Shown one piece after another: positions 1 through 64,000 of a stretch of DNA of 64,000 nt. The position numbers and the translations under genes are program-made. Where the stretch lies: positions 1-64,000 of the IMG/VR virus record IMGVR_UViG_2615840717_000004, one strand, 5' to 3'. Below the pieces are notes generated by a model. The model did no database searches. It had not been told where the DNA came from and was given only the letters and a program-made list of their open reading frames with translations. Position 1 is the stretch's first letter. Each line of letters begins with the position of its first letter. The DNA comes from a virus (taxonomy: Duplodnaviria > Caudoviricetes).

Positions 1-867
1 ATGGTCCTGTCAATAACTTCGAGACTAGCTCTCGCTGCAACCCTTGCGATGACGATGTCAGGCATACAGAATGCCTCTGCACACTCATCTATTCTGATTT
101 CAAACACAGCGTGTCAGGAAGACATGCCGATTACGCCCACCTCGCTTTATTGGCACTTGAAGTATCAGAATGATGCCACTGTCTACGCCATTTCTGCAGA
201 GGGATACGTACAGGCATTGGTACCGGATGCGCCTCCGTTTAAAGAGACCACACGCCTAATAGTCTTAGGTAACGGTAGTTCGGAAGAGGTTCTGGATCAG
301 AGTTCTGAGAAGTTTACCCAAAATTTGCGGGAGGGTTTTGAAGGAAACTCACCTGCGAGTATTTTTCTGGAAACCGACTATGCAGGATCGATCGGCAAGA
401 ACGGCCCATCTCTCAGACTTACTCAGGAGTTTCCAGATGCCACGATAATGGCAATCAAAGGAAAGATTGGCATTATCGGAAACAACTCTGAGAACCCTGA
501 ACACTGGTACATTGGCGCACACGCTCCATTTAACTTACCAGAGGTGGCAGACCGTATGGAAAGCTTGAAGGCCAATATCTCGCAGATCTGGCTGGAAAGA
601 AAGCTGCCCAACTATCCAAAAGGTTCAACTAAAGAAGGCTGTGTTGAAGCCATGCAATCCGCATTTCAAGCTCCGGAAGGAAACGATTTCCTGAGGTTCA
701 TTGATACAATGTTTGCTGACTTTACCTCTCCAGAAGCGAAACAAGGCAGTGCTAGCATTGCAGAATACTACGCGTATATGGCTGGCAACCTACGGACTGT
801 ATGTGGACCAGGCCTGCCTTACTTCAGTCCTCATGATCAAAAGCATTGTGCAACTGCTGTCCAATAA
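1..867 (+). CDS. Secreted hypothetical protein, possible caspase/C80-like fold without catalytic residues
   Basis: 288-aa ORF, signal-peptide-like N-terminus (ASA cleavage); LIVLGNG and IFLETDYAG motifs. Confidence 0.6.
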   Translation: MVLSITSRLALAATLAMTMSGIQNASAHSSILISNTACQEDMPITPTSLYWHLKYQNDATVYAISAEGYVQALVPDAPPFKETTRLIVLGNGSSEEVLDQSSEKFTQNLREGFEGNSPASIFLETDYAGSIGKNGPSLRLTQEFPDATIMAIKGKIGIIGNNSENPEHWYIGAHAPFNLPEVADRMESLKANISQIWLERKLPNYPKGSTKEGCVEAMQSAFQAPEGNDFLRFIDTMFADFTSPEAKQGSASIAEYYAYMAGNLRTVCGPGLPYFSPHDQKHCATAVQ

Positions 868-893
868 CCCCGCCAGGTGGTGAGGCCACCCTC

Positions 894-1754
894 CTACCCC
901 ACATAACTCTCCACCAATGAGAGGGGCAGTATCACTGCCCTTCTTTGTTTGCCGTCTATGGTGATGGCGTTTTGGGATTGGTGGGCGGCGGGGAGTTTTT
1001 GCAAGGCTAGTTTCCAGTTGCCGTGCCATTGGGTGAGGCGGAAAACCTCCCACAGGTAGTCGTGATCGTAGGCGATTGCGACGCCGTCGGGATAGGCGTG
1101 GGGGCGTAGTTTGATGCCCAGTTGCTCCATCCGGCGGGCGCCGATGTCATCTGCCAGGGCGAAGGCCAGGGCAATGCGGACGGAGAGGTTTTTGCCGCAG
1201 GTGAAGTTGATCAGGTGGGTCAGGCAGCCTTCCGGGTCATCGGCGGCGGTGCCGGCGACTTCGTTGACGCCCTCTCCTGCGATCTCTGGCAGGCCGAGCC
1301 TGTCCCACAGGGCCATGGCGGCCTCGCGGCCATAGATGTAGCGCGCTTCTTTGAGGAGGTTGGCGCGGGCGTTCATCTCGTTGACCAGCAGAACCTGCTT
1401 TGCGTCCTCCTGCTTTTGGGGTGTGGGGCCCATGGAGTAGGTGCCGGACTGGCGCAGCGCGGGCAGCACTTCTGCCGTCACCCATTTTTTGAACTTTTTG
1501 GCCGATGGCTTGCGAGAGCTGAAAATGAGCGAGTAGAGACCGCTCTCATTCACTGCTGTTACTTTTTGCTGGCCGCCAAGGGTGTCACTTGAAATGACAC
1601 CCTGTTCATCTCTGTCAAGTTTGGCGACGGCTTGCCGGCTGTTCTTGATATCCAGTACGGTGCAGACATCCTTGGCGATGAACCAGAACAGGCCGTCTAC
1701 CGATAATGTGCGGACGGGCTGCTCTTCAAAATCGAAGATGGTGAGCGCGCTCAT
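894..1754 (-). CDS. BRO-N family phage antirepressor
   Basis: WFIAKDVC, NESGLYSLIFSSRKPSAKKFKKWVTAEVLPALRQSG; ATGA overlap with the upstream gene. Confidence 0.9.
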   Translation of the reverse strand: MSALTIFDFEEQPVRTLSVDGLFWFIAKDVCTVLDIKNSRQAVAKLDRDEQGVISSDTLGGQQKVTAVNESGLYSLIFSSRKPSAKKFKKWVTAEVLPALRQSGTYSMGPTPQKQEDAKQVLLVNEMNARANLLKEARYIYGREAAMALWDRLGLPEIAGEGVNEVAGTAADDPEGCLTHLINFTCGKNLSVRIALAFALADDIGARRMEQLGIKLRPHAYPDGVAIAYDHDYLWEVFRLTQWHGNWKLALQKLPAAHQSQNAITIDGKQRRAVILPLSLVESYVG

Positions 1755-2008
1755 GCCTGCCCTCCCCGGTTCAAAGAGCTGATTTTGCGCTCCATGACAT
1801 CCAGCTCCTTGATGAGATCGCCGTGGCGCTCGGAGAGTTCATCCTGCAAGGCAACGGCTGCATTCCACAGCGGGCTTGGGCTGGAGATTTCGTTGGAGAC
1901 ATGCCCCAGAGCTTGAAACAGCCCCTCAATGCGGGCTGCAAGGCTCAACAGTGCCGAATGGCTGGAGGAAAGGGCTTGAAGTGAGGTATTCCGGGAAATT
2001 TCTGTCAT
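1751..2008 (-). CDS. Small icd/kil-position protein (85 aa) under C4-like RNA control; frame also open upstream to 2290 (ash-like)
   Basis: ATG at 2008 preceded by GTGTAGGGA; coupled to the BRO gene; resembles 38661-39062. Confidence 0.7.
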   Translation of the reverse strand: MTEISRNTSLQALSSSHSALLSLAARIEGLFQALGHVSNEISSPSPLWNAAVALQDELSERHGDLIKELDVMERKISSLNRGGQA

Positions 2009-2058
2009 GACTAATTCCCTACACTTGGATTTAGTCTGACCTCCACCTGCGAAAATGG

Positions 2059-2135
2059 TGGCCAGACGCCACGGGTTCGCAGACCGGTGTGTAAGGCATA
2101 CCGGCAGGCACAAAGCCTCCCATAACGTCTGACCA
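2059..2135 (-). ncRNA. C4/CI-type antisense RNA (module 1)
   Basis: 77-nt element closed by TGGTCAGACG/CGTCTGGCCA stem; internal CCTTACAC and CTGCGAA are complementary to duplicated targets at 2186-2211 and 2017-2054. Confidence 0.8.
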
Positions 2136-2242
2136 TAAGCGCAACAAAAAACGCGCTCAAAAAGCGGTTTTCTGGCGCGTCGACGCCCTACACAACAAAC
2201 AGGCTGCGAAACCCGGCTCACCACTTTGAAGTGAGCATGGGT

Positions 2243-2271
2243 AAGTTGACGGAGGATGGGAAGGTTGTCAA
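2243..2271 (-). promoter_or_regulatory. Putative sigma70 promoter of C4 module 1
   Basis: TTGACA-N17-CAACTT followed by a GCTCA..TGAGC hairpin, as in module 2. Confidence 0.55.
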
Positions 2272-2293
2272 GGGAGGTGGAAACAACCAAGTT

Positions 2294-4534
2294 TTATTGT
2301 TGAGGAGGCTCGTCCCCGAATAGTGTTTCAATGGCCTCATCGCCATTGAAGGCCTCTCCTCTCTCATAACGATCGTCATCATAATGATCGTCATATTCAG
2401 ATCTAGATTTCTCAACTACACTGTCTTCATCGCACGAAAACGCGATATCAAATACCTCGCTATTAGAAAGAGAGAATACCGTATCATCAAACAAGTCTGA
2501 AACCACAGAAACGACATCAGATGTATCAAAATCGACTGTGTCAAAAGCAGGAACAAAATACTCACAACCTAGATAATATTCAGTAATATGATCTTCAGCA
2601 TATTCTTTGATGCATTCTTTAATGTGCTCTCCTAGCTCACCGCTATCATCGAACTTCGAACAGTAATCATTTAGGAATGCGATATCTTCCTCAAGAAGCA
2701 AGTCAAAATCCTGAACTTTGAGCCACTCCAGAATTTTCGTTCTAAGTTTATTTTCATCAACAGTCCGAGTGTCAAAATTCAATTCATCGGTGATGAACTT
2801 AAGGACGTAACCGTGTGCACCGTCGGCATATCCGTTATAAATGTTAGACCAAATTAAAGTGGAAAGCTCTTCGTTCCGTTTTGAAGTGAGTTGTTTGAGG
2901 ACATTATAGAACTCAATTTTTTCTTTAAGAGCGAAGCTGGCTGCTTTATCTAATCTACTGTAAACCTCCTGAAGTACCCAGTCTGATTGAATTATTCGGT
3001 TCTGCATTAAAGACTGTGTCTGGTGAATGAACTGAGCATTAGGGATGTGTTTGATAATTCTACGAAAAAATACTTCATCGCTGATGTATTCGCTCAATAT
3101 AAAGTCACCAACTGAAGGGTTGACGTAATCATAAGTGACACGGCCAGTGTGTTCTATTGTTCGATCAAGCAAACTCCCGTTTAAAAATTTGATCTGCTCA
3201 GAAAAGGTTTCGTGAGCATTGGTATAAGCACCAACCTTCTGCAACGAAGCAAACAAACTTCTAACGGTTTTTTCGCTGACTATTCCTCCAAAGAAGAAGA
3301 TCAATATTATCAAATCCCTAGAGAGACTGTCGATACCAGTGCGAAACAAGTTAGCCCAAATATCTTTAGGATTCTGGAGCTTATCTTTTATGAACTGCCA
3401 GTACTCATCAGGCTCGCACCGGACGTGCTTTTTTGTCGTGATATATTCTATAATCCGAGGGTTGTAGTTTTTGTGCTTGATGACGTTGAGGTACCTTTTA
3501 TTTTTATAAAGCACCTCTAAGTATGAGTTATCCAACTCTGAGTGCCATATTCTATTGTAAAGGATCTGAGCTTTCTCAAACATAGTGTAATCATCGACAT
3601 CAATCTCAAATTCAAAATCTTCAGATCTAAGTTCTGTAAATATGTCGGTAGAGAACTTACCTCTATTAAGGACGTTGGTGCGGGAGGTAAGAATAAACTT
3701 CTTATTACCCCTCTCTATTCTTTTCATAAATCTATAAATCTTAGAGTCTTGCTGTTGCTGCAAAGCTTCGAAATAGTTCCGACCTAAGAAATCATCGAAG
3801 TAAAAAACTTGCTTTTGACTCGATACAAAAGCTTGTTCCAACTCTTCAATATGCTCCGCAGCAACAACGAGTTCGTAATCTTGGCCAGCAAGGTATAAGC
3901 AAATCTGTTCAGCAGTCGTCGTTTTGCCTGCTCCCGGAGAGCCTGTGACGATCAGATTGTTGTTTTTGCTAAGGTGTTTGATGCACTTATCATATGCGTC
4001 TGTTTCAACAAAGAGCGTACTTTTCTCATGAATTTCCTCAAGAACCTCGCGACTTCTTTCGGAGATCCCGTGATTGAACAAATTTTGCAATACGTTAGTG
4101 CTATGAAGCCATAATTTATAGTGCTTCTTTTCGATATTTGGATAATCAGCAATAAACTTATTCAAGTCCTCGCGACCATAAACATCCGTTACTTTCTTAA
4201 TATAAGGGCTAAAAATTTCTTTTATTTGTTTCTTGTCGGTTCGTGAAAGCTCTGTTGATGTAGCGAAAATATATCCTGCGGGATCTAATTCTCTAACCTT
4301 AGGCAATTCATCTTTTTTCAAAATAGACTTCAGTTTGCTTAAGCTCGTTTTAGGTCTATGCTTGCATTGAATGATGACTTCTTGATCATCATCGTCAAAG
4401 TACCTGCCATCCACACCTCCATCTTTACCGGACTTGAATGTCTCGACGTCTACACCAAGTTTTTTAGAGAGAAGGTCTGCAACAATTTGCTCGAACTCTT
4501 TGTCGTTGATGGTGTCAAACGTATAATTGGACAT
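2294..4534 (-). CDS. Restriction-endonuclease-like domain fused to STAND (nSTAND3-like) ATPase; candidate anti-phage defence protein
   Basis: N-terminal FE..VADLL, DGGVD, QCK (PD-(D/E)xK-like); Walker A GSPGAGKT, Walker B FYFDDFLG; low GC. Confidence 0.8.
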   Translation of the reverse strand: MSNYTFDTINDKEFEQIVADLLSKKLGVDVETFKSGKDGGVDGRYFDDDDQEVIIQCKHRPKTSLSKLKSILKKDELPKVRELDPAGYIFATSTELSRTDKKQIKEIFSPYIKKVTDVYGREDLNKFIADYPNIEKKHYKLWLHSTNVLQNLFNHGISERSREVLEEIHEKSTLFVETDAYDKCIKHLSKNNNLIVTGSPGAGKTTTAEQICLYLAGQDYELVVAAEHIEELEQAFVSSQKQVFYFDDFLGRNYFEALQQQQDSKIYRFMKRIERGNKKFILTSRTNVLNRGKFSTDIFTELRSEDFEFEIDVDDYTMFEKAQILYNRIWHSELDNSYLEVLYKNKRYLNVIKHKNYNPRIIEYITTKKHVRCEPDEYWQFIKDKLQNPKDIWANLFRTGIDSLSRDLIILIFFFGGIVSEKTVRSLFASLQKVGAYTNAHETFSEQIKFLNGSLLDRTIEHTGRVTYDYVNPSVGDFILSEYISDEVFFRRIIKHIPNAQFIHQTQSLMQNRIIQSDWVLQEVYSRLDKAASFALKEKIEFYNVLKQLTSKRNEELSTLIWSNIYNGYADGAHGYVLKFITDELNFDTRTVDENKLRTKILEWLKVQDFDLLLEEDIAFLNDYCSKFDDSGELGEHIKECIKEYAEDHITEYYLGCEYFVPAFDTVDFDTSDVVSVVSDLFDDTVFSLSNSEVFDIAFSCDEDSVVEKSRSEYDDHYDDDRYERGEAFNGDEAIETLFGDEPPQQ

Positions 4535-4811
4535 CAGTTTTTTCGATCTAAGTAGTGAATCCTAAAGTCAAATTAATACGACAAACACTGCAACTTCAAG
4601 ATGTGAAAATGTTAGCAGATGAAGTAAAGTGCAGAGTACAGAATTTGTGAATTCTGGTCACATGATTAGGAGCAGTTGAAATCAAGAAGGCTTCGAACTC
4701 TCTGTCTGAGCAATTTCTGAGCTGTACTCATCTTGAACAACAAACGAAGAGTTCGTGAAGCAGTTCTATTTTGGTACTAAGCTTAGTAGAACCTGCTGGA
4801 GCAGCAGGAGT

Positions 4812-5801
4812 TTAACCGCTATTGCTACTTTCAACTTTGCTCAAACTTGACTTTAAGAGTTCAAAGAGCTGCTCTTGCATATGAGCGTCAGTTTTATGCT
4901 TTTGCAAGTCCACAGTGCTCTCATCTTTTTTCAAAATGAAGTTCCGTTCGGTATTCAAGAGTATTGTTGCTGCGCTTAAGATTTTATCTTCATCCTGAAT
5001 TTGAGCCTCTTCCAATATATCCAAAGCCGCTACGCGCATCTCAACATTGGTATACTCATTTTGATAGTACTTGATATCCCGAAGGGACTGGCTATATAGC
5101 CGCAAGAAGAATACAGCAAAGCTCTGAATCAGTAAGCTCAACAATACTCGAGGAATAAGTGTAGATAGGCTTGATAATAAATCCTGTGCCTCAATTGTGA
5201 AAACACTTATGCCGATGATCAGACTTGAAATTGAAGTTGCAGCCACCCCAATTATCAAATTGAACATGCCTCGTGTTTCGAGCCTACTTATTTCCTTATT
5301 AAATCTTATAAAAGACCCTTGGTGCGTAAACTGTTGAGCAGTTTTCTGTTGTGAGAAAGACGGTGCCCCCCTGACCTCAAACGCTGGTTTGAATGCGGCT
5401 CCAGTATCTTCTGAGCTTGGATCGAACTTCGGCCATGACGGCAAGGCTGGACGAAGGTATGCCAAAGACAGAGATACGATGAGAAGCACTAACGAGATAG
5501 ATAACAAAATGTGTCGGTTCTCATATACAATCTCAAAACCTGGAACGCTAAAAACACCAGTAGCAGCATAAAATCCGCCTTGAGAAATAATAGTAATAGA
5601 TGAAATAACTATAGATAGAAATGAAAGTGCAAAAATAGAAACTGTAAGCTTGTTACGTTTGCTATAAGCCTCCTGAAAAACAATCATTTGATTGATAATT
5701 TCCAGATTAATAGAAAGATCTCTTTTGAGAAACGAATTCTCCTCAGATACCTTTCGATATTTTTCGTATAATTCTTCGAGATTATCTGTAATTTCTTGCA
5801 T
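4812..5801 (-). CDS. Multi-pass membrane hypothetical protein (cargo)
   Basis: 329-aa ORF, about 4 hydrophobic segments, low GC. Confidence 0.7.
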   Translation of the reverse strand: MQEITDNLEELYEKYRKVSEENSFLKRDLSINLEIINQMIVFQEAYSKRNKLTVSIFALSFLSIVISSITIISQGGFYAATGVFSVPGFEIVYENRHILLSISLVLLIVSLSLAYLRPALPSWPKFDPSSEDTGAAFKPAFEVRGAPSFSQQKTAQQFTHQGSFIRFNKEISRLETRGMFNLIIGVAATSISSLIIGISVFTIEAQDLLSSLSTLIPRVLLSLLIQSFAVFFLRLYSQSLRDIKYYQNEYTNVEMRVAALDILEEAQIQDEDKILSAATILLNTERNFILKKDESTVDLQKHKTDAHMQEQLFELLKSSLSKVESSNSG

Positions 5802-5970
5802 ATGTTAGATATTCAGTTTGCTTTGTGTATTTACAATTAATGGTTGAGTAATAGAGCTTACTTTTATTGTTTGCAATCTCTTAACAAGCCAGAAATTTGC
5901 GACTACGAAAATAGATTTTGCACCTACTGTATCAGCAGCCAAACCACATTGGCTGCGGTCTAAAACAAGA

Positions 5971-6741
5971 CTACTTGAGCCTCAGGACATTGATGTGATC
6001 AAGTTCGCTTTGAGGATCGTCATCACAGGCGAGCGACACATGCCATCTGCCATCGTATGGCTTCATGGAAATGGTTCTTTGGCTGACGCCGGATGACTTG
6101 TCCGCCCTCACCTCACTGCAATCAATAATGGTCAGATACTGGGTCTCTCCTGTGGTGTGCAGAACGGTATCTTCCGCCACCACCATCACATGCCCGGTAT
6201 CCGTCGGATGCTCATCTTTGGGCAGCGACCACGCCAGGATGGACCCACGGGCAATGTAATAGGGCCCGATGTTGACACTGCCGTCCTTCAGCGCCGTGAT
6301 GTTCTGCTTCACGAAAAACTCGTCTGACCCTTGCGTTGCATAGTCATCCGCGAGCTTCTTATCTCCATGCGCATTGAGCGCCGCCCCAACACCGCCGCTC
6401 ACATGAGAGACCACGTGATTGATAAAACCGGAGCAATCGGTAAGCACAAACGGCGCCTCATTCACAATGCCAATACAGGGATTACTTCCACTCCCCGCCA
6501 TGCCATAGACCCCAAAGGTGGAGACGGTGTAAGCGGACTGTATCCGCCTGGTGAGCTCATCTGTGGCAGCATCGAGCTGCTCAAGGAAACTGCTGTTCTT
6601 CAGATTGTCAAAGTTTGAGAACCTCTCATTTTTGAGGAAATCAACTTCGTGATAGGCATAGACATTGAGCACCTGCTCGCTCGCCAAAACAAAGCTCTGT
6701 GCACACTCCAAAACAGAGCGGTAATTGATGGGCAATAACAT
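5971..6741 (-). CDS. NlpC/P60-like cysteine hydrolase (cargo)
   Basis: TDCSGFINHV and TGHVMVV motifs; AAAGGA RBS. Confidence 0.6.
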   Translation of the reverse strand: MLLPINYRSVLECAQSFVLASEQVLNVYAYHEVDFLKNERFSNFDNLKNSSFLEQLDAATDELTRRIQSAYTVSTFGVYGMAGSGSNPCIGIVNEAPFVLTDCSGFINHVVSHVSGGVGAALNAHGDKKLADDYATQGSDEFFVKQNITALKDGSVNIGPYYIARGSILAWSLPKDEHPTDTGHVMVVAEDTVLHTTGETQYLTIIDCSEVRADKSSGVSQRTISMKPYDGRWHVSLACDDDPQSELDHINVLRLK

Positions 6742-6979
6742 TTCCAGTTTCCTTTATTGGTCTTTTTCTGGAGTTGTTCAGATATAAACGCGCCAACCCT
6801 AAGTTTTGTCGGCACCAACACCCAAGCCCTATCTCACCCTAAGGTGTACACCCCTTTTACCTACACCCCCGCATTTTATGCTGCTTGCATTTGTGCGCGA
6901 CTTTCGGTTTTTCGCGCACATGAAATGAGCCAGCCCACATGTGCAGACCGGCTCTTTTTCAGGAGACTTACTTCTCACA

Positions 6980-7552
6980 TCAAAGGGATCCATAGGCCCC
7001 TTCTGACACCTTGATCTCGTCATAGTTAAGGCTCTTGTTGTCAGCCACTGTCTGGAAGAACAAGGTTACGCGCTTGTTGTTTTCATCAAGAGCACTACAG
7101 CCCATTACAGTGGAAGCCTTCGACTTGTTCACGGTGACATTTCGACCAAGCATGATGCAGTTTTTGCCACCGATGGCCCATGGGTTGTTCCAGCCATCAT
7201 GGTACTGCGCAAGACGCAGACTGCTTACTGTGTAATCTTTACCGTTGATGGTGAACTTCAAATCCATCTCGGCGGCCAGATTGGCTTTTTTGAAGCTTGG
7301 CAGAAAGTTATCCATGTTCATCATGTAAAGACCGCTTTTAAACAAGTTTGCAGCATCCGAATTGCCATGCCGATCGATTGCAAACGTCAGCTTGTTTTTG
7401 CTGCTAGTCGGCTTGATGTCCTTGTAGGAGTTGATGGTTTTTAGCACAGTCACAGATGATGCGCCGCTAAAGGTCACACCGTTTTTGTCTACTGCCATTG
7501 CTGAGGTTGCGAACAGGAGAGTTGCCGCTGCAAATGCGATACGTCCAATCAT
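6980..7552 (-). CDS. Secreted hypothetical protein
   Basis: Signal peptide MIGRIAFAAATLLFATSAMA; AAGGA RBS. Confidence 0.75.
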   Translation of the reverse strand: MIGRIAFAAATLLFATSAMAVDKNGVTFSGASSVTVLKTINSYKDIKPTSSKNKLTFAIDRHGNSDAANLFKSGLYMMNMDNFLPSFKKANLAAEMDLKFTINGKDYTVSSLRLAQYHDGWNNPWAIGGKNCIMLGRNVTVNKSKASTVMGCSALDENNKRVTLFFQTVADNKSLNYDEIKVSEGAYGSL

Positions 7553-7662
7553 GCTTTTTCCTTTTTGTTGATTGCAAACCAAAGCATGTGCTGGAGGTTT
7601 TAACTTGCCATTGAAGGCTCTCCCTGAGTTGTTGAGGTATGCAGATTACCGAAATTTTCAAA

Positions 7663-7857
7663 CTACCCTTTTTCCCGCAGTTGCTTGCGCTTCAGCTGAA
7701 TATCCAGAAACCGCAGCCAGACCATGAAGGCAGCGCCGAGCACGGTCAGCAGAATGATCGCGGCCTGCAGGAGTGGTTCTGCATAGCCCTCCCAGATATT
7801 GGCGACCCAGGCAGAGCCTAAGGCTGCTGCGGTAGAAATCTCATTGCGGGTGATCAT
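7663..7857 (-). CDS. Small membrane protein, putative holin
   Basis: 64 aa, hydrophobic helix plus basic tail, AAGGAG RBS; homologous to 53578-53805. Confidence 0.6.
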   Translation of the reverse strand: MITRNEISTAAALGSAWVANIWEGYAEPLLQAAIILLTVLGAAFMVWLRFLDIQLKRKQLREKG

Positions 7858-7934
7858 GCAGCCCTCTCCTTAAAAAGCAAAAGAAAACCCGGCCTTTTGT
7901 GAGACCGGGTCTAAGCATCGTTCTGGGTGTCTGC

Positions 7935-8438
7935 CTACTGATCCAGACACCAGGGCGCGGTCTTGGTGCCGCCGTCGTAGGGCACTGCGTGGCCGTTCTG
8001 GATGAGGAGCTCTGCCAGATCCCTGCCATCATTCAGAGCCAGCCTGCCGACGGCCCGACCTGCATACTTGCCGAGCTTCACATTAGTCAGCACCATCGTG
8101 TCCTGTGGCTTCACATGGGCCTTTACAAACTCCGTGGCTTTGAGGCCCAGTTGCTTCTCCCGCTGCTTGATATGCACCGGCACATCCGCAGCTTTGCCGC
8201 CATAGAGCGCGGCGCAGCCTGTGCTGCGCTTTTCCGGCGTATCAATGCCATTCAGCCGCACATCCACGCGTTTAAAGTCCATGGGCCAGACTTCCACAAA
8301 CACACGCAGGGTATCAGCATCAATCACCTTGATGGTCTTGGCCGTGTAGGGCCCGGGCAGCGTCCGGCTCTTGGCCAGCGCCTGCTGTGCGCCCGCCCAG
8401 ATCGTCAGGCACAGGATGGTTGTCAGAAGATGTTTCAT
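7935..8438 (-). CDS. Thermonuclease (SNase-like), secreted
   Basis: VIDADTL, VRLNGIDTPE, GKYAGR motifs; signal peptide. Confidence 0.9.
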   Translation of the reverse strand: MKHLLTTILCLTIWAGAQQALAKSRTLPGPYTAKTIKVIDADTLRVFVEVWPMDFKRVDVRLNGIDTPEKRSTGCAALYGGKAADVPVHIKQREKQLGLKATEFVKAHVKPQDTMVLTNVKLGKYAGRAVGRLALNDGRDLAELLIQNGHAVPYDGGTKTAPWCLDQ

Positions 8439-8763
8439 GGGGACCTTTCAGGATTTGGCAGGCCGGTTGCTGCCATGTGTCGATTGCGCACACAGCCCGC
8501 CGCAGAGCCTGATAGTGCGCAGTGATCTGCCGCAGCTTTGAATGCCGCGGCAGAGTCTCCAGCTCCTGCGCAACCGCGGCAGAGTATGTGAGGCTGTACG
8601 GCTGAAGCGTTGGGGTAGGAAAGCGCCAGTGATAGCGTTGGGATGGTTCTGGCGGATCAGAGCCCGTGCTTGCGCAGGCGCTCAGGCAGGTCATCAGGGC
8701 TATCCTCCAGCTGAGCTTGAAGAGCGGCGGCCTCTGCCGCCCTGGCCTGCTGCTCGAAGTCAT
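8320..8763 (-). CDS. Putative outer-membrane spanin-like lipoprotein (Rz1-like)
   Basis: GGAGGAG RBS, lipobox LSAC, Pro-rich, overlaps 8657-8878 in another frame. Confidence 0.5.
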   Translation of the reverse strand: MTSSSRPGRQRPPLFKLSWRIALMTCLSACASTGSDPPEPSQRYHWRFPTPTLQPYSLTYSAAVAQELETLPRHSKLRQITAHYQALRRAVCAIDTWQQPACQILKGPHETSSDNHPVPDDLGGRTAGAGQEPDAARALHGQDHQGD

Positions 8764-8878
8764 GATGCTCCTCCGTTTTGATAAGCTGAGCGGCGCGGGC
8801 CTGCGTGCGCTTCTGGTCAAGGCGGTCAAACACCGCCTCGGCAATGGCTTTGAGGAAAAGACGCAGCAGCTGGCTCAT
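8657..8878 (-). CDS. Small lysis-cassette protein (Rz-like position)
   Basis: 73 aa, helical, ATGA-coupled to the upstream gene. Confidence 0.55.
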   Translation of the reverse strand: MSQLLRLFLKAIAEAVFDRLDQKRTQARAAQLIKTEEHHDFEQQARAAEAAALQAQLEDSPDDLPERLRKHGL

Positions 8879-9381
8879 GTGCTGCCCTGCCCATTTGCCC
8901 GATCGCCCTGCTGGATCTTCTGCAAGGTTCGGGGCCCCACACGTCCGGAGACGAACTCCGCCAGATCTGCCGGTTGCAGCTTGAAGTGGCGGATGGCATC
9001 GGGAGCTTTTCGGGTGGCGTATCCTGCAACCTCGGCCACGAGCTGAGATCTGGAGTGGATGCGCATGGACGCCCGGTTGCCCTCATAAGCATCCGTCAAC
9101 ATCTGGCGCAGTTTGGAAACGACAATTTCCTCCAGAGTTTTGCGGTGGCGTTCATCCAGCGATACACCCAGGTATCGGTGTAGCAATCGCGCGGCCCATG
9201 CCAAGGCGGCAGAAACAAGCGCTCCCAGCAGCGCAATCAGCGTTGGCATGACAGCATCTGCCAACGGGGCAAGGTCGATGGTGTAGCTGGCCTCAGTTGC
9301 CGCCCAGACAGTGCCGGTAAAGCTGAGAAGCGCAAGGCAAAGGGCGCACAGGCCCATTGCAAGGGAATAGATCCGTTGCAT
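8875..9381 (-). CDS. Holin-like membrane protein
   Basis: Two hydrophobic segments, directly after the endolysin; AAGGA RBS. Confidence 0.55.
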   Translation of the reverse strand: MQRIYSLAMGLCALCLALLSFTGTVWAATEASYTIDLAPLADAVMPTLIALLGALVSAALAWAARLLHRYLGVSLDERHRKTLEEIVVSKLRQMLTDAYEGNRASMRIHSRSQLVAEVAGYATRKAPDAIRHFKLQPADLAEFVSGRVGPRTLQKIQQGDRANGQGST

Positions 9382-9415
9382 CAGAAATGTCCTTTTCAAG
9401 GTTGAGGTGGGACGG

Positions 9416-9883
9416 TCAGGTGTTGTTCCAGGTGGCGTTGGTGCCACGCCCGTCCACGTGGATGAAACTGCGGTAAAGGCCGAGACCACCGCGGAATGCG
9501 CCGTACTCGCGCTGGATGCAGAGCCAGTCAAAACAGGCTTGCGGGGTGATGCCCGGACAGCTCAGATCCAGCGCGGTAAACTTCAGGTGCTGGCTGCGGG
9601 AGGCTCCACCAATAGCCGTGTTGTAGGCCGTATTACGGTAGGCAGAGAGAATGACAACCGGACGTCCGAAGTGTTCTCTTATTCTATCCGCCATGGTGAT
9701 GGCGGGGACAACATTGGGCCAGAGCTCCGCAGGCGGATCTGTGTTGAGACCGTATCCACGATGCCCCGGTGTCTCATGCGCTTGCCCTTTGCTCAGCAGC
9801 TCATGTGGTGAAAAATGGCGCAAGTTGAGCCCTTCGCAGAAGGCGGCAAAGCCCTCCACGCTTTTAAGTTCAGTGATGATCAA
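9416..9883 (-). CDS. Peptidase M15A endolysin
   Basis: SAYR..YN..IGGA..SQH....ALD and FIHVD zinc-peptidase motifs. Confidence 0.88.
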   Translation of the reverse strand: MIITELKSVEGFAAFCEGLNLRHFSPHELLSKGQAHETPGHRGYGLNTDPPAELWPNVVPAITMADRIREHFGRPVVILSAYRNTAYNTAIGGASRSQHLKFTALDLSCPGITPQACFDWLCIQREYGAFRGGLGLYRSFIHVDGRGTNATWNNT

Positions 9884-9898
9884 GGGAATTTCTCCAAT

Positions 9899-9924
9899 AA
9901 AAAACCCGCCTCGGAAGGCGGGTG
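9899..9924 (-). terminator. Intrinsic terminator-like hairpin just upstream of the endolysin RBS
   Basis: ACCCGCC-TTCCGA-GGCGGGT followed by a T run. Confidence 0.7.
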
Positions 9925-10244
9925 AGCAGTTACTTTAAAGATTAAGGTGTGCAAATTGCAAATGCACATCCCTTTAATTCGCAGGGGGTACGTTTAAATA
10001 CTATAAATTTTATTATGCAACATTACTTACACAAATAAACTAACGAAAGAGAGGTAATCTTATTCAAATTAAATCCAGTAATCAGCAAAATCGTAGCTCC
10101 CTCTCGCGATGAGAACAAACATCGCGCGGAGATTAGTAAGCTCGGCCAACAACTAAGAGATGAATAATTCGGAATGACCCACTATGTTAGAAGTGTGGTG
10201 AGGGGGATGGATGGCCCATCCCCACCACAAAAGGAGAAAGCGAT

Positions 10245-10325
10245 ATGAAGCTTCAATTCTTCGCAATTCTCCTTCAGATTATCGTGGGCTTGATGCTCCT
10301 AGTGAACATCATACACCATTGGTAA
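10245..10325 (+). CDS. 26-aa hydrophobic peptide MKLQFFAILLQIIVGLMLLVNIIHHW
   Basis: AAGGAG RBS, single TM helix; below the ORF-track size cutoff. Confidence 0.6.
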   Translation: MKLQFFAILLQIIVGLMLLVNIIHHW

Positions 10326-10390
10326 CCTGAAGCCGGTAGTCCCTCTCTAGCACAGGGGGACTACTTGGCTTTCAATATAGGAGCACAATC

Positions 10391-10483
10391 ATGTCAACGC
10401 AAGATAAACTGGCAATCGCCTCTATCGGTCTTTCCATCGTGATCCTAATTCTGATCGGGTTCAATTTCGGTTGGTTTTCGTAA
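10391..10483 (+). CDS. 30-aa hydrophobic peptide MSTQDKLAIASIGLSIVILILIGFNFGWFS
   Basis: AGGAG RBS, single TM helix. Confidence 0.6.
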   Translation: MSTQDKLAIASIGLSIVILILIGFNFGWFS

Positions 10484-10524
10484 TTCCTTGAGCCCGAAAC
10501 ATCTTTGAGTATGCTGAGCTAACG

Positions 10525-11517
10525 CTATGCCGCTTTGGCCCTGCCTTCGATTTCGGTTATCAGACCACCGCCTTTTGAGTAGGTGTGCGTCACGCTTTCA
10601 GCGATGAACTCCAGCCCATCGACGCCCGGTCGCACGCCGACATAGGAGAACGGTTGTCCGGCCAGAAATTCAGGTCTGCCCTCGATCGTGACAGCTGAGG
10701 TCACCTCACCGCGCAAAAGCTCTTTCGCCCGCGCTTTGGCAGCTTCTCTTGCCTCGCTTTCAGAGCTGAAAGTCTCACGGATCTTGTAGGTGCCCTTTCC
10801 GTCCTTATCGCCTTTTGCCTCCACTCCAACGCGCCTGGCTTTATTCGGGTCCTGGTAATAGGCTTTAATCGTCTTATAGCGGCCACGGTCGCCAAACCGC
10901 ACCCGGCAGGAACCTTCAATGATCTGGGATGGGATAATGGTTTGAACCGGCAGCTCTTTTCCACCTGCGCTTTTGCCAGTGCCTTTTTCAGCAAAAACGA
11001 GCCGCCCATCTTTGATCGCAAACAAGGCTCCATGACGCCGGGCAAGGCGCTCCAGCAAGTGCATATCCGATTCACTTTGTTGACCAAGCCACTCATAAAC
11101 GTGGGCGGCAACACCATCATCAATGACAGGCTTCAAGCCATGCTCTCCGGCAATCTGCTTTACAATGTCTTTGACGGACTTATTGTCGAAATGGCGCTCT
11201 TTCTGGGTCTTCAGCTCCTCAGTCACATCCGCGCCAGTTCCTGGCACGTTGAGAAGGTACGGCAAGCACTGCACTTCAACTTCGCTAGCGGTATACTCGC
11301 CCTTGTACACCAAGCCACCGGCCTCATACCCCATCCAAACCTTGATCTTGGCTTTCGGCTTTGGCAACTCGACAAAGGGCGGCCCGTCCTCCAGCTCAAG
11401 ATCAACAGTATCTGAGCGTGTTCCTTCCCGATCCACCACACGAATAGAAATCAAACGTTGCAGAAACAGACCTGAGACCGGCTTGCCATCAATGGTAACT
11501 TTTACGATTGGCCGCAT
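10525..11517 (-). CDS. Phage late control / baseplate hub protein (P2 gpD family)
   Basis: Q..ESD..LL.RLA motif; position after tail X. Confidence 0.88.
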   Translation of the reverse strand: MRPIVKVTIDGKPVSGLFLQRLISIRVVDREGTRSDTVDLELEDGPPFVELPKPKAKIKVWMGYEAGGLVYKGEYTASEVEVQCLPYLLNVPGTGADVTEELKTQKERHFDNKSVKDIVKQIAGEHGLKPVIDDGVAAHVYEWLGQQSESDMHLLERLARRHGALFAIKDGRLVFAEKGTGKSAGGKELPVQTIIPSQIIEGSCRVRFGDRGRYKTIKAYYQDPNKARRVGVEAKGDKDGKGTYKIRETFSSESEAREAAKARAKELLRGEVTSAVTIEGRPEFLAGQPFSYVGVRPGVDGLEFIAESVTHTYSKGGGLITEIEGRAKAA

Positions 11518-11520
11518 GAT

Positions 11521-11775
11521 TTAATCCCAGAGCTTGAGAGTGGTTGCGGCACCGTTCTGGCTTAAAATCGGCATGGAGATTTTGGTTCCGCGCGGCACCA
11601 TCTGCGCAAGATCTACAAGATGCGTGTTGGCATTCAGCACCGCTTCAACGCTGCCTTTTGTGTGTCCGTAATATCGCGAGCAGATCAAGTCCAACGGACG
11701 ATCCATGTCCACTTTAATCAGTTCCGCCAAAGGTGCCTCACAAACAGAGTTAGAAGATCGAAGCGACTGCCCCAA
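11521..11775 (-). CDS. Tail protein X (P2 gpX family)
   Basis: LDLICSRYYG...VEAVLNAN motif; start uncertain. Confidence 0.85.
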   Translation of the reverse strand: MGQSLRSSNSVCEAPLAELIKVDMDRPLDLICSRYYGHTKGSVEAVLNANTHLVDLAQMVPRGTKISMPILSQNGAATTLKLWD

Positions 11776-12178
11776 TCACATTTAAAAAGCTGCCCGGATA
11801 GGCCAGCAATTCGATGGAGTATTCATTTTGCCCCGGCGTACCGATCCGGTCGTGAAGGCTTTGAGTTTCCTCCACTCCTTGGATTGTGTGAGTGCCAAAC
11901 ACCCGCCCACCAATAGAGACCAACATGAGTGGCACGCCCTGCCTGGCTGCAAGACGCACACCATCAAGCGTTGTTTGCCCGCCAAATTCCTGCGGGAATA
12001 AAACACCGTTGATGAGGATGGTTTCAGAGCCCGGTCCAGTCCACTGCTGGGCATCCATGCGCCCGGCAGTTTCCAAAGTTGACCAACGGGTTTCCAGTGA
12101 TCGTTCAATATCAGTGTAGCCAAAGCCGTGCGCATGGAACATAAACGGCCCAAGCGCCATGGGAATTGGTCCAGCCAT
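11750..12178 (-). CDS. Tail protein (P2 gpU family)
   Basis: MALGPFMF, QWTGPG..I.I.GVLFP motifs. Confidence 0.88.
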   Translation of the reverse strand: MAGPIPMALGPFMFHAHGFGYTDIERSLETRWSTLETAGRMDAQQWTGPGSETILINGVLFPQEFGGQTTLDGVRLAARQGVPLMLVSIGGRVFGTHTIQGVEETQSLHDRIGTPGQNEYSIELLAYPGSFLNVIGAVASIF

Positions 12179-12222
12179 AGCACCCCCTTCCAGTTTGCTT
12201 TTTTAAGAAGAAGACTTCCCGC

Positions 12223-15200
12223 CTAGATGCCACCATCTGAATGGTACTGACGGATCGCCTTAACGGTCTCACGGCCCACGTCCCTACCCAGTGAGCGCGC
12301 ATCTCGGCCACTACCACCAGGTACATGCACGTGAAGCTCTCCAACCAGAGGGGCACTGCGGGCTGATCCGCCAGCCCCTTGCTGCTGAACAGCTGGCGGG
12401 GTGAACAGAGCTGCCTGAGTGGGTGGTTGCGGTAAAGACAAGCCAAGAGGCATTGCAATCGCGGCAGATGCTGCAAGCGCTCGGATCTGCTTCAGCTGAT
12501 TGTTGTTGGAAACATATTGGCCTTTATCGGTCCAGATGTATTCCGGCCCGTTTTCTCCAACAAGAGCAGGCCCACGACCTGTTACACCACCCTTCGCAAA
12601 AGCCGGCACAGGCTTAGCCTGAGGCATAGCCATTTGCACGGCCACTGCTTTAATCTGGTCTGCCTTTTGCTGCAAAGCCTGGGCAATCTGAGAGGCTTGC
12701 AATTCCTTTTCCAGCTTTGCAATGGTTTGTGTCAGCTGCTCGCGCATACGGTTCAGGGTCATGAGCTGAGACGCCTCTAAAGGTGTGCCCTTTACCTTAG
12801 CAATCTTGTCATCAACGAACGCCAGCTTTTCCTTGGCGGTCGCCAGATCCCCAGCGAAAGCATTCTGGGTTTTGGTTTCGCGCGGTCCATAAATCTGATC
12901 GCGGATCGCAGTCAGTTCTTTTGGCGTTTCTGCCAGCGGATTATAGCGCTGCCACCAATCCTCTCGCGTATCCCAATACTCATCCTGTTTTTGCTGGAGC
13001 AGATCCGCCTTCTGACCAGCCTCGGCATGAGACGGAAATGCCTTTCCTGCCGCCCAATCAAGCCCGCCAGCCCCAGCTTCAGCAACCTCTCTATAAGCCA
13101 AAGCACCGGTTACAGCTCCTGCCAGCCTGCCTGCCTTACCAAGAATGCCACCAACGGAACTCCAAAGACCTTTTTTTGCCTTTCCTGCTGAGCCTGTCTT
13201 TTTGCCGGTGCCATCTGCACCTTCACCAAGCAACACCTCCCCTAGAAGACTGGAAGCGCGGCGCCCCTTGATGGTACTGGTGGCCATCTTCAGACCAAAC
13301 GCAGCAACCGTTGCGGTTGCAACCAGCGTAGTCAACGCCCCGCCCACGGCAACCAGTCCAGCCACAACAGCTGCAATCGTACCAGCAAGCTTGGCTTGAT
13401 CCGGGTTCTCACGCACCCATTGCCGAAGTGGTGCCAGGAACTCCCGGATACTTTTGGAGACAGCCCGCACAACGGGCAGCATGGTTTCCCCAAACTCTGC
13501 TTTAAGAGCATAAAGCTCATTGAACATCAGTTGCTGCTCATTTTGGGTCGTCGCTGAGCGAGACTTGAACTCTGCTTCCGCCGATCCTTTGTAACCTGCA
13601 TAGTCGTTATTGGGATCATACTGGCCATCATTTTCTACGAGCTTGTAGGTGTCTTTCAGCAACTGGACATTCGCAGTCAAACCGCCAAAAGCAGCCGCTT
13701 CCTGACCAAACAGCTTATTTTCAATCGCCAAACGGCGGTATTCTTCCACGCTTCCCAGCTTTTCAATCACCTTGAGCAAAGTACCAAAAGCGTCAACCTG
13801 CATATCCTTAGCAACCTGGACAGGGTCCATGCCAATTTCCTGAAAGGCCTCCCGCTTATCCTTGCTTAGGGTATCAGCACCGCTCAGAGTATTGATTACA
13901 TTCTTAAATGTAGTAGCAACAACTTCCGGCGCAAAATTACTCGCTATCATGGACGAGCCAAGTGCTAGCGTTTGATTTTGAGTAAAACCTGCTTTCCCAA
14001 ATCTGCCAGCGACACGAGAGAAGTAATTGAGCAGGTCAGGAGCCTGGGATGATGTCTTATTGGAAAGGTGGTTCACTGCATCAACATAATCCGACAGTCC
14101 GTCAAGATCCGTGCCTAAAGCAGTCTTCGTCTTTGCCAGAACTTTACCTGTCAGTCCGCCATCAAGATCGAATGCCACACCTGTTTTACCAGCAAGCTCC
14201 GTAAAACGCATCAGATCCTCCTTGGCAATGCCAGCTCCACTGCCCTCTTCCTGCAAGGCGAACAGCTCTGTCAAAGGCATGGCAATCTTCGTCGACTTAT
14301 CAATCGTCGCCTGTTTGAATTTCTTCTCTTCCTCCTCATTTTCAAAGGTGGTCTTGGCTTTCACACCCGCAAAAGCATCTTCCACATCAATCGCAACATC
14401 AACCGGATTGTACCAAGCTCGCAAAGCCCTTTGGCCACCATAGAAAGCCGCTGCCCCACCAGCACCAATAGCACCCGCCTTAACAGCCTTGCCCTTCATG
14501 GCCTGCTGTTTTTGCTCCCGCACCTGTGCAGCCTTCTTCTGCTGAGAGAGCTTGGTATTTTGCGCATCGATCGCTTCACTGGTTTTGTCCATCGCAGCGG
14601 TGAGCTTACGCTCTTCTGCCGTCAGGTCCTTCACGTTCATGCCAGCTGAACGCAGACCGTTTTTCATATCTGTAAGAGACTTAGAAACCTTCCTGGTCTC
14701 TCTTGAGAGCTTTTCAGCACCCTCCTCAGCCTGATGATAAGCCCGGCCAACTTTCTTAACTTCGCGCGTTGTACTGGCAAGTTGCTTGGAAAGGGTTTTG
14801 GCCTCTTGTCCAGCCTCTTTGGTTTCAGCATTAAGCCCAATCAGCTGTTCTTTCTGAGCAGCCCGAGTTGCTTTCAGGCCCTGCTCTTCTGCCTTTAATT
14901 CTGCAATAGCTGCTTTCAGACCATCAATCGGCTCTTTGGCTTTTTTCGCCGCCCGCATCTGCTCTTCAAGAGCTTTTCGCGCAGCCTGATTACTCGCCAG
15001 CTGTTTACTGGTTTCAGCTTGCTCAGCTTTAAGGCGTTGCATACGGTCGGCAAGCTGCCTCACCCGCTCACTTGCGGCTTCATAAGATCCCGCTAGTAAC
15101 GTCGCCTGATTATTCAAACCCGCCAGCTGCTCACGCCGTCCTGAGAGCGTGTCGTAAGCTGCTTTGGTTTTGCTCTTCAGGCTATCAAGCTGACCTTCCA

Positions 15201-15372
15201 GCTTCTTGAAGTCCCCGAGTTGGTTCATTTTGCTATTGAGGGTTTTAACCTCACGCACCCATAGCTCGGCAAACTTCTTAGCTGCTTGCGCACTTGCACC
15301 CGTGGTCTTTTGGAACTCGCGGGTCATATTGGAGACCACACGCAAGTTCAATTGGGTTTCAATCTTGCGCAT
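12223..15372 (-). CDS. Tail tape measure protein
   Basis: 1049 aa, coiled-coil N-terminus, DAVNHLSN and LFGQEA core, synteny. Confidence 0.92.
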   Translation of the reverse strand: MRKIETQLNLRVVSNMTREFQKTTGASAQAAKKFAELWVREVKTLNSKMNQLGDFKKLEGQLDSLKSKTKAAYDTLSGRREQLAGLNNQATLLAGSYEAASERVRQLADRMQRLKAEQAETSKQLASNQAARKALEEQMRAAKKAKEPIDGLKAAIAELKAEEQGLKATRAAQKEQLIGLNAETKEAGQEAKTLSKQLASTTREVKKVGRAYHQAEEGAEKLSRETRKVSKSLTDMKNGLRSAGMNVKDLTAEERKLTAAMDKTSEAIDAQNTKLSQQKKAAQVREQKQQAMKGKAVKAGAIGAGGAAAFYGGQRALRAWYNPVDVAIDVEDAFAGVKAKTTFENEEEEKKFKQATIDKSTKIAMPLTELFALQEEGSGAGIAKEDLMRFTELAGKTGVAFDLDGGLTGKVLAKTKTALGTDLDGLSDYVDAVNHLSNKTSSQAPDLLNYFSRVAGRFGKAGFTQNQTLALGSSMIASNFAPEVVATTFKNVINTLSGADTLSKDKREAFQEIGMDPVQVAKDMQVDAFGTLLKVIEKLGSVEEYRRLAIENKLFGQEAAAFGGLTANVQLLKDTYKLVENDGQYDPNNDYAGYKGSAEAEFKSRSATTQNEQQLMFNELYALKAEFGETMLPVVRAVSKSIREFLAPLRQWVRENPDQAKLAGTIAAVVAGLVAVGGALTTLVATATVAAFGLKMATSTIKGRRASSLLGEVLLGEGADGTGKKTGSAGKAKKGLWSSVGGILGKAGRLAGAVTGALAYREVAEAGAGGLDWAAGKAFPSHAEAGQKADLLQQKQDEYWDTREDWWQRYNPLAETPKELTAIRDQIYGPRETKTQNAFAGDLATAKEKLAFVDDKIAKVKGTPLEASQLMTLNRMREQLTQTIAKLEKELQASQIAQALQQKADQIKAVAVQMAMPQAKPVPAFAKGGVTGRGPALVGENGPEYIWTDKGQYVSNNNQLKQIRALAASAAIAMPLGLSLPQPPTQAALFTPPAVQQQGAGGSARSAPLVGELHVHVPGGSGRDARSLGRDVGRETVKAIRQYHSDGGI

Positions 15373-15540
15373 GGCATGCTCCAGTCTGATTTAGCTAGTG
15401 CTGAGAGGTCTCAAACGCTTCACGCTTGATCCTCTGGGCTTCATAAAAATAGTCGATGGCTTTTTGCGGTGATAATTGTTCCACGTGGCTGAGCGGCGTG
15501 GACAGGTGAGCGGCAATCTCTGCCGCCACCTGTAGCCAGC

Positions 15541-15849
15541 TTAAGCTTCTTCCGTCACCGCTTCCGCGTTTGGGTCTTCTCCCTCACCCGGTCTGCCGTC
15601 TGGTGGAAGGAACAGCGGGACTGTGAGCGTATCGCAGATGGTGTAGTCATAGAGCTTCAATCGCTTGATGACAGGCAGGCTCACATCAGCCATAGCGGCC
15701 AGCAACACTGCATTGCTCTCCAGAGTGTCTTTTTCAAACTTCTCTGCTGTGATCATGTCCGCAACGGTGGGTTCACGGAACACAAGCTCATTGTAAATCC
15801 GCCCGTCATGCTCAACAGGTTTGGTCAGTTTTACCGTAATCTGATCCAT
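15541..15849 (-). CDS. Tail assembly chaperone (gpE-like); -1 frameshift form ends at 15395
   Basis: LxFREPTVAD motif; lies between tube and TMP. Confidence 0.88.
   Translation of the reverse strand: MDQITVKLTKPVEHDGRIYNELVFREPTVADMITAEKFEKDTLESNAVLLAAMADVSLPVIKRLKLYDYTICDTLTVPLFLPPDGRPGEGEDPNAEAVTEEA
15568..15574 (-). other. -1 programmed frameshift heptamer C CCA AAC
   Basis: X XXY YYZ in correct phase; -1 frame open to TAG at 15395-15397. Confidence 0.75.
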
Positions 15850-15858
15850 CTTGATCCC

Positions 15859-16365
15859 TTAAAGCTGGAGAGCACTGCGGATGCTGTCATATTGCGACAC
15901 ACCGCCAATTTTCACGTCAAAATCATCCATCTCAACGATAGAAGCGCCATTGATTTCCAGTTTCATGGAGTGGACGGAAACCTGATAATCGGTCTCAGAT
16001 TTATCGCCGGGCTTCCAGCCACCGGCATCGACTTCACGCAGGAAGCCGCGCATGTAACAGGTGGCGCTGTGCGAGGTGCCATCCTCATCAACCAGCGCCC
16101 CAGTGGCCAAAAAGTCCTTCTCAACCCCAGCAGCCAGCCCGAAGAGTTTCAACGTCTCCGGGTCAAAGGCTGTCATTTTGAAGCTCATTTCCAGCTTCTC
16201 ATAACCAAGGACCACGTCACGCTCTTTGATCATGCCGGCATTGCGCATGCTCTCAGTTTTCACCGTGAGCTTGGGAATGGTGATTTCACTTGCATTGCCC
16301 ACTTTGGAATCGCGATCCACGAAAATGGTGCAGTTGCGCAAGATGTATTGCGGTGTCTCTTTCAT
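15859..16365 (-). CDS. Major tail tube protein (P2 FII family)
   Basis: 168 aa after the sheath; typical sequence. Confidence 0.9.
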   Translation of the reverse strand: MKETPQYILRNCTIFVDRDSKVGNASEITIPKLTVKTESMRNAGMIKERDVVLGYEKLEMSFKMTAFDPETLKLFGLAAGVEKDFLATGALVDEDGTSHSATCYMRGFLREVDAGGWKPGDKSETDYQVSVHSMKLEINGASIVEMDDFDVKIGGVSQYDSIRSALQL

Positions 16366-16374
16366 GGGGTTTCC

Positions 16375-17775
16375 TTAAACGGAGGTGGTCAGAACACCGT
16401 TCAAAAGTTCGGTGTAATAGGTGATGTTGCGGTGAGCGATGAAGCGGATATCTTCCATGGGAGCTGGCGGTTCAAAGTCCACGGCCAGCGTGATTTTGCC
16501 ACCTGCCATGGCTTCATTGGTGTTGCGTTCCATATCCAGCCAGACGCGACCACCAAGGATTGCCCCTTCGGCCTTGAGCTTGGCCATGAAGGCATTCCCG
16601 CTCTCAACCATGAACCGCAGGTTGGCTTTGGAGAACGGCTTGTCAACAAACTCCATGTAAGCGCTGAGGATGGCAGCATTGATAAAATCCGCCGTACGGC
16701 GCACAGACATAAAGCGCCAAAGATCATCCCCGCCAGAAAGCCGATTGCCCCAGGTCTTAAACCCTTCTCCATCATTGATGATGGTCGCAATCCCGCGTTC
16801 ATTGAGGTAGTCGGTCTGCGGTCCATAGGCAATTGGGCGGGACACTGCGGTGATGCCGTTGATTGGCTTATTGGAAAGTGACCACCAGAAGCCTTTGGTG
16901 CGATCCGTATTTGCCTGAACGCCGCAAAAGTAGGGCGCAGCCGGTTTGAACCGATTGGCGTTCAGATCCGTGTCCCAGTCACCCGCCTTTGGATCAACAA
17001 TGTAAATACGCGGATGGGCGTTCACTTCTTTAAAGTTCACCGCGTCTTGATCGGTGGTATCAGGTCCATCCACGATGCCAATGGCTTCCAGCTCATGCAG
17101 GACACCGCCCAGCTCGGCAATCACCGGATCACCGACCGCACCAATGTTAACTGTTGCAGTAGCCCCGTTACCATCCCCTTCAAAGGTAATGGCTGCATTG
17201 GTATAGCCTGACCCGCCTTTGGTGATCACAACCTCAGTTATCGCCCCTTCTGAGAGGATTGCAGTTGCTTCAGCCCCAGTACCATCGCCAGTGACTTTCA
17301 CCGTTGTGGCATCAGTGTATCCGGCCCCACCATTGGTCACGTTGATGGATTGCAGGCCCTTGTCTTCAAAACTGCCCGTAAAGCCGGGAATGGCAATGAG
17401 GCGTGGCTTCAGCCCATAAGCTGGCTGGCACTTCTTCAGTGCATGAATGCCCGTAAGTGCCGAGGCATCGCCAATCACGTTGGAAAGTGTTGCAGCTGCA
17501 TTTGCACCTTCTGCAACGCGGATCACAAACAGATAAGTGCCCACCTGTTTAAACACCGCATCCACACCATCACGTAGATTGCCTTCCCCAAGTTTTGCCG
17601 CCTTGCTCTGGTCTCCCAGCAGCAACACCGGCTCATTTAGGGGAAAGGCTTCTGCATCGGCCCCTTCAGCAGTACCAATCAACGCGATGGTAGAGGTTTG
17701 GGCAATTTCAATCAGGATCGGGTTTTCAGCGGATTCAAACACCCGCACCCCGTGATGAAAGCTGACATCAGCCAT
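16375..17775 (-). CDS. Tail sheath protein (P2 FI family)
   Basis: FHHGVRV, GFWWSLSN, WGNR, VRRTAD motifs. Confidence 0.93.
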   Translation of the reverse strand: MADVSFHHGVRVFESAENPILIEIAQTSTIALIGTAEGADAEAFPLNEPVLLLGDQSKAAKLGEGNLRDGVDAVFKQVGTYLFVIRVAEGANAAATLSNVIGDASALTGIHALKKCQPAYGLKPRLIAIPGFTGSFEDKGLQSINVTNGGAGYTDATTVKVTGDGTGAEATAILSEGAITEVVITKGGSGYTNAAITFEGDGNGATATVNIGAVGDPVIAELGGVLHELEAIGIVDGPDTTDQDAVNFKEVNAHPRIYIVDPKAGDWDTDLNANRFKPAAPYFCGVQANTDRTKGFWWSLSNKPINGITAVSRPIAYGPQTDYLNERGIATIINDGEGFKTWGNRLSGGDDLWRFMSVRRTADFINAAILSAYMEFVDKPFSKANLRFMVESGNAFMAKLKAEGAILGGRVWLDMERNTNEAMAGGKITLAVDFEPPAPMEDIRFIAHRNITYYTELLNGVLTTSV

Positions 17776-17787
17776 TCAAATCTCCAT

Positions 17788-17814
17788 AAAAAAATCCGAC
17801 CCAAAAGGCCGGAT
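17788..17814 (-). terminator. Terminator-like hairpin just upstream of the sheath RBS
   Basis: ATCCGGCC..GGTCGGAT followed by a T run. Confidence 0.65.
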
Positions 17815-17846
17815 ACGGATAAAACTCAAAGATGAGAGGCGCGGGT

Positions 17847-18278
17847 TTAGAACTGCTCTGTCAGAGCAACCACTTCAGGTGGGCACTCCGGCCAGCTCGC
17901 ATCCAGCGTAAAATCGGTGCCAGGACCTTCAGCAAGCTCCAGGCATTTGGAGCGCATAGCGCCCACCCAATCCAGAGCAGCCTTGGTGCTGGTCAAAAGC
18001 GTGGCTTCCTCAGCGCTTCGATCAGCAACGGCTTTGCCAGCAATGGCAGCAGCAGCCGTTGCCATGTTAATTTGAGTCTCAGAGCTTGCCTGCGCATAAA
18101 TGCGCTTGCGGCATTCCGCTTTGATGGTTGTAAGACGAGCACCTTTTTGGGCTTCATCAATGGCGGCCTGAGGCACGCCAGCAGCTTTTAGCTCTGCTTC
18201 GCCCCAGGCGATGAAAGATCGGCCTGCATGCTTCAGACTCAGGCTCTGGCCTTCAGGTTGATCGTAGTAATCTGACAT
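17847..18278 (-). CDS. Tail fibre assembly-type protein
   Basis: IKAECRKRI...W..AMR...WP pattern; follows fibre genes; start uncertain. Confidence 0.6.
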   Translation of the reverse strand: MSDYYDQPEGQSLSLKHAGRSFIAWGEAELKAAGVPQAAIDEAQKGARLTTIKAECRKRIYAQASSETQINMATAAAAIAGKAVADRSAEEATLLTSTKAALDWVGAMRSKCLELAEGPGTDFTLDASWPECPPEVVALTEQF

Positions 18279-18326
18279 AGTTTTACTCTCGTGATAGAGG
18301 GGCAAAAAAGGATGACTGATTTAAGC

Positions 18327-19073
18327 TTAAGGCAGCTCATCAAAGTTGAAGTTCATGGTGTAAGAGCGAGCCCGATCATTTCTGCTGAAACGCTCCTTCA
18401 GACTTGCCCCTGAAGCAGTCACATTGGAGAGGTAGACACTAATTGGGCTATAGTGCCCAAGGATATGACCGGCTGGTGTGCCTTCTTCAGCAGTTGGGAT
18501 GCGAATGTCTCCATAACGGAATGTCACACCCTGGTTGCCTGTATGTGAAGAGGTTGCACAGCTTACAATGGAAGCGTAATTACTGGTCGGAAGCCCGTTA
18601 TACTGCGGGTCAAGTACCGGCAATACCATATCCAGGTAACAGAAGTTGAAATAGCCAGAACCAACCCAACGGAACCCTTGGAATGCGCGATAATCATTGC
18701 CATCTGTTCCATGAGAGTACTGCTCGAACGTCACCTTGCGAAAAACATCTTTATTGCCAAAAATATTGAGGTGACAATCATGCGCAAAAACGGGCTCTGT
18801 CATGTGGTAGTCGCTTAGCAAATAGATATGGCCACGACCATGACGAGGAACCAAGTCAGCAGCTTTTTTTAGGCGTCTGAAGGGAGCGTTTTCAGATCCG
18901 TCGTTCTCATCAGACCCATTTACGGCATCCACGTAGAATACCCGTTGTAGCTCGGGCGCGACTGCCAAAATTTTCTGGATCTCAACATCGTGCTGCGAGT
19001 AGGTTGTTTTGACCGTTTCGATAAGATCTTTAGTGGATTGAACCACCTCATTCAGGCTTTGTGTCAGGCTCAT
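18327..19073 (-). CDS. Tail fibre / receptor-binding-associated protein
   Basis: FYVDAVNGSDENDGS..APF motif; position in the fibre module. Confidence 0.6.
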   Translation of the reverse strand: MSLTQSLNEVVQSTKDLIETVKTTYSQHDVEIQKILAVAPELQRVFYVDAVNGSDENDGSENAPFRRLKKAADLVPRHGRGHIYLLSDYHMTEPVFAHDCHLNIFGNKDVFRKVTFEQYSHGTDGNDYRAFQGFRWVGSGYFNFCYLDMVLPVLDPQYNGLPTSNYASIVSCATSSHTGNQGVTFRYGDIRIPTAEEGTPAGHILGHYSPISVYLSNVTASGASLKERFSRNDRARSYTMNFNFDELP

Positions 19074-19765
19074 TGCAACTGATCCTTTTCAATAGTGTGG
19101 CGTTGAACTGTGAGGAGTGAGGATGTGATTGAAGCATCTAAAGTAAGCTGCTCGGTGTGGGCGTTAGCTTGCTGGTCTATTTTTGCTTCCACCACCTCCA
19201 GGCGGCGCAGCAACTCAGCACGAGCGGTTTGAGCAATAGAAAGCTCCTTGCTCAAACCACGCGCTGTTTGGTTCAGCAGGAAGTTTTCAAGTTGAAGGGC
19301 GATCATAGAAGTGGCCGAGCCAGCAAACTCTTCCCCAAAGAAAAGCTGAAGATCCACATCGCCTGTAACTTGGATGACGTTTTGCGGAAGGCCGGTTAGA
19401 GCAAGCACGAAGGAAAACGAGATCGGCACGCCAGGTGTATACTGAGCCAAAGGCGTATCAGGGTCAGACCAGACAGCCAGCAACGTACCGTCTTCTAACA
19501 TCACGCCAAGTTCTGCCAGAGTGAACCCTGTGTCTCCGTCAATCTGGGCAGTGATCTCCATTTGAAAATCATCCAGATAGCGAGATCCGATAATCTCGAC
19601 ACGGGCTTTTTCTGATTTCAAACTGGTTTCATCACCCGCCGGCGAATAACGCGAACTCCCAAAAGCCAGATGTGTGATCCTGGCATGAAGTCCAGCATCT
19701 GAAGCACTAAATATTGCTCGCATGCCGGCACGAGTGAGTGTTGGATTGATGGCCTTAAGGCTCAT
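19070..19765 (-). CDS. Tail collar/fibre N-terminal protein
   Basis: LTRAG, ELGV.LEDGTLLAVWS motifs. Confidence 0.75.
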   Translation of the reverse strand: MSLKAINPTLTRAGMRAIFSASDAGLHARITHLAFGSSRYSPAGDETSLKSEKARVEIIGSRYLDDFQMEITAQIDGDTGFTLAELGVMLEDGTLLAVWSDPDTPLAQYTPGVPISFSFVLALTGLPQNVIQVTGDVDLQLFFGEEFAGSATSMIALQLENFLLNQTARGLSKELSIAQTARAELLRRLEVVEAKIDQQANAHTEQLTLDASITSSLLTVQRHTIEKDQLQ

Positions 19766-20502
19766 GTCAAAAGCTCTCCATGAAGTGAAAGGAATGAGTG
19801 CCCACGAGCAGTCGCAGCGCAGCCGAGGTCTGTTCCCATCTGCGGCAAAACCGGCTCGGCTGTTTTGGGTAAAAAAGCCACGCTACGCGCCATTGTGCCC
19901 GCACCCAGCATCGCCCCGCTTTGAGGAAGAACCATTGCGCCCATGGGCTGCGTGAAAGCGTTAGACCTGCCCGCAAGGCCAATGCTGAGCGAGCTTTCAA
20001 ACTGCGCACCAATCTGGAAGCTAAAGCCCCGCGATTTGGGTTTGGTTGCTGAGATTGTGCTCAGGATATTTTCCTGCAATCTGGCATCCAGCACCGGCCC
20101 ATCTGCGAAAACCTGCTCATTTGCATAAGCTGTAATCTCAAACGTGCCAGGAACACCGGAGCCGCCCTCCTGCCACCACTCCAACAAGTGCGCTGTGACC
20201 CCAAGAGCTTTGAGCGCAGTCTTGATTGAATATGGAGTGCCTTTGTATTTATGCACCTCTTCAGAGATGGAGAGCACCCTGCGCTTGACTTGTTCAGGCC
20301 ATGCCCGGTCCCACACATCAACAGACAGTTCCCAGCCCAAATGATCGAGCAAGCTCGCCGGTGCCCTCAATGGGTCAAGGCAATCGCGGATGACGTCCGC
20401 AGGAAGGCCGGACATGCGATCCTCAACAAGATCCAGCGCCACGGCAACAGCCGCAGAGTTGGGCGGCAGCATGGTTCGGCGTGAAGGCTGCTCATCAGAC
20501 AT
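19762..20502 (-). CDS. Tail protein I (P2 gpI family)
   Basis: LPPN, L.WELSVD.W, HKYKGT, EWWQ motifs. Confidence 0.9.
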   Translation of the reverse strand: MSDEQPSRRTMLPPNSAAVAVALDLVEDRMSGLPADVIRDCLDPLRAPASLLDHLGWELSVDVWDRAWPEQVKRRVLSISEEVHKYKGTPYSIKTALKALGVTAHLLEWWQEGGSGVPGTFEITAYANEQVFADGPVLDARLQENILSTISATKPKSRGFSFQIGAQFESSLSIGLAGRSNAFTQPMGAMVLPQSGAMLGAGTMARSVAFLPKTAEPVLPQMGTDLGCAATARGHSFLSLHGELLT

Positions 20503-21454
20503 TGCGCCACCCTCCGGTGATGGAGGAAACAGTGATTTTAACTGAGGCTGCAAAAGGTGCTTCAAAAGGGCTTACCATCACATCAGCCTCAGGCTTTGTG
20601 ATGAGCACCTCCTCCACACCATCAACCTTTAAAGCAGCTGCAAGAGTGGTTCGGTAAAGCGGGCGACCGATTGCAAGGCGGGTTGAGATGAATTTTTGCA
20701 AAGTGGCTTGTGCCTGCTCTTCAACGATAGATGCTGTTGAGGCAGAGACCACGTGCAGCTCAGCTTCCACTTCATAATGAACAGGCGTTGCAGAGATCAC
20801 CGTCAGCTTATCACCCACAGGCCGGCGCTTATCAGCTTTCAGGTTCTGATAAACACGATCCAACAGCTTCGCATTTGCAGCCCCGTCTCCAATTCGCGAA
20901 AGAACGCAAATCACAGGCTCAGCAGGCGGAACTGGCGGGTCCAGATTGTCATCAGGCCCATAAGGGACAACGTCCAGCACGTCACCGGAGGCTTGCAAAG
21001 CCCAGTACACATAAGCGCCTTCCGGCCCATAGGGCGAGTAGCTTTCCAGTACCAGCTGAATACGCGCCCTGTAGCTCTCATCATCCTCATAAATGATATT
21101 GTCTGGGTCACTGTCATCGAGCACCAGCCGGGTAACACTGCGGCCTGCTCCCAGGTGGTCAAGATCTGATCTTTTTGCAGTCGCCAGCAAAACTGATTTC
21201 ACTGCCGCATTAATGCGCGCGTTCATGTAAAGCTCGCGAGAAGCGCCAGCTTCACTCAAATAGCGTGCGGGCGAAGCGGCAATGGAGCGCGCCAGTGCCA
21301 TGATCTCATCAGCTTCAGCCTGTTCAAAGCGACCATCACGCAAATGACGGTCCAGCTCAACAAGGCGGGCTTCAAGCAAGGCATCATAGTCCAGCTCCAC
21401 CACGGCGGAGGGCTCTGGCAAAGTTGCCAGATCAAGCGCAGCGTAGCGGCTCAT
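20495..21454 (-). CDS. Baseplate protein J
   Basis: DLATLPEP, SDLDHL, GP.GAY.YWA, RPVGD motifs. Confidence 0.92.
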   Translation of the reverse strand: MSRYAALDLATLPEPSAVVELDYDALLEARLVELDRHLRDGRFEQAEADEIMALARSIAASPARYLSEAGASRELYMNARINAAVKSVLLATAKRSDLDHLGAGRSVTRLVLDDSDPDNIIYEDDESYRARIQLVLESYSPYGPEGAYVYWALQASGDVLDVVPYGPDDNLDPPVPPAEPVICVLSRIGDGAANAKLLDRVYQNLKADKRRPVGDKLTVISATPVHYEVEAELHVVSASTASIVEEQAQATLQKFISTRLAIGRPLYRTTLAAALKVDGVEEVLITKPEADVMVSPFEAPFAASVKITVSSITGGWRNV

Positions 21455-21476
21455 GGTGATATCCTGATGTAAGGAG

Positions 21477-21851
21477 TTAAAGGCCGGCAACCGGCACAGA
21501 TAGGGTCTGGGTCTCACCTTCAGGCGTTGTGTCGCCCTGGTGACCTCTTGGCACATAGGTACCAACCAGGTTTAAGAGGATTTTGCCAGGTCCGACCTGC
21601 GAAACGCTCAATGAGCTGAGAGAAAACCTTGGTTCCCATTGTTCCAGTGCTGTGGCCACAGCCACAAAAAGCGCCAGAATACCTGCATCATTGGACGGCA
21701 CATCCACCAAGTTTGGTAGATCAGATCCAAACTCACGCAGGAAAACCCGCGTGTTTTTTGGAGTTGAGAACAACCGGTTGATGGACTGGACCACGTGAGC
21801 CCAACCAGAAACTTCCCCGCCTGTTATCTCATCAAGGTCTTTGCCGGCCAT
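21477..21851 (-). CDS. Baseplate wedge protein (gpW/gp25 family)
   Basis: HVVQSI..STP..TRV..REFGS, WEPR motifs. Confidence 0.9.
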   Translation of the reverse strand: MAGKDLDEITGGEVSGWAHVVQSINRLFSTPKNTRVFLREFGSDLPNLVDVPSNDAGILALFVAVATALEQWEPRFSLSSLSVSQVGPGKILLNLVGTYVPRGHQGDTTPEGETQTLSVPVAGL

Positions 21852-21854
21852 GTT

Positions 21855-22067
21855 CTATCCGGCCTTGCGGGAGGAAGCCTTGCCTTTTGCAGCTGCTGGC
21901 TTCGTGGTCTTCGTGCTCACTTCAGCAAGCCGGCTACCAAGCGGCGGAAGATCAACTTTGGCCTGTTTTTCAAACAGATCAACCTCTTCACCTTCCCGGC
22001 GATAGGTGCCATGCAAAAAGCCTGCTCTCAAAACACGGTAGCGTTTCTTTTCCATAGTGTTCTCCAA
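21855..22067 (-). CDS. Small hypothetical phage protein
   Basis: 70-aa ORF filling the V-W gap. Confidence 0.6.
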   Translation of the reverse strand: MENTMEKKRYRVLRAGFLHGTYRREGEEVDLFEKQAKVDLPPLGSRLAEVSTKTTKPAAAKGKASSRKAG

Positions 22068-22682
22068 TTAAACAGGAGTCCCAGTCTTTGATGGACCAGG
22101 TGTCACTCCAGAATGAATGTGGGTGTGATCAATTGTGGTGCCTTCCGACTTCACATAGCCGGAGTTCAAGTCCACATCACCTGCGGTTGTGATGCCCGAC
22201 GGCGTTAAGGTGATGGAGGTGCCGGCAACGCTGAAAGTCATCTGCCCATCAACCAGAGCAATGGACGCATTGCCTACGCTGAGTTGGAGTTTATCGCCGC
22301 CACCTGAAATGATTATTTTTGTCGCCCCGACCTGCGCGAGAACGTGATCATCCCCTTTTGCACTCGGCCTTGGGTTCTCGTCACTTGGAAGCGCTGCCCC
22401 AATGCGGGCATCGGTTAAATCCCCACTCTCACTGGTAAGAGAGACTTGCTGACCTATTGAGGGCGGGTTGTGGGTCTTATTGGCCCCGCTTGCCGGCTCC
22501 GTCCAAGGAAGCCAGCCCGTCAGCATGGGCGTATCAGAATCCGTCAACCTGACCCGTGCCTTACCTTTGGCCGCATCAACCTCAGCAATCACTCCTTCGC
22601 GCGTACGATTGGCAAGGCGGCGCTCAATCTCAGTAACCTCAAAATATAGCTCGGCAAATAGGTCCGGCATATCCTGCGCCAT
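22068..22682 (-). CDS. Baseplate spike protein V
   Basis: TGWLPW, PSIGQQV, C-terminal HxHxH. Confidence 0.9.
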   Translation of the reverse strand: MAQDMPDLFAELYFEVTEIERRLANRTREGVIAEVDAAKGKARVRLTDSDTPMLTGWLPWTEPASGANKTHNPPSIGQQVSLTSESGDLTDARIGAALPSDENPRPSAKGDDHVLAQVGATKIIISGGGDKLQLSVGNASIALVDGQMTFSVAGTSITLTPSGITTAGDVDLNSGYVKSEGTTIDHTHIHSGVTPGPSKTGTPV

Positions 22683-22697
22683 TGCACATGCTCCATT

Positions 22698-23486
22698 TTA
22701 GGGGGAACCGGCGCGATGAGAGCTCTCCGGTAGGTCATTGGAAAAGGCAGCTGAAGGGTTGAGCGCAGATGCACTGGTCAGATGTAAGGCATCAGCTTCA
22801 AGGCCAGTCAGACCATAAAGTGAGAGCAACTGGTGTTCCTGCGCTTGCCCATCCCAGGCAAGTAAACTTTGCAAGCGCTCACAGTGCTCAGGATCCGTCT
22901 CGGCAAGCTTTGCAAAAAACCGGCTCCAGATCCCGGTCTCCGGCAGCGCTGCGCCGGGAACCGGATCTGCAACCAGCTCAACAGTCAATCGCAACTGACC
23001 GCTTACCAATCGCACCCCATCGCGGACATTGCCATGGCGCATCTCTTCACAAGAGGTGAAATCAGGAGCAAAGCCCTTCAGCAGCTCAGACCATGGGTTG
23101 GTTGGATCAAGAAGAGTAAACTTGATCTGCCGGGTTAAGGCATCAAGAAAGAACTCAAAGTTAGGACTGGTTGCAGGCACCTCCAGCCCAACCACAACAC
23201 TCTCACCCTTCTCATTGGTCTGGGTCATTGCAGCTGTAATGCCGTAGTTAAAGACCAGATCCAGGTGACCATTCATGCGCAGCGAACGCCCACTCAGCTC
23301 AGCCGCCTTGGAACTATCCGTGTAAACGGCAATGAAGGGGCCTTCTTCATCGGTGCGCAGACTGCCGTCACTGCTCACCTGAAGCGCAGCTACCTTACTA
23401 TCAAGGATATTGGTACCAACCAGTGTTCCAGCAGCTTTGAGCGCCTCCACTACGCAGTAACGCACAGCAATTCGGGCAAGAGACAT
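22698..23486 (-). CDS. Hypothetical neck/tail-completion region protein
   Basis: 262-aa ORF coupled in the structural operon. Confidence 0.6.
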   Translation of the reverse strand: MSLARIAVRYCVVEALKAAGTLVGTNILDSKVAALQVSSDGSLRTDEEGPFIAVYTDSSKAAELSGRSLRMNGHLDLVFNYGITAAMTQTNEKGESVVVGLEVPATSPNFEFFLDALTRQIKFTLLDPTNPWSELLKGFAPDFTSCEEMRHGNVRDGVRLVSGQLRLTVELVADPVPGAALPETGIWSRFFAKLAETDPEHCERLQSLLAWDGQAQEHQLLSLYGLTGLEADALHLTSASALNPSAAFSNDLPESSHRAGSP

Positions 23487-23860
23487 CAGGCTTCTCCAAG
23501 TTCTAAGATGATGCGCGAAGCACCGCGATCAGAAACATCAAGGACTTCAAACCACGGCTTGCCAGCGCGCGCGAGGGCTTGCACCTTGTCGCCAGCCCTG
23601 GGCATCGGTCCGTCATAATCAGAGCGGGCAAGTTCTAAAAAGGATGGTTCAGCAGAAAGGCTGGTGCGTTCTTTTTTCGATCCCTTGGAAAGGTTGAACA
23701 CATGCCCTGCACCACTGCGCAAGACCGCGTTCAGCGCCGTGTTTTCGCGGGTAGGATCGCTTTGCTGCTCACCATCAAGGAAAGCCAGCAAAACCGGCTC
23801 TCCCATGACGCCATCCACCTCTTCGGTGAGTTCGGCCCGAAGGTCATCAAGTTCTGACAT
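23486..23860 (-). CDS. Head-tail joining-type protein
   Basis: 124 aa, synteny after the capsid gene. Confidence 0.55.
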   Translation of the reverse strand: MSELDDLRAELTEEVDGVMGEPVLLAFLDGEQQSDPTRENTALNAVLRSGAGHVFNLSKGSKKERTSLSAEPSFLELARSDYDGPMPRAGDKVQALARAGKPWFEVLDVSDRGASRIILELGEA

Positions 23861-23862
23861 GA

Positions 23863-24156
23863 TCAGTCCTGTGCTGAGCCACCAGTGCTGGCTTGGTCTT
23901 CTGGATTTTTGCCACCAGAGCCATCACCTTCTCCAGATTGACCCTTTGCTGACTTACCACCTTGAGACCCAGAGGTGTCACTCTGCACAGCTGTTGGTTT
24001 CGGAGGAAGTGAAACCTCAGTAAGTCCGCCAAAGGCATCCAGTTTGCTTAGCTCAGCCTTTTTCAAACCTGTCGGCAGTTGCTCACCGGGCTTAATCACG
24101 CCTTTAGAGGTCCGTAACCGAGCAGTTGCGATTTTGACTGTACCTGCTCCAGCCAT
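23863..24156 (-). CDS. Hypothetical protein (post-capsid, FI-like position)
   Basis: 97-aa ORF with low-complexity tail, coupled to the capsid gene. Confidence 0.55.
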   Translation of the reverse strand: MAGAGTVKIATARLRTSKGVIKPGEQLPTGLKKAELSKLDAFGGLTEVSLPPKPTAVQSDTSGSQGGKSAKGQSGEGDGSGGKNPEDQASTGGSAQD

Positions 24157-25211
24157 CAGACCACCCCTTTCCAGACTTTGACACCATTCGGTCGACCAGG
24201 GATCATCAATGGTGCGGACTGCGTCATTGCCTGATCAATGGACGGATTGTCTTGCTCCCACACTTTCGGGAACATAGGCATCGCCTGAAGACCAGCCTTT
24301 TTGTCCATGATGGTGCCAAATGCACGAACCCCGTAAACGCCAGAGGTACCACTTTCACCAACTGGTGCAATCAGCATGACTTCACCGGATTCCAGATAAG
24401 GCTTTTCGGTCCCATCAACATCACGATAAGTGCTGTGATCGACATAGATGTTAAAGTTGCCAACGGTTCCTTTGAACTCAACTGGATTTTCTGGATCTGT
24501 TGCAGATGGGGACGCCGTCAAAGTGCTGTCATTGCGCTTGGTCAGATCCATCTCTGCCTTCACGCTTTTATTCACTTTGAAATGTCGCCACACATCCGGC
24601 GCCATATAAACTTCTGTTGCCCGAGACCCTGTCTTTTTAGCAACCTCCGCAGAACCTTCTTCCAGCAGAGAGAAAAGCTCGTAGTCAGCATTGGACCATT
24701 TCTGGTCATCATCAGTGATCAAGTCCACCATTTCAGGTGCACGGCCAAAATCCACCAGGCGAGCGGGATAATCTTCACCAGCAATAGTGACTTTGCCGTC
24801 TTTCAAAGCGAAACGCGCAAGCCATTCCCATCGCGCTTCAACTTGCATTTTTTGCTCATACAGGGCGATGGAAACAGCACGTTCAAACCGATCCATAGCA
24901 GTAAGTTCACCAGAGAACTTTTCACCAGCCATACGCGTAACAGCATCGTTTGGCTTGATCATATTCAGCGGCTTCACATAAGCAGGTTTGAAAGATTTAG
25001 CCGTATATCCAGCACGCTCCTGCGGCTTGCCCGCATTCAGAGGCATCACGAAAGGTGCAAGAGATACCTGGTCTCTGAATACACTATCAAAGTGGATCTC
25101 TTCTTTGTCGGAGAGATACTCAAGCTTGAAAAACTTATCAATGAAATGCCGTTTAGGCGTGAAAATTGTTTCGATCACGGTCATCAGATCGCTTAGGGTG
25201 TAAATATCCAT
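24156..25211 (-). CDS. Major capsid protein (lambda gpE family)
   Basis: LAPFV.P, FKPAYVKP, VDFGR, TQSAPL motifs. Confidence 0.93.
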   Translation of the reverse strand: MDIYTLSDLMTVIETIFTPKRHFIDKFFKLEYLSDKEEIHFDSVFRDQVSLAPFVMPLNAGKPQERAGYTAKSFKPAYVKPLNMIKPNDAVTRMAGEKFSGELTAMDRFERAVSIALYEQKMQVEARWEWLARFALKDGKVTIAGEDYPARLVDFGRAPEMVDLITDDDQKWSNADYELFSLLEEGSAEVAKKTGSRATEVYMAPDVWRHFKVNKSVKAEMDLTKRNDSTLTASPSATDPENPVEFKGTVGNFNIYVDHSTYRDVDGTEKPYLESGEVMLIAPVGESGTSGVYGVRAFGTIMDKKAGLQAMPMFPKVWEQDNPSIDQAMTQSAPLMIPGRPNGVKVWKGVV

Positions 25212-25224
25212 GAACGTAATCTCC

Positions 25225-25575
25225 TTAAGCCGCTTGCCAATAACGCGCCAAGATACCGTTGCCGCGTAGCGCTTGTTTCACCACTTCAGCATCCAGGCCA
25301 CCAAAGTACATTTCATTTAGGTTGAAATCTTCACCTTGAACGTAAACGCCCATGGAGCTGTCGGCCTCCAGCGTAATGCCAACGGTCATCACAACACTGG
25401 CCTTGCTCGCATCGGTAAGCGCAACAAACACCTTGTTGGCACTGTCATACTCAAGCACTTGGCCGCGTTTATAAGTACCTGCGGCAACTGTGTTAGGTTG
25501 GGTTTTAACGTTCCCACCATGAAGATTATCGACGGGAGACGTTCCGTGATTGGTATTTCCAGCCAGCTGGCTCAT
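25225..25575 (-). CDS. Head decoration protein (gpD-like)
   Basis: 116 aa, RGQVL motif, between protease and capsid. Confidence 0.75.
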   Translation of the reverse strand: MSQLAGNTNHGTSPVDNLHGGNVKTQPNTVAAGTYKRGQVLEYDSANKVFVALTDASKASVVMTVGITLEADSSMGVYVQGEDFNLNEMYFGGLDAEVVKQALRGNGILARYWQAA

Positions 25576-26648
25576 TTAGCACCTCCAAACATGCTCTTTG
25601 CTCGATTGACCAGGCGTGTCCCTTTGTCATCGTCGGTCAAATCTGATGGGTTGCTGTAACTAGATGCTTGGGAACTAGCAGATAGACGCTGCTGTTCGTA
25701 AGTACTGGCCTGAGTTCTTTGTCCGTCACTCTTCGGCGCATTGCCCTCACCAGCTTTAGCTGCCTTATCAAGCACCTTTTGACTATCTTCAAAGTTCGTT
25801 GAGGTCTCAAACGCGAGGTACTTCGCAAGTTCGGTGCGGCCAGCAGCTTCATCACAATTGAGGATCTTACCGATGCGCTCACGTTCCGCTGTTGCCTCAT
25901 CGGCAGCGTTTGACTGCGTCTTGTCGGTGTTAGGGCTGGCGGAGTTGGCATCCGCCGCAGGTTGTGTCGTCATAGGCTGTATCTCCTGATTGACAGTCGT
26001 TTGTGCGACGGATGCCGCCGGAGAGCGCTGAGCTTCAGCGCTCCAGTTCTTTGTCTTGGAAAGTTGTTTCAAAGTGTCGGGCGCGCAGTTGTAAGTCTGG
26101 TAGTCAAAGGCAGATACACTCACGGCCTGAGCAGCCTCATCAACGGTTGCAAAACCTTGAGCCTGAGCTTCACTGCCATTCATCCAGGTTTCTTCAACCA
26201 TCATCTGGCGTAGCTCTTCAGCTGTCTTTCCGGTTACATCTGCGTATATGCCTGCAAGCAGATCGGCTTGCTTGTGCAGCAGCTCGCCCATCGCTTCATG
26301 CTCTGCCGCAGTGCCGCGTTTTTCTCCAGCCGGGTCATGGATCATCATCATGGCCCCGGTGCGCATGGTCCGTTCATCACCAGCCATGGCAATAACGGAG
26401 GCAGCGGAAGCAGCCATTGCGTCAATAATGACGGACACTTTGCCCTTATGCGTCTTTAATGCATTGAAGATGGCAATGCCTTCATCGGTATAGCCGCCAC
26501 CTGAGTTAATCCGCACAGCGATTGGCTCATCACGGCCATGCAGAGCAAGAGCGTTCAGCACTTCCCGCGCTGTAAAGCCTTCACCCCAATAGCTTTCACC
26601 AACGAACCCATAAAGAATGAGTTCGCCGTCCTGTAAAATTTCCGGCAT
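25572..26648 (-). CDS. ClpP-like head maturation protease with scaffold C-terminus
   Basis: RINSGGG, AASAAS, MIHDP, ETWM motifs. Confidence 0.92.
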   Translation of the reverse strand: MPEILQDGELILYGFVGESYWGEGFTAREVLNALALHGRDEPIAVRINSGGGYTDEGIAIFNALKTHKGKVSVIIDAMAASAASVIAMAGDERTMRTGAMMMIHDPAGEKRGTAAEHEAMGELLHKQADLLAGIYADVTGKTAEELRQMMVEETWMNGSEAQAQGFATVDEAAQAVSVSAFDYQTYNCAPDTLKQLSKTKNWSAEAQRSPAASVAQTTVNQEIQPMTTQPAADANSASPNTDKTQSNAADEATAERERIGKILNCDEAAGRTELAKYLAFETSTNFEDSQKVLDKAAKAGEGNAPKSDGQRTQASTYEQQRLSASSQASSYSNPSDLTDDDKGTRLVNRAKSMFGGAK

Positions 26649-26672
26649 TTTGAAAATCCTTAAAGGTTGGGT

Positions 26673-26933
26673 TCAGCACCAGCGAACTGAGCGCGCTCGG
26701 CGAAGAACCTTACCGCCAGCAGCCAAGCTGCATTTGGCCTCATACTGAGCAATGAGTTTTTGCAGAGCTGGCAGGTTGGCGGCAGAGTACGTCACTTCAT
26801 CGCGCCCAAAGCGAACGGTTTCCCGGCGCCCACCAGAGGCCACAACCAGCTCAATCTTGCGAAGCGCGGTTGCAATGGCACAAGGCTGATTGATTGAGAC
26901 CATGTCAGAACCGATTTTGACCTGATCATTCAT
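26673..26933 (-). CDS. Head-tail adaptor (lambda gpW-like)
   Basis: 86 aa after the portal; EVTYS.ANL..L pattern. Confidence 0.65.
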   Translation of the reverse strand: MNDQVKIGSDMVSINQPCAIATALRKIELVVASGGRRETVRFGRDEVTYSAANLPALQKLIAQYEAKCSLAAGGKVLRRARSVRWC

Positions 26934-28557
26934 CGGTTACCCCTTGTGCTCCATCATTAGTGACTTCGGTTGCTTGTGAAGTTTTCGGCTCATAAGGCGA
27001 GCGCATGCCAGCTTCGAGATAACGCCGGTGCTCTGAGAGGCGCTGCTCAAACAGCTCCTCTTCATCAATGCCCATCTCAGAGCATTCATGTGCAAGGGAC
27101 GAAGTGCCATTCTCCAACCGAGTGCTGGAAGCCTTGGCGCTTTTTGCATCATCTGCCGTTGGTTTGGCTGGACCTTGCCACTGAGCCCAGGATGCTTCCT
27201 CACGCAAAGCCGAATAAGCTTCATATCCGCCCTTGAACGGGATACGGCCCTCTCCCACTTCCTCATCAAGCCAGCTTTCGTAAACAGCCTGATAAGTTGG
27301 CGCAGCAATGCGCTCTCGCCGCCTGGTCACAACCGGCCAGATGCTCGCATTTTCCATGCGCACACTGGAGTAAGTGGCATTGGAATAATCCATGGTGAGG
27401 CCACCATAGGTAATCCCAATCGCCCGTGCCATTTCCCGCCCAAGTGAACCTGAGAACGGCAGATAGTGAGGCCCCGGTGTACCAGCTGTCTTGATTTCAA
27501 AATCTTCGCCCGGCGCGATATGTGACACCGTTGGATCACTACCCAAACTCACGGAGCTTTCTGCAGCTTTCGCCAATGAGCCAGACAGATAACCAGCAAA
27601 CTCTTCCACATACTCAGAATCTTCAGAGCTTTTGGCGATGGCTTCAATTGCAGCAAATGCTTCTTCTGATGGTAACTCACTCTTTAAAACAGCGGCAAAC
27701 AAGGTTTGCAAAATCGCCGTTTGCAGCGTGGCATCCTCAAGCATTTCATGCTGGATGTGTTTTCTAAAGGCAGACGCCAGAACAGAGATCCCACGCACAT
27801 CACTTGCGCATGTTGGATCAAAGATATGTAGGACTTGAGCCCGCCCCGCTAAATCGCGAGCGTTATACCGCGTCTTGACGGTTTGACCGTTTCTCGCCTC
27901 TTCAATCAGATAGGATATTGGGCGACCATTCTCATCATGGAAGACACCTTGAAACAGACGGTCATGCTCCAGCGTGTCTTGAACCAACTTCTGAGGTGAG
28001 AACAAACAAAGCTTTGTGCCGGCTTTAATGCCGTAGCGAGCCCGCTGCGCACCGCCCATGTAATCAAGCATGCCCGTGACTTCGCCAAAGGTGATGTAGT
28101 CCCGTAAAGAGCAATCAACCAGCTGAGGCAGAGTGAACTTGCCGCGCATGTCACACTCAGCCTGGTTCCAGGCAAACCGCTTCCAGCGCTGCTTAACAAT
28201 CCGGCACCATTCAGCTGTCTCCTGCGCGTCATAGCCCGCAGCGCTTAAGTTCGGCTTGGGGTTAAGCAACAACTCAGAACCAACCGTATCTGCAATTACC
28301 TGGTCAACGGCCCCTTTAAGCCGGCCTGAGTTTTGAATGATATCTCGCGCCAGACCTGCACAGCGACGCCAGGACAAACGAATATCATCCCGGCTGTTTG
28401 TGAGCGAAGCTGGACGTGTTGCCAGAACCTTAGAGCGGGTATCACGCAGATATCGACTGACGCTGCGCACTGCAACCTGTCCTGGTCCCTTATCGGTAAG
28501 AGCAGGTTTGTCGCCCCGGTTAAGCAACCGACCAAGCGCTTTTAACGGTTTCGCCAT
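26926..28557 (-). CDS. Portal protein, lambda family
   Basis: RGIS.L, DYSNATYSS.R motifs. Confidence 0.92.
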   Translation of the reverse strand: MAKPLKALGRLLNRGDKPALTDKGPGQVAVRSVSRYLRDTRSKVLATRPASLTNSRDDIRLSWRRCAGLARDIIQNSGRLKGAVDQVIADTVGSELLLNPKPNLSAAGYDAQETAEWCRIVKQRWKRFAWNQAECDMRGKFTLPQLVDCSLRDYITFGEVTGMLDYMGGAQRARYGIKAGTKLCLFSPQKLVQDTLEHDRLFQGVFHDENGRPISYLIEEARNGQTVKTRYNARDLAGRAQVLHIFDPTCASDVRGISVLASAFRKHIQHEMLEDATLQTAILQTLFAAVLKSELPSEEAFAAIEAIAKSSEDSEYVEEFAGYLSGSLAKAAESSVSLGSDPTVSHIAPGEDFEIKTAGTPGPHYLPFSGSLGREMARAIGITYGGLTMDYSNATYSSVRMENASIWPVVTRRRERIAAPTYQAVYESWLDEEVGEGRIPFKGGYEAYSALREEASWAQWQGPAKPTADDAKSAKASSTRLENGTSSLAHECSEMGIDEEELFEQRLSEHRRYLEAGMRSPYEPKTSQATEVTNDGAQGVTDE

Positions 28558-30596
28558 TTCTCGCGCCTCTTCCTGATGCGTTCCTGCCTCTCTGCCCATC
28601 CTTTGTCATGAGCTGGAGCTGCCTTTGTCTGTGATGTTTCGATGGGAATGTCTGCCTGGTTTGCCTTCACAACTTCAGGCGAGAGCAAGTCCAGTTCCTT
28701 TTCAGGCACCAACCGCTTTCGCAGCCGCGCCCAATCATTGTCGGTGTTAGAGGTCAGGCCCAAATGCTCGGCAATCGCCATGGCGTAGATCCGGCAATCA
28801 AGGAAGTGGTTGTCCTTTCGGGACTTCTTCCATTCCTCTTTCAACCGGCCCTTGACCAGTTTTTGATCAAAGTACTCAGCAGTGATCTGGAGGAAGTACT
28901 CTTCGTCCAGCCAAACGCCAAAGTGGCAATATCCAGGCGGATCACACTCAGCGCCCGCAGCCATGCCAGATTTGTGCAGACTACCGAAGAACTCGTGCTT
29001 AAGACCCCACGTTCCAACCGGCCAAAGCTGCGAGCCGCGTACCTTTACGCGCTTGCCCCGTTTGTTGACTGATTTCTTTTGCGGCAACCCGATCGCAGGA
29101 ACACCTCGTCCCCCTTGGCCTTTGATGGCGTAGGTATCTGGCCTTGCTCTGCACCAGCTAAGGACTTGCTCCATACGACCACTGTCACCAGCATCCACCG
29201 CCAGACCATCCAACCGGCGTTCAATGCCCCAGGCATCTTTGAAGCCTTGCTTGTAAAACGTATCCAGCTTGAGCCATGCACCCGCTTTGATGTCATCTGT
29301 TGAACCTTCAAAGAAGTGCGCATCCACACACCAGCTTTGCCGATCATCACCAAAGGCCACTGCCTCCACATAGATGCCGTAGTGCTGAACATCTGCGCCA
29401 GCCACGAACAACAGGCCCTCTGCTGGGATCTTCCCACGCTCCAGTTGTTCACGCCGCTCCATAAGTCGTTCATGTTTGGGAGCATTGCCGCGCATGGCGT
29501 AGGCCTTAGCAAGCACCAGATTGGTGAAGTTCTTTTTGGCAGCCTCGCTGCGCTTTTCAGCGTTGATGTAATCCCGTGCAATATCGCCGTAGCTCATCAT
29601 CAAGGAGCAAAACGCATCTACATGGAAACCCGGTTGACGTCCTTCACTTGGCTTAGTCGCGATAAAACGACCTTTGCGAACAGCAACAACCCGCTCTGCT
29701 TCCGTAATGGAGTGACCGCATTCCTCACAAAGGTAGGTGCTCTCCTCTGGGTTCTCTCGGTTGACTTGAAACCCGCTCCAATCCTGCCTTTGCTCAAACT
29801 CGCAGGACGGGCAGCTGATATGCCAGAACCGCTGATCTGAGCGCTTGAAATCCCGGTCGATGCGGCAATGGCCAGGCCCTTCGCCATCTTCATCCCCGCT
29901 GTCATGTTCCGGCGTCGAAAGAGCAAAGATCTTATAGGACTTCTCGCGGCGAAACGCGGTGAAACGACCAAAGAAAAGCTCTTCCGGATCGCCGCCATTG
30001 TCGGTCTCCTCCCACTTGGAAACCTCGTCTTTCACCCCAAACTTGATCGTCTTGGAGGAAAGGTCCATTTCCGAGTTGGCATTGGCCAAGGACAACGCGC
30101 CGCCTGGAAACTTCTTCTCAAAGGTGGTTGATCCTTTGCCGCTGCGGCTCGCAACAGGTTCAATCACCCGCTTGGATGTGCGCTTCTCCCATGCCTCAAT
30201 CAAAGGCATGATCTTCATGGAGTTGGTTTCTTTCAGCGCCTGATCGCCCGGCACGGCATACAAGATATTATCTGGCGCGTTTTCCGCCAAATAGATGCTC
30301 CAGGAAAGCCCCAGGATGGAAACACCGGTCTGCTGGGATTTGCGCACGCAGACGTAATTGCAAGGGTGATCAGCTGACAGACACTCTGCAATTTCCGGCA
30401 AGTACGGCGCATCTTTTGCATTCCAAAGCTCTCCGCGCCTTGGACCATCTACAAGCTCAATGTTCTTTGGTAGCCATTCATGAAAAGGAAGCGGTTTTTT
30501 AGGGCGGATCGCTTTTGCAAGCACTCGGGTAACAAGCCGAGCCGCACCGTAAACCCTCGTGTTTGCGTTTTGCAAACTTCCCAAAGTTTCCTGCAT
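28542..30596 (-). CDS. Terminase large subunit (GpA family)
   Basis: KSQQTGVS, DEV, STP, two CxxC, GADVQ, NHFLDC motifs. Confidence 0.95.
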   Translation of the reverse strand: MQETLGSLQNANTRVYGAARLVTRVLAKAIRPKKPLPFHEWLPKNIELVDGPRRGELWNAKDAPYLPEIAECLSADHPCNYVCVRKSQQTGVSILGLSWSIYLAENAPDNILYAVPGDQALKETNSMKIMPLIEAWEKRTSKRVIEPVASRSGKGSTTFEKKFPGGALSLANANSEMDLSSKTIKFGVKDEVSKWEETDNGGDPEELFFGRFTAFRREKSYKIFALSTPEHDSGDEDGEGPGHCRIDRDFKRSDQRFWHISCPSCEFEQRQDWSGFQVNRENPEESTYLCEECGHSITEAERVVAVRKGRFIATKPSEGRQPGFHVDAFCSLMMSYGDIARDYINAEKRSEAAKKNFTNLVLAKAYAMRGNAPKHERLMERREQLERGKIPAEGLLFVAGADVQHYGIYVEAVAFGDDRQSWCVDAHFFEGSTDDIKAGAWLKLDTFYKQGFKDAWGIERRLDGLAVDAGDSGRMEQVLSWCRARPDTYAIKGQGGRGVPAIGLPQKKSVNKRGKRVKVRGSQLWPVGTWGLKHEFFGSLHKSGMAAGAECDPPGYCHFGVWLDEEYFLQITAEYFDQKLVKGRLKEEWKKSRKDNHFLDCRIYAMAIAEHLGLTSNTDNDWARLRKRLVPEKELDLLSPEVVKANQADIPIETSQTKAAPAHDKGWAERQERIRKRREKWRNR

Positions 30597-30612
30597 GGCT
30601 CACCTGTTGTAG

Positions 30613-31296
30613 TTAGAGTTCCTCCTGTTGCTCGCCTGCGAGCATGAGTTCTTCTGCGCTTGCTTCTGCGCCGATCAAGCCGTCCGGCAAGTCATCAAAC
30701 TGGGGTGCGTCCCGAAAAGCTGCTTCCATGGCCTCTGCAATCTCTTCTGCAACTTCAAAAGCCGCATCTTTGAGCGCCAACCGCAGCCCGTGCACACCAT
30801 CCTTGGTGAGACGCGCGGCAAGGTCATCAGCTCGGTTAGGAAGCCGGGCAACAACAGACTTAATCTCACCGCCCATTGTAGCCAGTGCATCTTCCATCAG
30901 ATCCCGACGTACCAGATTTCCAAGCTCCTCCTGCATTGTAAGGCGGAGCCGAAGTACCTTAAGCCATGTCTCCTGACGCTTGCCCTCGTTCAGGCTCTGC
31001 GGATCGGCACCGGGTATTGCCGGCATACTGCCCTCTGTCACGGACTGGCTTGTTGGTGACCTTTGAACAGCGGGGAGCTTGGTGGGCGCTTTCAACGGAT
31101 TAGAAAACCGGGAGCGGATATGATCGTAATGGGCAAGCGAAAAGCATGTAATCCGCCCACGCCCATCCCGCTCAACCGGTAAGTTATGATTGTCTGCATA
31201 GTTGCGCACGTTCTTTGAAACAGCCGACTTAGAGACCCCATCGCGATCGGCAACTTGGACAAATGTTGCCATCACCAGAGGTGCATCATCCTGCAT
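30613..31296 (-). CDS. Terminase small subunit (Nu1-like)
   Basis: N-terminal HTH (GVSKSAVS), GNLV motif, GGAGG RBS, precedes TerL. Confidence 0.75.
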   Translation of the reverse strand: MQDDAPLVMATFVQVADRDGVSKSAVSKNVRNYADNHNLPVERDGRGRITCFSLAHYDHIRSRFSNPLKAPTKLPAVQRSPTSQSVTEGSMPAIPGADPQSLNEGKRQETWLKVLRLRLTMQEELGNLVRRDLMEDALATMGGEIKSVVARLPNRADDLAARLTKDGVHGLRLALKDAAFEVAEEIAEAMEAAFRDAPQFDDLPDGLIGAEASAEELMLAGEQQEEL

Positions 31297-31311
31297 CTGA
31301 AAACCTCCGTT

Positions 31312-31440
31312 CTGGCAACCTTGGCAACCGGTTGCTGGCAACCCTAACAACCCTGACAACTCAAAATTTCAACCTGTAAAACTGGCGAACCCCCGGGAGC
31401 TGCGCCCCCCGCGTGGAAACGGTGTTTGGTACGGTCCCTT
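31312..31440. promoter_or_regulatory. Putative cos/packaging region
   Basis: TGGCAACC x3 plus degenerate ACAAC copies at 31312-31360 and a GC-rich block, directly upstream of terS. Confidence 0.45.
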
Positions 31441-31464
31441 ATTTCTCAGCCCGCCCCGCTCCGC

Positions 31465-32001
31465 TCAAAGCGAGCGGAGCAGCCGGTCGATTTCGTGTTC
31501 CAGCCGAGGATGCAGCTTCTCATCAGCTACACTTTCGAGCACGTCCAGGAACTCGTCTTCATGGTTTTGAACATCAGCAGCAGGGTTCGGTCCCCAAAGC
31601 TCGCGGACTGGAAGGCGCGCTGCGCTTGATCGCTTGAACACTCCAGCATGACCAGAGGCCATCGTAGCGAGGAATGTGCCTTGGTGTGTTCCCCAGTTTC
31701 GAACGGAAACTCCGTCTCGTGTCTGGCGAACGCTGCCGAGTTGGTAGAGCGGTATCCAACCAGAGCGCATGATGACGCTGGCTGTATCTGCGCCGGTGTT
31801 CACTGCAACGGTTATGCTGCGAATATCTTTTTGCCGCATTCCAGTAGAGGCTGCGGACTTTTGAATGACACGAGTTTTGGCAATTGCCGTCGTGTGTTTG
31901 AGGGCCCGAGCAATCGCTTTTCCTTTGATGTCTCCGGGTAGATTGCCAAGCCCCCGCATGAGATCATCCAGGTCTCGTTTGTCGAAGTTGACGGTGAACA
32001 T
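31465..32001 (-). CDS. Minor tail protein Z-like
   Basis: ARAL, F.A.M.SGH.GVF.R, RLPVREL.GP motifs. Confidence 0.75.
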   Translation of the reverse strand: MFTVNFDKRDLDDLMRGLGNLPGDIKGKAIARALKHTTAIAKTRVIQKSAASTGMRQKDIRSITVAVNTGADTASVIMRSGWIPLYQLGSVRQTRDGVSVRNWGTHQGTFLATMASGHAGVFKRSSAARLPVRELWGPNPAADVQNHEDEFLDVLESVADEKLHPRLEHEIDRLLRSL

Positions 32002-32026
32002 TGCGAAGCCTTGTCGGTATCTCAAT

Positions 32027-32060
32027 AAAAAACCGCCCTGTAGGTCTCCCTCAGAGCGGT
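32027..32060 (-). terminator. Terminator-like hairpin at the early/late boundary
   Basis: ACCGCTCTG..CAGGGCGGT followed by a T run. Confidence 0.6.
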
Positions 32061-32100
32061 CTTCTTGCCGCTGTCAGGCTGTCAAACGACGCGGGTCAAT

Positions 32101-32832
32101 TCAAGCTGCTGTGCTTAATTTGAGTATTCTCGCGGCCTTCCGATCAAACTCAGGTGCTTGAAACTTCTTGAGTTTGTGAGTTTTCAACATTGGTAGCGCA
32201 TCGCTTATGATTTCGAGCGCCGCGCACCAATAGGTGTAAGTTTCGAGCAAAAACTCCTCCAAATCACTCTCAACGGATAGGACATGTAACTCACAGGCCT
32301 GCCCAACACGGCAGCCCGGACCATCATAACCGTAAGGTTTGGGCAGCTTCGTACCGGGACGCACAAAGAGCTCCTCACCATCTACCTGCCAATAGCTCAT
32401 CACCGTACGCCCAGTCCGATCGCGCTTTTCTTGCAGCTTGCGACCAGAAACAGCTGGCTTCTCCGGCTGCATCTGCTTGCTGCCGTAATAGACCAGCAAT
32501 CCAGCCGCATAGGCGCAGTCATCGGACTGAGCTGCAAACCCCATCACCGCAGCATGCACAGCCTCGGCGTCCGGATGCAGATTTGCCGGTGAGCGCCCAC
32601 CACCATCCACGAAGGTCCGCAGGTGCAGCAGCTGCTCAAGTGAGTTCAACGCACACCGGATATCGAAGTGACGAGCTTCATCGTTGCTTACCAGATCCAG
32701 ATGGGCCTTCTGCTCGCCATAGGTCCAGTCCAGCAAGCTCACCAGATCAATTGTCCGGATTTCGTTCTGCTCTGCCTGCTCTTGTCTGAGCCGATCGATG
32801 TATTCCGGAGAAGCGCGCAGCGTTTGAACCAT
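32101..32832 (-). CDS. Hypothetical protein at the late-regulator position
   Basis: 243 aa, AGGAG RBS, LL.W.Y..Q and HPDA motifs. Confidence 0.6.
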   Translation of the reverse strand: MVQTLRASPEYIDRLRQEQAEQNEIRTIDLVSLLDWTYGEQKAHLDLVSNDEARHFDIRCALNSLEQLLHLRTFVDGGGRSPANLHPDAEAVHAAVMGFAAQSDDCAYAAGLLVYYGSKQMQPEKPAVSGRKLQEKRDRTGRTVMSYWQVDGEELFVRPGTKLPKPYGYDGPGCRVGQACELHVLSVESDLEEFLLETYTYWCAALEIISDALPMLKTHKLKKFQAPEFDRKAARILKLSTAA

Positions 32833-32842
32833 AATTGATCTC

Positions 32843-33135
32843 CTGCGAGTGTTTCAAGGGTACCGCGAGTGTTAAAAACAGACCCTCGCGGGCATTTTAT
32901 CTTTTAATATCAATTGTTTTTATAACCCTCCGCGAGGGTTCAAGGGTTAGTTGACTAATTACGCATATGAGAAGTCTTTTCTTTCAAAGCTTAGTCCCCA
33001 TTCCCCTATATATGCGCAGGCGCGCGCGATACCCTCGCGCCCTCGCGGTTATCCTCTAACCCATTCACGGCTTTACGAAATCCGGCGCGAGGCACAAGGC
33101 CTGACCCTCGCGCATACCCTCGCACCCTCGCGGGC
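32843..33135. repeat. Iteron-like CCCTCGC repeats; putative replication origin
   Basis: About 7 CCCTCGC/GCGAGGG copies in both orientations plus GCGAGTGTT x2 around AT-rich spacers, downstream of the helicase. Confidence 0.7.
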
Positions 33136-33145
33136 TCAGATACAA

Positions 33146-34804
33146 TCATCCCAAGGTCTCCCAACTCATCGTTTCAGGACGCATCTCAGCCGGCAGATTG
33201 AAGCGCACATTGGCGTACTTGCGGATGCGCGTCATCACCTTGCGCATGCCCGGCTTCTTCGGAAGCTCACGACCTAAAGCTGTTTCCGTAAAAGGCTTTA
33301 GGCCGGAAACTTCACACCATTTCTTATAGGTGTCATACATTGCTCGACCTGTAATGGAGGGCTCATTCGGGTCCTCTCCCGGTGGCTCTGCAAACTCCAA
33401 GCAGGCATCAACAAACTGCTGTATTGGATCCAGCTCGGTTTTGTAATCCTGCGTCAGCCCTTCCACGGCAGGTGGAACGTCCAGTCCATCCTCCATGTAG
33501 ATCTGCAGCCCCTTCAGCATCCAGTTGAGAATGCCCGATCGCTCGGCTTCAAACTCCGCCAGCACCTCCGCCATGGGCCGCTTCTGCTCTTCGCTGATCC
33601 GTACCGACCACGGCACAATCAGCAAGCGCCTCCAGATCCCGTAGTCATTGCCCTTGATGAACGGCTTATCGTTGCCGCTCATGATCGCCTTGAAGATCGG
33701 CGTCATATCGAAGAAGCCCTGATGCAGCCGCCGCACCTGCATGGGCTCGCCGCCCGTCAGCGCCTTGATCAGCTCCTCCTTCACCGCCTCACCCTTTGGC
33801 AGCTCGGAGACACGCACCAGACGTTTACCCACCAGCGTGGCAAGATCGGGCGTTGCCTGGTCACCGCGCCGCTGGCCCGTGCCTGTCACGCTCTCCGGGT
33901 TCAGCTGACCGGCATAATCGCCCATCAACCCGCAGATCGCCTCCACGAAGGTGGATTTGCCATTGGCGCCATCGCCATAGAAGAACAGCAGCTTCTGTTC
34001 TGCCGTTAGACCCGTCAGACAATAGCCGGCATACACCTGCAGAAAACGCTGCACACCCACATCGGGCTGGAAGAAATCCAGAAACGCCTGCCACTGCGGA
34101 CATTCTGCTTTCGGGTCAAAATTCACCGGCGCGCATTTGGAAAGCCGCATGGCCCTGTTGTGAACAACAGACTCCGGCACCATCACCTGCCCGCCTTCTC
34201 CATCAGGTTCAGGGTGCAGCTGCAGCGTGGCCGTGCGCGTGTTGAATACAAGGCCATCCTCATCCATCTCTTCGGGCGCATAGGTCACATGCGGCAGAGC
34301 CTGCACAATCATGCCCTTGATCTTGTTGGAATTACCGCTGGAAACCGCAAACTTCTTGCGCGCTGTCCGCCTGCCAGAGCGCGCCTTTTTCACGTCCTCC
34401 GCATCCTTCAGCAGGGCTTCCTGTTCTTTGCTCAGCGAAACATCTGCTGTCGCCCGTGGCACCGCCTTGGCTTTGTCCAGCACCAGCTCCTCCCAGGGCT
34501 CATAGCCAAGGTAATCCAGCTCTTCTTTGATCAGCTCCGCCGTGCGCTGCGCATAGCGGGTCATCACTTCCTCACCGCCGGTTAGATCCCAGTGGGTGCC
34601 TTTGAAGGTATAAAACCCAACCTCCCGCACATGCAGAAATTCCTCGCCAAAATGCTCGCGAAGCCGCTTGGCATTGCCCGTATCATTCTGGTCATAAAGG
34701 GCGCAGCGCGAGAGTTTTTCCGCAAACTCAGTTGAAAGTGGGGTGATGAGGGGATCGTCGCTTGGCTGCATAGCCTCTTCAATCGCTTGGCTCATGGTGC
34801 TCAT
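33146..34804 (-). CDS. P4-family/D5-like SF3 helicase
   Basis: NDTGNA.R, Walker A GDGANGKST, IKALTGGE, WRRL motifs. Confidence 0.93.
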   Translation of the reverse strand: MSTMSQAIEEAMQPSDDPLITPLSTEFAEKLSRCALYDQNDTGNAKRLREHFGEEFLHVREVGFYTFKGTHWDLTGGEEVMTRYAQRTAELIKEELDYLGYEPWEELVLDKAKAVPRATADVSLSKEQEALLKDAEDVKKARSGRRTARKKFAVSSGNSNKIKGMIVQALPHVTYAPEEMDEDGLVFNTRTATLQLHPEPDGEGGQVMVPESVVHNRAMRLSKCAPVNFDPKAECPQWQAFLDFFQPDVGVQRFLQVYAGYCLTGLTAEQKLLFFYGDGANGKSTFVEAICGLMGDYAGQLNPESVTGTGQRRGDQATPDLATLVGKRLVRVSELPKGEAVKEELIKALTGGEPMQVRRLHQGFFDMTPIFKAIMSGNDKPFIKGNDYGIWRRLLIVPWSVRISEEQKRPMAEVLAEFEAERSGILNWMLKGLQIYMEDGLDVPPAVEGLTQDYKTELDPIQQFVDACLEFAEPPGEDPNEPSITGRAMYDTYKKWCEVSGLKPFTETALGRELPKKPGMRKVMTRIRKYANVRFNLPAEMRPETMSWETLG

Positions 34805-35943
34805 GCTGCATCCCTCCCGTTCGCCAGTATCCAGTCATTCATGTCCATGCCGAGCGGCGGCCATAAAATCCGCGCTGATCGCTCTTCAAACCGCAGCCGA
34901 CGCACAGAGCGCTCCAATTGAGCTTTCAGGGCTTCAAGATCCTTGGTGTCACTGTCCGCCAAAACAATCATGGACCGCGCCTCAAACGGCAGAAACGCGC
35001 GGTGGCTGGCCATATCCGGTTGCCGCGTTGGCAACAGATGACCAGTGCGCTCCGGATGCGGCTCGCAGATCCCGTCCGGCTTGCCAGCACCGACCAGATT
35101 GCCAAGCGAGCCCGCACACCAGCACGAAAGCCCAAAGGGCATACAGGACAGGCAGGTCTCAACCCCCTCACCCAGACCCATCACAGGCGCAGGCGGGCCA
35201 AGCCGCAAACTGGCACCCATGTAGGGCCCACGGATCTTTTTGGCTGGCAGTTTGGTGCCATCCTCAAGGCTCAGTGTGATCTTCCCGCTGCCATCTGATT
35301 TCAGCCAGGTCTGGTGAACAGCGGCAAACCGGCCATGCTTGTTCTGAAAAGCCGCCAGCAGCGCCGGCCCGCGATGGATGATCTCAAAGCGATCTTTCTC
35401 TATCTCTGCCCAATACGGCAGATCCGCAGCAAACCGCAGCACAGCACCGGGCAATAGCACATCCCCCAGCCCACGTGCTTCACGCAGATAGGTTTCCGCC
35501 ACACTGCCCGCCAGCTCCCGACCGCTAGAGAAGATTTTATGTGCCGCCTGCCGCGCTTTCTCCTGACTGTTCGCTGCTCGGGCATCTGCCAGACGCTGGT
35601 TGTCCTGCACCAGCTTTTGCTGTTTTTCCTGCCAGCGCTGATCACGGGCTACCTGAGCCCCGCCAAGCGTTTCAACAGCATCTGCAAAGCTGGAGTACCC
35701 CTCAAACTCCATCATCCAATCAATGACGGACCCGGAGCGACCGCAGGCCGTGGAGTAGCAGCGGAAACTGTTTTTCTCCGGATCAAACACAAAGCTGGCA
35801 TTGCGATCATCATGGTCGGGAAACGGACATTTTCCGGAATACAGCCGACCAGATTTACGTAGCGTGGTGTGCTGGCAAATACGCCCGTAAAGATCCGCAG
35901 ATTGCTTCAACCGCAACAATTCAAGAGTGGAATACCGCATCAC
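34801..35943 (-). CDS. CHC2 zinc-finger / Toprim primase
   Basis: CPF..H.D...SF, C....CG; GEGVET; ADSD; DMND. Confidence 0.88.
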   Translation of the reverse strand: MMRYSTLELLRLKQSADLYGRICQHTTLRKSGRLYSGKCPFPDHDDRNASFVFDPEKNSFRCYSTACGRSGSVIDWMMEFEGYSSFADAVETLGGAQVARDQRWQEKQQKLVQDNQRLADARAANSQEKARQAAHKIFSSGRELAGSVAETYLREARGLGDVLLPGAVLRFAADLPYWAEIEKDRFEIIHRGPALLAAFQNKHGRFAAVHQTWLKSDGSGKITLSLEDGTKLPAKKIRGPYMGASLRLGPPAPVMGLGEGVETCLSCMPFGLSCWCAGSLGNLVGAGKPDGICEPHPERTGHLLPTRQPDMASHRAFLPFEARSMIVLADSDTKDLEALKAQLERSVRRLRFEERSARILWPPLGMDMNDWILANGRDAA

Positions 35944-36182
35944 ACCAGCCTCCCTTGTTTGGGAGGACGCGGCGGCGGCGGCGTGCGCTTGGCTGCCTCA
36001 ACATCCGCCTCATACTGCTTGGCATGGTCCGGACAGAACCACAGCTGCTGACGCTTGCCAGCATCATCCACGGTGTAGCCACGAGAACCCCAGGTTGTGC
36101 AGCCCTCTGCCATGCAAGGGTGCTCAGAATGGCCAGTGGAAGTGGTTCTGGGTGTTTTCCTACGATCAATCTTGAGGGTCAT
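35940..36182 (-). CDS. Small putative zinc-binding protein
   Basis: C..EGC...WFC.DH; ATGA-coupled to the upstream antisense ORF. Confidence 0.7.
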   Translation of the reverse strand: MTLKIDRRKTPRTTSTGHSEHPCMAEGCTTWGSRGYTVDDAGKRQQLWFCPDHAKQYEADVEAAKRTPPPPRPPKQGRLV

Positions 36183-37906
36183 GCGGCGCACCTCTCAACA
36201 TTTACGGAATGCCAGAAAGGATCATTGTCGTTAGAACTTGCGTATGAATGATGCAAGTTGCGAGTAAAATATTGATACCTTGGGAAATGAAAATCACTTT
36301 GCAGTACATTGTCTTGGCGGCAATTGGAGTAGCTATTGGTTGCTTTTATGGCGCTGCAACTATTTCGACTTGGGGGGGTGGAGTACCTGAGAACGCAATT
36401 GTTATCCAATATTCTGAAGAGACGTTTTATCGGGAATGGGTGTCTGCTCTTGGAAGTTATGCGGGTGGTTTGATTGCACTTATCGGCATTGCGGTCGCAT
36501 GGGTGGGAATCAAATCTCAGCTTCGCAAAATGCAACAGACAAATGCTATTGCTGAGCTGACGCATACCTTCAAAGCGATACAGTTTATTGATCAAGAACA
36601 TAGAAGAAACCAGGCTCCAGAGCTCTACATCAATGCTATGCTGCGGCACTATCGAGACAAAACCCCTTGGCAACGGGCTTATCTGCCAACTGATGGTGGT
36701 CCTGATTTTGCTGAATTGATCACTTATAGAAACAACTGGCTTCATGATCTGCAAAACACAGCAGATGAAGCTAACGCCTGCCTCCCGATAAAATTCATAC
36801 ATAGACGAAACGCACTTATCGAAGCATTGAATGCTATGTTTTTCAGCAACTCTAAGAGTAGCGATCCAGCGCATTCTCTTTCTTACGATTTCGCCGCCGG
36901 CAATCTCGAAGTAATTCAAAACCATTTTAGTAGAATGAGTGCAGTTGACACTGCTTGGTACAATTATTTTGTATGCCTTGTTTTTTGGAAAAAACAACTT
37001 GAAGAGCAGCAAACCGTTGCTTTCAATCTCGATAGAGTTGAGGCTCAAATGCCTCCACTTGGTAAATAGCAACCCAGCATTCTTTTTAATTATGTCATTG
37101 AAAACTAGGTAATTAGCATGACAAAACGGCTTGGTTTGACCGGCGTCCTTTTTGGCTTTGTAATTTTGGCTGGAGCAGTTGGATATTGGGGGATATTGCT
37201 GGCAGACCTCACTCTCAACAGAATTGGCTTTTGTGAGATAAAAGGTGAAGCAGTTTCGACCTTCGAATGTACAAGAGAGTGGATTGGAGCAACGAGTGGT
37301 TGGGCTGCCGCAATCGCTGCTGGTTGTACAATATATGTACTTATTGACCACTCCAAAGAGTTGCAAAAAGGAAACCACTTCTCTCGTTATTCTCAACTCG
37401 CCCAAATTAAAGGTGAACTGATGCCAGAGTTTGATTTGGGCACATTCTGGAACAAGCTTTACACCAATGAGCTCAAAATAACGGGTCGGACTTATCCTAA
37501 TGATGACATCATACACGAGTTTCTTGGCTTGCTGATCCAACTCTCGGATAGCCTTAGAAGTAATCGAGAAAGTGCCAATAGATTTCTTCCAGAAGAAGTT
37601 CTTGAAAATCGGAAGGCACTTGAAAACTATTTGAGAGCATACATCGAAGGATGGAAGATCCGTGAATTCTTGAAGGGGAACGAAGAAGGAAATCTCGGAT
37701 TGACAGAAAAAAGGACTCGTGTCTTTGTTCGACATTTGCGAAAAGCTGCAAAAATAACCGATCCTAATCAAATTGTTGGGCCTAGTGAGATTCATTTCCT
37801 TTATCTCATCATTCAAACGTTTAGAGAGTTCACTAGCCAATGTGTCACTTTGCATGACGCACTCAAGCTTGAAAGAATACGGAATGCTGAGGAAGTAGGC
37901 TATCAC
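36179..37906 (-). other. Antisense bridging ORF 3 (575 aa) spanning two + strand cargo genes
   Basis: AAGGAGG RBS, GTGA overlap with the BRO stop, ATGA overlap with the next gene; ends SSNDN...CAA. Confidence 0.6.
36248..37069 (+). CDS. Membrane-anchored hypothetical cargo protein
   Basis: 273 aa, two N-terminal TM segments, low GC. Confidence 0.75.
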   Translation: MMQVASKILIPWEMKITLQYIVLAAIGVAIGCFYGAATISTWGGGVPENAIVIQYSEETFYREWVSALGSYAGGLIALIGIAVAWVGIKSQLRKMQQTNAIAELTHTFKAIQFIDQEHRRNQAPELYINAMLRHYRDKTPWQRAYLPTDGGPDFAELITYRNNWLHDLQNTADEANACLPIKFIHRRNALIEALNAMFFSNSKSSDPAHSLSYDFAAGNLEVIQNHFSRMSAVDTAWYNYFVCLVFWKKQLEEQQTVAFNLDRVEAQMPPLGK

Positions 37907-37939
37907 GACCCCACCTCCTTCACTCGCAACCCGCGATAA
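37118..37939 (+). CDS. Membrane-anchored hypothetical cargo protein
   Basis: 273 aa, two TM segments; REWIGATSGWAA resembles REWVSALGSYAG of the neighbour. Confidence 0.75.
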   Translation: MTKRLGLTGVLFGFVILAGAVGYWGILLADLTLNRIGFCEIKGEAVSTFECTREWIGATSGWAAAIAAGCTIYVLIDHSKELQKGNHFSRYSQLAQIKGELMPEFDLGTFWNKLYTNELKITGRTYPNDDIIHEFLGLLIQLSDSLRSNRESANRFLPEEVLENRKALENYLRAYIEGWKIREFLKGNEEGNLGLTEKRTRVFVRHLRKAAKITDPNQIVGPSEIHFLYLIIQTFREFTSQCVTLHDALKLERIRNAEEVGYHDPTSFTRNPR

Positions 37940-38664
37940 GTAACCACGCGGGCTTTGATTTTTTGGAAGTTGTAGTCCTGTGAGAGGTGGAGCATGGCGC
38001 GGCCGAAGGCGGTCTCGGAGATGATGGGGTGGCCTTCTGTGAGGGCCCAGTCTTTGTAAGCCAGGAACATGGCTCGGGCGGTTATGGTGTAGCCCGCTTC
38101 CAGCTGGCAGCCCTCTTCTATGAAGATGCGCAGTTGATTTTCTGATGATGCGACGATGCCAGTCGGAATATCGACTTTGCGTGGGGTGAAAGAGGAGACC
38201 ATAGGAAGCTCCAGCTTCTCCCAAAGCTCGCAGGCGGCGCGTGGACCGGAGATTTTTGCTGCGATCTCTACCAGTCTGGATTTATTGGCAACCTCTGTCA
38301 GGCTACCAAGATCAGCGCGATCAACCAGTCTCTCTCTGTTTGGGGTATACGCTCCAGTTTTGCGGATGCTCGGCAGAACGTCGTGAGCAAGCCAACGTTT
38401 GAAGCGTTCAGCCTCAGGTTTGCGTGAGCGGAAAATCAGGCGATACAATCCCGGTTCAGAAACGATGGTTACTTTCTGTGCTCCTGAAGGGGTACCTACA
38501 GTATAGGTACCCCTCTCATCATCATCGAGGAGATCGATGGAGTTGCGAGCCTTCTTAATGTCCAAGCAGCCGCACACGTCCTTGCCAACAAACCACGGCT
38601 CCCCCTCCAACTTCACGATACGAACCAGATTATCTTCGAAATCCATATTGATCAGGTCATTCAT
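37903..38664 (-). CDS. BRO-N antirepressor with C-terminal winged-helix-like domain
   Basis: PWFVGKDVC, SEPGLYRLIFRSRKPEAERFKRW...VLPSIRKTG. Confidence 0.9.
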   Translation of the reverse strand: MNDLINMDFEDNLVRIVKLEGEPWFVGKDVCGCLDIKKARNSIDLLDDDERGTYTVGTPSGAQKVTIVSEPGLYRLIFRSRKPEAERFKRWLAHDVLPSIRKTGAYTPNRERLVDRADLGSLTEVANKSRLVEIAAKISGPRAACELWEKLELPMVSSFTPRKVDIPTGIVASSENQLRIFIEEGCQLEAGYTITARAMFLAYKDWALTEGHPIISETAFGRAMLHLSQDYNFQKIKARVVTYRGLRVKEVGS

Positions 38665-39062
38665 GAAACTGCTCCTCGATTTTGCTGCGCGATAGTTTCA
38701 TCAAGGGGGCCCACAGTATGGGCCCCTTTGATCGAAGAAGCGCTATTTGTGTTTAGCGCTGGCTCATCTTTAAGGGGATGAGTTGAACTCACCTCCTCGG
38801 CACCTTGGGTTGGTAAAAGCGTGCGGGTGGAGTGCCACGCGGATTGGGTGTGGGTGAAAATCTCTTTGTGGTGGGTGTGAAGAAGGGATTGCAGGGTCAC
38901 AATGGACTGCACCGCCTCACACTGATGGGGAGGCAGGTTGTTGCCGAGCGCGTTCATGGCGTGCAAAAGCGCGCCAAACTGGGCCACGGCTAAATCAATA
39001 CTTTCAAGGGAAGTTCGAAGTTCACGGCACGCACGTGTCGCGTTATCTGCCAGCACTACCAT
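38661..39062 (-). CDS. icd/kil-position protein (133 aa) under C4-like RNA control
   Basis: AAGGAG RBS overlapping the C4 target; ATGA-coupled to BRO. Confidence 0.7.
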   Translation of the reverse strand: MVVLADNATRACRELRTSLESIDLAVAQFGALLHAMNALGNNLPPHQCEAVQSIVTLQSLLHTHHKEIFTHTQSAWHSTRTLLPTQGAEEVSSTHPLKDEPALNTNSASSIKGAHTVGPLDETIAQQNRGAVS

Positions 39063-39116
39063 GGCAAATCTCCTTGTATCGAGTTGAACCCGACCACAAG
39101 AGAGACCAATCTCTGG

Positions 39117-39189
39117 CGGCCAGACGAACAGGATTGGTCTTACCGCTACAAGGAAACGGCGCGCGTGAGCGCTCCCGCCCGTCTGACCA
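39117..39189 (-). ncRNA. C4/CI-type antisense RNA (module 2)
   Basis: Closing stem TGGTCAGACG/CGTCTGGCCG; CCTTGTA and AGACCAATC are complementary to duplicated targets at 39234-39258 and 39072-39111. Confidence 0.8.
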
Positions 39190-39309
39190 TAGAAAAACCG
39201 CGTCCCATAAGGAAACGCGGCGCATGACGTGCGCCTTGTATCGGAAGGGAGACCAATCCCCGCACGCCTTTGTGTGACGCGCTCACCAGCAAACCACCAG
39301 CTGAGCGGA

Positions 39310-39338
39310 ATCATGGCCTGATTTGTACCTGTTGTCAA
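39310..39338 (-). promoter_or_regulatory. Putative sigma70 promoter of C4 module 2
   Basis: TTGACA-N17-CATGAT. Confidence 0.65.
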
Positions 39339-39413
39339 CGCAGATGGAATCGCGGATAGGTGGTGCTTACAAATTAAGCGCCTTAAAGGTGTGCCGCTAT
39401 CGGAGAGTTGTAC

Positions 39414-40949
39414 ATGCCCACTTTTGAAGAGATGAAAAAATACATCAGTCATGACCCTAAAAAGTGGAATGGATGGCGTACTTTTGAAAACACGAAACGC
39501 GGCTATAAACCGGAAAAAGATGGACGAATAATTTACACCTTTGAAGATGAGGTGGTTGATCTTCCTGCTGAAAGCATTGATTTGAGTTGCTGCCGGTACT
39601 TCAATGTCGACTTTGTCACCCCCCATGCCGTAGAAACGGACTTTACAGACGCAGAGTTTGATAGAAGCACATTCAAAGTTCTGACAATGCGCAGCGCCAC
39701 TTTTTTTCGAAGTAAACATCACCGAACTGAGTTTACAGACAATGATTTTGAAGACGTGCTTTTCAAGAATAGTGAACTGACGAAATGTAGTTTTGAAAAT
39801 GTGAAATTCGCAAAGTGCAACTTGGTGCAGTGCGAAGCTTTCGAAAGCAACTTTAGTGGTTCGGAAGCCGTGAATACAGACTTTGAAGGTTGCAGACTTC
39901 ACCAAACCACTTGGTACAAAACTGTCTATGATGAGTGTAATTTCGCTAAAGCACGCTTCGGAGCAGCCCAACTCATCAACGCTAAGTTTTATCATTCTAT
40001 TTTCGATGACGCTCAGTTCGCGAAAGCGACAATAACTGGTGGGCATTTCAAGTACGGCAGAGCCCTTTCTGCAAACTTTCAAGCTGCAACAATCTCTGAC
40101 TGCGACTTCGTTCAAGTTGACCTCAGAGGTGCTAACTTCACGAAAGCAGAAATCGACAACGTTCACTTTGGTGGTTGTGATCTGAGAGGAGCGAACTTTG
40201 TTGGAACTGGTATCTGGGGACCGGAGCAATTGCCAGGAGCAAGGGTTGACGAGACAACGATATTCCAAGCAAGACCTCAAGATAGTTTGAAAGAGGCTCC
40301 GTCGAAAGATGAAGTAACAGAGAGCGCCATTTTCTCTGCAGACAATCCAAACGCTCTCGATCTCAGCGAAGTCAGTGCCAGTCAACCACTTAAAACAGAC
40401 AAAGGAACCCTTGATCACCATCAGGTTATGAGCGTCAACACCCCTGTCTATTTTACCAAGGCAGACGGAACAGACACTCAAATTACTCTTGCTAGTATCG
40501 CGATCGCCATGCGCGGGAAGCAGAATGCTATCCCTGAAATATTTGAGAGAGTGATCAAAGCCGCAGAAAACGGCGAAGACATTCGTTTCAAAGACAAAGA
40601 AGAAGAGTGGCTTGAACTTCTTACGGCTGACTGGATTGCACCTGAAGATAAAGAAGCCTGCTTTGAAGCAATTAGAAAAGCTATGACAGAAGAGCACGCA
40701 GCTCCGTACTTCGGCAGCTTGGAATGGTTGACGCCAGAAAATCTTGAAACAATACGTGAGGGCCTGCTTTTTTGCCAAGAACTTGGAAATGGAAATGTAG
40801 TGATCGGTGCTTTTAAAGCTGGCGCTAGTGTTTTCTCTTTTGGCATCTTTCCGGTCGGACTTTACCATGTACATAAAATAATGGATGTCCTTACGAACAG
40901 GTTTGCAGCTGCAGATAGACAACGCGACAAAGAGCTGGAAGACAGCTAG
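39414..40949 (+). CDS. Pentapeptide-repeat protein with unknown C-terminal domain
   Basis: About 200 aa of A(D/N)F/L-type five-residue periodicity; GGAGAG RBS. Confidence 0.88.
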   Translation: MPTFEEMKKYISHDPKKWNGWRTFENTKRGYKPEKDGRIIYTFEDEVVDLPAESIDLSCCRYFNVDFVTPHAVETDFTDAEFDRSTFKVLTMRSATFFRSKHHRTEFTDNDFEDVLFKNSELTKCSFENVKFAKCNLVQCEAFESNFSGSEAVNTDFEGCRLHQTTWYKTVYDECNFAKARFGAAQLINAKFYHSIFDDAQFAKATITGGHFKYGRALSANFQAATISDCDFVQVDLRGANFTKAEIDNVHFGGCDLRGANFVGTGIWGPEQLPGARVDETTIFQARPQDSLKEAPSKDEVTESAIFSADNPNALDLSEVSASQPLKTDKGTLDHHQVMSVNTPVYFTKADGTDTQITLASIAIAMRGKQNAIPEIFERVIKAAENGEDIRFKDKEEEWLELLTADWIAPEDKEACFEAIRKAMTEEHAAPYFGSLEWLTPENLETIREGLLFCQELGNGNVVIGAFKAGASVFSFGIFPVGLYHVHKIMDVLTNRFAAADRQRDKELEDS

Positions 40950-41378
40950 ATGACTGCTTTGCCCCCTGCTCCACCGAGACCTTTCCGCTCTTACCTGCCA
41001 GGACAGCTGCGTGGGTTTGGGTTTGTTTTTGCGGGTAATTTGTGGAGTTTGGGTGTCTATCTGATTTATCAGGGCAGCGCGCTGCGGGACTGGTTTCTGG
41101 CTGGGTTTCTCTGGATTGTTGGGGCGGTTATCGTTTACTGGCTGGCAACGCGGATTGAGCCCGTTTTCAGCCCGCTCAAAGCCCTGCTGGTCACCCTTTT
41201 CTTTCAGGTGCAGATGTTCGCCGCCATCGCCCTCATCCGCGTTAGCCTGGCGGATTTCGAGATTGAGGCCCTCAACCAGCTGAGCATCACCCAAATGGTT
41301 CTGGCCGTCTACATCCTCATGATCCCCATAACCCTCCTCACCGCTTTCATAAGCTGGGTGAGGCAGAGCAACGACTGA
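40950..41378 (+). CDS. Small multi-pass membrane protein
   Basis: 142 aa, about 4 TM segments. Confidence 0.7.
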   Translation: MTALPPAPPRPFRSYLPGQLRGFGFVFAGNLWSLGVYLIYQGSALRDWFLAGFLWIVGAVIVYWLATRIEPVFSPLKALLVTLFFQVQMFAAIALIRVSLADFEIEALNQLSITQMVLAVYILMIPITLLTAFISWVRQSND

Positions 41379-41456
41379 ATTCTTTTCACTGGCGACAGAC
41401 TGGACACACCTCCACAAACTGAGCGACAGTTGCGCCATTGAAAACACTAGGAGTTC

Positions 41457-41906
41457 TTGAGCAAATTGATGGTTAAAACTAGTGTGCCCCAAAGCGACCA
41501 AACCACCATCGAACCACCTCAAGTTCTGAGCAAAACTGCCCTTACAAAGAAGTACGTTGCTGTTATCGCCTTCATCATTGGTGGACGGAGTCTCTGGACA
41601 CTTTATCCGAAGCTCTCTGGCCCGCTCACTGCACTTCAGTTGGTTATGATCATCGGCTGCTTGACTGCGATCGGCCTTGGTGCTTGGCTTTGGCCTAAGA
41701 AGCTCAATATCATCAACCTGCTTAGCCTGGTTATTCTGGTGAACGTTGGCTTGGCAGTCGTCGTCATAGCCTTTGGCGTTCCGCTCTTCTTCCTGACTTA
41801 CTTTGAGCTCATTGATGAATGGGCCGTTGAACCCGTAACTCTGTATGGTCTGGTGATCACCAGCACTGCTGCCTATATGGTAATCAATATCTTTCGTGCG
41901 CCTTAG
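41457..41906 (+). CDS. Small multi-pass membrane protein
   Basis: 149 aa, about 4 TM segments; start may be ATG 41469. Confidence 0.7.
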   Translation: MSKLMVKTSVPQSDQTTIEPPQVLSKTALTKKYVAVIAFIIGGRSLWTLYPKLSGPLTALQLVMIIGCLTAIGLGAWLWPKKLNIINLLSLVILVNVGLAVVVIAFGVPLFFLTYFELIDEWAVEPVTLYGLVITSTAAYMVINIFRAP

Positions 41907-41908
41907 CA

Positions 41909-43003
41909 TCACGCAGCAGCCCTCCAATTGTCATTGGACGACCGGCGTCCTCTGGTTGAAGACTCAGAGGCATGCAGCATAGTGTGCAAGACAGTTACTT
42001 TGTGCTGTTTTGAGAGCTGAGATTGATGGCGAAGTTTAAACTTCCTTCCCCGCAAACAACAAACTTCTGGGTCGCTTTGGGCTACGGCTTTGCGATCGCA
42101 GCCGTTTGTGCGGTTATCATTGGCGTTGGAACTTTTGCGTATCTGAGTGAAGTGAAGTGGGCTTCCTTTGAATACTGGGGCTCTAGCTCTGTCAGCGGCA
42201 GTGAAGACTTCAAAACAGTACCACGCTCGACTGTTTTTAGAGATGTAGGTGGAACAGCTCTTGCTGTAATTGGTCTCATTTTGCTGACTTGGCGTTCTAT
42301 TGTCTTTCATCGGCAATTGAAGCTTAGCGAAAGAGGGCACAATGCCGAACGCTTTCAAAAGGCAGCCGAAAAGCTCGGCCACCAAAAGCCATCTGTAAGA
42401 GAGGCCGGCGTTCACTCTCTTACCCAACTGGCGATGATTGACCCCGATGAATTTTATGAAGGCACTCAAAAACTGCTTTGCACGTTCATTCGCGAGCAAA
42501 GTTGGGAGCGTTACAGAGAAGAAGAGCTCTCTAAAAGAGTGGCAGAAAAAGAAGCTATACAGCCCCTCGAAGAGACTGAAGAGCTTCCGGGGAAGTTTCA
42601 CCCCTTGCATTCTGAGCTTTGGGAAGCACTTCAAAGCATAGCAATTTTGAAAACAGAGCTCGATCCAAACATGGAGAGGATTGATTTTTTGCAGGTCTCT
42701 GATGCTCTTTTTGAACATCTGAACTTTGAAAACACAGACTTCTCTCATTTCGTGTTGGAAGGAACATTGTTTCAGCATACAAACTTGGAATACTCTAAGT
42801 TTGATGATGCGAACTTGGAAAACACCAAGTTTCCAGAAGCAAATCTCGAAGGCTGTACTTTTAAGAACGCAGAAATGACGGGTGCTCGTATCGAGCCAAA
42901 ATGGCAAGAGCTTTTTAGTGATGAACAACGAGCACAAATCCGTTGGATTAACGAAAACGGATTTGAAATCCCCTTCATTCCTGATCCCGCCTAACACCCT
43001 CAC
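41909..43003 (-). other. Antisense bridging ORF 1 (364 aa) spanning the + strand gene 42026-42994
   Basis: AAGGAGGG RBS, GTGA overlap at 43000-43003, TGATG overlap at its end; ends SSNDNWRAAA. Confidence 0.6.
42026..42994 (+). CDS. Membrane-anchored pentapeptide-repeat protein
   Basis: 2 TM segments, ERFQKAAEKLG...R.AGV.SL motif, C-terminal pentapeptide repeats. Confidence 0.85.
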   Translation: MAKFKLPSPQTTNFWVALGYGFAIAAVCAVIIGVGTFAYLSEVKWASFEYWGSSSVSGSEDFKTVPRSTVFRDVGGTALAVIGLILLTWRSIVFHRQLKLSERGHNAERFQKAAEKLGHQKPSVREAGVHSLTQLAMIDPDEFYEGTQKLLCTFIREQSWERYREEELSKRVAEKEAIQPLEETEELPGKFHPLHSELWEALQSIAILKTELDPNMERIDFLQVSDALFEHLNFENTDFSHFVLEGTLFQHTNLEYSKFDDANLENTKFPEANLEGCTFKNAEMTGARIEPKWQELFSDEQRAQIRWINENGFEIPFIPDPA

Positions 43004-43518
43004 GCCACTGCCCTCCTTGCATTCACCAGCTCACTTGGGCGTGGTGCGCCGACCTGAGTGCAGTAGCGGTTGACAGCTCGGCAGACGACGTGGACACTGA
43101 CGCCGGAGGCGGTGGCGATGCGCTCGTAGTTCCAGTGGAACTGGCAGCTGAGGCCGTAGTAGAAGCAGCCACGGCAGAAGACATCTTTTTTGCGTTTGCT
43201 GTTTGAGGTGAACAGGCGGCCCACGGGCACCTTGCAGGTTTTGGCCACGCCAGCTGCAAAGGTCTGCACCTCCTCTGGCAGTGCCTTGTACAAGCGGATT
43301 TGTGGGGTGAGATGCGCGTTCAGGCTCTGCACCGGATGCAAGGGCACTCCGTTTAGAACAGGCACGCCGGACAGGATGAGCCGCTCGGCTGTCTCTGTCT
43401 TGATCACTCCTTCAATATCGCCCTCTGAACAGCCATAGATGCCTGCGATCGCCCGTGGGCTCATGTTGTTGGCATGATGCTGCAGAATTCTGCGGCGGAT
43501 TTTGGGGGACTGGATCAT
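43000..43518 (-). CDS. HTH DNA-binding protein
   Basis: Two HTH-like segments (PRAIAGIYGCS; YERIATASGVS); ATGA-coupled. Confidence 0.65.
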   Translation of the reverse strand: MIQSPKIRRRILQHHANNMSPRAIAGIYGCSEGDIEGVIKTETAERLILSGVPVLNGVPLHPVQSLNAHLTPQIRLYKALPEEVQTFAAGVAKTCKVPVGRLFTSNSKRKKDVFCRGCFYYGLSCQFHWNYERIATASGVSVHVVCRAVNRYCTQVGAPRPSELVNARRAVA

Positions 43519-44009
43519 TTTACGCCCTCCCGCTCGATGGCCTCGCAGGTTTTATCCAGCTTGACGGCCACGCTGATCAGCTCTGCGATTTCCTTGCGCA
43601 GGTGGTGGCGCTTCACTTCATCAGCAGAGACTTTGCCGTCGTCCTTCAGGCATTCGGCCACGCGGGAGATCACATCAGAGAACTCTTTGGAGAGCTGGCC
43701 CATGTTGCCGATCCAGTCGGGCTCGGCGGCTTCTCGTGGGAGTTTGACCAGGGCGTGGCCGCTCATGCGTGCCAGGATGCGGGTGAGCACGGGATCGGCG
43801 GCCTCATGTTCCAGATCGGCAATCACGTCCACCGGCATGGCATCATGGCTTTGCTGGTTGCCATAGCGGGAGAGCTGGCACGGTGCCACACGAGTGACCA
43901 TGCTGGCCGCCTCCACCCCGCCATTCAGCTTCACCAGAGCTTTGGAGTAGGCAAACAGGCGGGAATAATCAGATTCCGGCAGGGTGCGACTGGTCTGTGA
44001 GCGGGACAT
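43515..44009 (-). CDS. CII-like regulatory protein
   Basis: MPVDVIADLE, DDGKVSADE motifs; position after Cro. Confidence 0.7.
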   Translation of the reverse strand: MSRSQTSRTLPESDYSRLFAYSKALVKLNGGVEAASMVTRVAPCQLSRYGNQQSHDAMPVDVIADLEHEAADPVLTRILARMSGHALVKLPREAAEPDWIGNMGQLSKEFSDVISRVAECLKDDGKVSADEVKRHHLRKEIAELISVAVKLDKTCEAIEREGVK

Positions 44010-44217
44010 GCAAAACTATCCTTCAGTGTTTCGCTGACAGCGCCCAGTCAGTCTTGCAGACTGACCGTCCAAAGCAGCGGAGCCGAGCTGATGCAGGCAG
44101 AGAAATGGAATTTGGAAAAACTGGAGCGCGATGCTGAACGGCAGAACCATGAATGCCGGCGACAGATGCAAAGCGCCCTCGCTGCCTGCCGGTTCGCCCG
44201 GTGCTTTTCGGGCAAGG

Positions 44218-44454
44218 TCAGAGAGGAGTGTCATCGCGGCGCTCCTCTCCGTCTTCTGAAGCATGCTTCCAATTGAAAAGCGTACGCGGAACGGAAAAGC
44301 CTTGGGACGCTCCCATACTGTCCAGCGCATCAAACCAGGCCGCGGGAAAGACGCCCTTGCCTTCGGCGGCATAAATTGCGGATTGCTTGACGCCCAAAGC
44401 CGACTTAACAGCTTCGCGGCCCAGTGATTGGAGAACTTGCTTTGCATCGGTCAT
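44218..44454 (-). CDS. Cro-like HTH regulator
   Basis: LG...V..ALGV..SAI, G.FPAAW; divergent from the repressor. Confidence 0.75.
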   Translation of the reverse strand: MTDAKQVLQSLGREAVKSALGVKQSAIYAAEGKGVFPAAWFDALDSMGASQGFSVPRTLFNWKHASEDGEERRDDTPL

Positions 44455-44466
44455 GACGCGTAACAT

Positions 44467-44523
44467 TACAAATATTTTGTTATATCACAAGTACAAAATA
44501 AAAAAGCTTCCAATTTTTTTGTA
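44467..44523. promoter_or_regulatory. OR-like operator region
   Basis: TACAAATATTTTGTT (44467-44481) and TCCAATTTTTTTGTA (44509-44523) between cro and cI. Confidence 0.7.
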
Positions 44524-44542
44524 ATCTGGAATCTTTAAGACC

Positions 44543-44857
44543 ATGAAAGAACCAGAAGAATCCTCGACCAAACACGTTGCCGAGCGCCTTAAATGGCTCA
44601 AGGAATACTATGACTTGAGCACAAAAGAGCTCGCGAGCAGTGTAGGCGCGAGCTACACCCAGATGGCAAACTGGGAGAATGGCACACAGCGCCTTTCCCT
44701 CAAGGGTGCACTGGCCATTAACGACACTTACGGCACCTCATTGGACTTCTTGTTCATTGGGAGAGTTGAGGCATTGCCACAGAAGATCGCGAAAGCCTGG
44801 ACATCCAGACCACGCGAGAGCAGCTCTAATAAATCGAGCGATAGCCCTGTCGAATAA
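44543..44857 (+). CDS. CI-like XRE-family repressor without a peptidase domain
   Basis: RLKWLKE..LS.KELA..VG.S..Q.ANWENG; only 104 aa. Confidence 0.85.
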   Translation: MKEPEESSTKHVAERLKWLKEYYDLSTKELASSVGASYTQMANWENGTQRLSLKGALAINDTYGTSLDFLFIGRVEALPQKIAKAWTSRPRESSSNKSSDSPVE

Positions 44858-44958
44858 GCGATAATTATCAGTCTTCTCAATCTACATTCATCTCGCATAA
44901 CTCAACCCTTAAAATACGGAATAAGGGCTGAGTTATAAAATGTATGCAGATAGAATAT

Positions 44959-46083
44959 TTAGAAGCAGAGGCTATAATAATTGTCACAAAGCGCCATCCG
45001 CACATCCTGAAGAACAAGCTTATAGGTAAATGGCGTAGGAGCGTCATCCAAACTCAAATTAAACTCCTTCATTTTAAGCCCTTGAACCACAACATCATTT
45101 AAGAGCTCTGGATCTCTCTTATATTTTTTTCGAAATTGATTGTATTCGAGCTCAAGCTTCTCCGTTTTCCCAAACGTAAGCCACCAACTTACATCAGCCT
45201 TCACGTATTTTTGCAGAAGAAAATAGAAGTCTTCGCCTATATGAAAGTCATTCGCCTCCACTACGAGAGTTTCTGACTTCGCAGAGTAGGTCAGCGCAGA
45301 GGAAGTCATACCTGCAGCCGAGCGGTCAGCACCTCCAGTCAGTAGAGCTAATTCAATGTCGACTTTGGGCTGCATTGAGTTAATTAACTTTGCTAATGAA
45401 GTCAGAGATCTTGCTCGCTCAATAGAGGTCCAATCACCAATTCCAACCTCCTTAAAAATTAAAATCACCTCCCCGTCTTCATTTTCCTCATCTTCAAACT
45501 TGTAGTAGCCACCACTCACGAATTGCAACGGCATTAGGTTGTGCTTTTTTAGGTCTGAAGGGGTCTCTACCTTCACAAGCTGACTTGAGAAACTCAAATC
45601 CTCACATTTTCGGCCCAGATACTCAAATGCAGCAGAAAGACTCTTTGCACTATAGAGAAAAACATCACCATTCAGGCTCTGTATTTCCATTCCACCCTGC
45701 ACCTGCTTTATGCCCTCTACGGGATAGGAGGAAGGTCTCGAAGCCTCTTCATAAGTAGATAAAACAATACTGCCACGATAGCGTTCTGCCCGTAAACTAA
45801 GGTGGCGAGCCTCCTCATCATCAACTTGAAATAGAAAGCTCATAAATTTCGGATCCCGCGCAGTTCTATGGCTATACTCCTCAAGGCCCAGAAGGGAGAA
45901 GTTATATCGAGCAACAATCCCGCTAGTGCAGGAAATAGCTAACGGCAACGGGAAGTCGGTGTGCCCCGTGGGCTCAATCACGACGGACGCCGTTGCGCGC
46001 GGAAGCGGAGGCGCAACCTCAAACGCATCCGAGTACGCAGCAGTCAAAAATAAAATCAATGAAGTTAATGCGATAGCTTTCAT
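44959..46083 (-). CDS. Secreted hypothetical protein in the immunity region
   Basis: 374 aa, signal peptide, low GC. Confidence 0.7.
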   Translation of the reverse strand: MKAIALTSLILFLTAAYSDAFEVAPPLPRATASVVIEPTGHTDFPLPLAISCTSGIVARYNFSLLGLEEYSHRTARDPKFMSFLFQVDDEEARHLSLRAERYRGSIVLSTYEEASRPSSYPVEGIKQVQGGMEIQSLNGDVFLYSAKSLSAAFEYLGRKCEDLSFSSQLVKVETPSDLKKHNLMPLQFVSGGYYKFEDEENEDGEVILIFKEVGIGDWTSIERARSLTSLAKLINSMQPKVDIELALLTGGADRSAAGMTSSALTYSAKSETLVVEANDFHIGEDFYFLLQKYVKADVSWWLTFGKTEKLELEYNQFRKKYKRDPELLNDVVVQGLKMKEFNLSLDDAPTPFTYKLVLQDVRMALCDNYYSLCF

Positions 46084-46154
46084 AAGCGCCCCTTAGAATT
46101 TAGGGGTAACTTTAGTAAATTTGCAGCATCTCGGCACAATGAAAAATATTCAAC

Positions 46155-46207
46155 TACAAATATTTTGTATTTTGTATATTGACAATACAAAATATTTGTA
46201 ATTTCAT
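46155..46207 (+). promoter_or_regulatory. OL/PL-like promoter-operator
   Basis: TACAAATATTTTGTA (46155-46169) and TACAAAATATTTGTA (46186-46200) flank TTGACA (46179-46184). Confidence 0.75.
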
Positions 46208-46360
46208 ACAGAGGGCAATCGGACAACTTTTTTGGTCTGAAAACACATTTTCCGAAGTGCCTGCCATGCAGTTCCCTACGCTAGGCAGGTGACAGGCGCG
46301 GGCACTCCCTCCAACCCTTGTGCCCGTGCCACTTGTTTCATGCGCTCAGGAGATTTCTGC

Positions 46361-46645
46361 ATGAGTTCATATCTGACAGTTGCTTCACACAACACCGGCC
46401 CACTCCTGCAACCAGGACAAGTGCCCACAAACACCACTGCTGAGCAACAAGGCCACAAGCTGCTCGACAAGATCGCCCCAAGCTTTGGCGAGATTGCGTT
46501 GAAGCGAGAAGACCTGAAACAGGTTCTGAAAGATACTCCGGAGGACAGCCCGGCAGTCGTCGCCCAGATCCGCAATTTGCAAGATTTTTACCGCGACGGC
46601 TGGCAGCTCTGCCAGGTCACTCTCAACAAGCTGGGTCGGGGGTGA
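46361..46645 (+). CDS. Hypothetical early protein
   Basis: AGGAG RBS, 94 aa, overlaps the next gene. Confidence 0.65.
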   Translation: MSSYLTVASHNTGPLLQPGQVPTNTTAEQQGHKLLDKIAPSFGEIALKREDLKQVLKDTPEDSPAVVAQIRNLQDFYRDGWQLCQVTLNKLGRG

Positions 46646-56018: not shown

Positions 56019-57122
56019 CTACTGCTGTGTTCCGGTTCTACCGTTTCGATTTAGTCCGTCGCCAGTTAGGGCGGGCTTCTTGGTCGGGGTCTTGGGTTTG
56101 GCCCCTTCCCGTTTCCCTGCCCCGTCCTGCGGTTCTTTCACGCTCAAGGTCGTTGTTGCACCTCCACCCCTCGCGGCTTTATGTGTTCTGCTCTCTACCC
56201 GATACTTGCCATCAATGCCTTGCTTGATGCCTTCTACCGTGCAAAGGGCTTCCGCTTGTGCCTGAGGTTCAAAATTGATTGTGATCGACCCTGAAGCCTT
56301 CTCACGCTTGCTTTGACCTTCACGAGCTTTCAGAAGCTCTTTAGCTTGGTCTTCGTCTTTGACCGTGGAGCGAATGGCATTGAGCACTGGATCTGAGAAC
56401 GCGGGGTCTTCGATTTCCTCCTCTTTGTAGGGTCGTTTGACTTCGACTACCTTGCCTTTTTCCCTGTCCACATAGCGTACTGAACTACCTGTGAAGGCCC
56501 TACGCAGATCACGGGGTTTCAAACGCCAAGTGATGATGTTACCGGGATAGATGCACTTGAGCACAGGAAGCCCATTATCAGCACCCAGCGGCAGTAAAAC
56601 AGCCGTCTTGTCCCTGATCTTGAATGCCCCATTCAGCTCTTTTGCATAACGCTGGCCGATTGAATGGAAGCTCTCCCCATTAGCTGACCAGTAGTCGCGA
56701 AAAATCTCCTTAAATGCCGGGGCTACCTTGATGTTAAATCCGGCTTTCTTGGCAGCGCCCTGCAGAAACTCTTCAAGCGTTGCATCGTCCTTATGGAAGA
56801 AAAGCGGTTGCTTGACTGGGGAGCGTTCGTCGAAGCCCTTGGCCTTGATTGAGAGCTTTTGCCCGCCTGATCGATTGCTTGAAGAAACCGGCTGATCAGT
56901 AATCCCTTCAAAGACCTTTTTGCCTTCAAGGAGAACTGATAGCCGGTGACCTGCACTCGGCAACTTGATCTGCCCTGCGCGATCATCAAGGCTAAGACTA
57001 CAACTGTCTGAGCTGATCCCAGCCTTATCCGTCGCTGAAATGTTCATCAGATAGGGGCGAAGATCCTGCGAGATGTCATCGCCATTCAAGATGACTTTCC
57101 AATCTACAGTCCATTGGTTCAT
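56019..57122 (-). CDS. Phage late control / baseplate hub protein (gpD family)
   Basis: D.AG..SD...L.LDD motif; synteny. Confidence 0.85.
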   Translation of the reverse strand: MNQWTVDWKVILNGDDISQDLRPYLMNISATDKAGISSDSCSLSLDDRAGQIKLPSAGHRLSVLLEGKKVFEGITDQPVSSSNRSGGQKLSIKAKGFDERSPVKQPLFFHKDDATLEEFLQGAAKKAGFNIKVAPAFKEIFRDYWSANGESFHSIGQRYAKELNGAFKIRDKTAVLLPLGADNGLPVLKCIYPGNIITWRLKPRDLRRAFTGSSVRYVDREKGKVVEVKRPYKEEEIEDPAFSDPVLNAIRSTVKDEDQAKELLKAREGQSKREKASGSITINFEPQAQAEALCTVEGIKQGIDGKYRVESRTHKAARGGGATTTLSVKEPQDGAGKREGAKPKTPTKKPALTGDGLNRNGRTGTQQ

Positions 57123-57125
57123 GCG

Positions 57126-57350
57126 CTATCCAAACAAGTCTATTGTCGGCTCTGGTGTGATTGTGGATTCGGATGGCAGGTCAGGAATAAGCACCTCCCG
57201 GCCTGCTGTGAGCAATGCGCCCTCAGCAGCTATGCCAGGGTTAAGGCTAAGTGCATCGGTGATGAGATCTTGCCCCTTCCAGCCATGCACGCGCACAAGC
57301 AGCAGATCCAAGGTGATCCCTTCACCTGTAACGGTAATCTTGGTGGACAT
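57126..57350 (-). CDS. Tail protein X
   Basis: TLDLL...LNPG.A motif. Confidence 0.85.
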   Translation of the reverse strand: MSTKITVTGEGITLDLLLVRVHGWKGQDLITDALSLNPGIAAEGALLTAGREVLIPDLPSESTITPEPTIDLFG

Positions 57351-57359
57351 GGCCGCCCC

Positions 57360-57794
57360 TTAAAGCAGGTCGAAAACAGAAATCAGATCTGGAATGAGAT
57401 CAGCAGAAGTCGGAGTTTCATCCGGCAACTGCTCAAGCCCAATCTGATAGGAGATCACAAAAGGAACGCCGTCCCATTCCAGCTCTTTGTGAGTTTGCTT
57501 TGAGGACTTGATAAAGTAGTTCCCCATCGGTTTGCCATCGCCACGCATAACCGGAAAGACCTGTCCAGTCCGCCGCATTTGATCGGCTATCTCAAGCTCA
57601 GTAAGGCCACCTATGCGGATGGGAAGCAGCTGGCCTGAAAGGTTGATGGTTTTGCCGCCATCCCCCATGAACTCACCGGGCTTTATCCCGCCCATAACTG
57701 GCTTCTTCGCCCAATCTGCCTTTGCGGAGATGGACACCTGATCCACGTTGAATGGAAAGGTGTCCATCTGCAAAGCTCCAAGAATGTAAAGCAT
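57360..57794 (-). CDS. Tail protein (gpU family)
   Basis: LSGQL.P, MRGDG..MG motifs. Confidence 0.85.
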   Translation of the reverse strand: MLYILGALQMDTFPFNVDQVSISAKADWAKKPVMGGIKPGEFMGDGGKTINLSGQLLPIRIGGLTELEIADQMRRTGQVFPVMRGDGKPMGNYFIKSSKQTHKELEWDGVPFVISYQIGLEQLPDETPTSADLIPDLISVFDLL

Positions 57795-60073
57795 TAGCGC
57801 ACCGCATATTCTCGGTCTGCATGAAGTCCGGACATCCGATCTTCGACCTGTTCAACAAATCCTTCGACCATCTCAGACGCACTGCTTGCCGCGTCTACAT
57901 AAAACGGCCCGAAATAATAATGAGTTTCACCTGAAGATAAGTCCGAGCCGCCACCGCCGAGCATCTTTGCACTCTCTGAAGCGGTGTGGACGTATCCGGA
58001 CTGGCTTGGTGTCACCAGTTCTGCGCCATTCTCTCCAACCAGATAGTTGCGACCACCCACAATCTGCCCGCCCAAAGCGCGTGCGCCAGCAATTTGTGGC
58101 ACCTTCAAACCAGAACCAGCAGAAGGTTTGGGGATTGGAACTGCGAGGATTTGGTTTGCTTTGGTTTGAAGGGCTTCCGCCACCTTAGCGTCAGCAACTC
58201 CATTTGCAGTCTGCGCAAGCTCTGCATTGAGCGCCTTCAACTGCTCGACAATTTCCTCACGGTCTGTCTGCAGGCCGCGCTTGGTTTGCCTTTCGCTTCG
58301 GCTGTCACCCAACTCAGCAATCTGGCTATCGATTAGTGCCAGGTCTTGCTTAAGAGCCTCAACAAGCACATTCCCTTTTTCGACTGGCCCTTTGCGCACC
58401 CCGATGAGGTCTTCAAGCCATTGGTTCATTGCCTCACCGTTGGCGGCTCCAGCATCAAACCTGTTCTGGGCGTATTGAGCTCTATCTTTCCAGCTCATTC
58501 CCCATGTATTGATTGAGTGCTCAAACTCATTGAGGATCAAACCCACCAAATTCAGGCTTGCTGCACCTTTCAACAGCTTGCCAGCCTTCAACCCTTTGAT
58601 ATTAGATTTTCCGCCTCCGTTATCGTTGGCGGCGGCTGGCATTTTACGGGATACCTGAGGAACACCGGCTTTCTTAACTGAAGAAGGTTTAGCGCCTGCC
58701 GGGCCTGCGACCCGTTTTGTCTTACCAGCACGACGACTTCCAAGACCGGGCAACTTTGATAGCTTGCGAAATGCCTTAAAGATCCCAGCTGCAAGGTCCC
58801 AAGTCACAGATTTCAAAAGCAAGAAAGCATATCTTAGGCCAGCTAAGGCAATCAAAATACCAAGCGCAACGCTGCCCCATTTAATAAGCTCAGATAGAAT
58901 TTTCGGGTTTTCTTCGGCCCATTTTGTGAACGCTTGAATTTGGGGTCCTAAGGCATCAGTCAAATCATTGATTACCGGCAGGAGACTATCGCCAATCGCA
59001 ATTGAAGCAGCTTCAATCTTGTTTTGGAACACCTGAAGTTGAGCCGCTGAGGTTCTCGAACGTTCCTCGAACTCAGCCTGAGATGAGCCAAGGAACTGAG
59101 CCTTTGAAGCGACTGATCCCAATGCGTTATCCAGTAGCTCTGCATTCTCAATCAAAGGTGCGATTGCACGGGCTTCATCTCCAAACAGATCAGAGATGAC
59201 GGAGGTTTGTAGTTCCTTAGGCAGCTCTCTGATTTGCCCAATGACAGTCTTAAGCGTGCCTACAGCGTCCTTTTGCAGGTTCTTGGATACCTTTACTGCA
59301 TCCAGTCCCAAGCGCTTGTAGGCCTTGTGTTGGCGCTTTGTTGACCCCTCACCTCGTGCTAATGCCTTGCCAGCATTTCGGAAGCTGGTGGCCGCGACAT
59401 CAGCTTGTGCGCCTGACGCGATCATTGCAGAGCCAATAGCTGCTGTTTGCTCCGCGGTGAAACCATACTGCTTACCTACTGAGCCAACGCGGCGCATGAA
59501 GTCGAGCAGATCAGGAGCAGAACTTGCAGAGGTGTTTGACAGATGGTTGATTGCATCTGCCAGCTCGCCAGTTTCGCTCACGGTCAACCCGAGTGCCGTC
59601 TTGATCTTGGCAAGGCTTTCACCTGCGGTGCCGGCACTCACATCAAAAGCAACACCGACCTTCGCTGCCATCTCTGCAAACTGGGTCAGCTCATCCCCGG
59701 CCATACCGGCCTGACCGGCTGCGGCGACAATGTCTGCAATCTGAGAAGCAGTCATTGGCATGCGAGTGGACATATCGATGATGTCCTTGCGCATCTTTTT
59801 GAAGCCTTCAGGACTATCGAAATCAACGACCTTCTTCACGTCCGACATAGCGGACTCGAACTCTATTGCAGACTTCACCGGGGCAGCAATGGAGCGGGCC
59901 AGAATATAGCCCGTTCCGACTGCGCCAAGCATCTGCCCCTGCATCCGGTTCAGCTCGCGCCTATTGCGATCAGCTGAGGCCTGCATCCCCTTCATGGAGT
60001 TGGCGATAGCTCGCGCAGGACCGCTTGCCCGGTCAAGAACTGAAATGACCAGCTTGGAGGTTAAAACACCCAT
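57794..60073 (-). CDS. Tail tape measure protein
   Basis: FESAMSDVKKVVDF, ADAINHLSN, LFGDEA motifs. Confidence 0.92.
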   Translation of the reverse strand: MGVLTSKLVISVLDRASGPARAIANSMKGMQASADRNRRELNRMQGQMLGAVGTGYILARSIAAPVKSAIEFESAMSDVKKVVDFDSPEGFKKMRKDIIDMSTRMPMTASQIADIVAAAGQAGMAGDELTQFAEMAAKVGVAFDVSAGTAGESLAKIKTALGLTVSETGELADAINHLSNTSASSAPDLLDFMRRVGSVGKQYGFTAEQTAAIGSAMIASGAQADVAATSFRNAGKALARGEGSTKRQHKAYKRLGLDAVKVSKNLQKDAVGTLKTVIGQIRELPKELQTSVISDLFGDEARAIAPLIENAELLDNALGSVASKAQFLGSSQAEFEERSRTSAAQLQVFQNKIEAASIAIGDSLLPVINDLTDALGPQIQAFTKWAEENPKILSELIKWGSVALGILIALAGLRYAFLLLKSVTWDLAAGIFKAFRKLSKLPGLGSRRAGKTKRVAGPAGAKPSSVKKAGVPQVSRKMPAAANDNGGGKSNIKGLKAGKLLKGAASLNLVGLILNEFEHSINTWGMSWKDRAQYAQNRFDAGAANGEAMNQWLEDLIGVRKGPVEKGNVLVEALKQDLALIDSQIAELGDSRSERQTKRGLQTDREEIVEQLKALNAELAQTANGVADAKVAEALQTKANQILAVPIPKPSAGSGLKVPQIAGARALGGQIVGGRNYLVGENGAELVTPSQSGYVHTASESAKMLGGGGSDLSSGETHYYFGPFYVDAASSASEMVEGFVEQVEDRMSGLHADREYAVR

Positions 60074-60237
60074 GACATTCTACCGATTTGGAGGGGGAGC
60101 ATTTTCTGCCTTAAGCACGCGCCCAAGGCTGGAAACTGTTTCAAGAAAGAAATCAATCTCCCAGTTCATGACCACATCAACTGGTGTGTGGAGCCTGCGC
60201 GAAACAGCGACAATCAAGTCTCGAGAATGGGGGGCGT

Positions 60238-60549
60238 CTACCCCTCCAGATACTCGTCCCGAGCGTCCAGTTGCTTCAGCGCCAAGATTCCCTGCTTTCC
60301 CATCAAGGGAGCAGCACCCCGCGTAGCTTTGTCGAGGTCTTCGATATCGAGACGTTCGATCACATCCAGATCAACGCCTGCCAGCTCTGCCAGAAGTGCA
60401 AAACCTGCCTTCTGCTCGTTTGTGTGCTTCTCCCCGATCAGAGTGTCACCGGCGCGCATGCGGCGGAAACTCAGAGAGGTGACTTCGCGCCCGTCATGTT
60501 CAAAGGGGTAATCCAGCTGCACCGTTGCTTTGGTTGCTTTCTCAGTCAA
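60238..60549 (-). CDS. Tail assembly chaperone; -1 frameshift form ends at 60080
   Basis: L.YP....G.....L.FRR...GD motif. Confidence 0.88.
   Translation of the reverse strand: MTEKATKATVQLDYPFEHDGREVTSLSFRRMRAGDTLIGEKHTNEQKAGFALLAELAGVDLDVIERLDIEDLDKATRGAAPLMGKQGILALKQLDARDEYLEG
60295..60301 (-). other. -1 frameshift heptamer G GGA AAG
   Basis: Same heptamer as the lambda G/T site, correct phase; -1 frame open to TAG at 60080-60082. Confidence 0.8.
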
Positions 60550-60625
60550 TTTTCCACGTCCTTAAAGCAAAAGAGCCCCCAGCGATGCTGAAGGCTCTAA
60601 GAGTTATGATAATTGGTTGTGCGAC

Positions 60626-61135
60626 TTAGATACCGAGCGCTCGCTTGCGTTCGCCATCTGTTGGATCTGGCCGTATTTCACGTTCCCAGAAATCCCAATA
60701 GAACAGCTCTTTGCCATCTAGGATGAGCTCAACGTGAGTGACTTCCTTGAATGCCAGGTTGCAGCCTTGCAGATCGTCGGCGCCCATTTCATCGGGTTCC
60801 CACTCCATGAGAGTAGCGTGAATGAAGCCGCGGACGGGAAGCCAAATATTCCCCGGCATCTGGCGATAGTTGCCAGCGAAAACCCACTCTTCGTGTTTTC
60901 CGAGTTTTTCAAGCAGCTTCCCATCAAGCCCTTTGTGTTCAGCTTTGGGTTCAAAGGCTTCGGTGCGCGGCTTACCGAAGTCTACTGCTCCGATACCCCC
61001 GCCGGGATTGTGGTTGACCGTTGTGTATTTGAAAGCGGGCAGAACAAGCTTGCTCAGAATGTTTGCGCGGGAGTCTTCCGGTTCACTGACCAAGCGCAGG
61101 TCAATGTCACCATTAATCAGCATAGGGCGCTGCAT
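60626..61135 (-). CDS. Major tail tube protein
   Basis: 169 aa after the sheath; LP......H.PGGG motif. Confidence 0.85.
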   Translation of the reverse strand: MQRPMLINGDIDLRLVSEPEDSRANILSKLVLPAFKYTTVNHNPGGGIGAVDFGKPRTEAFEPKAEHKGLDGKLLEKLGKHEEWVFAGNYRQMPGNIWLPVRGFIHATLMEWEPDEMGADDLQGCNLAFKEVTHVELILDGKELFYWDFWEREIRPDPTDGERKRALGI

Positions 61136-61158
61136 GTGGGGTTCTCCAGTTAAGGGGA

Positions 61159-62391
61159 TTAAACAACAGCGCGCAAACGCGCCAGAATGTCTTTGATCAG
61201 GCCTTCAGTTGCAGGGCGATAGCGGCGCAGCTCAAAGTCAGCACGCTTGAAGGCACTTGCAGTTTCCTGACCAAGCTCAAGCTTGATGTGACCAAGCTCG
61301 ATGGACTCAGGCTGGTTCTTATCGGTAGTGAACATCTCGGAGGCAGGCGTATAGCCAAGGATATGCCCATCCTGTTTAAGCCCGCGCAACTCACCGATTA
61401 TTTCACGGATCCAGCTTTCAACCCGTGGTGCTGTCTGCTTCTTGCCCAAGTGGCGCCGGGTGATCTTCATCATCTGTGTGACGATGTAGTCAGAGCCGCG
61501 CAACTGGTGCAGCTGTGGCCACATCGCGTCGGTCTGCGCCATGTCTGTGCCAAGGAAGGTAAAGCCACCATCAGCAACCGCGCCATAAACGCCAATCTCA
61601 CCTTCTGCAGCAATCGCAATATCAGCAGCAAGCAATCGCTGCCCTTCCTTGGAACCATCAAGGAAGTTAAACGGGATCTTCCGCGATAGACCGGCAAGAC
61701 CAAAGATTGGTTGATTACAGATCGTCTCGAACGGCATGTTGCCGTTGTTGGTGTCGGTCCGAACAATCAAGCCAGCCACACGTGAGGCCATGGGACGGGT
61801 TACAACAGCATCCCCTTCCCAGACACGCGCAGCCACACCAACCGGCATCAAACGGCCTGATGCCATGGTTTCACGGGCGTCAATAGCGTTATCTGCACTC
61901 GTAGGGTCTACATCGACTGGTGCCACTGCAAGGATCTTGCCGATGTTAGCTTCAAGCGCAGCAACCACCGGGTTGACAGTGTCCAGATCAGGGCGCCATG
62001 CAGTTGAACCTGCGACCACAATGCCGGGTGTTGCGTTGACCGCTGAGGGGATTTCCGTGATGTTGTTGATGATGCTAACGATCGCAGCCGCACTCGCCTC
62101 AGGGGTTGCCCCCTTTTCGGTTCGCACGATTGTAACATCAGCAGCTCGATCAAGTTCATTGAGCTGATCCTGAATGCCCCGAATGTGATCCCGCAAAGGA
62201 CCGGAGCCAAGAGCTGAAACCGCGTCTTTGTCGCTGGAAGAGATGCGCTTTGCTGTATCAAGCGGAAATTCCGTGTCTGAAGCATCATCAGAGCTCTCGA
62301 TCACCACGACCTTTGATAGGTCGCCTTCTGAAACCGGATACGGATCATCCGATTTGTAAGAGAACTGCATGCCGATTGTGGGCGCGCTCAT
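61159..62391 (-). CDS. Tail sheath protein
   Basis: 410 aa, FPL, VAG...RTD, synteny. Confidence 0.85.
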   Translation of the reverse strand: MSAPTIGMQFSYKSDDPYPVSEGDLSKVVVIESSDDASDTEFPLDTAKRISSSDKDAVSALGSGPLRDHIRGIQDQLNELDRAADVTIVRTEKGATPEASAAAIVSIINNITEIPSAVNATPGIVVAGSTAWRPDLDTVNPVVAALEANIGKILAVAPVDVDPTSADNAIDARETMASGRLMPVGVAARVWEGDAVVTRPMASRVAGLIVRTDTNNGNMPFETICNQPIFGLAGLSRKIPFNFLDGSKEGQRLLAADIAIAAEGEIGVYGAVADGGFTFLGTDMAQTDAMWPQLHQLRGSDYIVTQMMKITRRHLGKKQTAPRVESWIREIIGELRGLKQDGHILGYTPASEMFTTDKNQPESIELGHIKLELGQETASAFKRADFELRRYRPATEGLIKDILARLRAVV

Positions 62392-62406
62392 AGATATTTC
62401 TCCATG

Positions 62407-62438
62407 AAAAAACCCGCTCCGGTTATGCCGTGCGGGTG
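62407..62438 (-). terminator. Terminator-like hairpin just upstream of the sheath RBS
   Basis: ACCCGC..GCGGGT followed by a T run. Confidence 0.6.
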
Positions 62439-62467
62439 GGTTAAGTCTTAAAGGGTTTGGGGACTGG

Positions 62468-63040
62468 CTAGGTCAGTTCAGCCAGAGCCACAGGTAGGGT
62501 TTTACTCAGATCCCAAAGGGCGTCCTGTGACGGGTCAGGGATTGGATCAAGCTGCTGGATCTCGGCAGAGCGGGTAACGATGCCAGCGCGGTACTTAATG
62601 GCCGCGTGATAAAGCGCCTGCACCTTCTCTTGAGTTTCAAGCACCAGCAAAACGCCTTCGGCTGTACATGCTTTCACTTGGGAGGCTTCCGGCAATCCCG
62701 CTCCGAACCCATCAAGCATCTCTCTGAGGCGACTGACTGACGCTTGATCTGTTTTGAACTGGTGGCCGTTGATCTGAGTACCTTGTTCAATGCGGCGCTC
62801 AGCTTCATCTGATACAATTTGACGATAAAGCTGGCTGCCATTTGAGGTGTTGTCACCTGTGACCTCCAAGCGCTCTTCATCAATCTCCTGCTGAAGCCAA
62901 CCGGACCACAACGTATCTTTGGCAGAATACCAAGTGTGTGTAACGTCCTCACCAGAGATCAATAATAGCGTGGCGAGGTAGGCCTCACCACTTCGCACAA
63001 CAGAGATGACATCTTCAATATCCGTAGGTTTATTGATCAT
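62468..63040 (-). CDS. Tail fibre assembly-type protein
   Basis: 190 aa after the fibre gene; EA.RRI..G pattern. Confidence 0.6.
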   Translation of the reverse strand: MINKPTDIEDVISVVRSGEAYLATLLLISGEDVTHTWYSAKDTLWSGWLQQEIDEERLEVTGDNTSNGSQLYRQIVSDEAERRIEQGTQINGHQFKTDQASVSRLREMLDGFGAGLPEASQVKACTAEGVLLVLETQEKVQALYHAAIKYRAGIVTRSAEIQQLDPIPDPSQDALWDLSKTLPVALAELT

Positions 63041-64000
63041 TATGCGATCCTCTGGAAGTTGTAGACATAATTGCCACTGCCCCAGTCACCGGACATTCCT
63101 CGGCAAGCCCAGGTGCCAATAAGTGCAGAACCGCCTCCAGTAGTGCTGTAGTACCTCGTGTCGGTGCCAAGCCGAACGGTATATGCCTTGTTTCGCTGCA
63201 GGTAAGTGTTAGTAGGTGCAGCAACCGCAATGATTGTCCCTATGGGAAAATTCAAGTTGTTGGCGTTTGACCCTTCATAGACACTACCGATCCCAACAGC
63301 TGCTGCTTTCTCAACAAGGTTCCCTTCATGGATAGCTTCATCCTTACTGGGGCCAATGAATATTTTATCGCCGCTGACTTGCAGTGACAGGTCATTCCTG
63401 AAAATTGCCGCCACTTGTGGAGCTGTTTGGCCGTTTGGTGTCACCGCCACACGCGCTTCGGTGCCAAACTGGTCCGGACCGTGATCTTGAGTTGCCAGCC
63501 ACACCAACATGCCTTTAGTCGCACCAAAGCTTCCAATCCAAGGCCGCGCACGCACAGAAGCAATTAAGTCTCCATATTTAAGATACTCAGGGTTTGCTTT
63601 TGAGCCTCTTGCGATACCCAGAACAAGCGCAGAGCCATGATCGACACCACCATACCCAAAAGCCTCCCAGCTGCCATGTCCGCCATCGACTGAGCAATAC
63701 TGTCTTGCGGCAAATGTATTTGAGATATTCCATCCAGCTTTCGTTGCGATTGACGAGATAAGAGCAGCAATTTCACTGTCGTTGTCTAACAAGGCTTCTG
63801 ACAGTTCTTTGAGAGTATCCAACTGTGCTTTGGTTGCACCGCCCATGACAACAGCTACCGCCGCATCGCGTGTAGCATCTAGATCACTTTGCAGGCCTGC
63901 AACACTCACCTTTTCTGCAAGTAGGTTATTTATCTCGGCAACAGAATATCCTCGACCACCAAAACCCCAGGCACCGCCAACCTTTTGCAAAACTGAGCCA
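63040..64000 (-). CDS. Tail fibre protein, C-terminal part (5' end outside window)
   Basis: LDTLKEL..AL motif; C-terminal GTW.CRG...FQRIA. Confidence 0.8.
   Translation of the reverse strand, partial: GSVLQKVGGAWGFGGRGYSVAEINNLLAEKVSVAGLQSDLDATRDAAVAVVMGGATKAQLDTLKELSEALLDNDSEIAALISSIATKAGWNISNTFAARQYCSVDGGHGSWEAFGYGGVDHGSALVLGIARGSKANPEYLKYGDLIASVRARPWIGSFGATKGMLVWLATQDHGPDQFGTEARVAVTPNGQTAPQVAAIFRNDLSLQVSGDKIFIGPSKDEAIHEGNLVEKAAAVGIGSVYEGSNANNLNFPIGTIIAVAAPTNTYLQRNKAYTVRLGTDTRYYSTTGGGSALIGTWACRGMSGDWGSGNYVYNFQRIA

What the first reader, a model, noticed from the sequence alone, without database searches (positions are those of the whole stretch)
36179..43003. Antisense 'bridge' ORFs keep the phage early operon translationally continuous across oppositely oriented cargo genes
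Seen: six + strand cargo genes sit inside the - strand early operon. Three stop-free - strand ORFs span them and their spacers: 43003-41909 (364 aa), 41909-38661 (1082 aa) and 37906-36179 (575 aa). Every junction is an exact start/stop overlap with an SD-like element: AAGGAGGG-cagtggc-GTGA (43000-43003), GGAGGG-ctgctgcg-TGATG (41907-41911), GAGGAG-cagtttc-ATGA (38661-38664), AAGGAGG-tggggtc-GTGA (37903-37906) and GAGAGG-tgcgccgc-ATGA (36179-36182). The coupled chain is therefore unbroken from the CII-like gene (44009) to the helicase (33146). Cargo genes within a block share one codon register, and it is the exact antisense register, so these fairly AT-rich genes avoid TTA/CTA/TCA codons. Other low-GC cargo in the window (2294-4534, 44959-46083) has no such long antisense frame. 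Established: untranslated mRNA invites Rho-dependent polarity, and ATGA/TGATG overlaps couple translation. Inference: selection keeps the antisense frames open so ribosomes reach the replication genes, which creates a double-coded cassette hotspot. The bridge proteins themselves look non-protein-like. I do not recognise this as a described system.
Basis: partly seen in the sequence, partly recalled or inferred. Interest (0 to 1): 0.93.

Follow-up and report, generated by a model that had tools for sequence, protein, structure and literature searches.

The report
Stop-free bridge frames over backward cargo
In this Pseudovibrio prophage, six real accessory genes sit backwards inside the early operon, and the operon's own strand is kept free of stop codons right across them, most likely so that ribosomes can follow the transcript to the antirepressor and replication genes; no searched paper describes this design for DNA phages.

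Summary
Three minus-strand frames of 364, 1083 and 575 codons run stop-free across six plus-strand cargo genes and their spacers. Every junction from the CII-like gene to the helicase is an ATGA, GTGA or TGATG overlap behind a GGAGG-like site. The cargo genes are real: two have pentapeptide Pfam hits, the others have membrane helices, and dN/dS is 0.2-0.6. They contain no TTA, CTA or TCA in 1673 codons, where 31 are expected (P about 2e-14). Other NNA codons are common.

The same design holds in about 11 distinct related Pseudovibrio prophage loci whose cargo alleles share only 25-30% identity. Across 33 non-redundant genes I counted 4 antisense stops against 224 expected, and frames reach 1703 codons. 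It also holds in a second prophage of this genome and in prophages of another family in the same order. Bridge frames evolve neutrally (dN/dS about 1), so openness is selected, not the product.

Bridge 2 also reads through a C4 immunity RNA, in frame, into the icd-position gene coupled to the antirepressor. That is the logic of phage P4 eta/kil.

That translation prevents Rho polarity is inferred, not shown. This scan has reported the same phenomenon before on other DNA (Stenotrophomonas, Janthinobacterium-type and Achromobacter prophages). I found no published description.

The parts
44543..44857 (+). Repressor-like HTH gene, divergent from the early operon
   Evidence: PHROG transcriptional regulator/repressor families, E about 4e-8
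44016..44447 (-). First early-operon gene (143 aa, unknown function)
   Evidence: ORF; no PHROG hit; ends 6 nt before the CII-like start
43515..44009 (-). CII-like activator gene, where the coupled chain starts
   Evidence: phrog_101, 1.3e-13; ATGA overlap to the next gene
43000..43518 (-). Conserved 172-aa early gene; its 3' end carries the SD and GTGA for bridge 3
   Evidence: conserved in all related loci
41909..43003 (-). Bridge ORF 3: 364 stop-free codons antisense to g6 and the g5-g6 spacer
   Evidence: GTGA start and GTGATG end; translation does not look like a protein; no Pfam hit
42023..42994 (+). Cargo g6: membrane plus pentapeptide-repeat protein (323 aa), hypervariable slot 3
   Evidence: Pfam Pentapeptide 3e-13; 0 antisense stops; alleles 22-33% identical
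38661..41911 (-). Bridge ORF 2: 1083 stop-free codons antisense to g5, g4 and g3, then through the c4 promoter, targets and C4 RNA into the icd-position ORF
41457..41906 (+). Cargo g5: 149-aa multi-pass membrane protein; 1-4 paralogous copies in relatives
40950..41378 (+). Cargo g4: conserved 142-aa membrane protein (90-98% identical among loci)
39408..40949 (+). Cargo g3: pentapeptide-repeat protein (likely start ATG 39414), hypervariable slot 2
   Evidence: Pfam Pentapeptide_4 5.8e-23; 511-aa database form; SD read
39310..39338 (-). Promoter-like site for C4 RNA (TTGACA-17-CATGAT), inside bridge ORF 2
39112..39194 (-). C4 antisense (immunity) RNA, inside bridge ORF 2
   Evidence: Rfam RF01695, 55.2 bits against gathering score 45; loop sequences complementary to targets on both sides
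38661..39062 (-). icd/kil-position ORF (133 codons). It is the in-frame tail of bridge ORF 2, and its AAGGAG SD overlaps a C4 target
   Evidence: Sequence read; ATGA overlap to Bro-N/ant; no family hit
37903..38664 (-). Antirepressor (Bro-N / Ant)
   Evidence: Pfam Bro-N 1.3e-24; phrog_130 Ant 6.6e-49
36179..37906 (-). Bridge ORF 1: 575 stop-free codons antisense to g2 and g1
37118..37939 (+). Cargo g2: N-terminal membrane helices plus a soluble domain (273 aa), slot 1
   Evidence: distant homologues elsewhere are also antisense-embedded; weak atlas leads to Abi/retron-effector-like proteins
36248..37069 (+). Cargo g1: membrane-anchored 273-aa protein, slot 1
35940..36182 (-). 80-aa early gene, ATGA-coupled to bridge 1 and GTGA-coupled to primase
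   Evidence: phrog_29777
34801..35943 (-). DNA primase
   Evidence: phrog_510, 3.5e-51
33146..34804 (-). Primase/helicase, end of the coupled chain
   Evidence: phrog_1156, 4.3e-123

Best explanation
This is the early (immunity-to-replication) operon of a temperate Pseudovibrio phage. Three slots in it hold swappable, fast-evolving accessory genes pointing backwards: membrane and pentapeptide-repeat proteins, probably lysogen-expressed defence or exclusion genes. Selection removes every codon in those genes (TTA, CTA, TCA) and every triplet in their spacers that would read as a stop on the operon strand in the codon-aligned frame. The genes of a block are kept in one register, and each resulting 'bridge' frame is joined to its neighbours by an SD plus an overlapping stop/start. 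When the early promoter fires, ribosomes can therefore translate without a break from the CII-like gene to the helicase. The bridge polypeptides themselves have no function. The benefit, by inference, is that the kilobases of C-rich antisense RNA are never left naked behind RNA polymerase. Rho-dependent polarity, and any other penalty of untranslated RNA, is then avoided. Ribosomes also enter the icd-position gene in frame from upstream, which bypasses the C4 RNA block on its ribosome-binding site, so the antirepressor and replication genes are made. Shown here: the frames, the junctions, the codon avoidance, its conservation across very diverged alleles and across lineages, and neutral evolution of the bridge products. 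Inferred: transcription through the cargo, actual translation of the bridges, and Rho as the selective agent.
For: Frames and junctions.

Codon avoidance is specific to the three antisense-stop codons. The expectation is 31.4 against 0 observed, and g3 and g6 are genome-wide outliers. Spacers are stop-free.

Comparative evidence: the same slots in G002, G010 and G006 and in eight IMG/VR loci hold alleles only 22-40% identical. The frames are open in all of them, up to 1703 codons over six genes in L030. Across 33 non-redundant genes and 10,676 codons there are 4 antisense stops against 224 expected. All four lie in G006, where the g3-family gene is split into two ORFs and one of the four stops is itself an ATGA restart.

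dN/dS is 0.19-0.57 in the cargo frame (one short, low-divergence pair 0.92) and 0.63-1.76, about 1.0, in the bridge frame.

Other lineages: a second prophage of this genome has bridges between the 146-aa gene and primase, and between primase and DnaB helicase, all with ATGA/GTGA overlaps. Prophages of another family in the order have 924- and 926-codon bridges.

Controls: cargo that is co-oriented or not embedded has 29-80 such codons per 1000. Pentapeptide homologues in jumbo-phage contigs have 9-11 in 241.

Empty site: where slot 1 is empty (L023), the upstream gene is ATGA-coupled directly to the 80-aa gene.

Rho plausibility: the host has a Rho gene. Operon-strand RNA over the cargo has C/G 1.02-1.17, and 34-44% of 78-nt windows exceed C/G 1.2, against 4-5% in primase and helicase.

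The C4 RNA, its targets and the in-frame icd-position ORF.

Precedent: PMC10111431 states that translation of P4 eta, an ORF coupled to the upstream gene and containing the internal promoter and the CI RNA, prevents termination.
Against: There are no transcript, ribosome or protein data for either strand. No RNA run was listed, so read-through transcription and bridge translation are not shown. Internal promoters (the c4 promoter at 39338-39310, and possibly others) could supply the downstream genes independently. The C/G bias of the antisense RNA is modest, and some real operon genes (the 172-aa gene, Bro) are equally C-rich. In several relatives the chain has a gap of about 65 nt after the 255-aa gene, and G006 has a gap of about 107 nt before a bridge, so strict continuity is not universal. 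Making junk polypeptides of 364-1700 residues looks costly. Nothing here separates Rho from other benefits of translation.
Confidence: 0.65

Rival explanations
1. The bridge frames are kept open for translation itself, but the benefit is not escape from Rho. Ribosomes might protect the operon RNA from RNases or from pairing with cargo mRNA (RNase III). They might push RNA polymerase through head-on encounters with cargo transcription. Or their passage might help shut the cargo off on induction, as in an excludon.
For: The same sequence evidence for selected, product-neutral open frames applies. Cargo and operon are convergent, so sense-antisense pairing and polymerase collisions are expected from the anatomy. 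In ambigrammatic narnaviruses, protection of RNA by ribosomes is the favoured idea (PMC8316113). Noncontiguous operons and excludons use such overlaps for mutual regulation (PMC11034616 abstract).
Against: The embedded C4-icd-ant module and the P4 eta precedent point specifically to translation-dependent escape from termination. Nothing in the sequence argues specifically for RNase protection.
Confidence: 0.17
2. The bridge ORFs encode functional proteins, so this is true dual coding on both strands.
For: The ORFs are long, have SDs and start codons, and are conserved as open frames in all relatives.
Against: dN/dS in the bridge frame is about 1 (0.63-1.76), while the cargo frame is mostly 0.19-0.57. 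Bridge sequences follow cargo alleles that are only 25-30% identical. Their composition is the mirror of the cargo: NAN-rich stretches opposite membrane helices, and a 5-residue periodicity opposite the pentapeptide repeats. There are no Pfam hits. Bridge length varies from 258 to 1703 codons with the number of cargo genes.
Confidence: 0.05
3. The open frames are a by-product. Candidates are ordinary shadow ORFs from codon bias, a donor's codon usage, or avoidance of three codons for tRNA-supply reasons, with no role for the operon strand.
For: This genome has hundreds of long opposite-strand open-frame pairs (541 with at least 750 nt of overlap), and TTA and CTA are rare genome-wide. High-GC3 operon genes such as the helicase also have long shadows.
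Against: The cargo has low GC3 (0.38-0.47), where background genes carry 19-29 such codons per 1000. Other NNA codons are used freely. Non-coding spacers are also stop-free in exactly this frame. Neighbouring cargo genes always share the register, and every frame end coincides with an SD plus start/stop overlap. Co-oriented cargo in the same prophages is normal.
Confidence: 0.03

Closest known systems
Satellite phage P4 eta/kil nested genes (Forti et al. 1999, J Bacteriol 181:5225; seen here only through its summary in PMC10111431)
   Same: A long ORF is coupled to the upstream gene. It contains an internal constitutive promoter and a C4/CI-type immunity RNA, and it ends in frame as the first gene downstream of that RNA. 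Its translation from the upstream promoter prevents termination, so the downstream genes are transcribed. Bridge ORF 2 has this anatomy.
   Different: According to PMC10111431, eta is a protein-coding gene of the Bro network. It lies over no opposite-strand genes (its roughly 200-codon size is from my memory of Forti et al.). Here the upstream 2.5 kb of the frame is meaningless antisense of three real genes. Two further bridges have no immunity RNA at all. Rho dependence is untested.
Phage P1/P7 immI module: c4 antisense RNA - icd - ant (Citron & Schuster 1990; Riedel et al. 1993, as cited in PMC8201110)
   Same: A C4 RNA (Rfam RF01695) has two loop sequences complementary to target pairs. One target overlaps the RBS of a small ORF that is translationally coupled to an antirepressor.
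   Different: The icd-position product has no detectable Icd homology. In P1 the module is a separate operon, not something read into in frame from kilobases upstream. That P1 c4 acts through Rho-dependent termination is from my memory (Biere et al. 1992) and was not checked here.
Ambigrammatic narnaviruses (DeRisi et al. 2019, PMC6884476; Retallack et al. 2021, PMC8316113)
   Same: A codon-aligned reverse frame is kept stop-free over kilobases of a real gene by avoiding the three sense codons that mirror stops. This is conserved across diverged relatives, the reverse product has no recognisable family, and translation itself is the suspected function. The aligned register is the only one in which all stops can be removed synonymously.
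   Different: Those are RNA viruses of eukaryotes with one gene. Here the host is a dsDNA temperate phage, and the frame covers many unrelated swappable genes plus their spacers. It is chained to ordinary genes by SD and start/stop overlaps, and the likely pressure (polarity in a bacterial operon) does not exist in eukaryotes.
Noncontiguous operons and excludons (S. aureus atlas PMC11034616; Listeria excludons)
   Same: An operon transcript runs across an oppositely oriented gene lying between its members, which gives mutually exclusive expression (abstract).
   Different: As far as the abstract goes, the antisense stretch is not reported to be translated or kept stop-free. I did not read the full text for this point.
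Shadow ORFs opposite codon-biased or GC-rich genes
   Same: Long codon-aligned antisense frames; they are common in this genome too.
   Different: Those are explained by rare TTA/CTA/TCA in high-GC3 genes. Here GC3 is 0.38-0.47, the deficit is 0 against 31 (4 against 224 pooled), spacers are included, and the frames are coupled at both ends.

Membership tests
P4 eta/kil-type translation-dependent read-through ORF | C4/CI-type immunity RNA gene and its promoter lie inside the long ORF | tested here: met
   RF01695 at 39112-39194 (-), 55.2 bits. Promoter-like site at 39338-39310. Both lie inside the stop-free frame 41933-38663.
P4 eta/kil-type translation-dependent read-through ORF | A short downstream gene with its own RBS is the in-frame 3' part of the long ORF | tested here: met
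   ATG 39062 with an AAGGAG SD, in the same frame and with the same stop at 38661-38663.
P4 eta/kil-type translation-dependent read-through ORF | [quoted passage not shown] | tested here: met
   GGAGGG, then 8 nt, then GTGATG at 41911. This is conserved in the relatives. It is a sequence-level test only.
P4 eta/kil-type translation-dependent read-through ORF | Translation of the ORF suppresses a Rho-dependent terminator | not testable with these tools
   Only indirect evidence: the host has a Rho gene and the RNA over the cargo is C-rich.
P1 immI (c4-icd-ant) | C4 loops complementary to targets, one of which covers the RBS of the gene upstream of ant | tested here: met
   CCTTGTA and AGACCAATC in C4; TACAAGG and GATTGGTCT on both sides of it; the downstream TACAAGG overlaps the AAGGAG SD.
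P1 immI (c4-icd-ant) | Antirepressor gene coupled downstream | tested here: met
   ATGA at 38664-38661; Bro-N 1.3e-24, Ant PHROG 6.6e-49.
P1 immI (c4-icd-ant) | Icd protein homology | tested here: not met
   No PHROG or NCBIfam hit for 38661-39062/39110.
Ambigrammatic coding (narnavirus type) | Reverse frame is codon-aligned with the forward gene and stop-free over its whole length | tested here: met
Ambigrammatic coding (narnavirus type) | [quoted passage not shown] | tested here: met
   33 non-redundant genes, 4 stops against 224 expected.
Ambigrammatic coding (narnavirus type) | RNA virus genome carrying an RdRp | tested here: not met
   This is a dsDNA prophage in a bacterial chromosome. 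It is an analogue, not a member.
Noncontiguous operon / excludon | One transcript spans operon genes on both sides of an opposite-strand gene | not testable with these tools
   The gene arrangement fits. There is no transcript evidence.
Codon-bias shadow ORF | Open antisense frame is explained by the gene's composition or codon bias | tested here: not met
   At GC3 0.40-0.45 the background is 28.7 such codons per 1000. 31.4 are expected and 0 seen. Spacers are also open.
Known anti-phage defence systems (for the cargo) | Match to a PADLOC or NCBIfam defence model above its cut-off | tested here: not met
   No PADLOC hit. HalA matches only over the pentapeptide repeats, far below its cut-off. 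The atlas gives weak leads only.

The most novel reading that the evidence does not exclude
Temperate phages of Proteobacteria follow a general, undescribed design rule. Accessory genes placed backwards inside early operons must be 'ambigrammatic': free of TTA, CTA and TCA, sharing a register, and with stop-free spacers. The operon strand then carries a relay of meaningless but translated bridge ORFs. This has produced a circulating pool of cassettes pre-adapted to two-strand reading. In C4-type phages the relay also acts as the override of RNA-based immunity, because ribosomes arrive in frame at the blocked gene.
Probability: 0.5. Interest if true: 0.9.

Novelty: new variant of a known kind. 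Interest (0 to 1): 0.85.

Why it matters
If the bridges are translated to keep the operon transcript covered, four things follow.

1. Selection for translation itself can shape kilobases of sequence in DNA phages, as was proposed for ambigrammatic narnaviruses.

2. It would explain how phages can carry lysogen-expressed defence or exclusion genes in the safe backward orientation inside essential operons without paying for it in polarity.

3. It gives annotators a simple sequence signature for real antisense-embedded cargo and for the direction of read-through transcription: a codon-aligned stop-free frame over low-GC genes, coupled at both ends.

4. It provides a natural test bed for transcription-translation coupling and Rho surveillance, including in Alphaproteobacteria. 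A single change that is synonymous in the cargo should be polar on the replication genes.

It also warns that 'hypothetical proteins' of 300-1700 residues called on such frames are not proteins in the usual sense.

Tried and rejected
- Megablast of 36000-43100 against the phage and E. coli collections found no match.
P0005 is probably the 507-aa allele in L025.
- Sequencing runs: no RNA holder was listed, so no expression evidence could be sought and read laying was not used.
- Forti 1999 (PMC94026) and Riedel 1993 (PMC204598) are not held. P4 and P1 facts come from later papers that summarise them, and from memory where I say so.
- PADLOC, NCBIfam and Pfam gave no function for g1, g2, g4 or g5. 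The atlas gave weak leads only.
- g3 has almost no homologues outside these prophages, so 'homologues outside prophage operons' could be tested only with generic pentapeptide genes of jumbo-phage contigs and with non-embedded cargo.
- The 600-codon operon-strand ORF over three small opposite ORFs in L015/L017 could not be resolved either way.
- G140 (L043, GC 0.63) is uninformative because high GC alone gives open frames.
- The idea that the minus-strand ORFs are the real genes and the plus-strand ones are shadows is rejected by Pfam hits, membrane helices and dN/dS.
- The idea of frame-independent trinucleotide avoidance is rejected because stops abound in the other two frames.
- My first automatic list of bridge frames also picked up ordinary shadows of high-GC3 operon genes such as the helicase. 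Those rows were ignored.

Full report
**Where this is.** The window is contig C39:29572-93571 of a 5.85-Mb genome with 51.2% GC. The genus is Pseudovibrio, because its closest relative G002 is Pseudovibrio sp. Alg231-02. The region 33-46 kb is the early region of a prophage. A repressor-like HTH gene (44543-44857, +) faces a minus-strand operon. That operon holds a 143-aa gene, a CII-like gene, a 172-aa gene, a Bro-N/Ant antirepressor, an 80-aa gene, a primase and a primase/helicase.

**Checking the observation.** The minus-strand stop map shows one frame without stops from 43033 to 41911 and from 38284 to 36181, and another without stops from 41933 to 38663. The remaining frames have a stop every 30-60 nt. 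ORF listing and a chain-walking script give this relay: CII-like, then the 172-aa gene, bridge 3 (364 codons), bridge 2 (1083), Bro/Ant (253), bridge 1 (575), the 80-aa gene, primase and helicase. Every step is a -1 overlap (ATGA, GTGA, or GTGATG) behind a GGAGG-like motif.

The six plus-strand genes are real. g3 and g6 match pentapeptide-repeat families at 6e-23 and 3e-13. g1, g2, g4, g5 and the N-terminus of g6 have clear membrane helices. The cargo frame is under purifying selection. The minus-strand translations mirror them: NAN-rich stretches lie opposite membrane helices, and a 5-residue periodicity lies opposite the repeats. They match no family.

**Is it more than chance?** The six genes have no TTA, CTA or TCA in 1673 codons at GC3 0.38-0.69, yet they use ATA, GTA, ACA, CCA and GCA freely. 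This genome does have many long antisense frames: 541 opposite-strand pairs overlap by at least 750 nt, because TTA and CTA are rare in its GC3-rich genes. That does not explain this case. With a simple gene finder (4230 genes), genes of GC3 0.40-0.45 carry 28.7 such codons per 1000, and g3 and g6 are the two longest low-GC3 genes with none. I used the Leu and Ser usage of 1229 background genes of GC3 0.40-0.52 and the cargo's own Leu and Ser counts. That gives 31.4 expected in the window against 0 seen, P = 2e-14. The non-cargo parts of the frames are open too: 282 codons in bridge 2 have no stop, while the other two frames have 28 stops in 558 codons. Co-oriented low-GC cargo in the same window is ordinary, with 22 in 746 and 20 in 374.

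**Relatives.** A DNA search of 40 related genomes found the same prophage type in G002, G010 and G006. Only the operon genes, g4, the C4 region and junction pieces of about 115-130 nt are conserved at the DNA level. The cargo between them is replaced. Eight more loci came from IMG/VR through the g4 protein. Two of them are the same prophages as G002 and G010, so with G016 (L014) there are about 11 distinct loci.

At each slot the cargo is a very diverged allele of one family. The g6 family is 22-33% identical, the g3 family 26-30% to the window allele, g1/g2 28-40% over parts, and g5 occurs in 1-4 paralogous copies. g4 stays 90-98% identical.

In every locus the operon strand is open across the cargo. 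Frames reach 1240, 1465 and 1703 codons over four, five and six cargo genes (L027, L025, L030). The junctions have the same SD-plus-overlap form. I defined cargo by homology, not by openness. The 33 non-redundant genes (<90% identity, 10,676 codons, GC3 0.47) then contain TTA 0, CTA 2 and TCA 2, where 224 are expected. All four lie in G006. There the g3-family gene is split into two ORFs, which may mean the prophage is decaying, and one of the four stops is itself an ATGA restart inside a cargo gene.

Where slot 1 is empty (L023), the upstream gene is ATGA-coupled directly to the 80-aa gene. In L025, L027 and L030, slot 3 holds a co-oriented 244-aa gene, and that gene has a normal number of such codons.

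**Product or process?** I ran Nei-Gojobori estimates on allele pairs of 54-87% identity. The cargo frame gives dN/dS 0.19-0.57, with one short, low-divergence pair at 0.92. The codon-aligned bridge frame gives 0.63-1.76, centred on 1.0. The bridge frames are therefore constrained only to lack stops.

**Other lineages.** Distant homologues of g2 led to three further prophage lineages.

- A second prophage of this same genome (C39:108-127 kb, L044) has the chain 154-aa gene, 146-aa gene, bridge (258 codons over a 246-aa backward gene), primase, bridge (291 codons over a 269-aa backward gene), DnaB-like helicase. All steps are ATGA or GTGA.
- Two genomes of another family in the order (G236, G202) have bridges of 926 and 924 codons over two backward genes, upstream of the replication-initiator genes. 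G202 also has a further bridge of 354 codons.

In these loci, low-GC3 genes that are not embedded have 21-23 such codons each. Generic pentapeptide homologues in jumbo-phage contigs have 9-11 in 241 codons.

**The immunity module inside bridge 2.** Rfam finds a C4 antisense RNA at 39112-39194 on the minus strand. It is also present at the equivalent place in all Pseudovibrio relatives examined. In the other family an sRNA-Xcc1 of the same length sits at that place, inside the bridge. Reading the sequence shows four things:

- a promoter-like TTGACA-17-CATGAT;
- target pairs GATTGGTCT and TACAAGG both upstream and downstream of C4, complementary to CCTTGTA and AGACCAATC in the RNA;
- the downstream TACAAGG overlapping the AAGGAG SD of ATG 39062;
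- that 133-codon ORF being in frame with bridge 2 and ATGA-coupled to the antirepressor.

This is the P1 immI layout of c4, icd and ant (PMC8201110). It is read into from upstream in the manner of P4 eta/kil. [quoted passage not shown] From memory, and not checked here, the terminator in P4 is Rho-dependent (Forti et al. 1999), and P1 c4 acts by blocking icd translation, with Rho-dependent termination before ant (Biere et al. 1992).

**Mechanism.** The shown facts fit one reading best: the operon strand must be translatable without interruption. The reason is inferred. RNA antisense to genes tends to be C-rich and untranslated, which suits Rho. Here the operon-strand RNA over the cargo has C/G 1.02-1.17, and 34-44% of 78-nt windows exceed C/G 1.2, against 4-5% in primase and helicase. 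The host has a Rho gene. In-frame arrival of ribosomes at the icd-position gene would also make early-promoter transcripts insensitive to C4.

The backward orientation itself makes sense if the cargo is expressed in the lysogen, since its transcription then cannot leak into ant and the replication genes. That too is inference. The codon-aligned register is the only one in which every antisense stop can be removed synonymously (PMC6884476), which explains why all cargo uses it.

**What the cargo is.** No defence model matches. The pentapeptide parts give sub-threshold hits to many repeat families, including HalA. g2 gives weak atlas leads to membrane-anchored Abi or retron-effector-like proteins. 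Hypervariability at fixed slots in a prophage suggests exclusion or defence, but this is a lead only.

**Novelty.** Five full-text searches found no description of stop-free, coupled antisense frames over backward genes in phages. The closest things are P4 eta (principle and local anatomy), ambigrammatic narnaviruses (sequence signature and 'translation itself') and noncontiguous operons or excludons (arrangement). Notes of this scan report the same phenomenon in Stenotrophomonas, Janthinobacterium-type and Achromobacter prophages. I did not check those cases. They suggest the rule is wide. This window adds:

- an alphaproteobacterial case with the longest frames so far seen here;
- a comparative series of about 14 distinct loci;
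- the dN/dS contrast between cargo and bridge frames;
- the direct link to a C4 immunity switch.

**Limits.** There are no expression data. The Rho step is untested. Genome handles outside Pseudovibrio are unnamed. Related loci are not independent samples, although allele divergence is near saturation.

Noticed in passing
window 2054-2140 (-), with the frame running from about 2293 down to 1751 (-): A second C4 antisense RNA (RF01695, 62 bits). It lies downstream of co-oriented low-GC cargo (2294-4534) that has normal TTA/CTA/TCA use. A 180-codon frame reads through this C4 into the next gene, which is eta-like but has no antisense cargo.
   Followed up: partly
G000 C39:108000-127000 (L044), outside the window: Another prophage of the same genome has two backward genes (246 and 269 aa). 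One lies between a 146-aa gene and primase, the other between primase and DnaB helicase. Each is under an ATGA/GTGA-coupled bridge ORF. Nearby plus-strand low-GC3 genes that are not embedded have 21-22 antisense stops.
   Followed up: yes
L041 8125-8209 (-), L042 7521-7604 (-): In prophages of another family in the order, an sRNA-Xcc1 (RF02221, 65-66 bits, 87 nt) sits inside the 924- and 926-codon bridge ORFs, at the position C4 holds in Pseudovibrio. This suggests it is the functional equivalent of C4 there.
   Followed up: partly
window 39197-39221 (-): A hairpin of 10 pairs followed by a T run lies immediately 5' of the C4 RNA and inside bridge ORF 2. It could be a leader or processing structure, or a translation-sensitive terminator. 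I did not check its conservation.
   Followed up: no
window 41909-41935, 36179-36200, 43000-43020 (-): Bridge 3, bridge 1 and the 172-aa gene end in ...RAAA, ...RCAA and ...RAVA. Other notes read these as degradation tags. The tails are encoded by the conserved SD plus a GC-rich spacer (GGAGGG-CTGCTGCG and similar), so they may simply be a by-product of the junction. A role as a ClpXP-type signal is not excluded.
   Followed up: partly
L017 5377-7179 (+) and the equivalent in L015: In two other Pseudovibrio C4-bearing prophages, a 600-codon operon-strand ORF lies over three small opposite ORFs (157, 132 and 110 aa) that have no antisense stops. Pfam could not say which strand is the real one. 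A C-5 methylase gene follows it.
   Followed up: partly
L011 (G006), operon-forward coordinates 3670-3850 and 5405-6951: This is the only locus with antisense stops in the cargo. Its g3-family gene is split into two ORFs (150 + 323 aa), and there is a gap of about 107 nt before the slot-3 bridge. That looks like relaxation in a decaying prophage.
   Followed up: partly
whole genome G000: There are 541 opposite-strand pairs of stop-free frames overlapping by at least 750 nt in a 51% GC genome. TTA (3.8 per 1000) and CTA (4.1 per 1000) are unusually rare, while CTT and CTC are favoured. Ordinary shadow ORFs are therefore common here, and annotation pipelines may miscall them.
   Followed up: partly

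Follow-up and report, generated by a model that had tools for sequence, protein, structure and literature searches.

Translational coupling is known from bacterial operons and from RNA phages, where neighbouring genes overlap by ATGA and the Shine-Dalgarno sequence of the second gene lies inside the upstream ORF, often masked by structure. In the ambigrammatic narnaviruses a reverse frame without stops runs opposite the polymerase gene. In the tmRNA (SsrA)/SspB/ClpXP system a tag with terminal Ala-Ala is added by trans-translation. Hard-coded, ssrA-like C-terminal tags are reportedly part of the integration-dependent immunity of the mycobacteriophage BPs, where they are said to regulate a functional repressor or integrase and where degradation is said to have been demonstrated.

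The window analysed here is a stretch of 64,000 nt, and on its minus strand lies the early operon of a Pseudovibrio prophage. Among the products of the operon are a Bro-N protein, a Cys-rich protein of 80 aa, a CHC2/Toprim primase and a D5-type helicase, and six cargo genes lie inside it on the plus strand. Opposite the cargo genes run three long stop-free frames, the bridge ORFs. The features of the region are the following.

34801..35943, minus strand: the primase (CHC2 zinc finger and Toprim), a real gene that ends in GRDAA before its stop, with the same junction layout as bridge ORF 3.
35940-36182, minus strand: the 80-aa Cys-rich gene, with its ATG at 36182..36180.
36179..36182, minus strand: the ATGA overlap, formed by the TGA of ORF 3 (36181..36179) and the ATG of the 80-aa gene (36182..36180).
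36191..36196, minus strand: the Shine-Dalgarno sequence GAGAGG that serves the 80-aa gene; the bridge frame reads it as Glu-Arg.
36179..36199, minus strand: the backbone part of the tail, V-E-R-C-A-A-stop, within the homology to related prophages that runs from 31000.
36191..36220, minus strand: a predicted 12-bp hairpin, CCUUUC.UGGCAUU / AAUGUU.GAGAGG (-11.3 kcal/mol, z -1.1).
36224..36238, minus strand: the SSNDN codons of bridge ORF 3; the plus-strand reading is ATTGTCGTTAGAACT, in the 5' flank of c3a.
36248..37069, plus strand: cargo gene c3a, whose product has two TM segments and belongs to no Pfam family.
36179..38224, minus strand: bridge ORF 3, a 681-codon frame without stops, codon-aligned antisense to c3a and c3b.
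36179-38224, 38661-41927 and 41909-43003, minus strand: the three long bridge ORFs, codon-aligned antisense to cargo genes.
41909..41941, minus strand: the ORF-1 tail with its predicted hairpin, in which UCCAAU (41938..41933) pairs with AUUGGA (41928..41923) around a GACA loop.

The locus resembles the narnaviruses in that full avoidance of the three codons that reverse-complement stops keeps the antisense frame open. It differs in that the genomes are those of DNA prophages, the cargo genes are several, and the operon strand holds the open frame, which ATGA or GTGA overlaps link to its neighbours. The codons TTA, CTA and TCA do not occur in the 1,679 codons of the window's cargo genes (GC3 near 0.4; c3a, 0 in 274 codons), as against 22 of 747 and 20 of 330 codons in two control genes of similar GC in the window. 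They are also missing from the cargo genes of the relatives, though the cargo differs, with the exception of G036, which has no backward cargo. The cargo thus avoids these codons and the operon strand stays readable. Translation of the bridge frames is well supported by evidence other than the motif discussed below. The locus resembles translational coupling in its ATGA overlap, in a Shine-Dalgarno sequence 8 nt before the start and within the last codons of the upstream ORF, in the predicted pairing of that sequence with codons of the upstream tail and in the same layout at neighbouring real-gene junctions. The difference is that the upstream ORF here is no ordinary gene: it is a frame without stops that runs antisense to backward cargo.

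The relatives available for comparison were about nine to ten prophages (G037, G036 and eight IMG/VR contigs; Pseudovibrio by name). Scans of genome contigs found no further relatives and a pattern scan of metagenomes gave 47 matches, none of them related. Nine distinct homologous ORF-3 ends could be compared, two of them from L010 and the window's own excluded. Flanks of the c3a type were limited to three; no c3a-type cargo beyond this genome was found across the genus. Positions 31000-36199 are 88% identical to G037; the homology ends at 36199 and the cassette beyond is different DNA. The ORF-3 tail therefore has two parts, with the break at 36199.

The minus strand at 36240..36179 reads AGT TCT AAC GAC AAT GAT CCT TTC TGG CAT TCC GTA AAT GTT GAG AGG TGC GCC GCA TGA, translated as SSNDNDPFWHSVNVERCAA*, so that bridge ORF 3 terminates in ...YASSNDNDPFWHSVNVERCAA-TGA. 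The backbone part contributes the codons GTT GAG AGG TGC GCC GCA and the TGA, while the 13 codons before it, SSNDN included, are the 5' flank of c3a. The spacer between the Shine-Dalgarno sequence and the ATG is 8 nt (36183-36190) and is read as Cys-Ala-Ala in the bridge frame. The ATGA overlap is identical in nine related prophages. The ATG was taken as the start of the 80-aa gene because the alternative GTG at 36191 varies non-synonymously. The Shine-Dalgarno sequence is kept among the relatives, with GAAGGG in L009 and AGGAGG in L013.

The same junction is found between real genes of the operon. The primase/helicase junction, GGG AGG GAT GCA GCA TGA, has the AGG-N9-TGA layout of ORF 3, and the overlap junctions of the early operon, real and bridge alike, follow AGG-NNN-GYN-GCR-TGA (NNN being GNN or TGY). 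The resulting ends are GRDAA in the primase, RRAVA in the upstream gene, WRAAA in bridge ORF 1 and ERCAA in bridge ORF 3; the ORF before Bro has the junction end RGAAA, which is RGAVS in this window. In three phages the junction of the real upstream gene recurs at the end of ORF 1 as a significant direct repeat (p 0.004, <0.002 and <0.002), and L013 has two tandem cassettes, each terminated by a junction repeat. The common layout and the direct repeats indicate that the AA end belongs to a reusable connector and is not specific to the bridge ORFs.

All eight ORF-1 ends retain the AA end, as do 7 of the 9 related ORF-3 ends, and the codons for Ala, Cys, Glu and Arg change synonymously. At the ATGA or GTGA overlaps of the real genes of this prophage the AA end is found once in ten, compared with two of the three bridge ORFs (Fisher p ~0.11), and at ATGA overlaps host-wide its frequency is 5%. 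Six other ATGA overlaps of real genes in the prophage have the end residues Q, T, K, E, G and K. Given the host-wide rate and these six overlaps without AA, the explanation that AA is a mere result of any ATGA overlap is only partly true. The AA style is confined to the connectors of the early operon.

The initial annotation had noted that ORF 3 ends in the same SSNDN and terminal AA as bridge ORF 1, encoded by different codons. Both observations were confirmed when the sequence was re-read. The ORF-1 tail (41941..41909, minus) is TCG TCC AAT GAC AAT TGG AGG GCT GCT GCG TGA, or SSNDNWRAAA*, so the match is exact and it is the Ser and Asn codons that differ. Two 25-residue tails have an exact 5-mer in common at a frequency of 3.3e-4 among shuffles and 4.7e-4 among randomly paired ORF tails from this genome, or about 1e-3 over three pairs, a value judged post hoc. 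Of the genome's 3,878 ORFs with 250 codons or more, five have NDN within the last 25 residues and 100 (2.6%) have an AA end; only bridge ORFs 1 and 3 have both. NDN occurs eight times in the 17,207 residues of the bodies of 27 bridge ORFs, which means that about 1% of 25-residue tails are expected to contain it. N[D/G]N is present in two of about seven independent tail families against an expectation of about 1.5% per tail (p ~0.005, again post hoc). The resemblance is real and improbable by chance, though found post hoc. Shared ancestry of the two SSNDN flanks was rejected, as the local alignment of the ORF-1 and ORF-3 flank DNA (score 14) is no better than that of shuffles (mean 14.4).

The further claim, drawn from two examples only, had been that conservation of amino acids rather than nucleotides is to be expected of a selected peptide and supports translation of the antisense frames. 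When the homologous cassette ends were aligned, SSNDN was missing in six of the nine ORF-3 ends. Five of these read RVSxxMHA[S/P]VE[RG][CG]AA and that of L013 reads ...PLVRRCSA. The ends with a related cargo N-terminus have RYNGN (L007) and SHNDN (L010), so SS is not kept, D can be replaced by G and N-[D/G]-N alone is retained. The N-termini of the c3a-type cargo are homologous (35% identity over 82 aa, E 8e-14). The ORF-1 ends among the relatives contain SSNDN, SSNGN, PSNDN or PSQDN, with NGN or QDN in five of the eight ends listed; the tails of relatives include RVSSLMHAPVERCAA and SSNGNWRVAA. The claim is partly supported. The comparative support covers only the AA half of the motif, as far as these alignments go, and that half is common to real genes. 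The identity of SSNDN in ORF 1 and ORF 3 would then be an improbable coincidence that is not maintained by selection, the peptide itself apparently not being selected.

The comparison of synonymous and non-synonymous change gave different answers depending on the length of tail considered. Over the last 10 codons pN/pS is 0.16 for ORF 3 and 0.32 for ORF 1, compared with 0.17 for the real primase, but over the last 36 codons of the ORF-1 ends it is 1.97. In the last 10 codons of ORF 3 the first, second and third codon positions need at least 4, 0 and 7 changes. The tail changes are few, about 7 synonymous and 4 non-synonymous at minimum (p ~0.02). The synonymous variation weakly suggests that the last 10 or so codons are translated. 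It also suggests that the last few residues matter, for which a degron, termination efficiency or another cause could be the explanation. The idea that RNA pairing produces the apparently synonymous changes in ORF 3 was rejected, since the variable third positions are uncompensated. In L013 the D and N codons are in a hairpin loop, yet the changes there are synonymous only.

In the ORF-3 tail the predicted hairpin pairs the Shine-Dalgarno sequence with the tail codons P-F-W-H...N-V-E-R; an alternative predicted pairing involves codons 2-4 of the next gene. The ORF-3 hairpin does not stand out from shuffles (z -1.1 to +0.2). The predicted hairpin of the ORF-1 tail would mask the Shine-Dalgarno sequence UGGAGG of bridge ORF 2. 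Folded alone it has -18.1 kcal/mol and z -2.3, with z of -2.5, -3.6 and -2.4 in three phages. All seven sequences compared keep its UCC/GGA core, and the D-to-G change is located in the loop, while L013 has the pairing CCCUCC/GGAGGG instead. No compensatory base pairs were found in the hairpins of either ORF. In all five tails folded alone the Shine-Dalgarno sequence lies within the 3' arm and is paired in the minimum-energy fold, with weak individual z.

The explanation that we regard as best, and hold to be fairly probable, is that the ORF-3 tail consists of a coupling connector joined to the stop-free flank of a cargo gene. Positions 36179-36199 would be prophage backbone and serve as a translational-coupling connector, with GAGAGG, the 8-nt spacer and the ATGA overlap. 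Through the connector, ribosomes that leave the bridge frame would reach the 80-aa gene and then the primase and helicase. Its bridge-frame reading V-E-R-C-A-A would be incidental, the Ala-Ala being the style of early-operon connectors, those of real genes too. Positions 36200-36240 would flank c3a, a backward cargo gene, on its 5' side and be maintained without stops, and part of this flank may pair with the Shine-Dalgarno sequence and mask it until a ribosome in the bridge frame opens the pairing. Both the coupling at the junction and the masking are suggested by the arrangement of the sequence elements. The SSNDN of ORF 3 would result from reading a conserved 15-nt block of the flank in the bridge frame. 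In ORF 1 the corresponding letters would form the 5' arm and loop of the hairpin that masks the Shine-Dalgarno sequence, and their match to ORF 3 would be coincidental.

The 15-nt block is probably a nucleotide-level element that serves the cargo gene. The equivalents of ATTGTCGTTAGAACT are ATTGCCGTTATATCT in L007 and ATTATCGTTATGACT in L010; in these three sequences neither Asn codon varies at its third position and the variation has no 3-base period, and such invariance amid a diverged flank points to constraint at the nucleotide level. That the block under SSNDN (plus strand ATTNNCGTTANNNCT) is a promoter element or operator of c3a, with the peptide as its stop-free shadow, is possible but on the whole unlikely. 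It fits the position of the block as an island of conservation while the cargo protein is only 35% identical, and the distance of about 50-60 nt to the likely start of c3a at 36287 (ATG, MKITLQ...), which is more likely than 36248. Yet the comparison is one of three sequences only, and a sigma-70-like promoter under the motif was rejected because the scan found none. Inspection by eye for -35/-10 or ECF-type (GGAAC-N16/17-CGTT), IHF, CtrA and LexA consensus sequences gave no fit or spacing that was consistent among the three flanks. The possibility that ATTRYCRTT is a repeated DNA site was likewise rejected, with 7 occurrences in the window against 4.1 expected. A regulatory role on the cargo side is compatible with the coupling connector.

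A hard-coded degron is a doubtful alternative. The tail would mimic the host tmRNA tag, with an SspB-type N-D-N and a ClpX-type Ala-Ala, and ClpXP would destroy the junk polypeptides on release. The still broader proposition, that at least two long nonsense polypeptides carry built-in tmRNA-tag logic by which SspB and ClpXP dispose of translated junk, appears slightly more doubtful. ARAGORN identified a single tmRNA gene in the genome, of the permuted type, which encodes the tag ANDNYAMDNAVAA, and the host SspB gene adjoins the tmRNA gene. The bridge tails share (A/S)NDN and the terminal Ala-Ala with this system, NDN matching the ANDN of the host, and the uniqueness of the two NDN-plus-AA tails among the long ORFs, the retention of AA with synonymous Ala changes and the low pN/pS of the last codons are all as a degron would predict. 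Unlike the tmRNA tag, the tails are encoded in the mRNA. NDN is followed by 5 or 14 residues compared with 10 in the host tag, and in third place from the end ORF 3 has Cys and ORF 1 has Ala instead of Val or Leu. Nor is NDN conserved as an adaptor element among the relatives: it is missing in the six ORF-3 ends described above, L007 has NGN and D is changed to G in four phages. In E. coli the D at position 4 is reportedly one of the determinants for SspB. Bridge ORFs of the greatest length (851-1,726 codons) lack the motif and have the C-termini ECSI, ECNI or AVS in 8 of 9 phages, the real primase gene closes with the same AA end, and the ORF-1 letters are accounted for by the hairpin and the junction repeat. 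The likeness to BPs is that of a phage-encoded polypeptide with an AA tag resembling the degradation tag of the host, but the putative tag here would sit on a junk carrier. According to a screen in E. coli, AA is necessary and not sufficient, with a preference for [L/F/Y/W]-[L/A/R]-L-A-A; disfavoured are polar residues at -5 and, at -3, Gly, Pro, His and polar residues that are short (PMC10862746). By these rules, which may not be those of the host, ERCAA has a disfavoured E at -5, a favoured R at -4 and a probably disfavoured C at -3, and AA alone would be insufficient. WRAAA of ORF 1 fits better, matching the preference at 4 of 5 positions.

It is quite improbable that the C-terminal residues are instead tuned for termination and re-initiation, with Ala-Ala kept for a clean ATGA hand-over. 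The last two residues of the nascent chain are said to affect the efficiency of termination at UGA. The AA ends do coincide with junctions that have ATGA or GTGA and a Shine-Dalgarno sequence (bridge ORFs 1 and 3, the ORF before Bro and the primase), bridge ends lacking such a junction (ECSI, AGRC) are without AA, and the synonymous variation of the Ala codons agrees with this too. The six other real ATGA overlaps of the prophage, with their various end residues, speak against it.

If proven, a C-terminal degron would be a second layer, for disposal of by-products, and would provide a handle for detecting bridge peptides by comparison of ClpP-deficient and wild-type cells. The remarkable feature is the bridge ORFs themselves, and the SSNDN identity should not be cited for their translation. 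What the tail does show is how a bridge frame is joined to the next real gene, by a standard Shine-Dalgarno sequence and an ATGA overlap, probably masked until translation. The junction supports the idea that the bridge frames exist to carry ribosomes through the cargo.

Bridge ORF 1 is a stop-free minus-strand frame antisense to plus-strand cargo genes. Along its final 36 codons, the window sequence (41909-42016) and its relatives differ by 11, 16 and 5 changes at bridge-frame codon positions 1, 2 and 3, respectively, the third positions being the least variable. The pN/pS minima for the same stretch (0.32 and 0.40) are found in two frames other than the bridge frame. This pattern could be noise, or it could reflect constraint acting in another frame of the leader of c1a, the cargo gene whose flank holds the end of the ORF. 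Three features are considered below:

Window 41949-41970: second hairpin, CCUCUG.AG...CAGAGG, in the flank of c1a, conserved in relatives.
Window 36235-36259: perfect 7-bp inverted repeat, AACTTGC / GCAAGTT, on both sides of the first ATG (36248) of c3a, the cargo gene opposite bridge ORF 3.
G000:C27:39854-40895 (locus L014), host genome: permuted tmRNA gene and sspB.

Counterparts of the hairpin are present in L004, L006, L007, L012 and L013; in L013 three pairs are altered on both sides with pairing retained. The loop contains a GANTC (CcrM-type) site and, on the cargo strand, TTGAAG. The element could act as RNA or be a palindromic operator. In c3a, the first transmembrane helix begins just past a later ATG at 36287 (MKITLQ...), which is more likely the start than that at 36248.

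Ala-Ala C-termini are found in 3 of the 25 likely real minus-strand genes of the prophage (10525-48724; AKAA, STAA and RDAA), compared with 2.6% of the 3,878 host-genome ORFs of at least 250 codons. Several real genes of the more distant relatives G036 and L013 end in VAA, IAA or SAA. The host tmRNA encodes the tag ANDNYAMDNAVAA, and the gene for the tag's adaptor SspB (40347-40895) lies immediately beside it.

Comparison of window 36200-42987 with L004 shows that cargo is swapped as exact modules. The connectors (Shine-Dalgarno plus ATGA stop/start overlap) remain conserved. Homology to G037, which lacks the gene at 41457-41906, breaks at 36199/36200, 37908, 39361, 40926, 41368/41898, 42028 and 42987. 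Direct repeats of the junction, roughly 30 bp, lie on both sides of cassette 1 and may be recombination joints. One relative (L012:6637-7844) has neither the Bro gene nor cassette 3, and its pre-Bro ORF (ending ...AERGEAA) is joined directly via ATGA to the Cys-rich 80-aa gene (window 35940-36182, minus strand). One connector therefore serves different partners.
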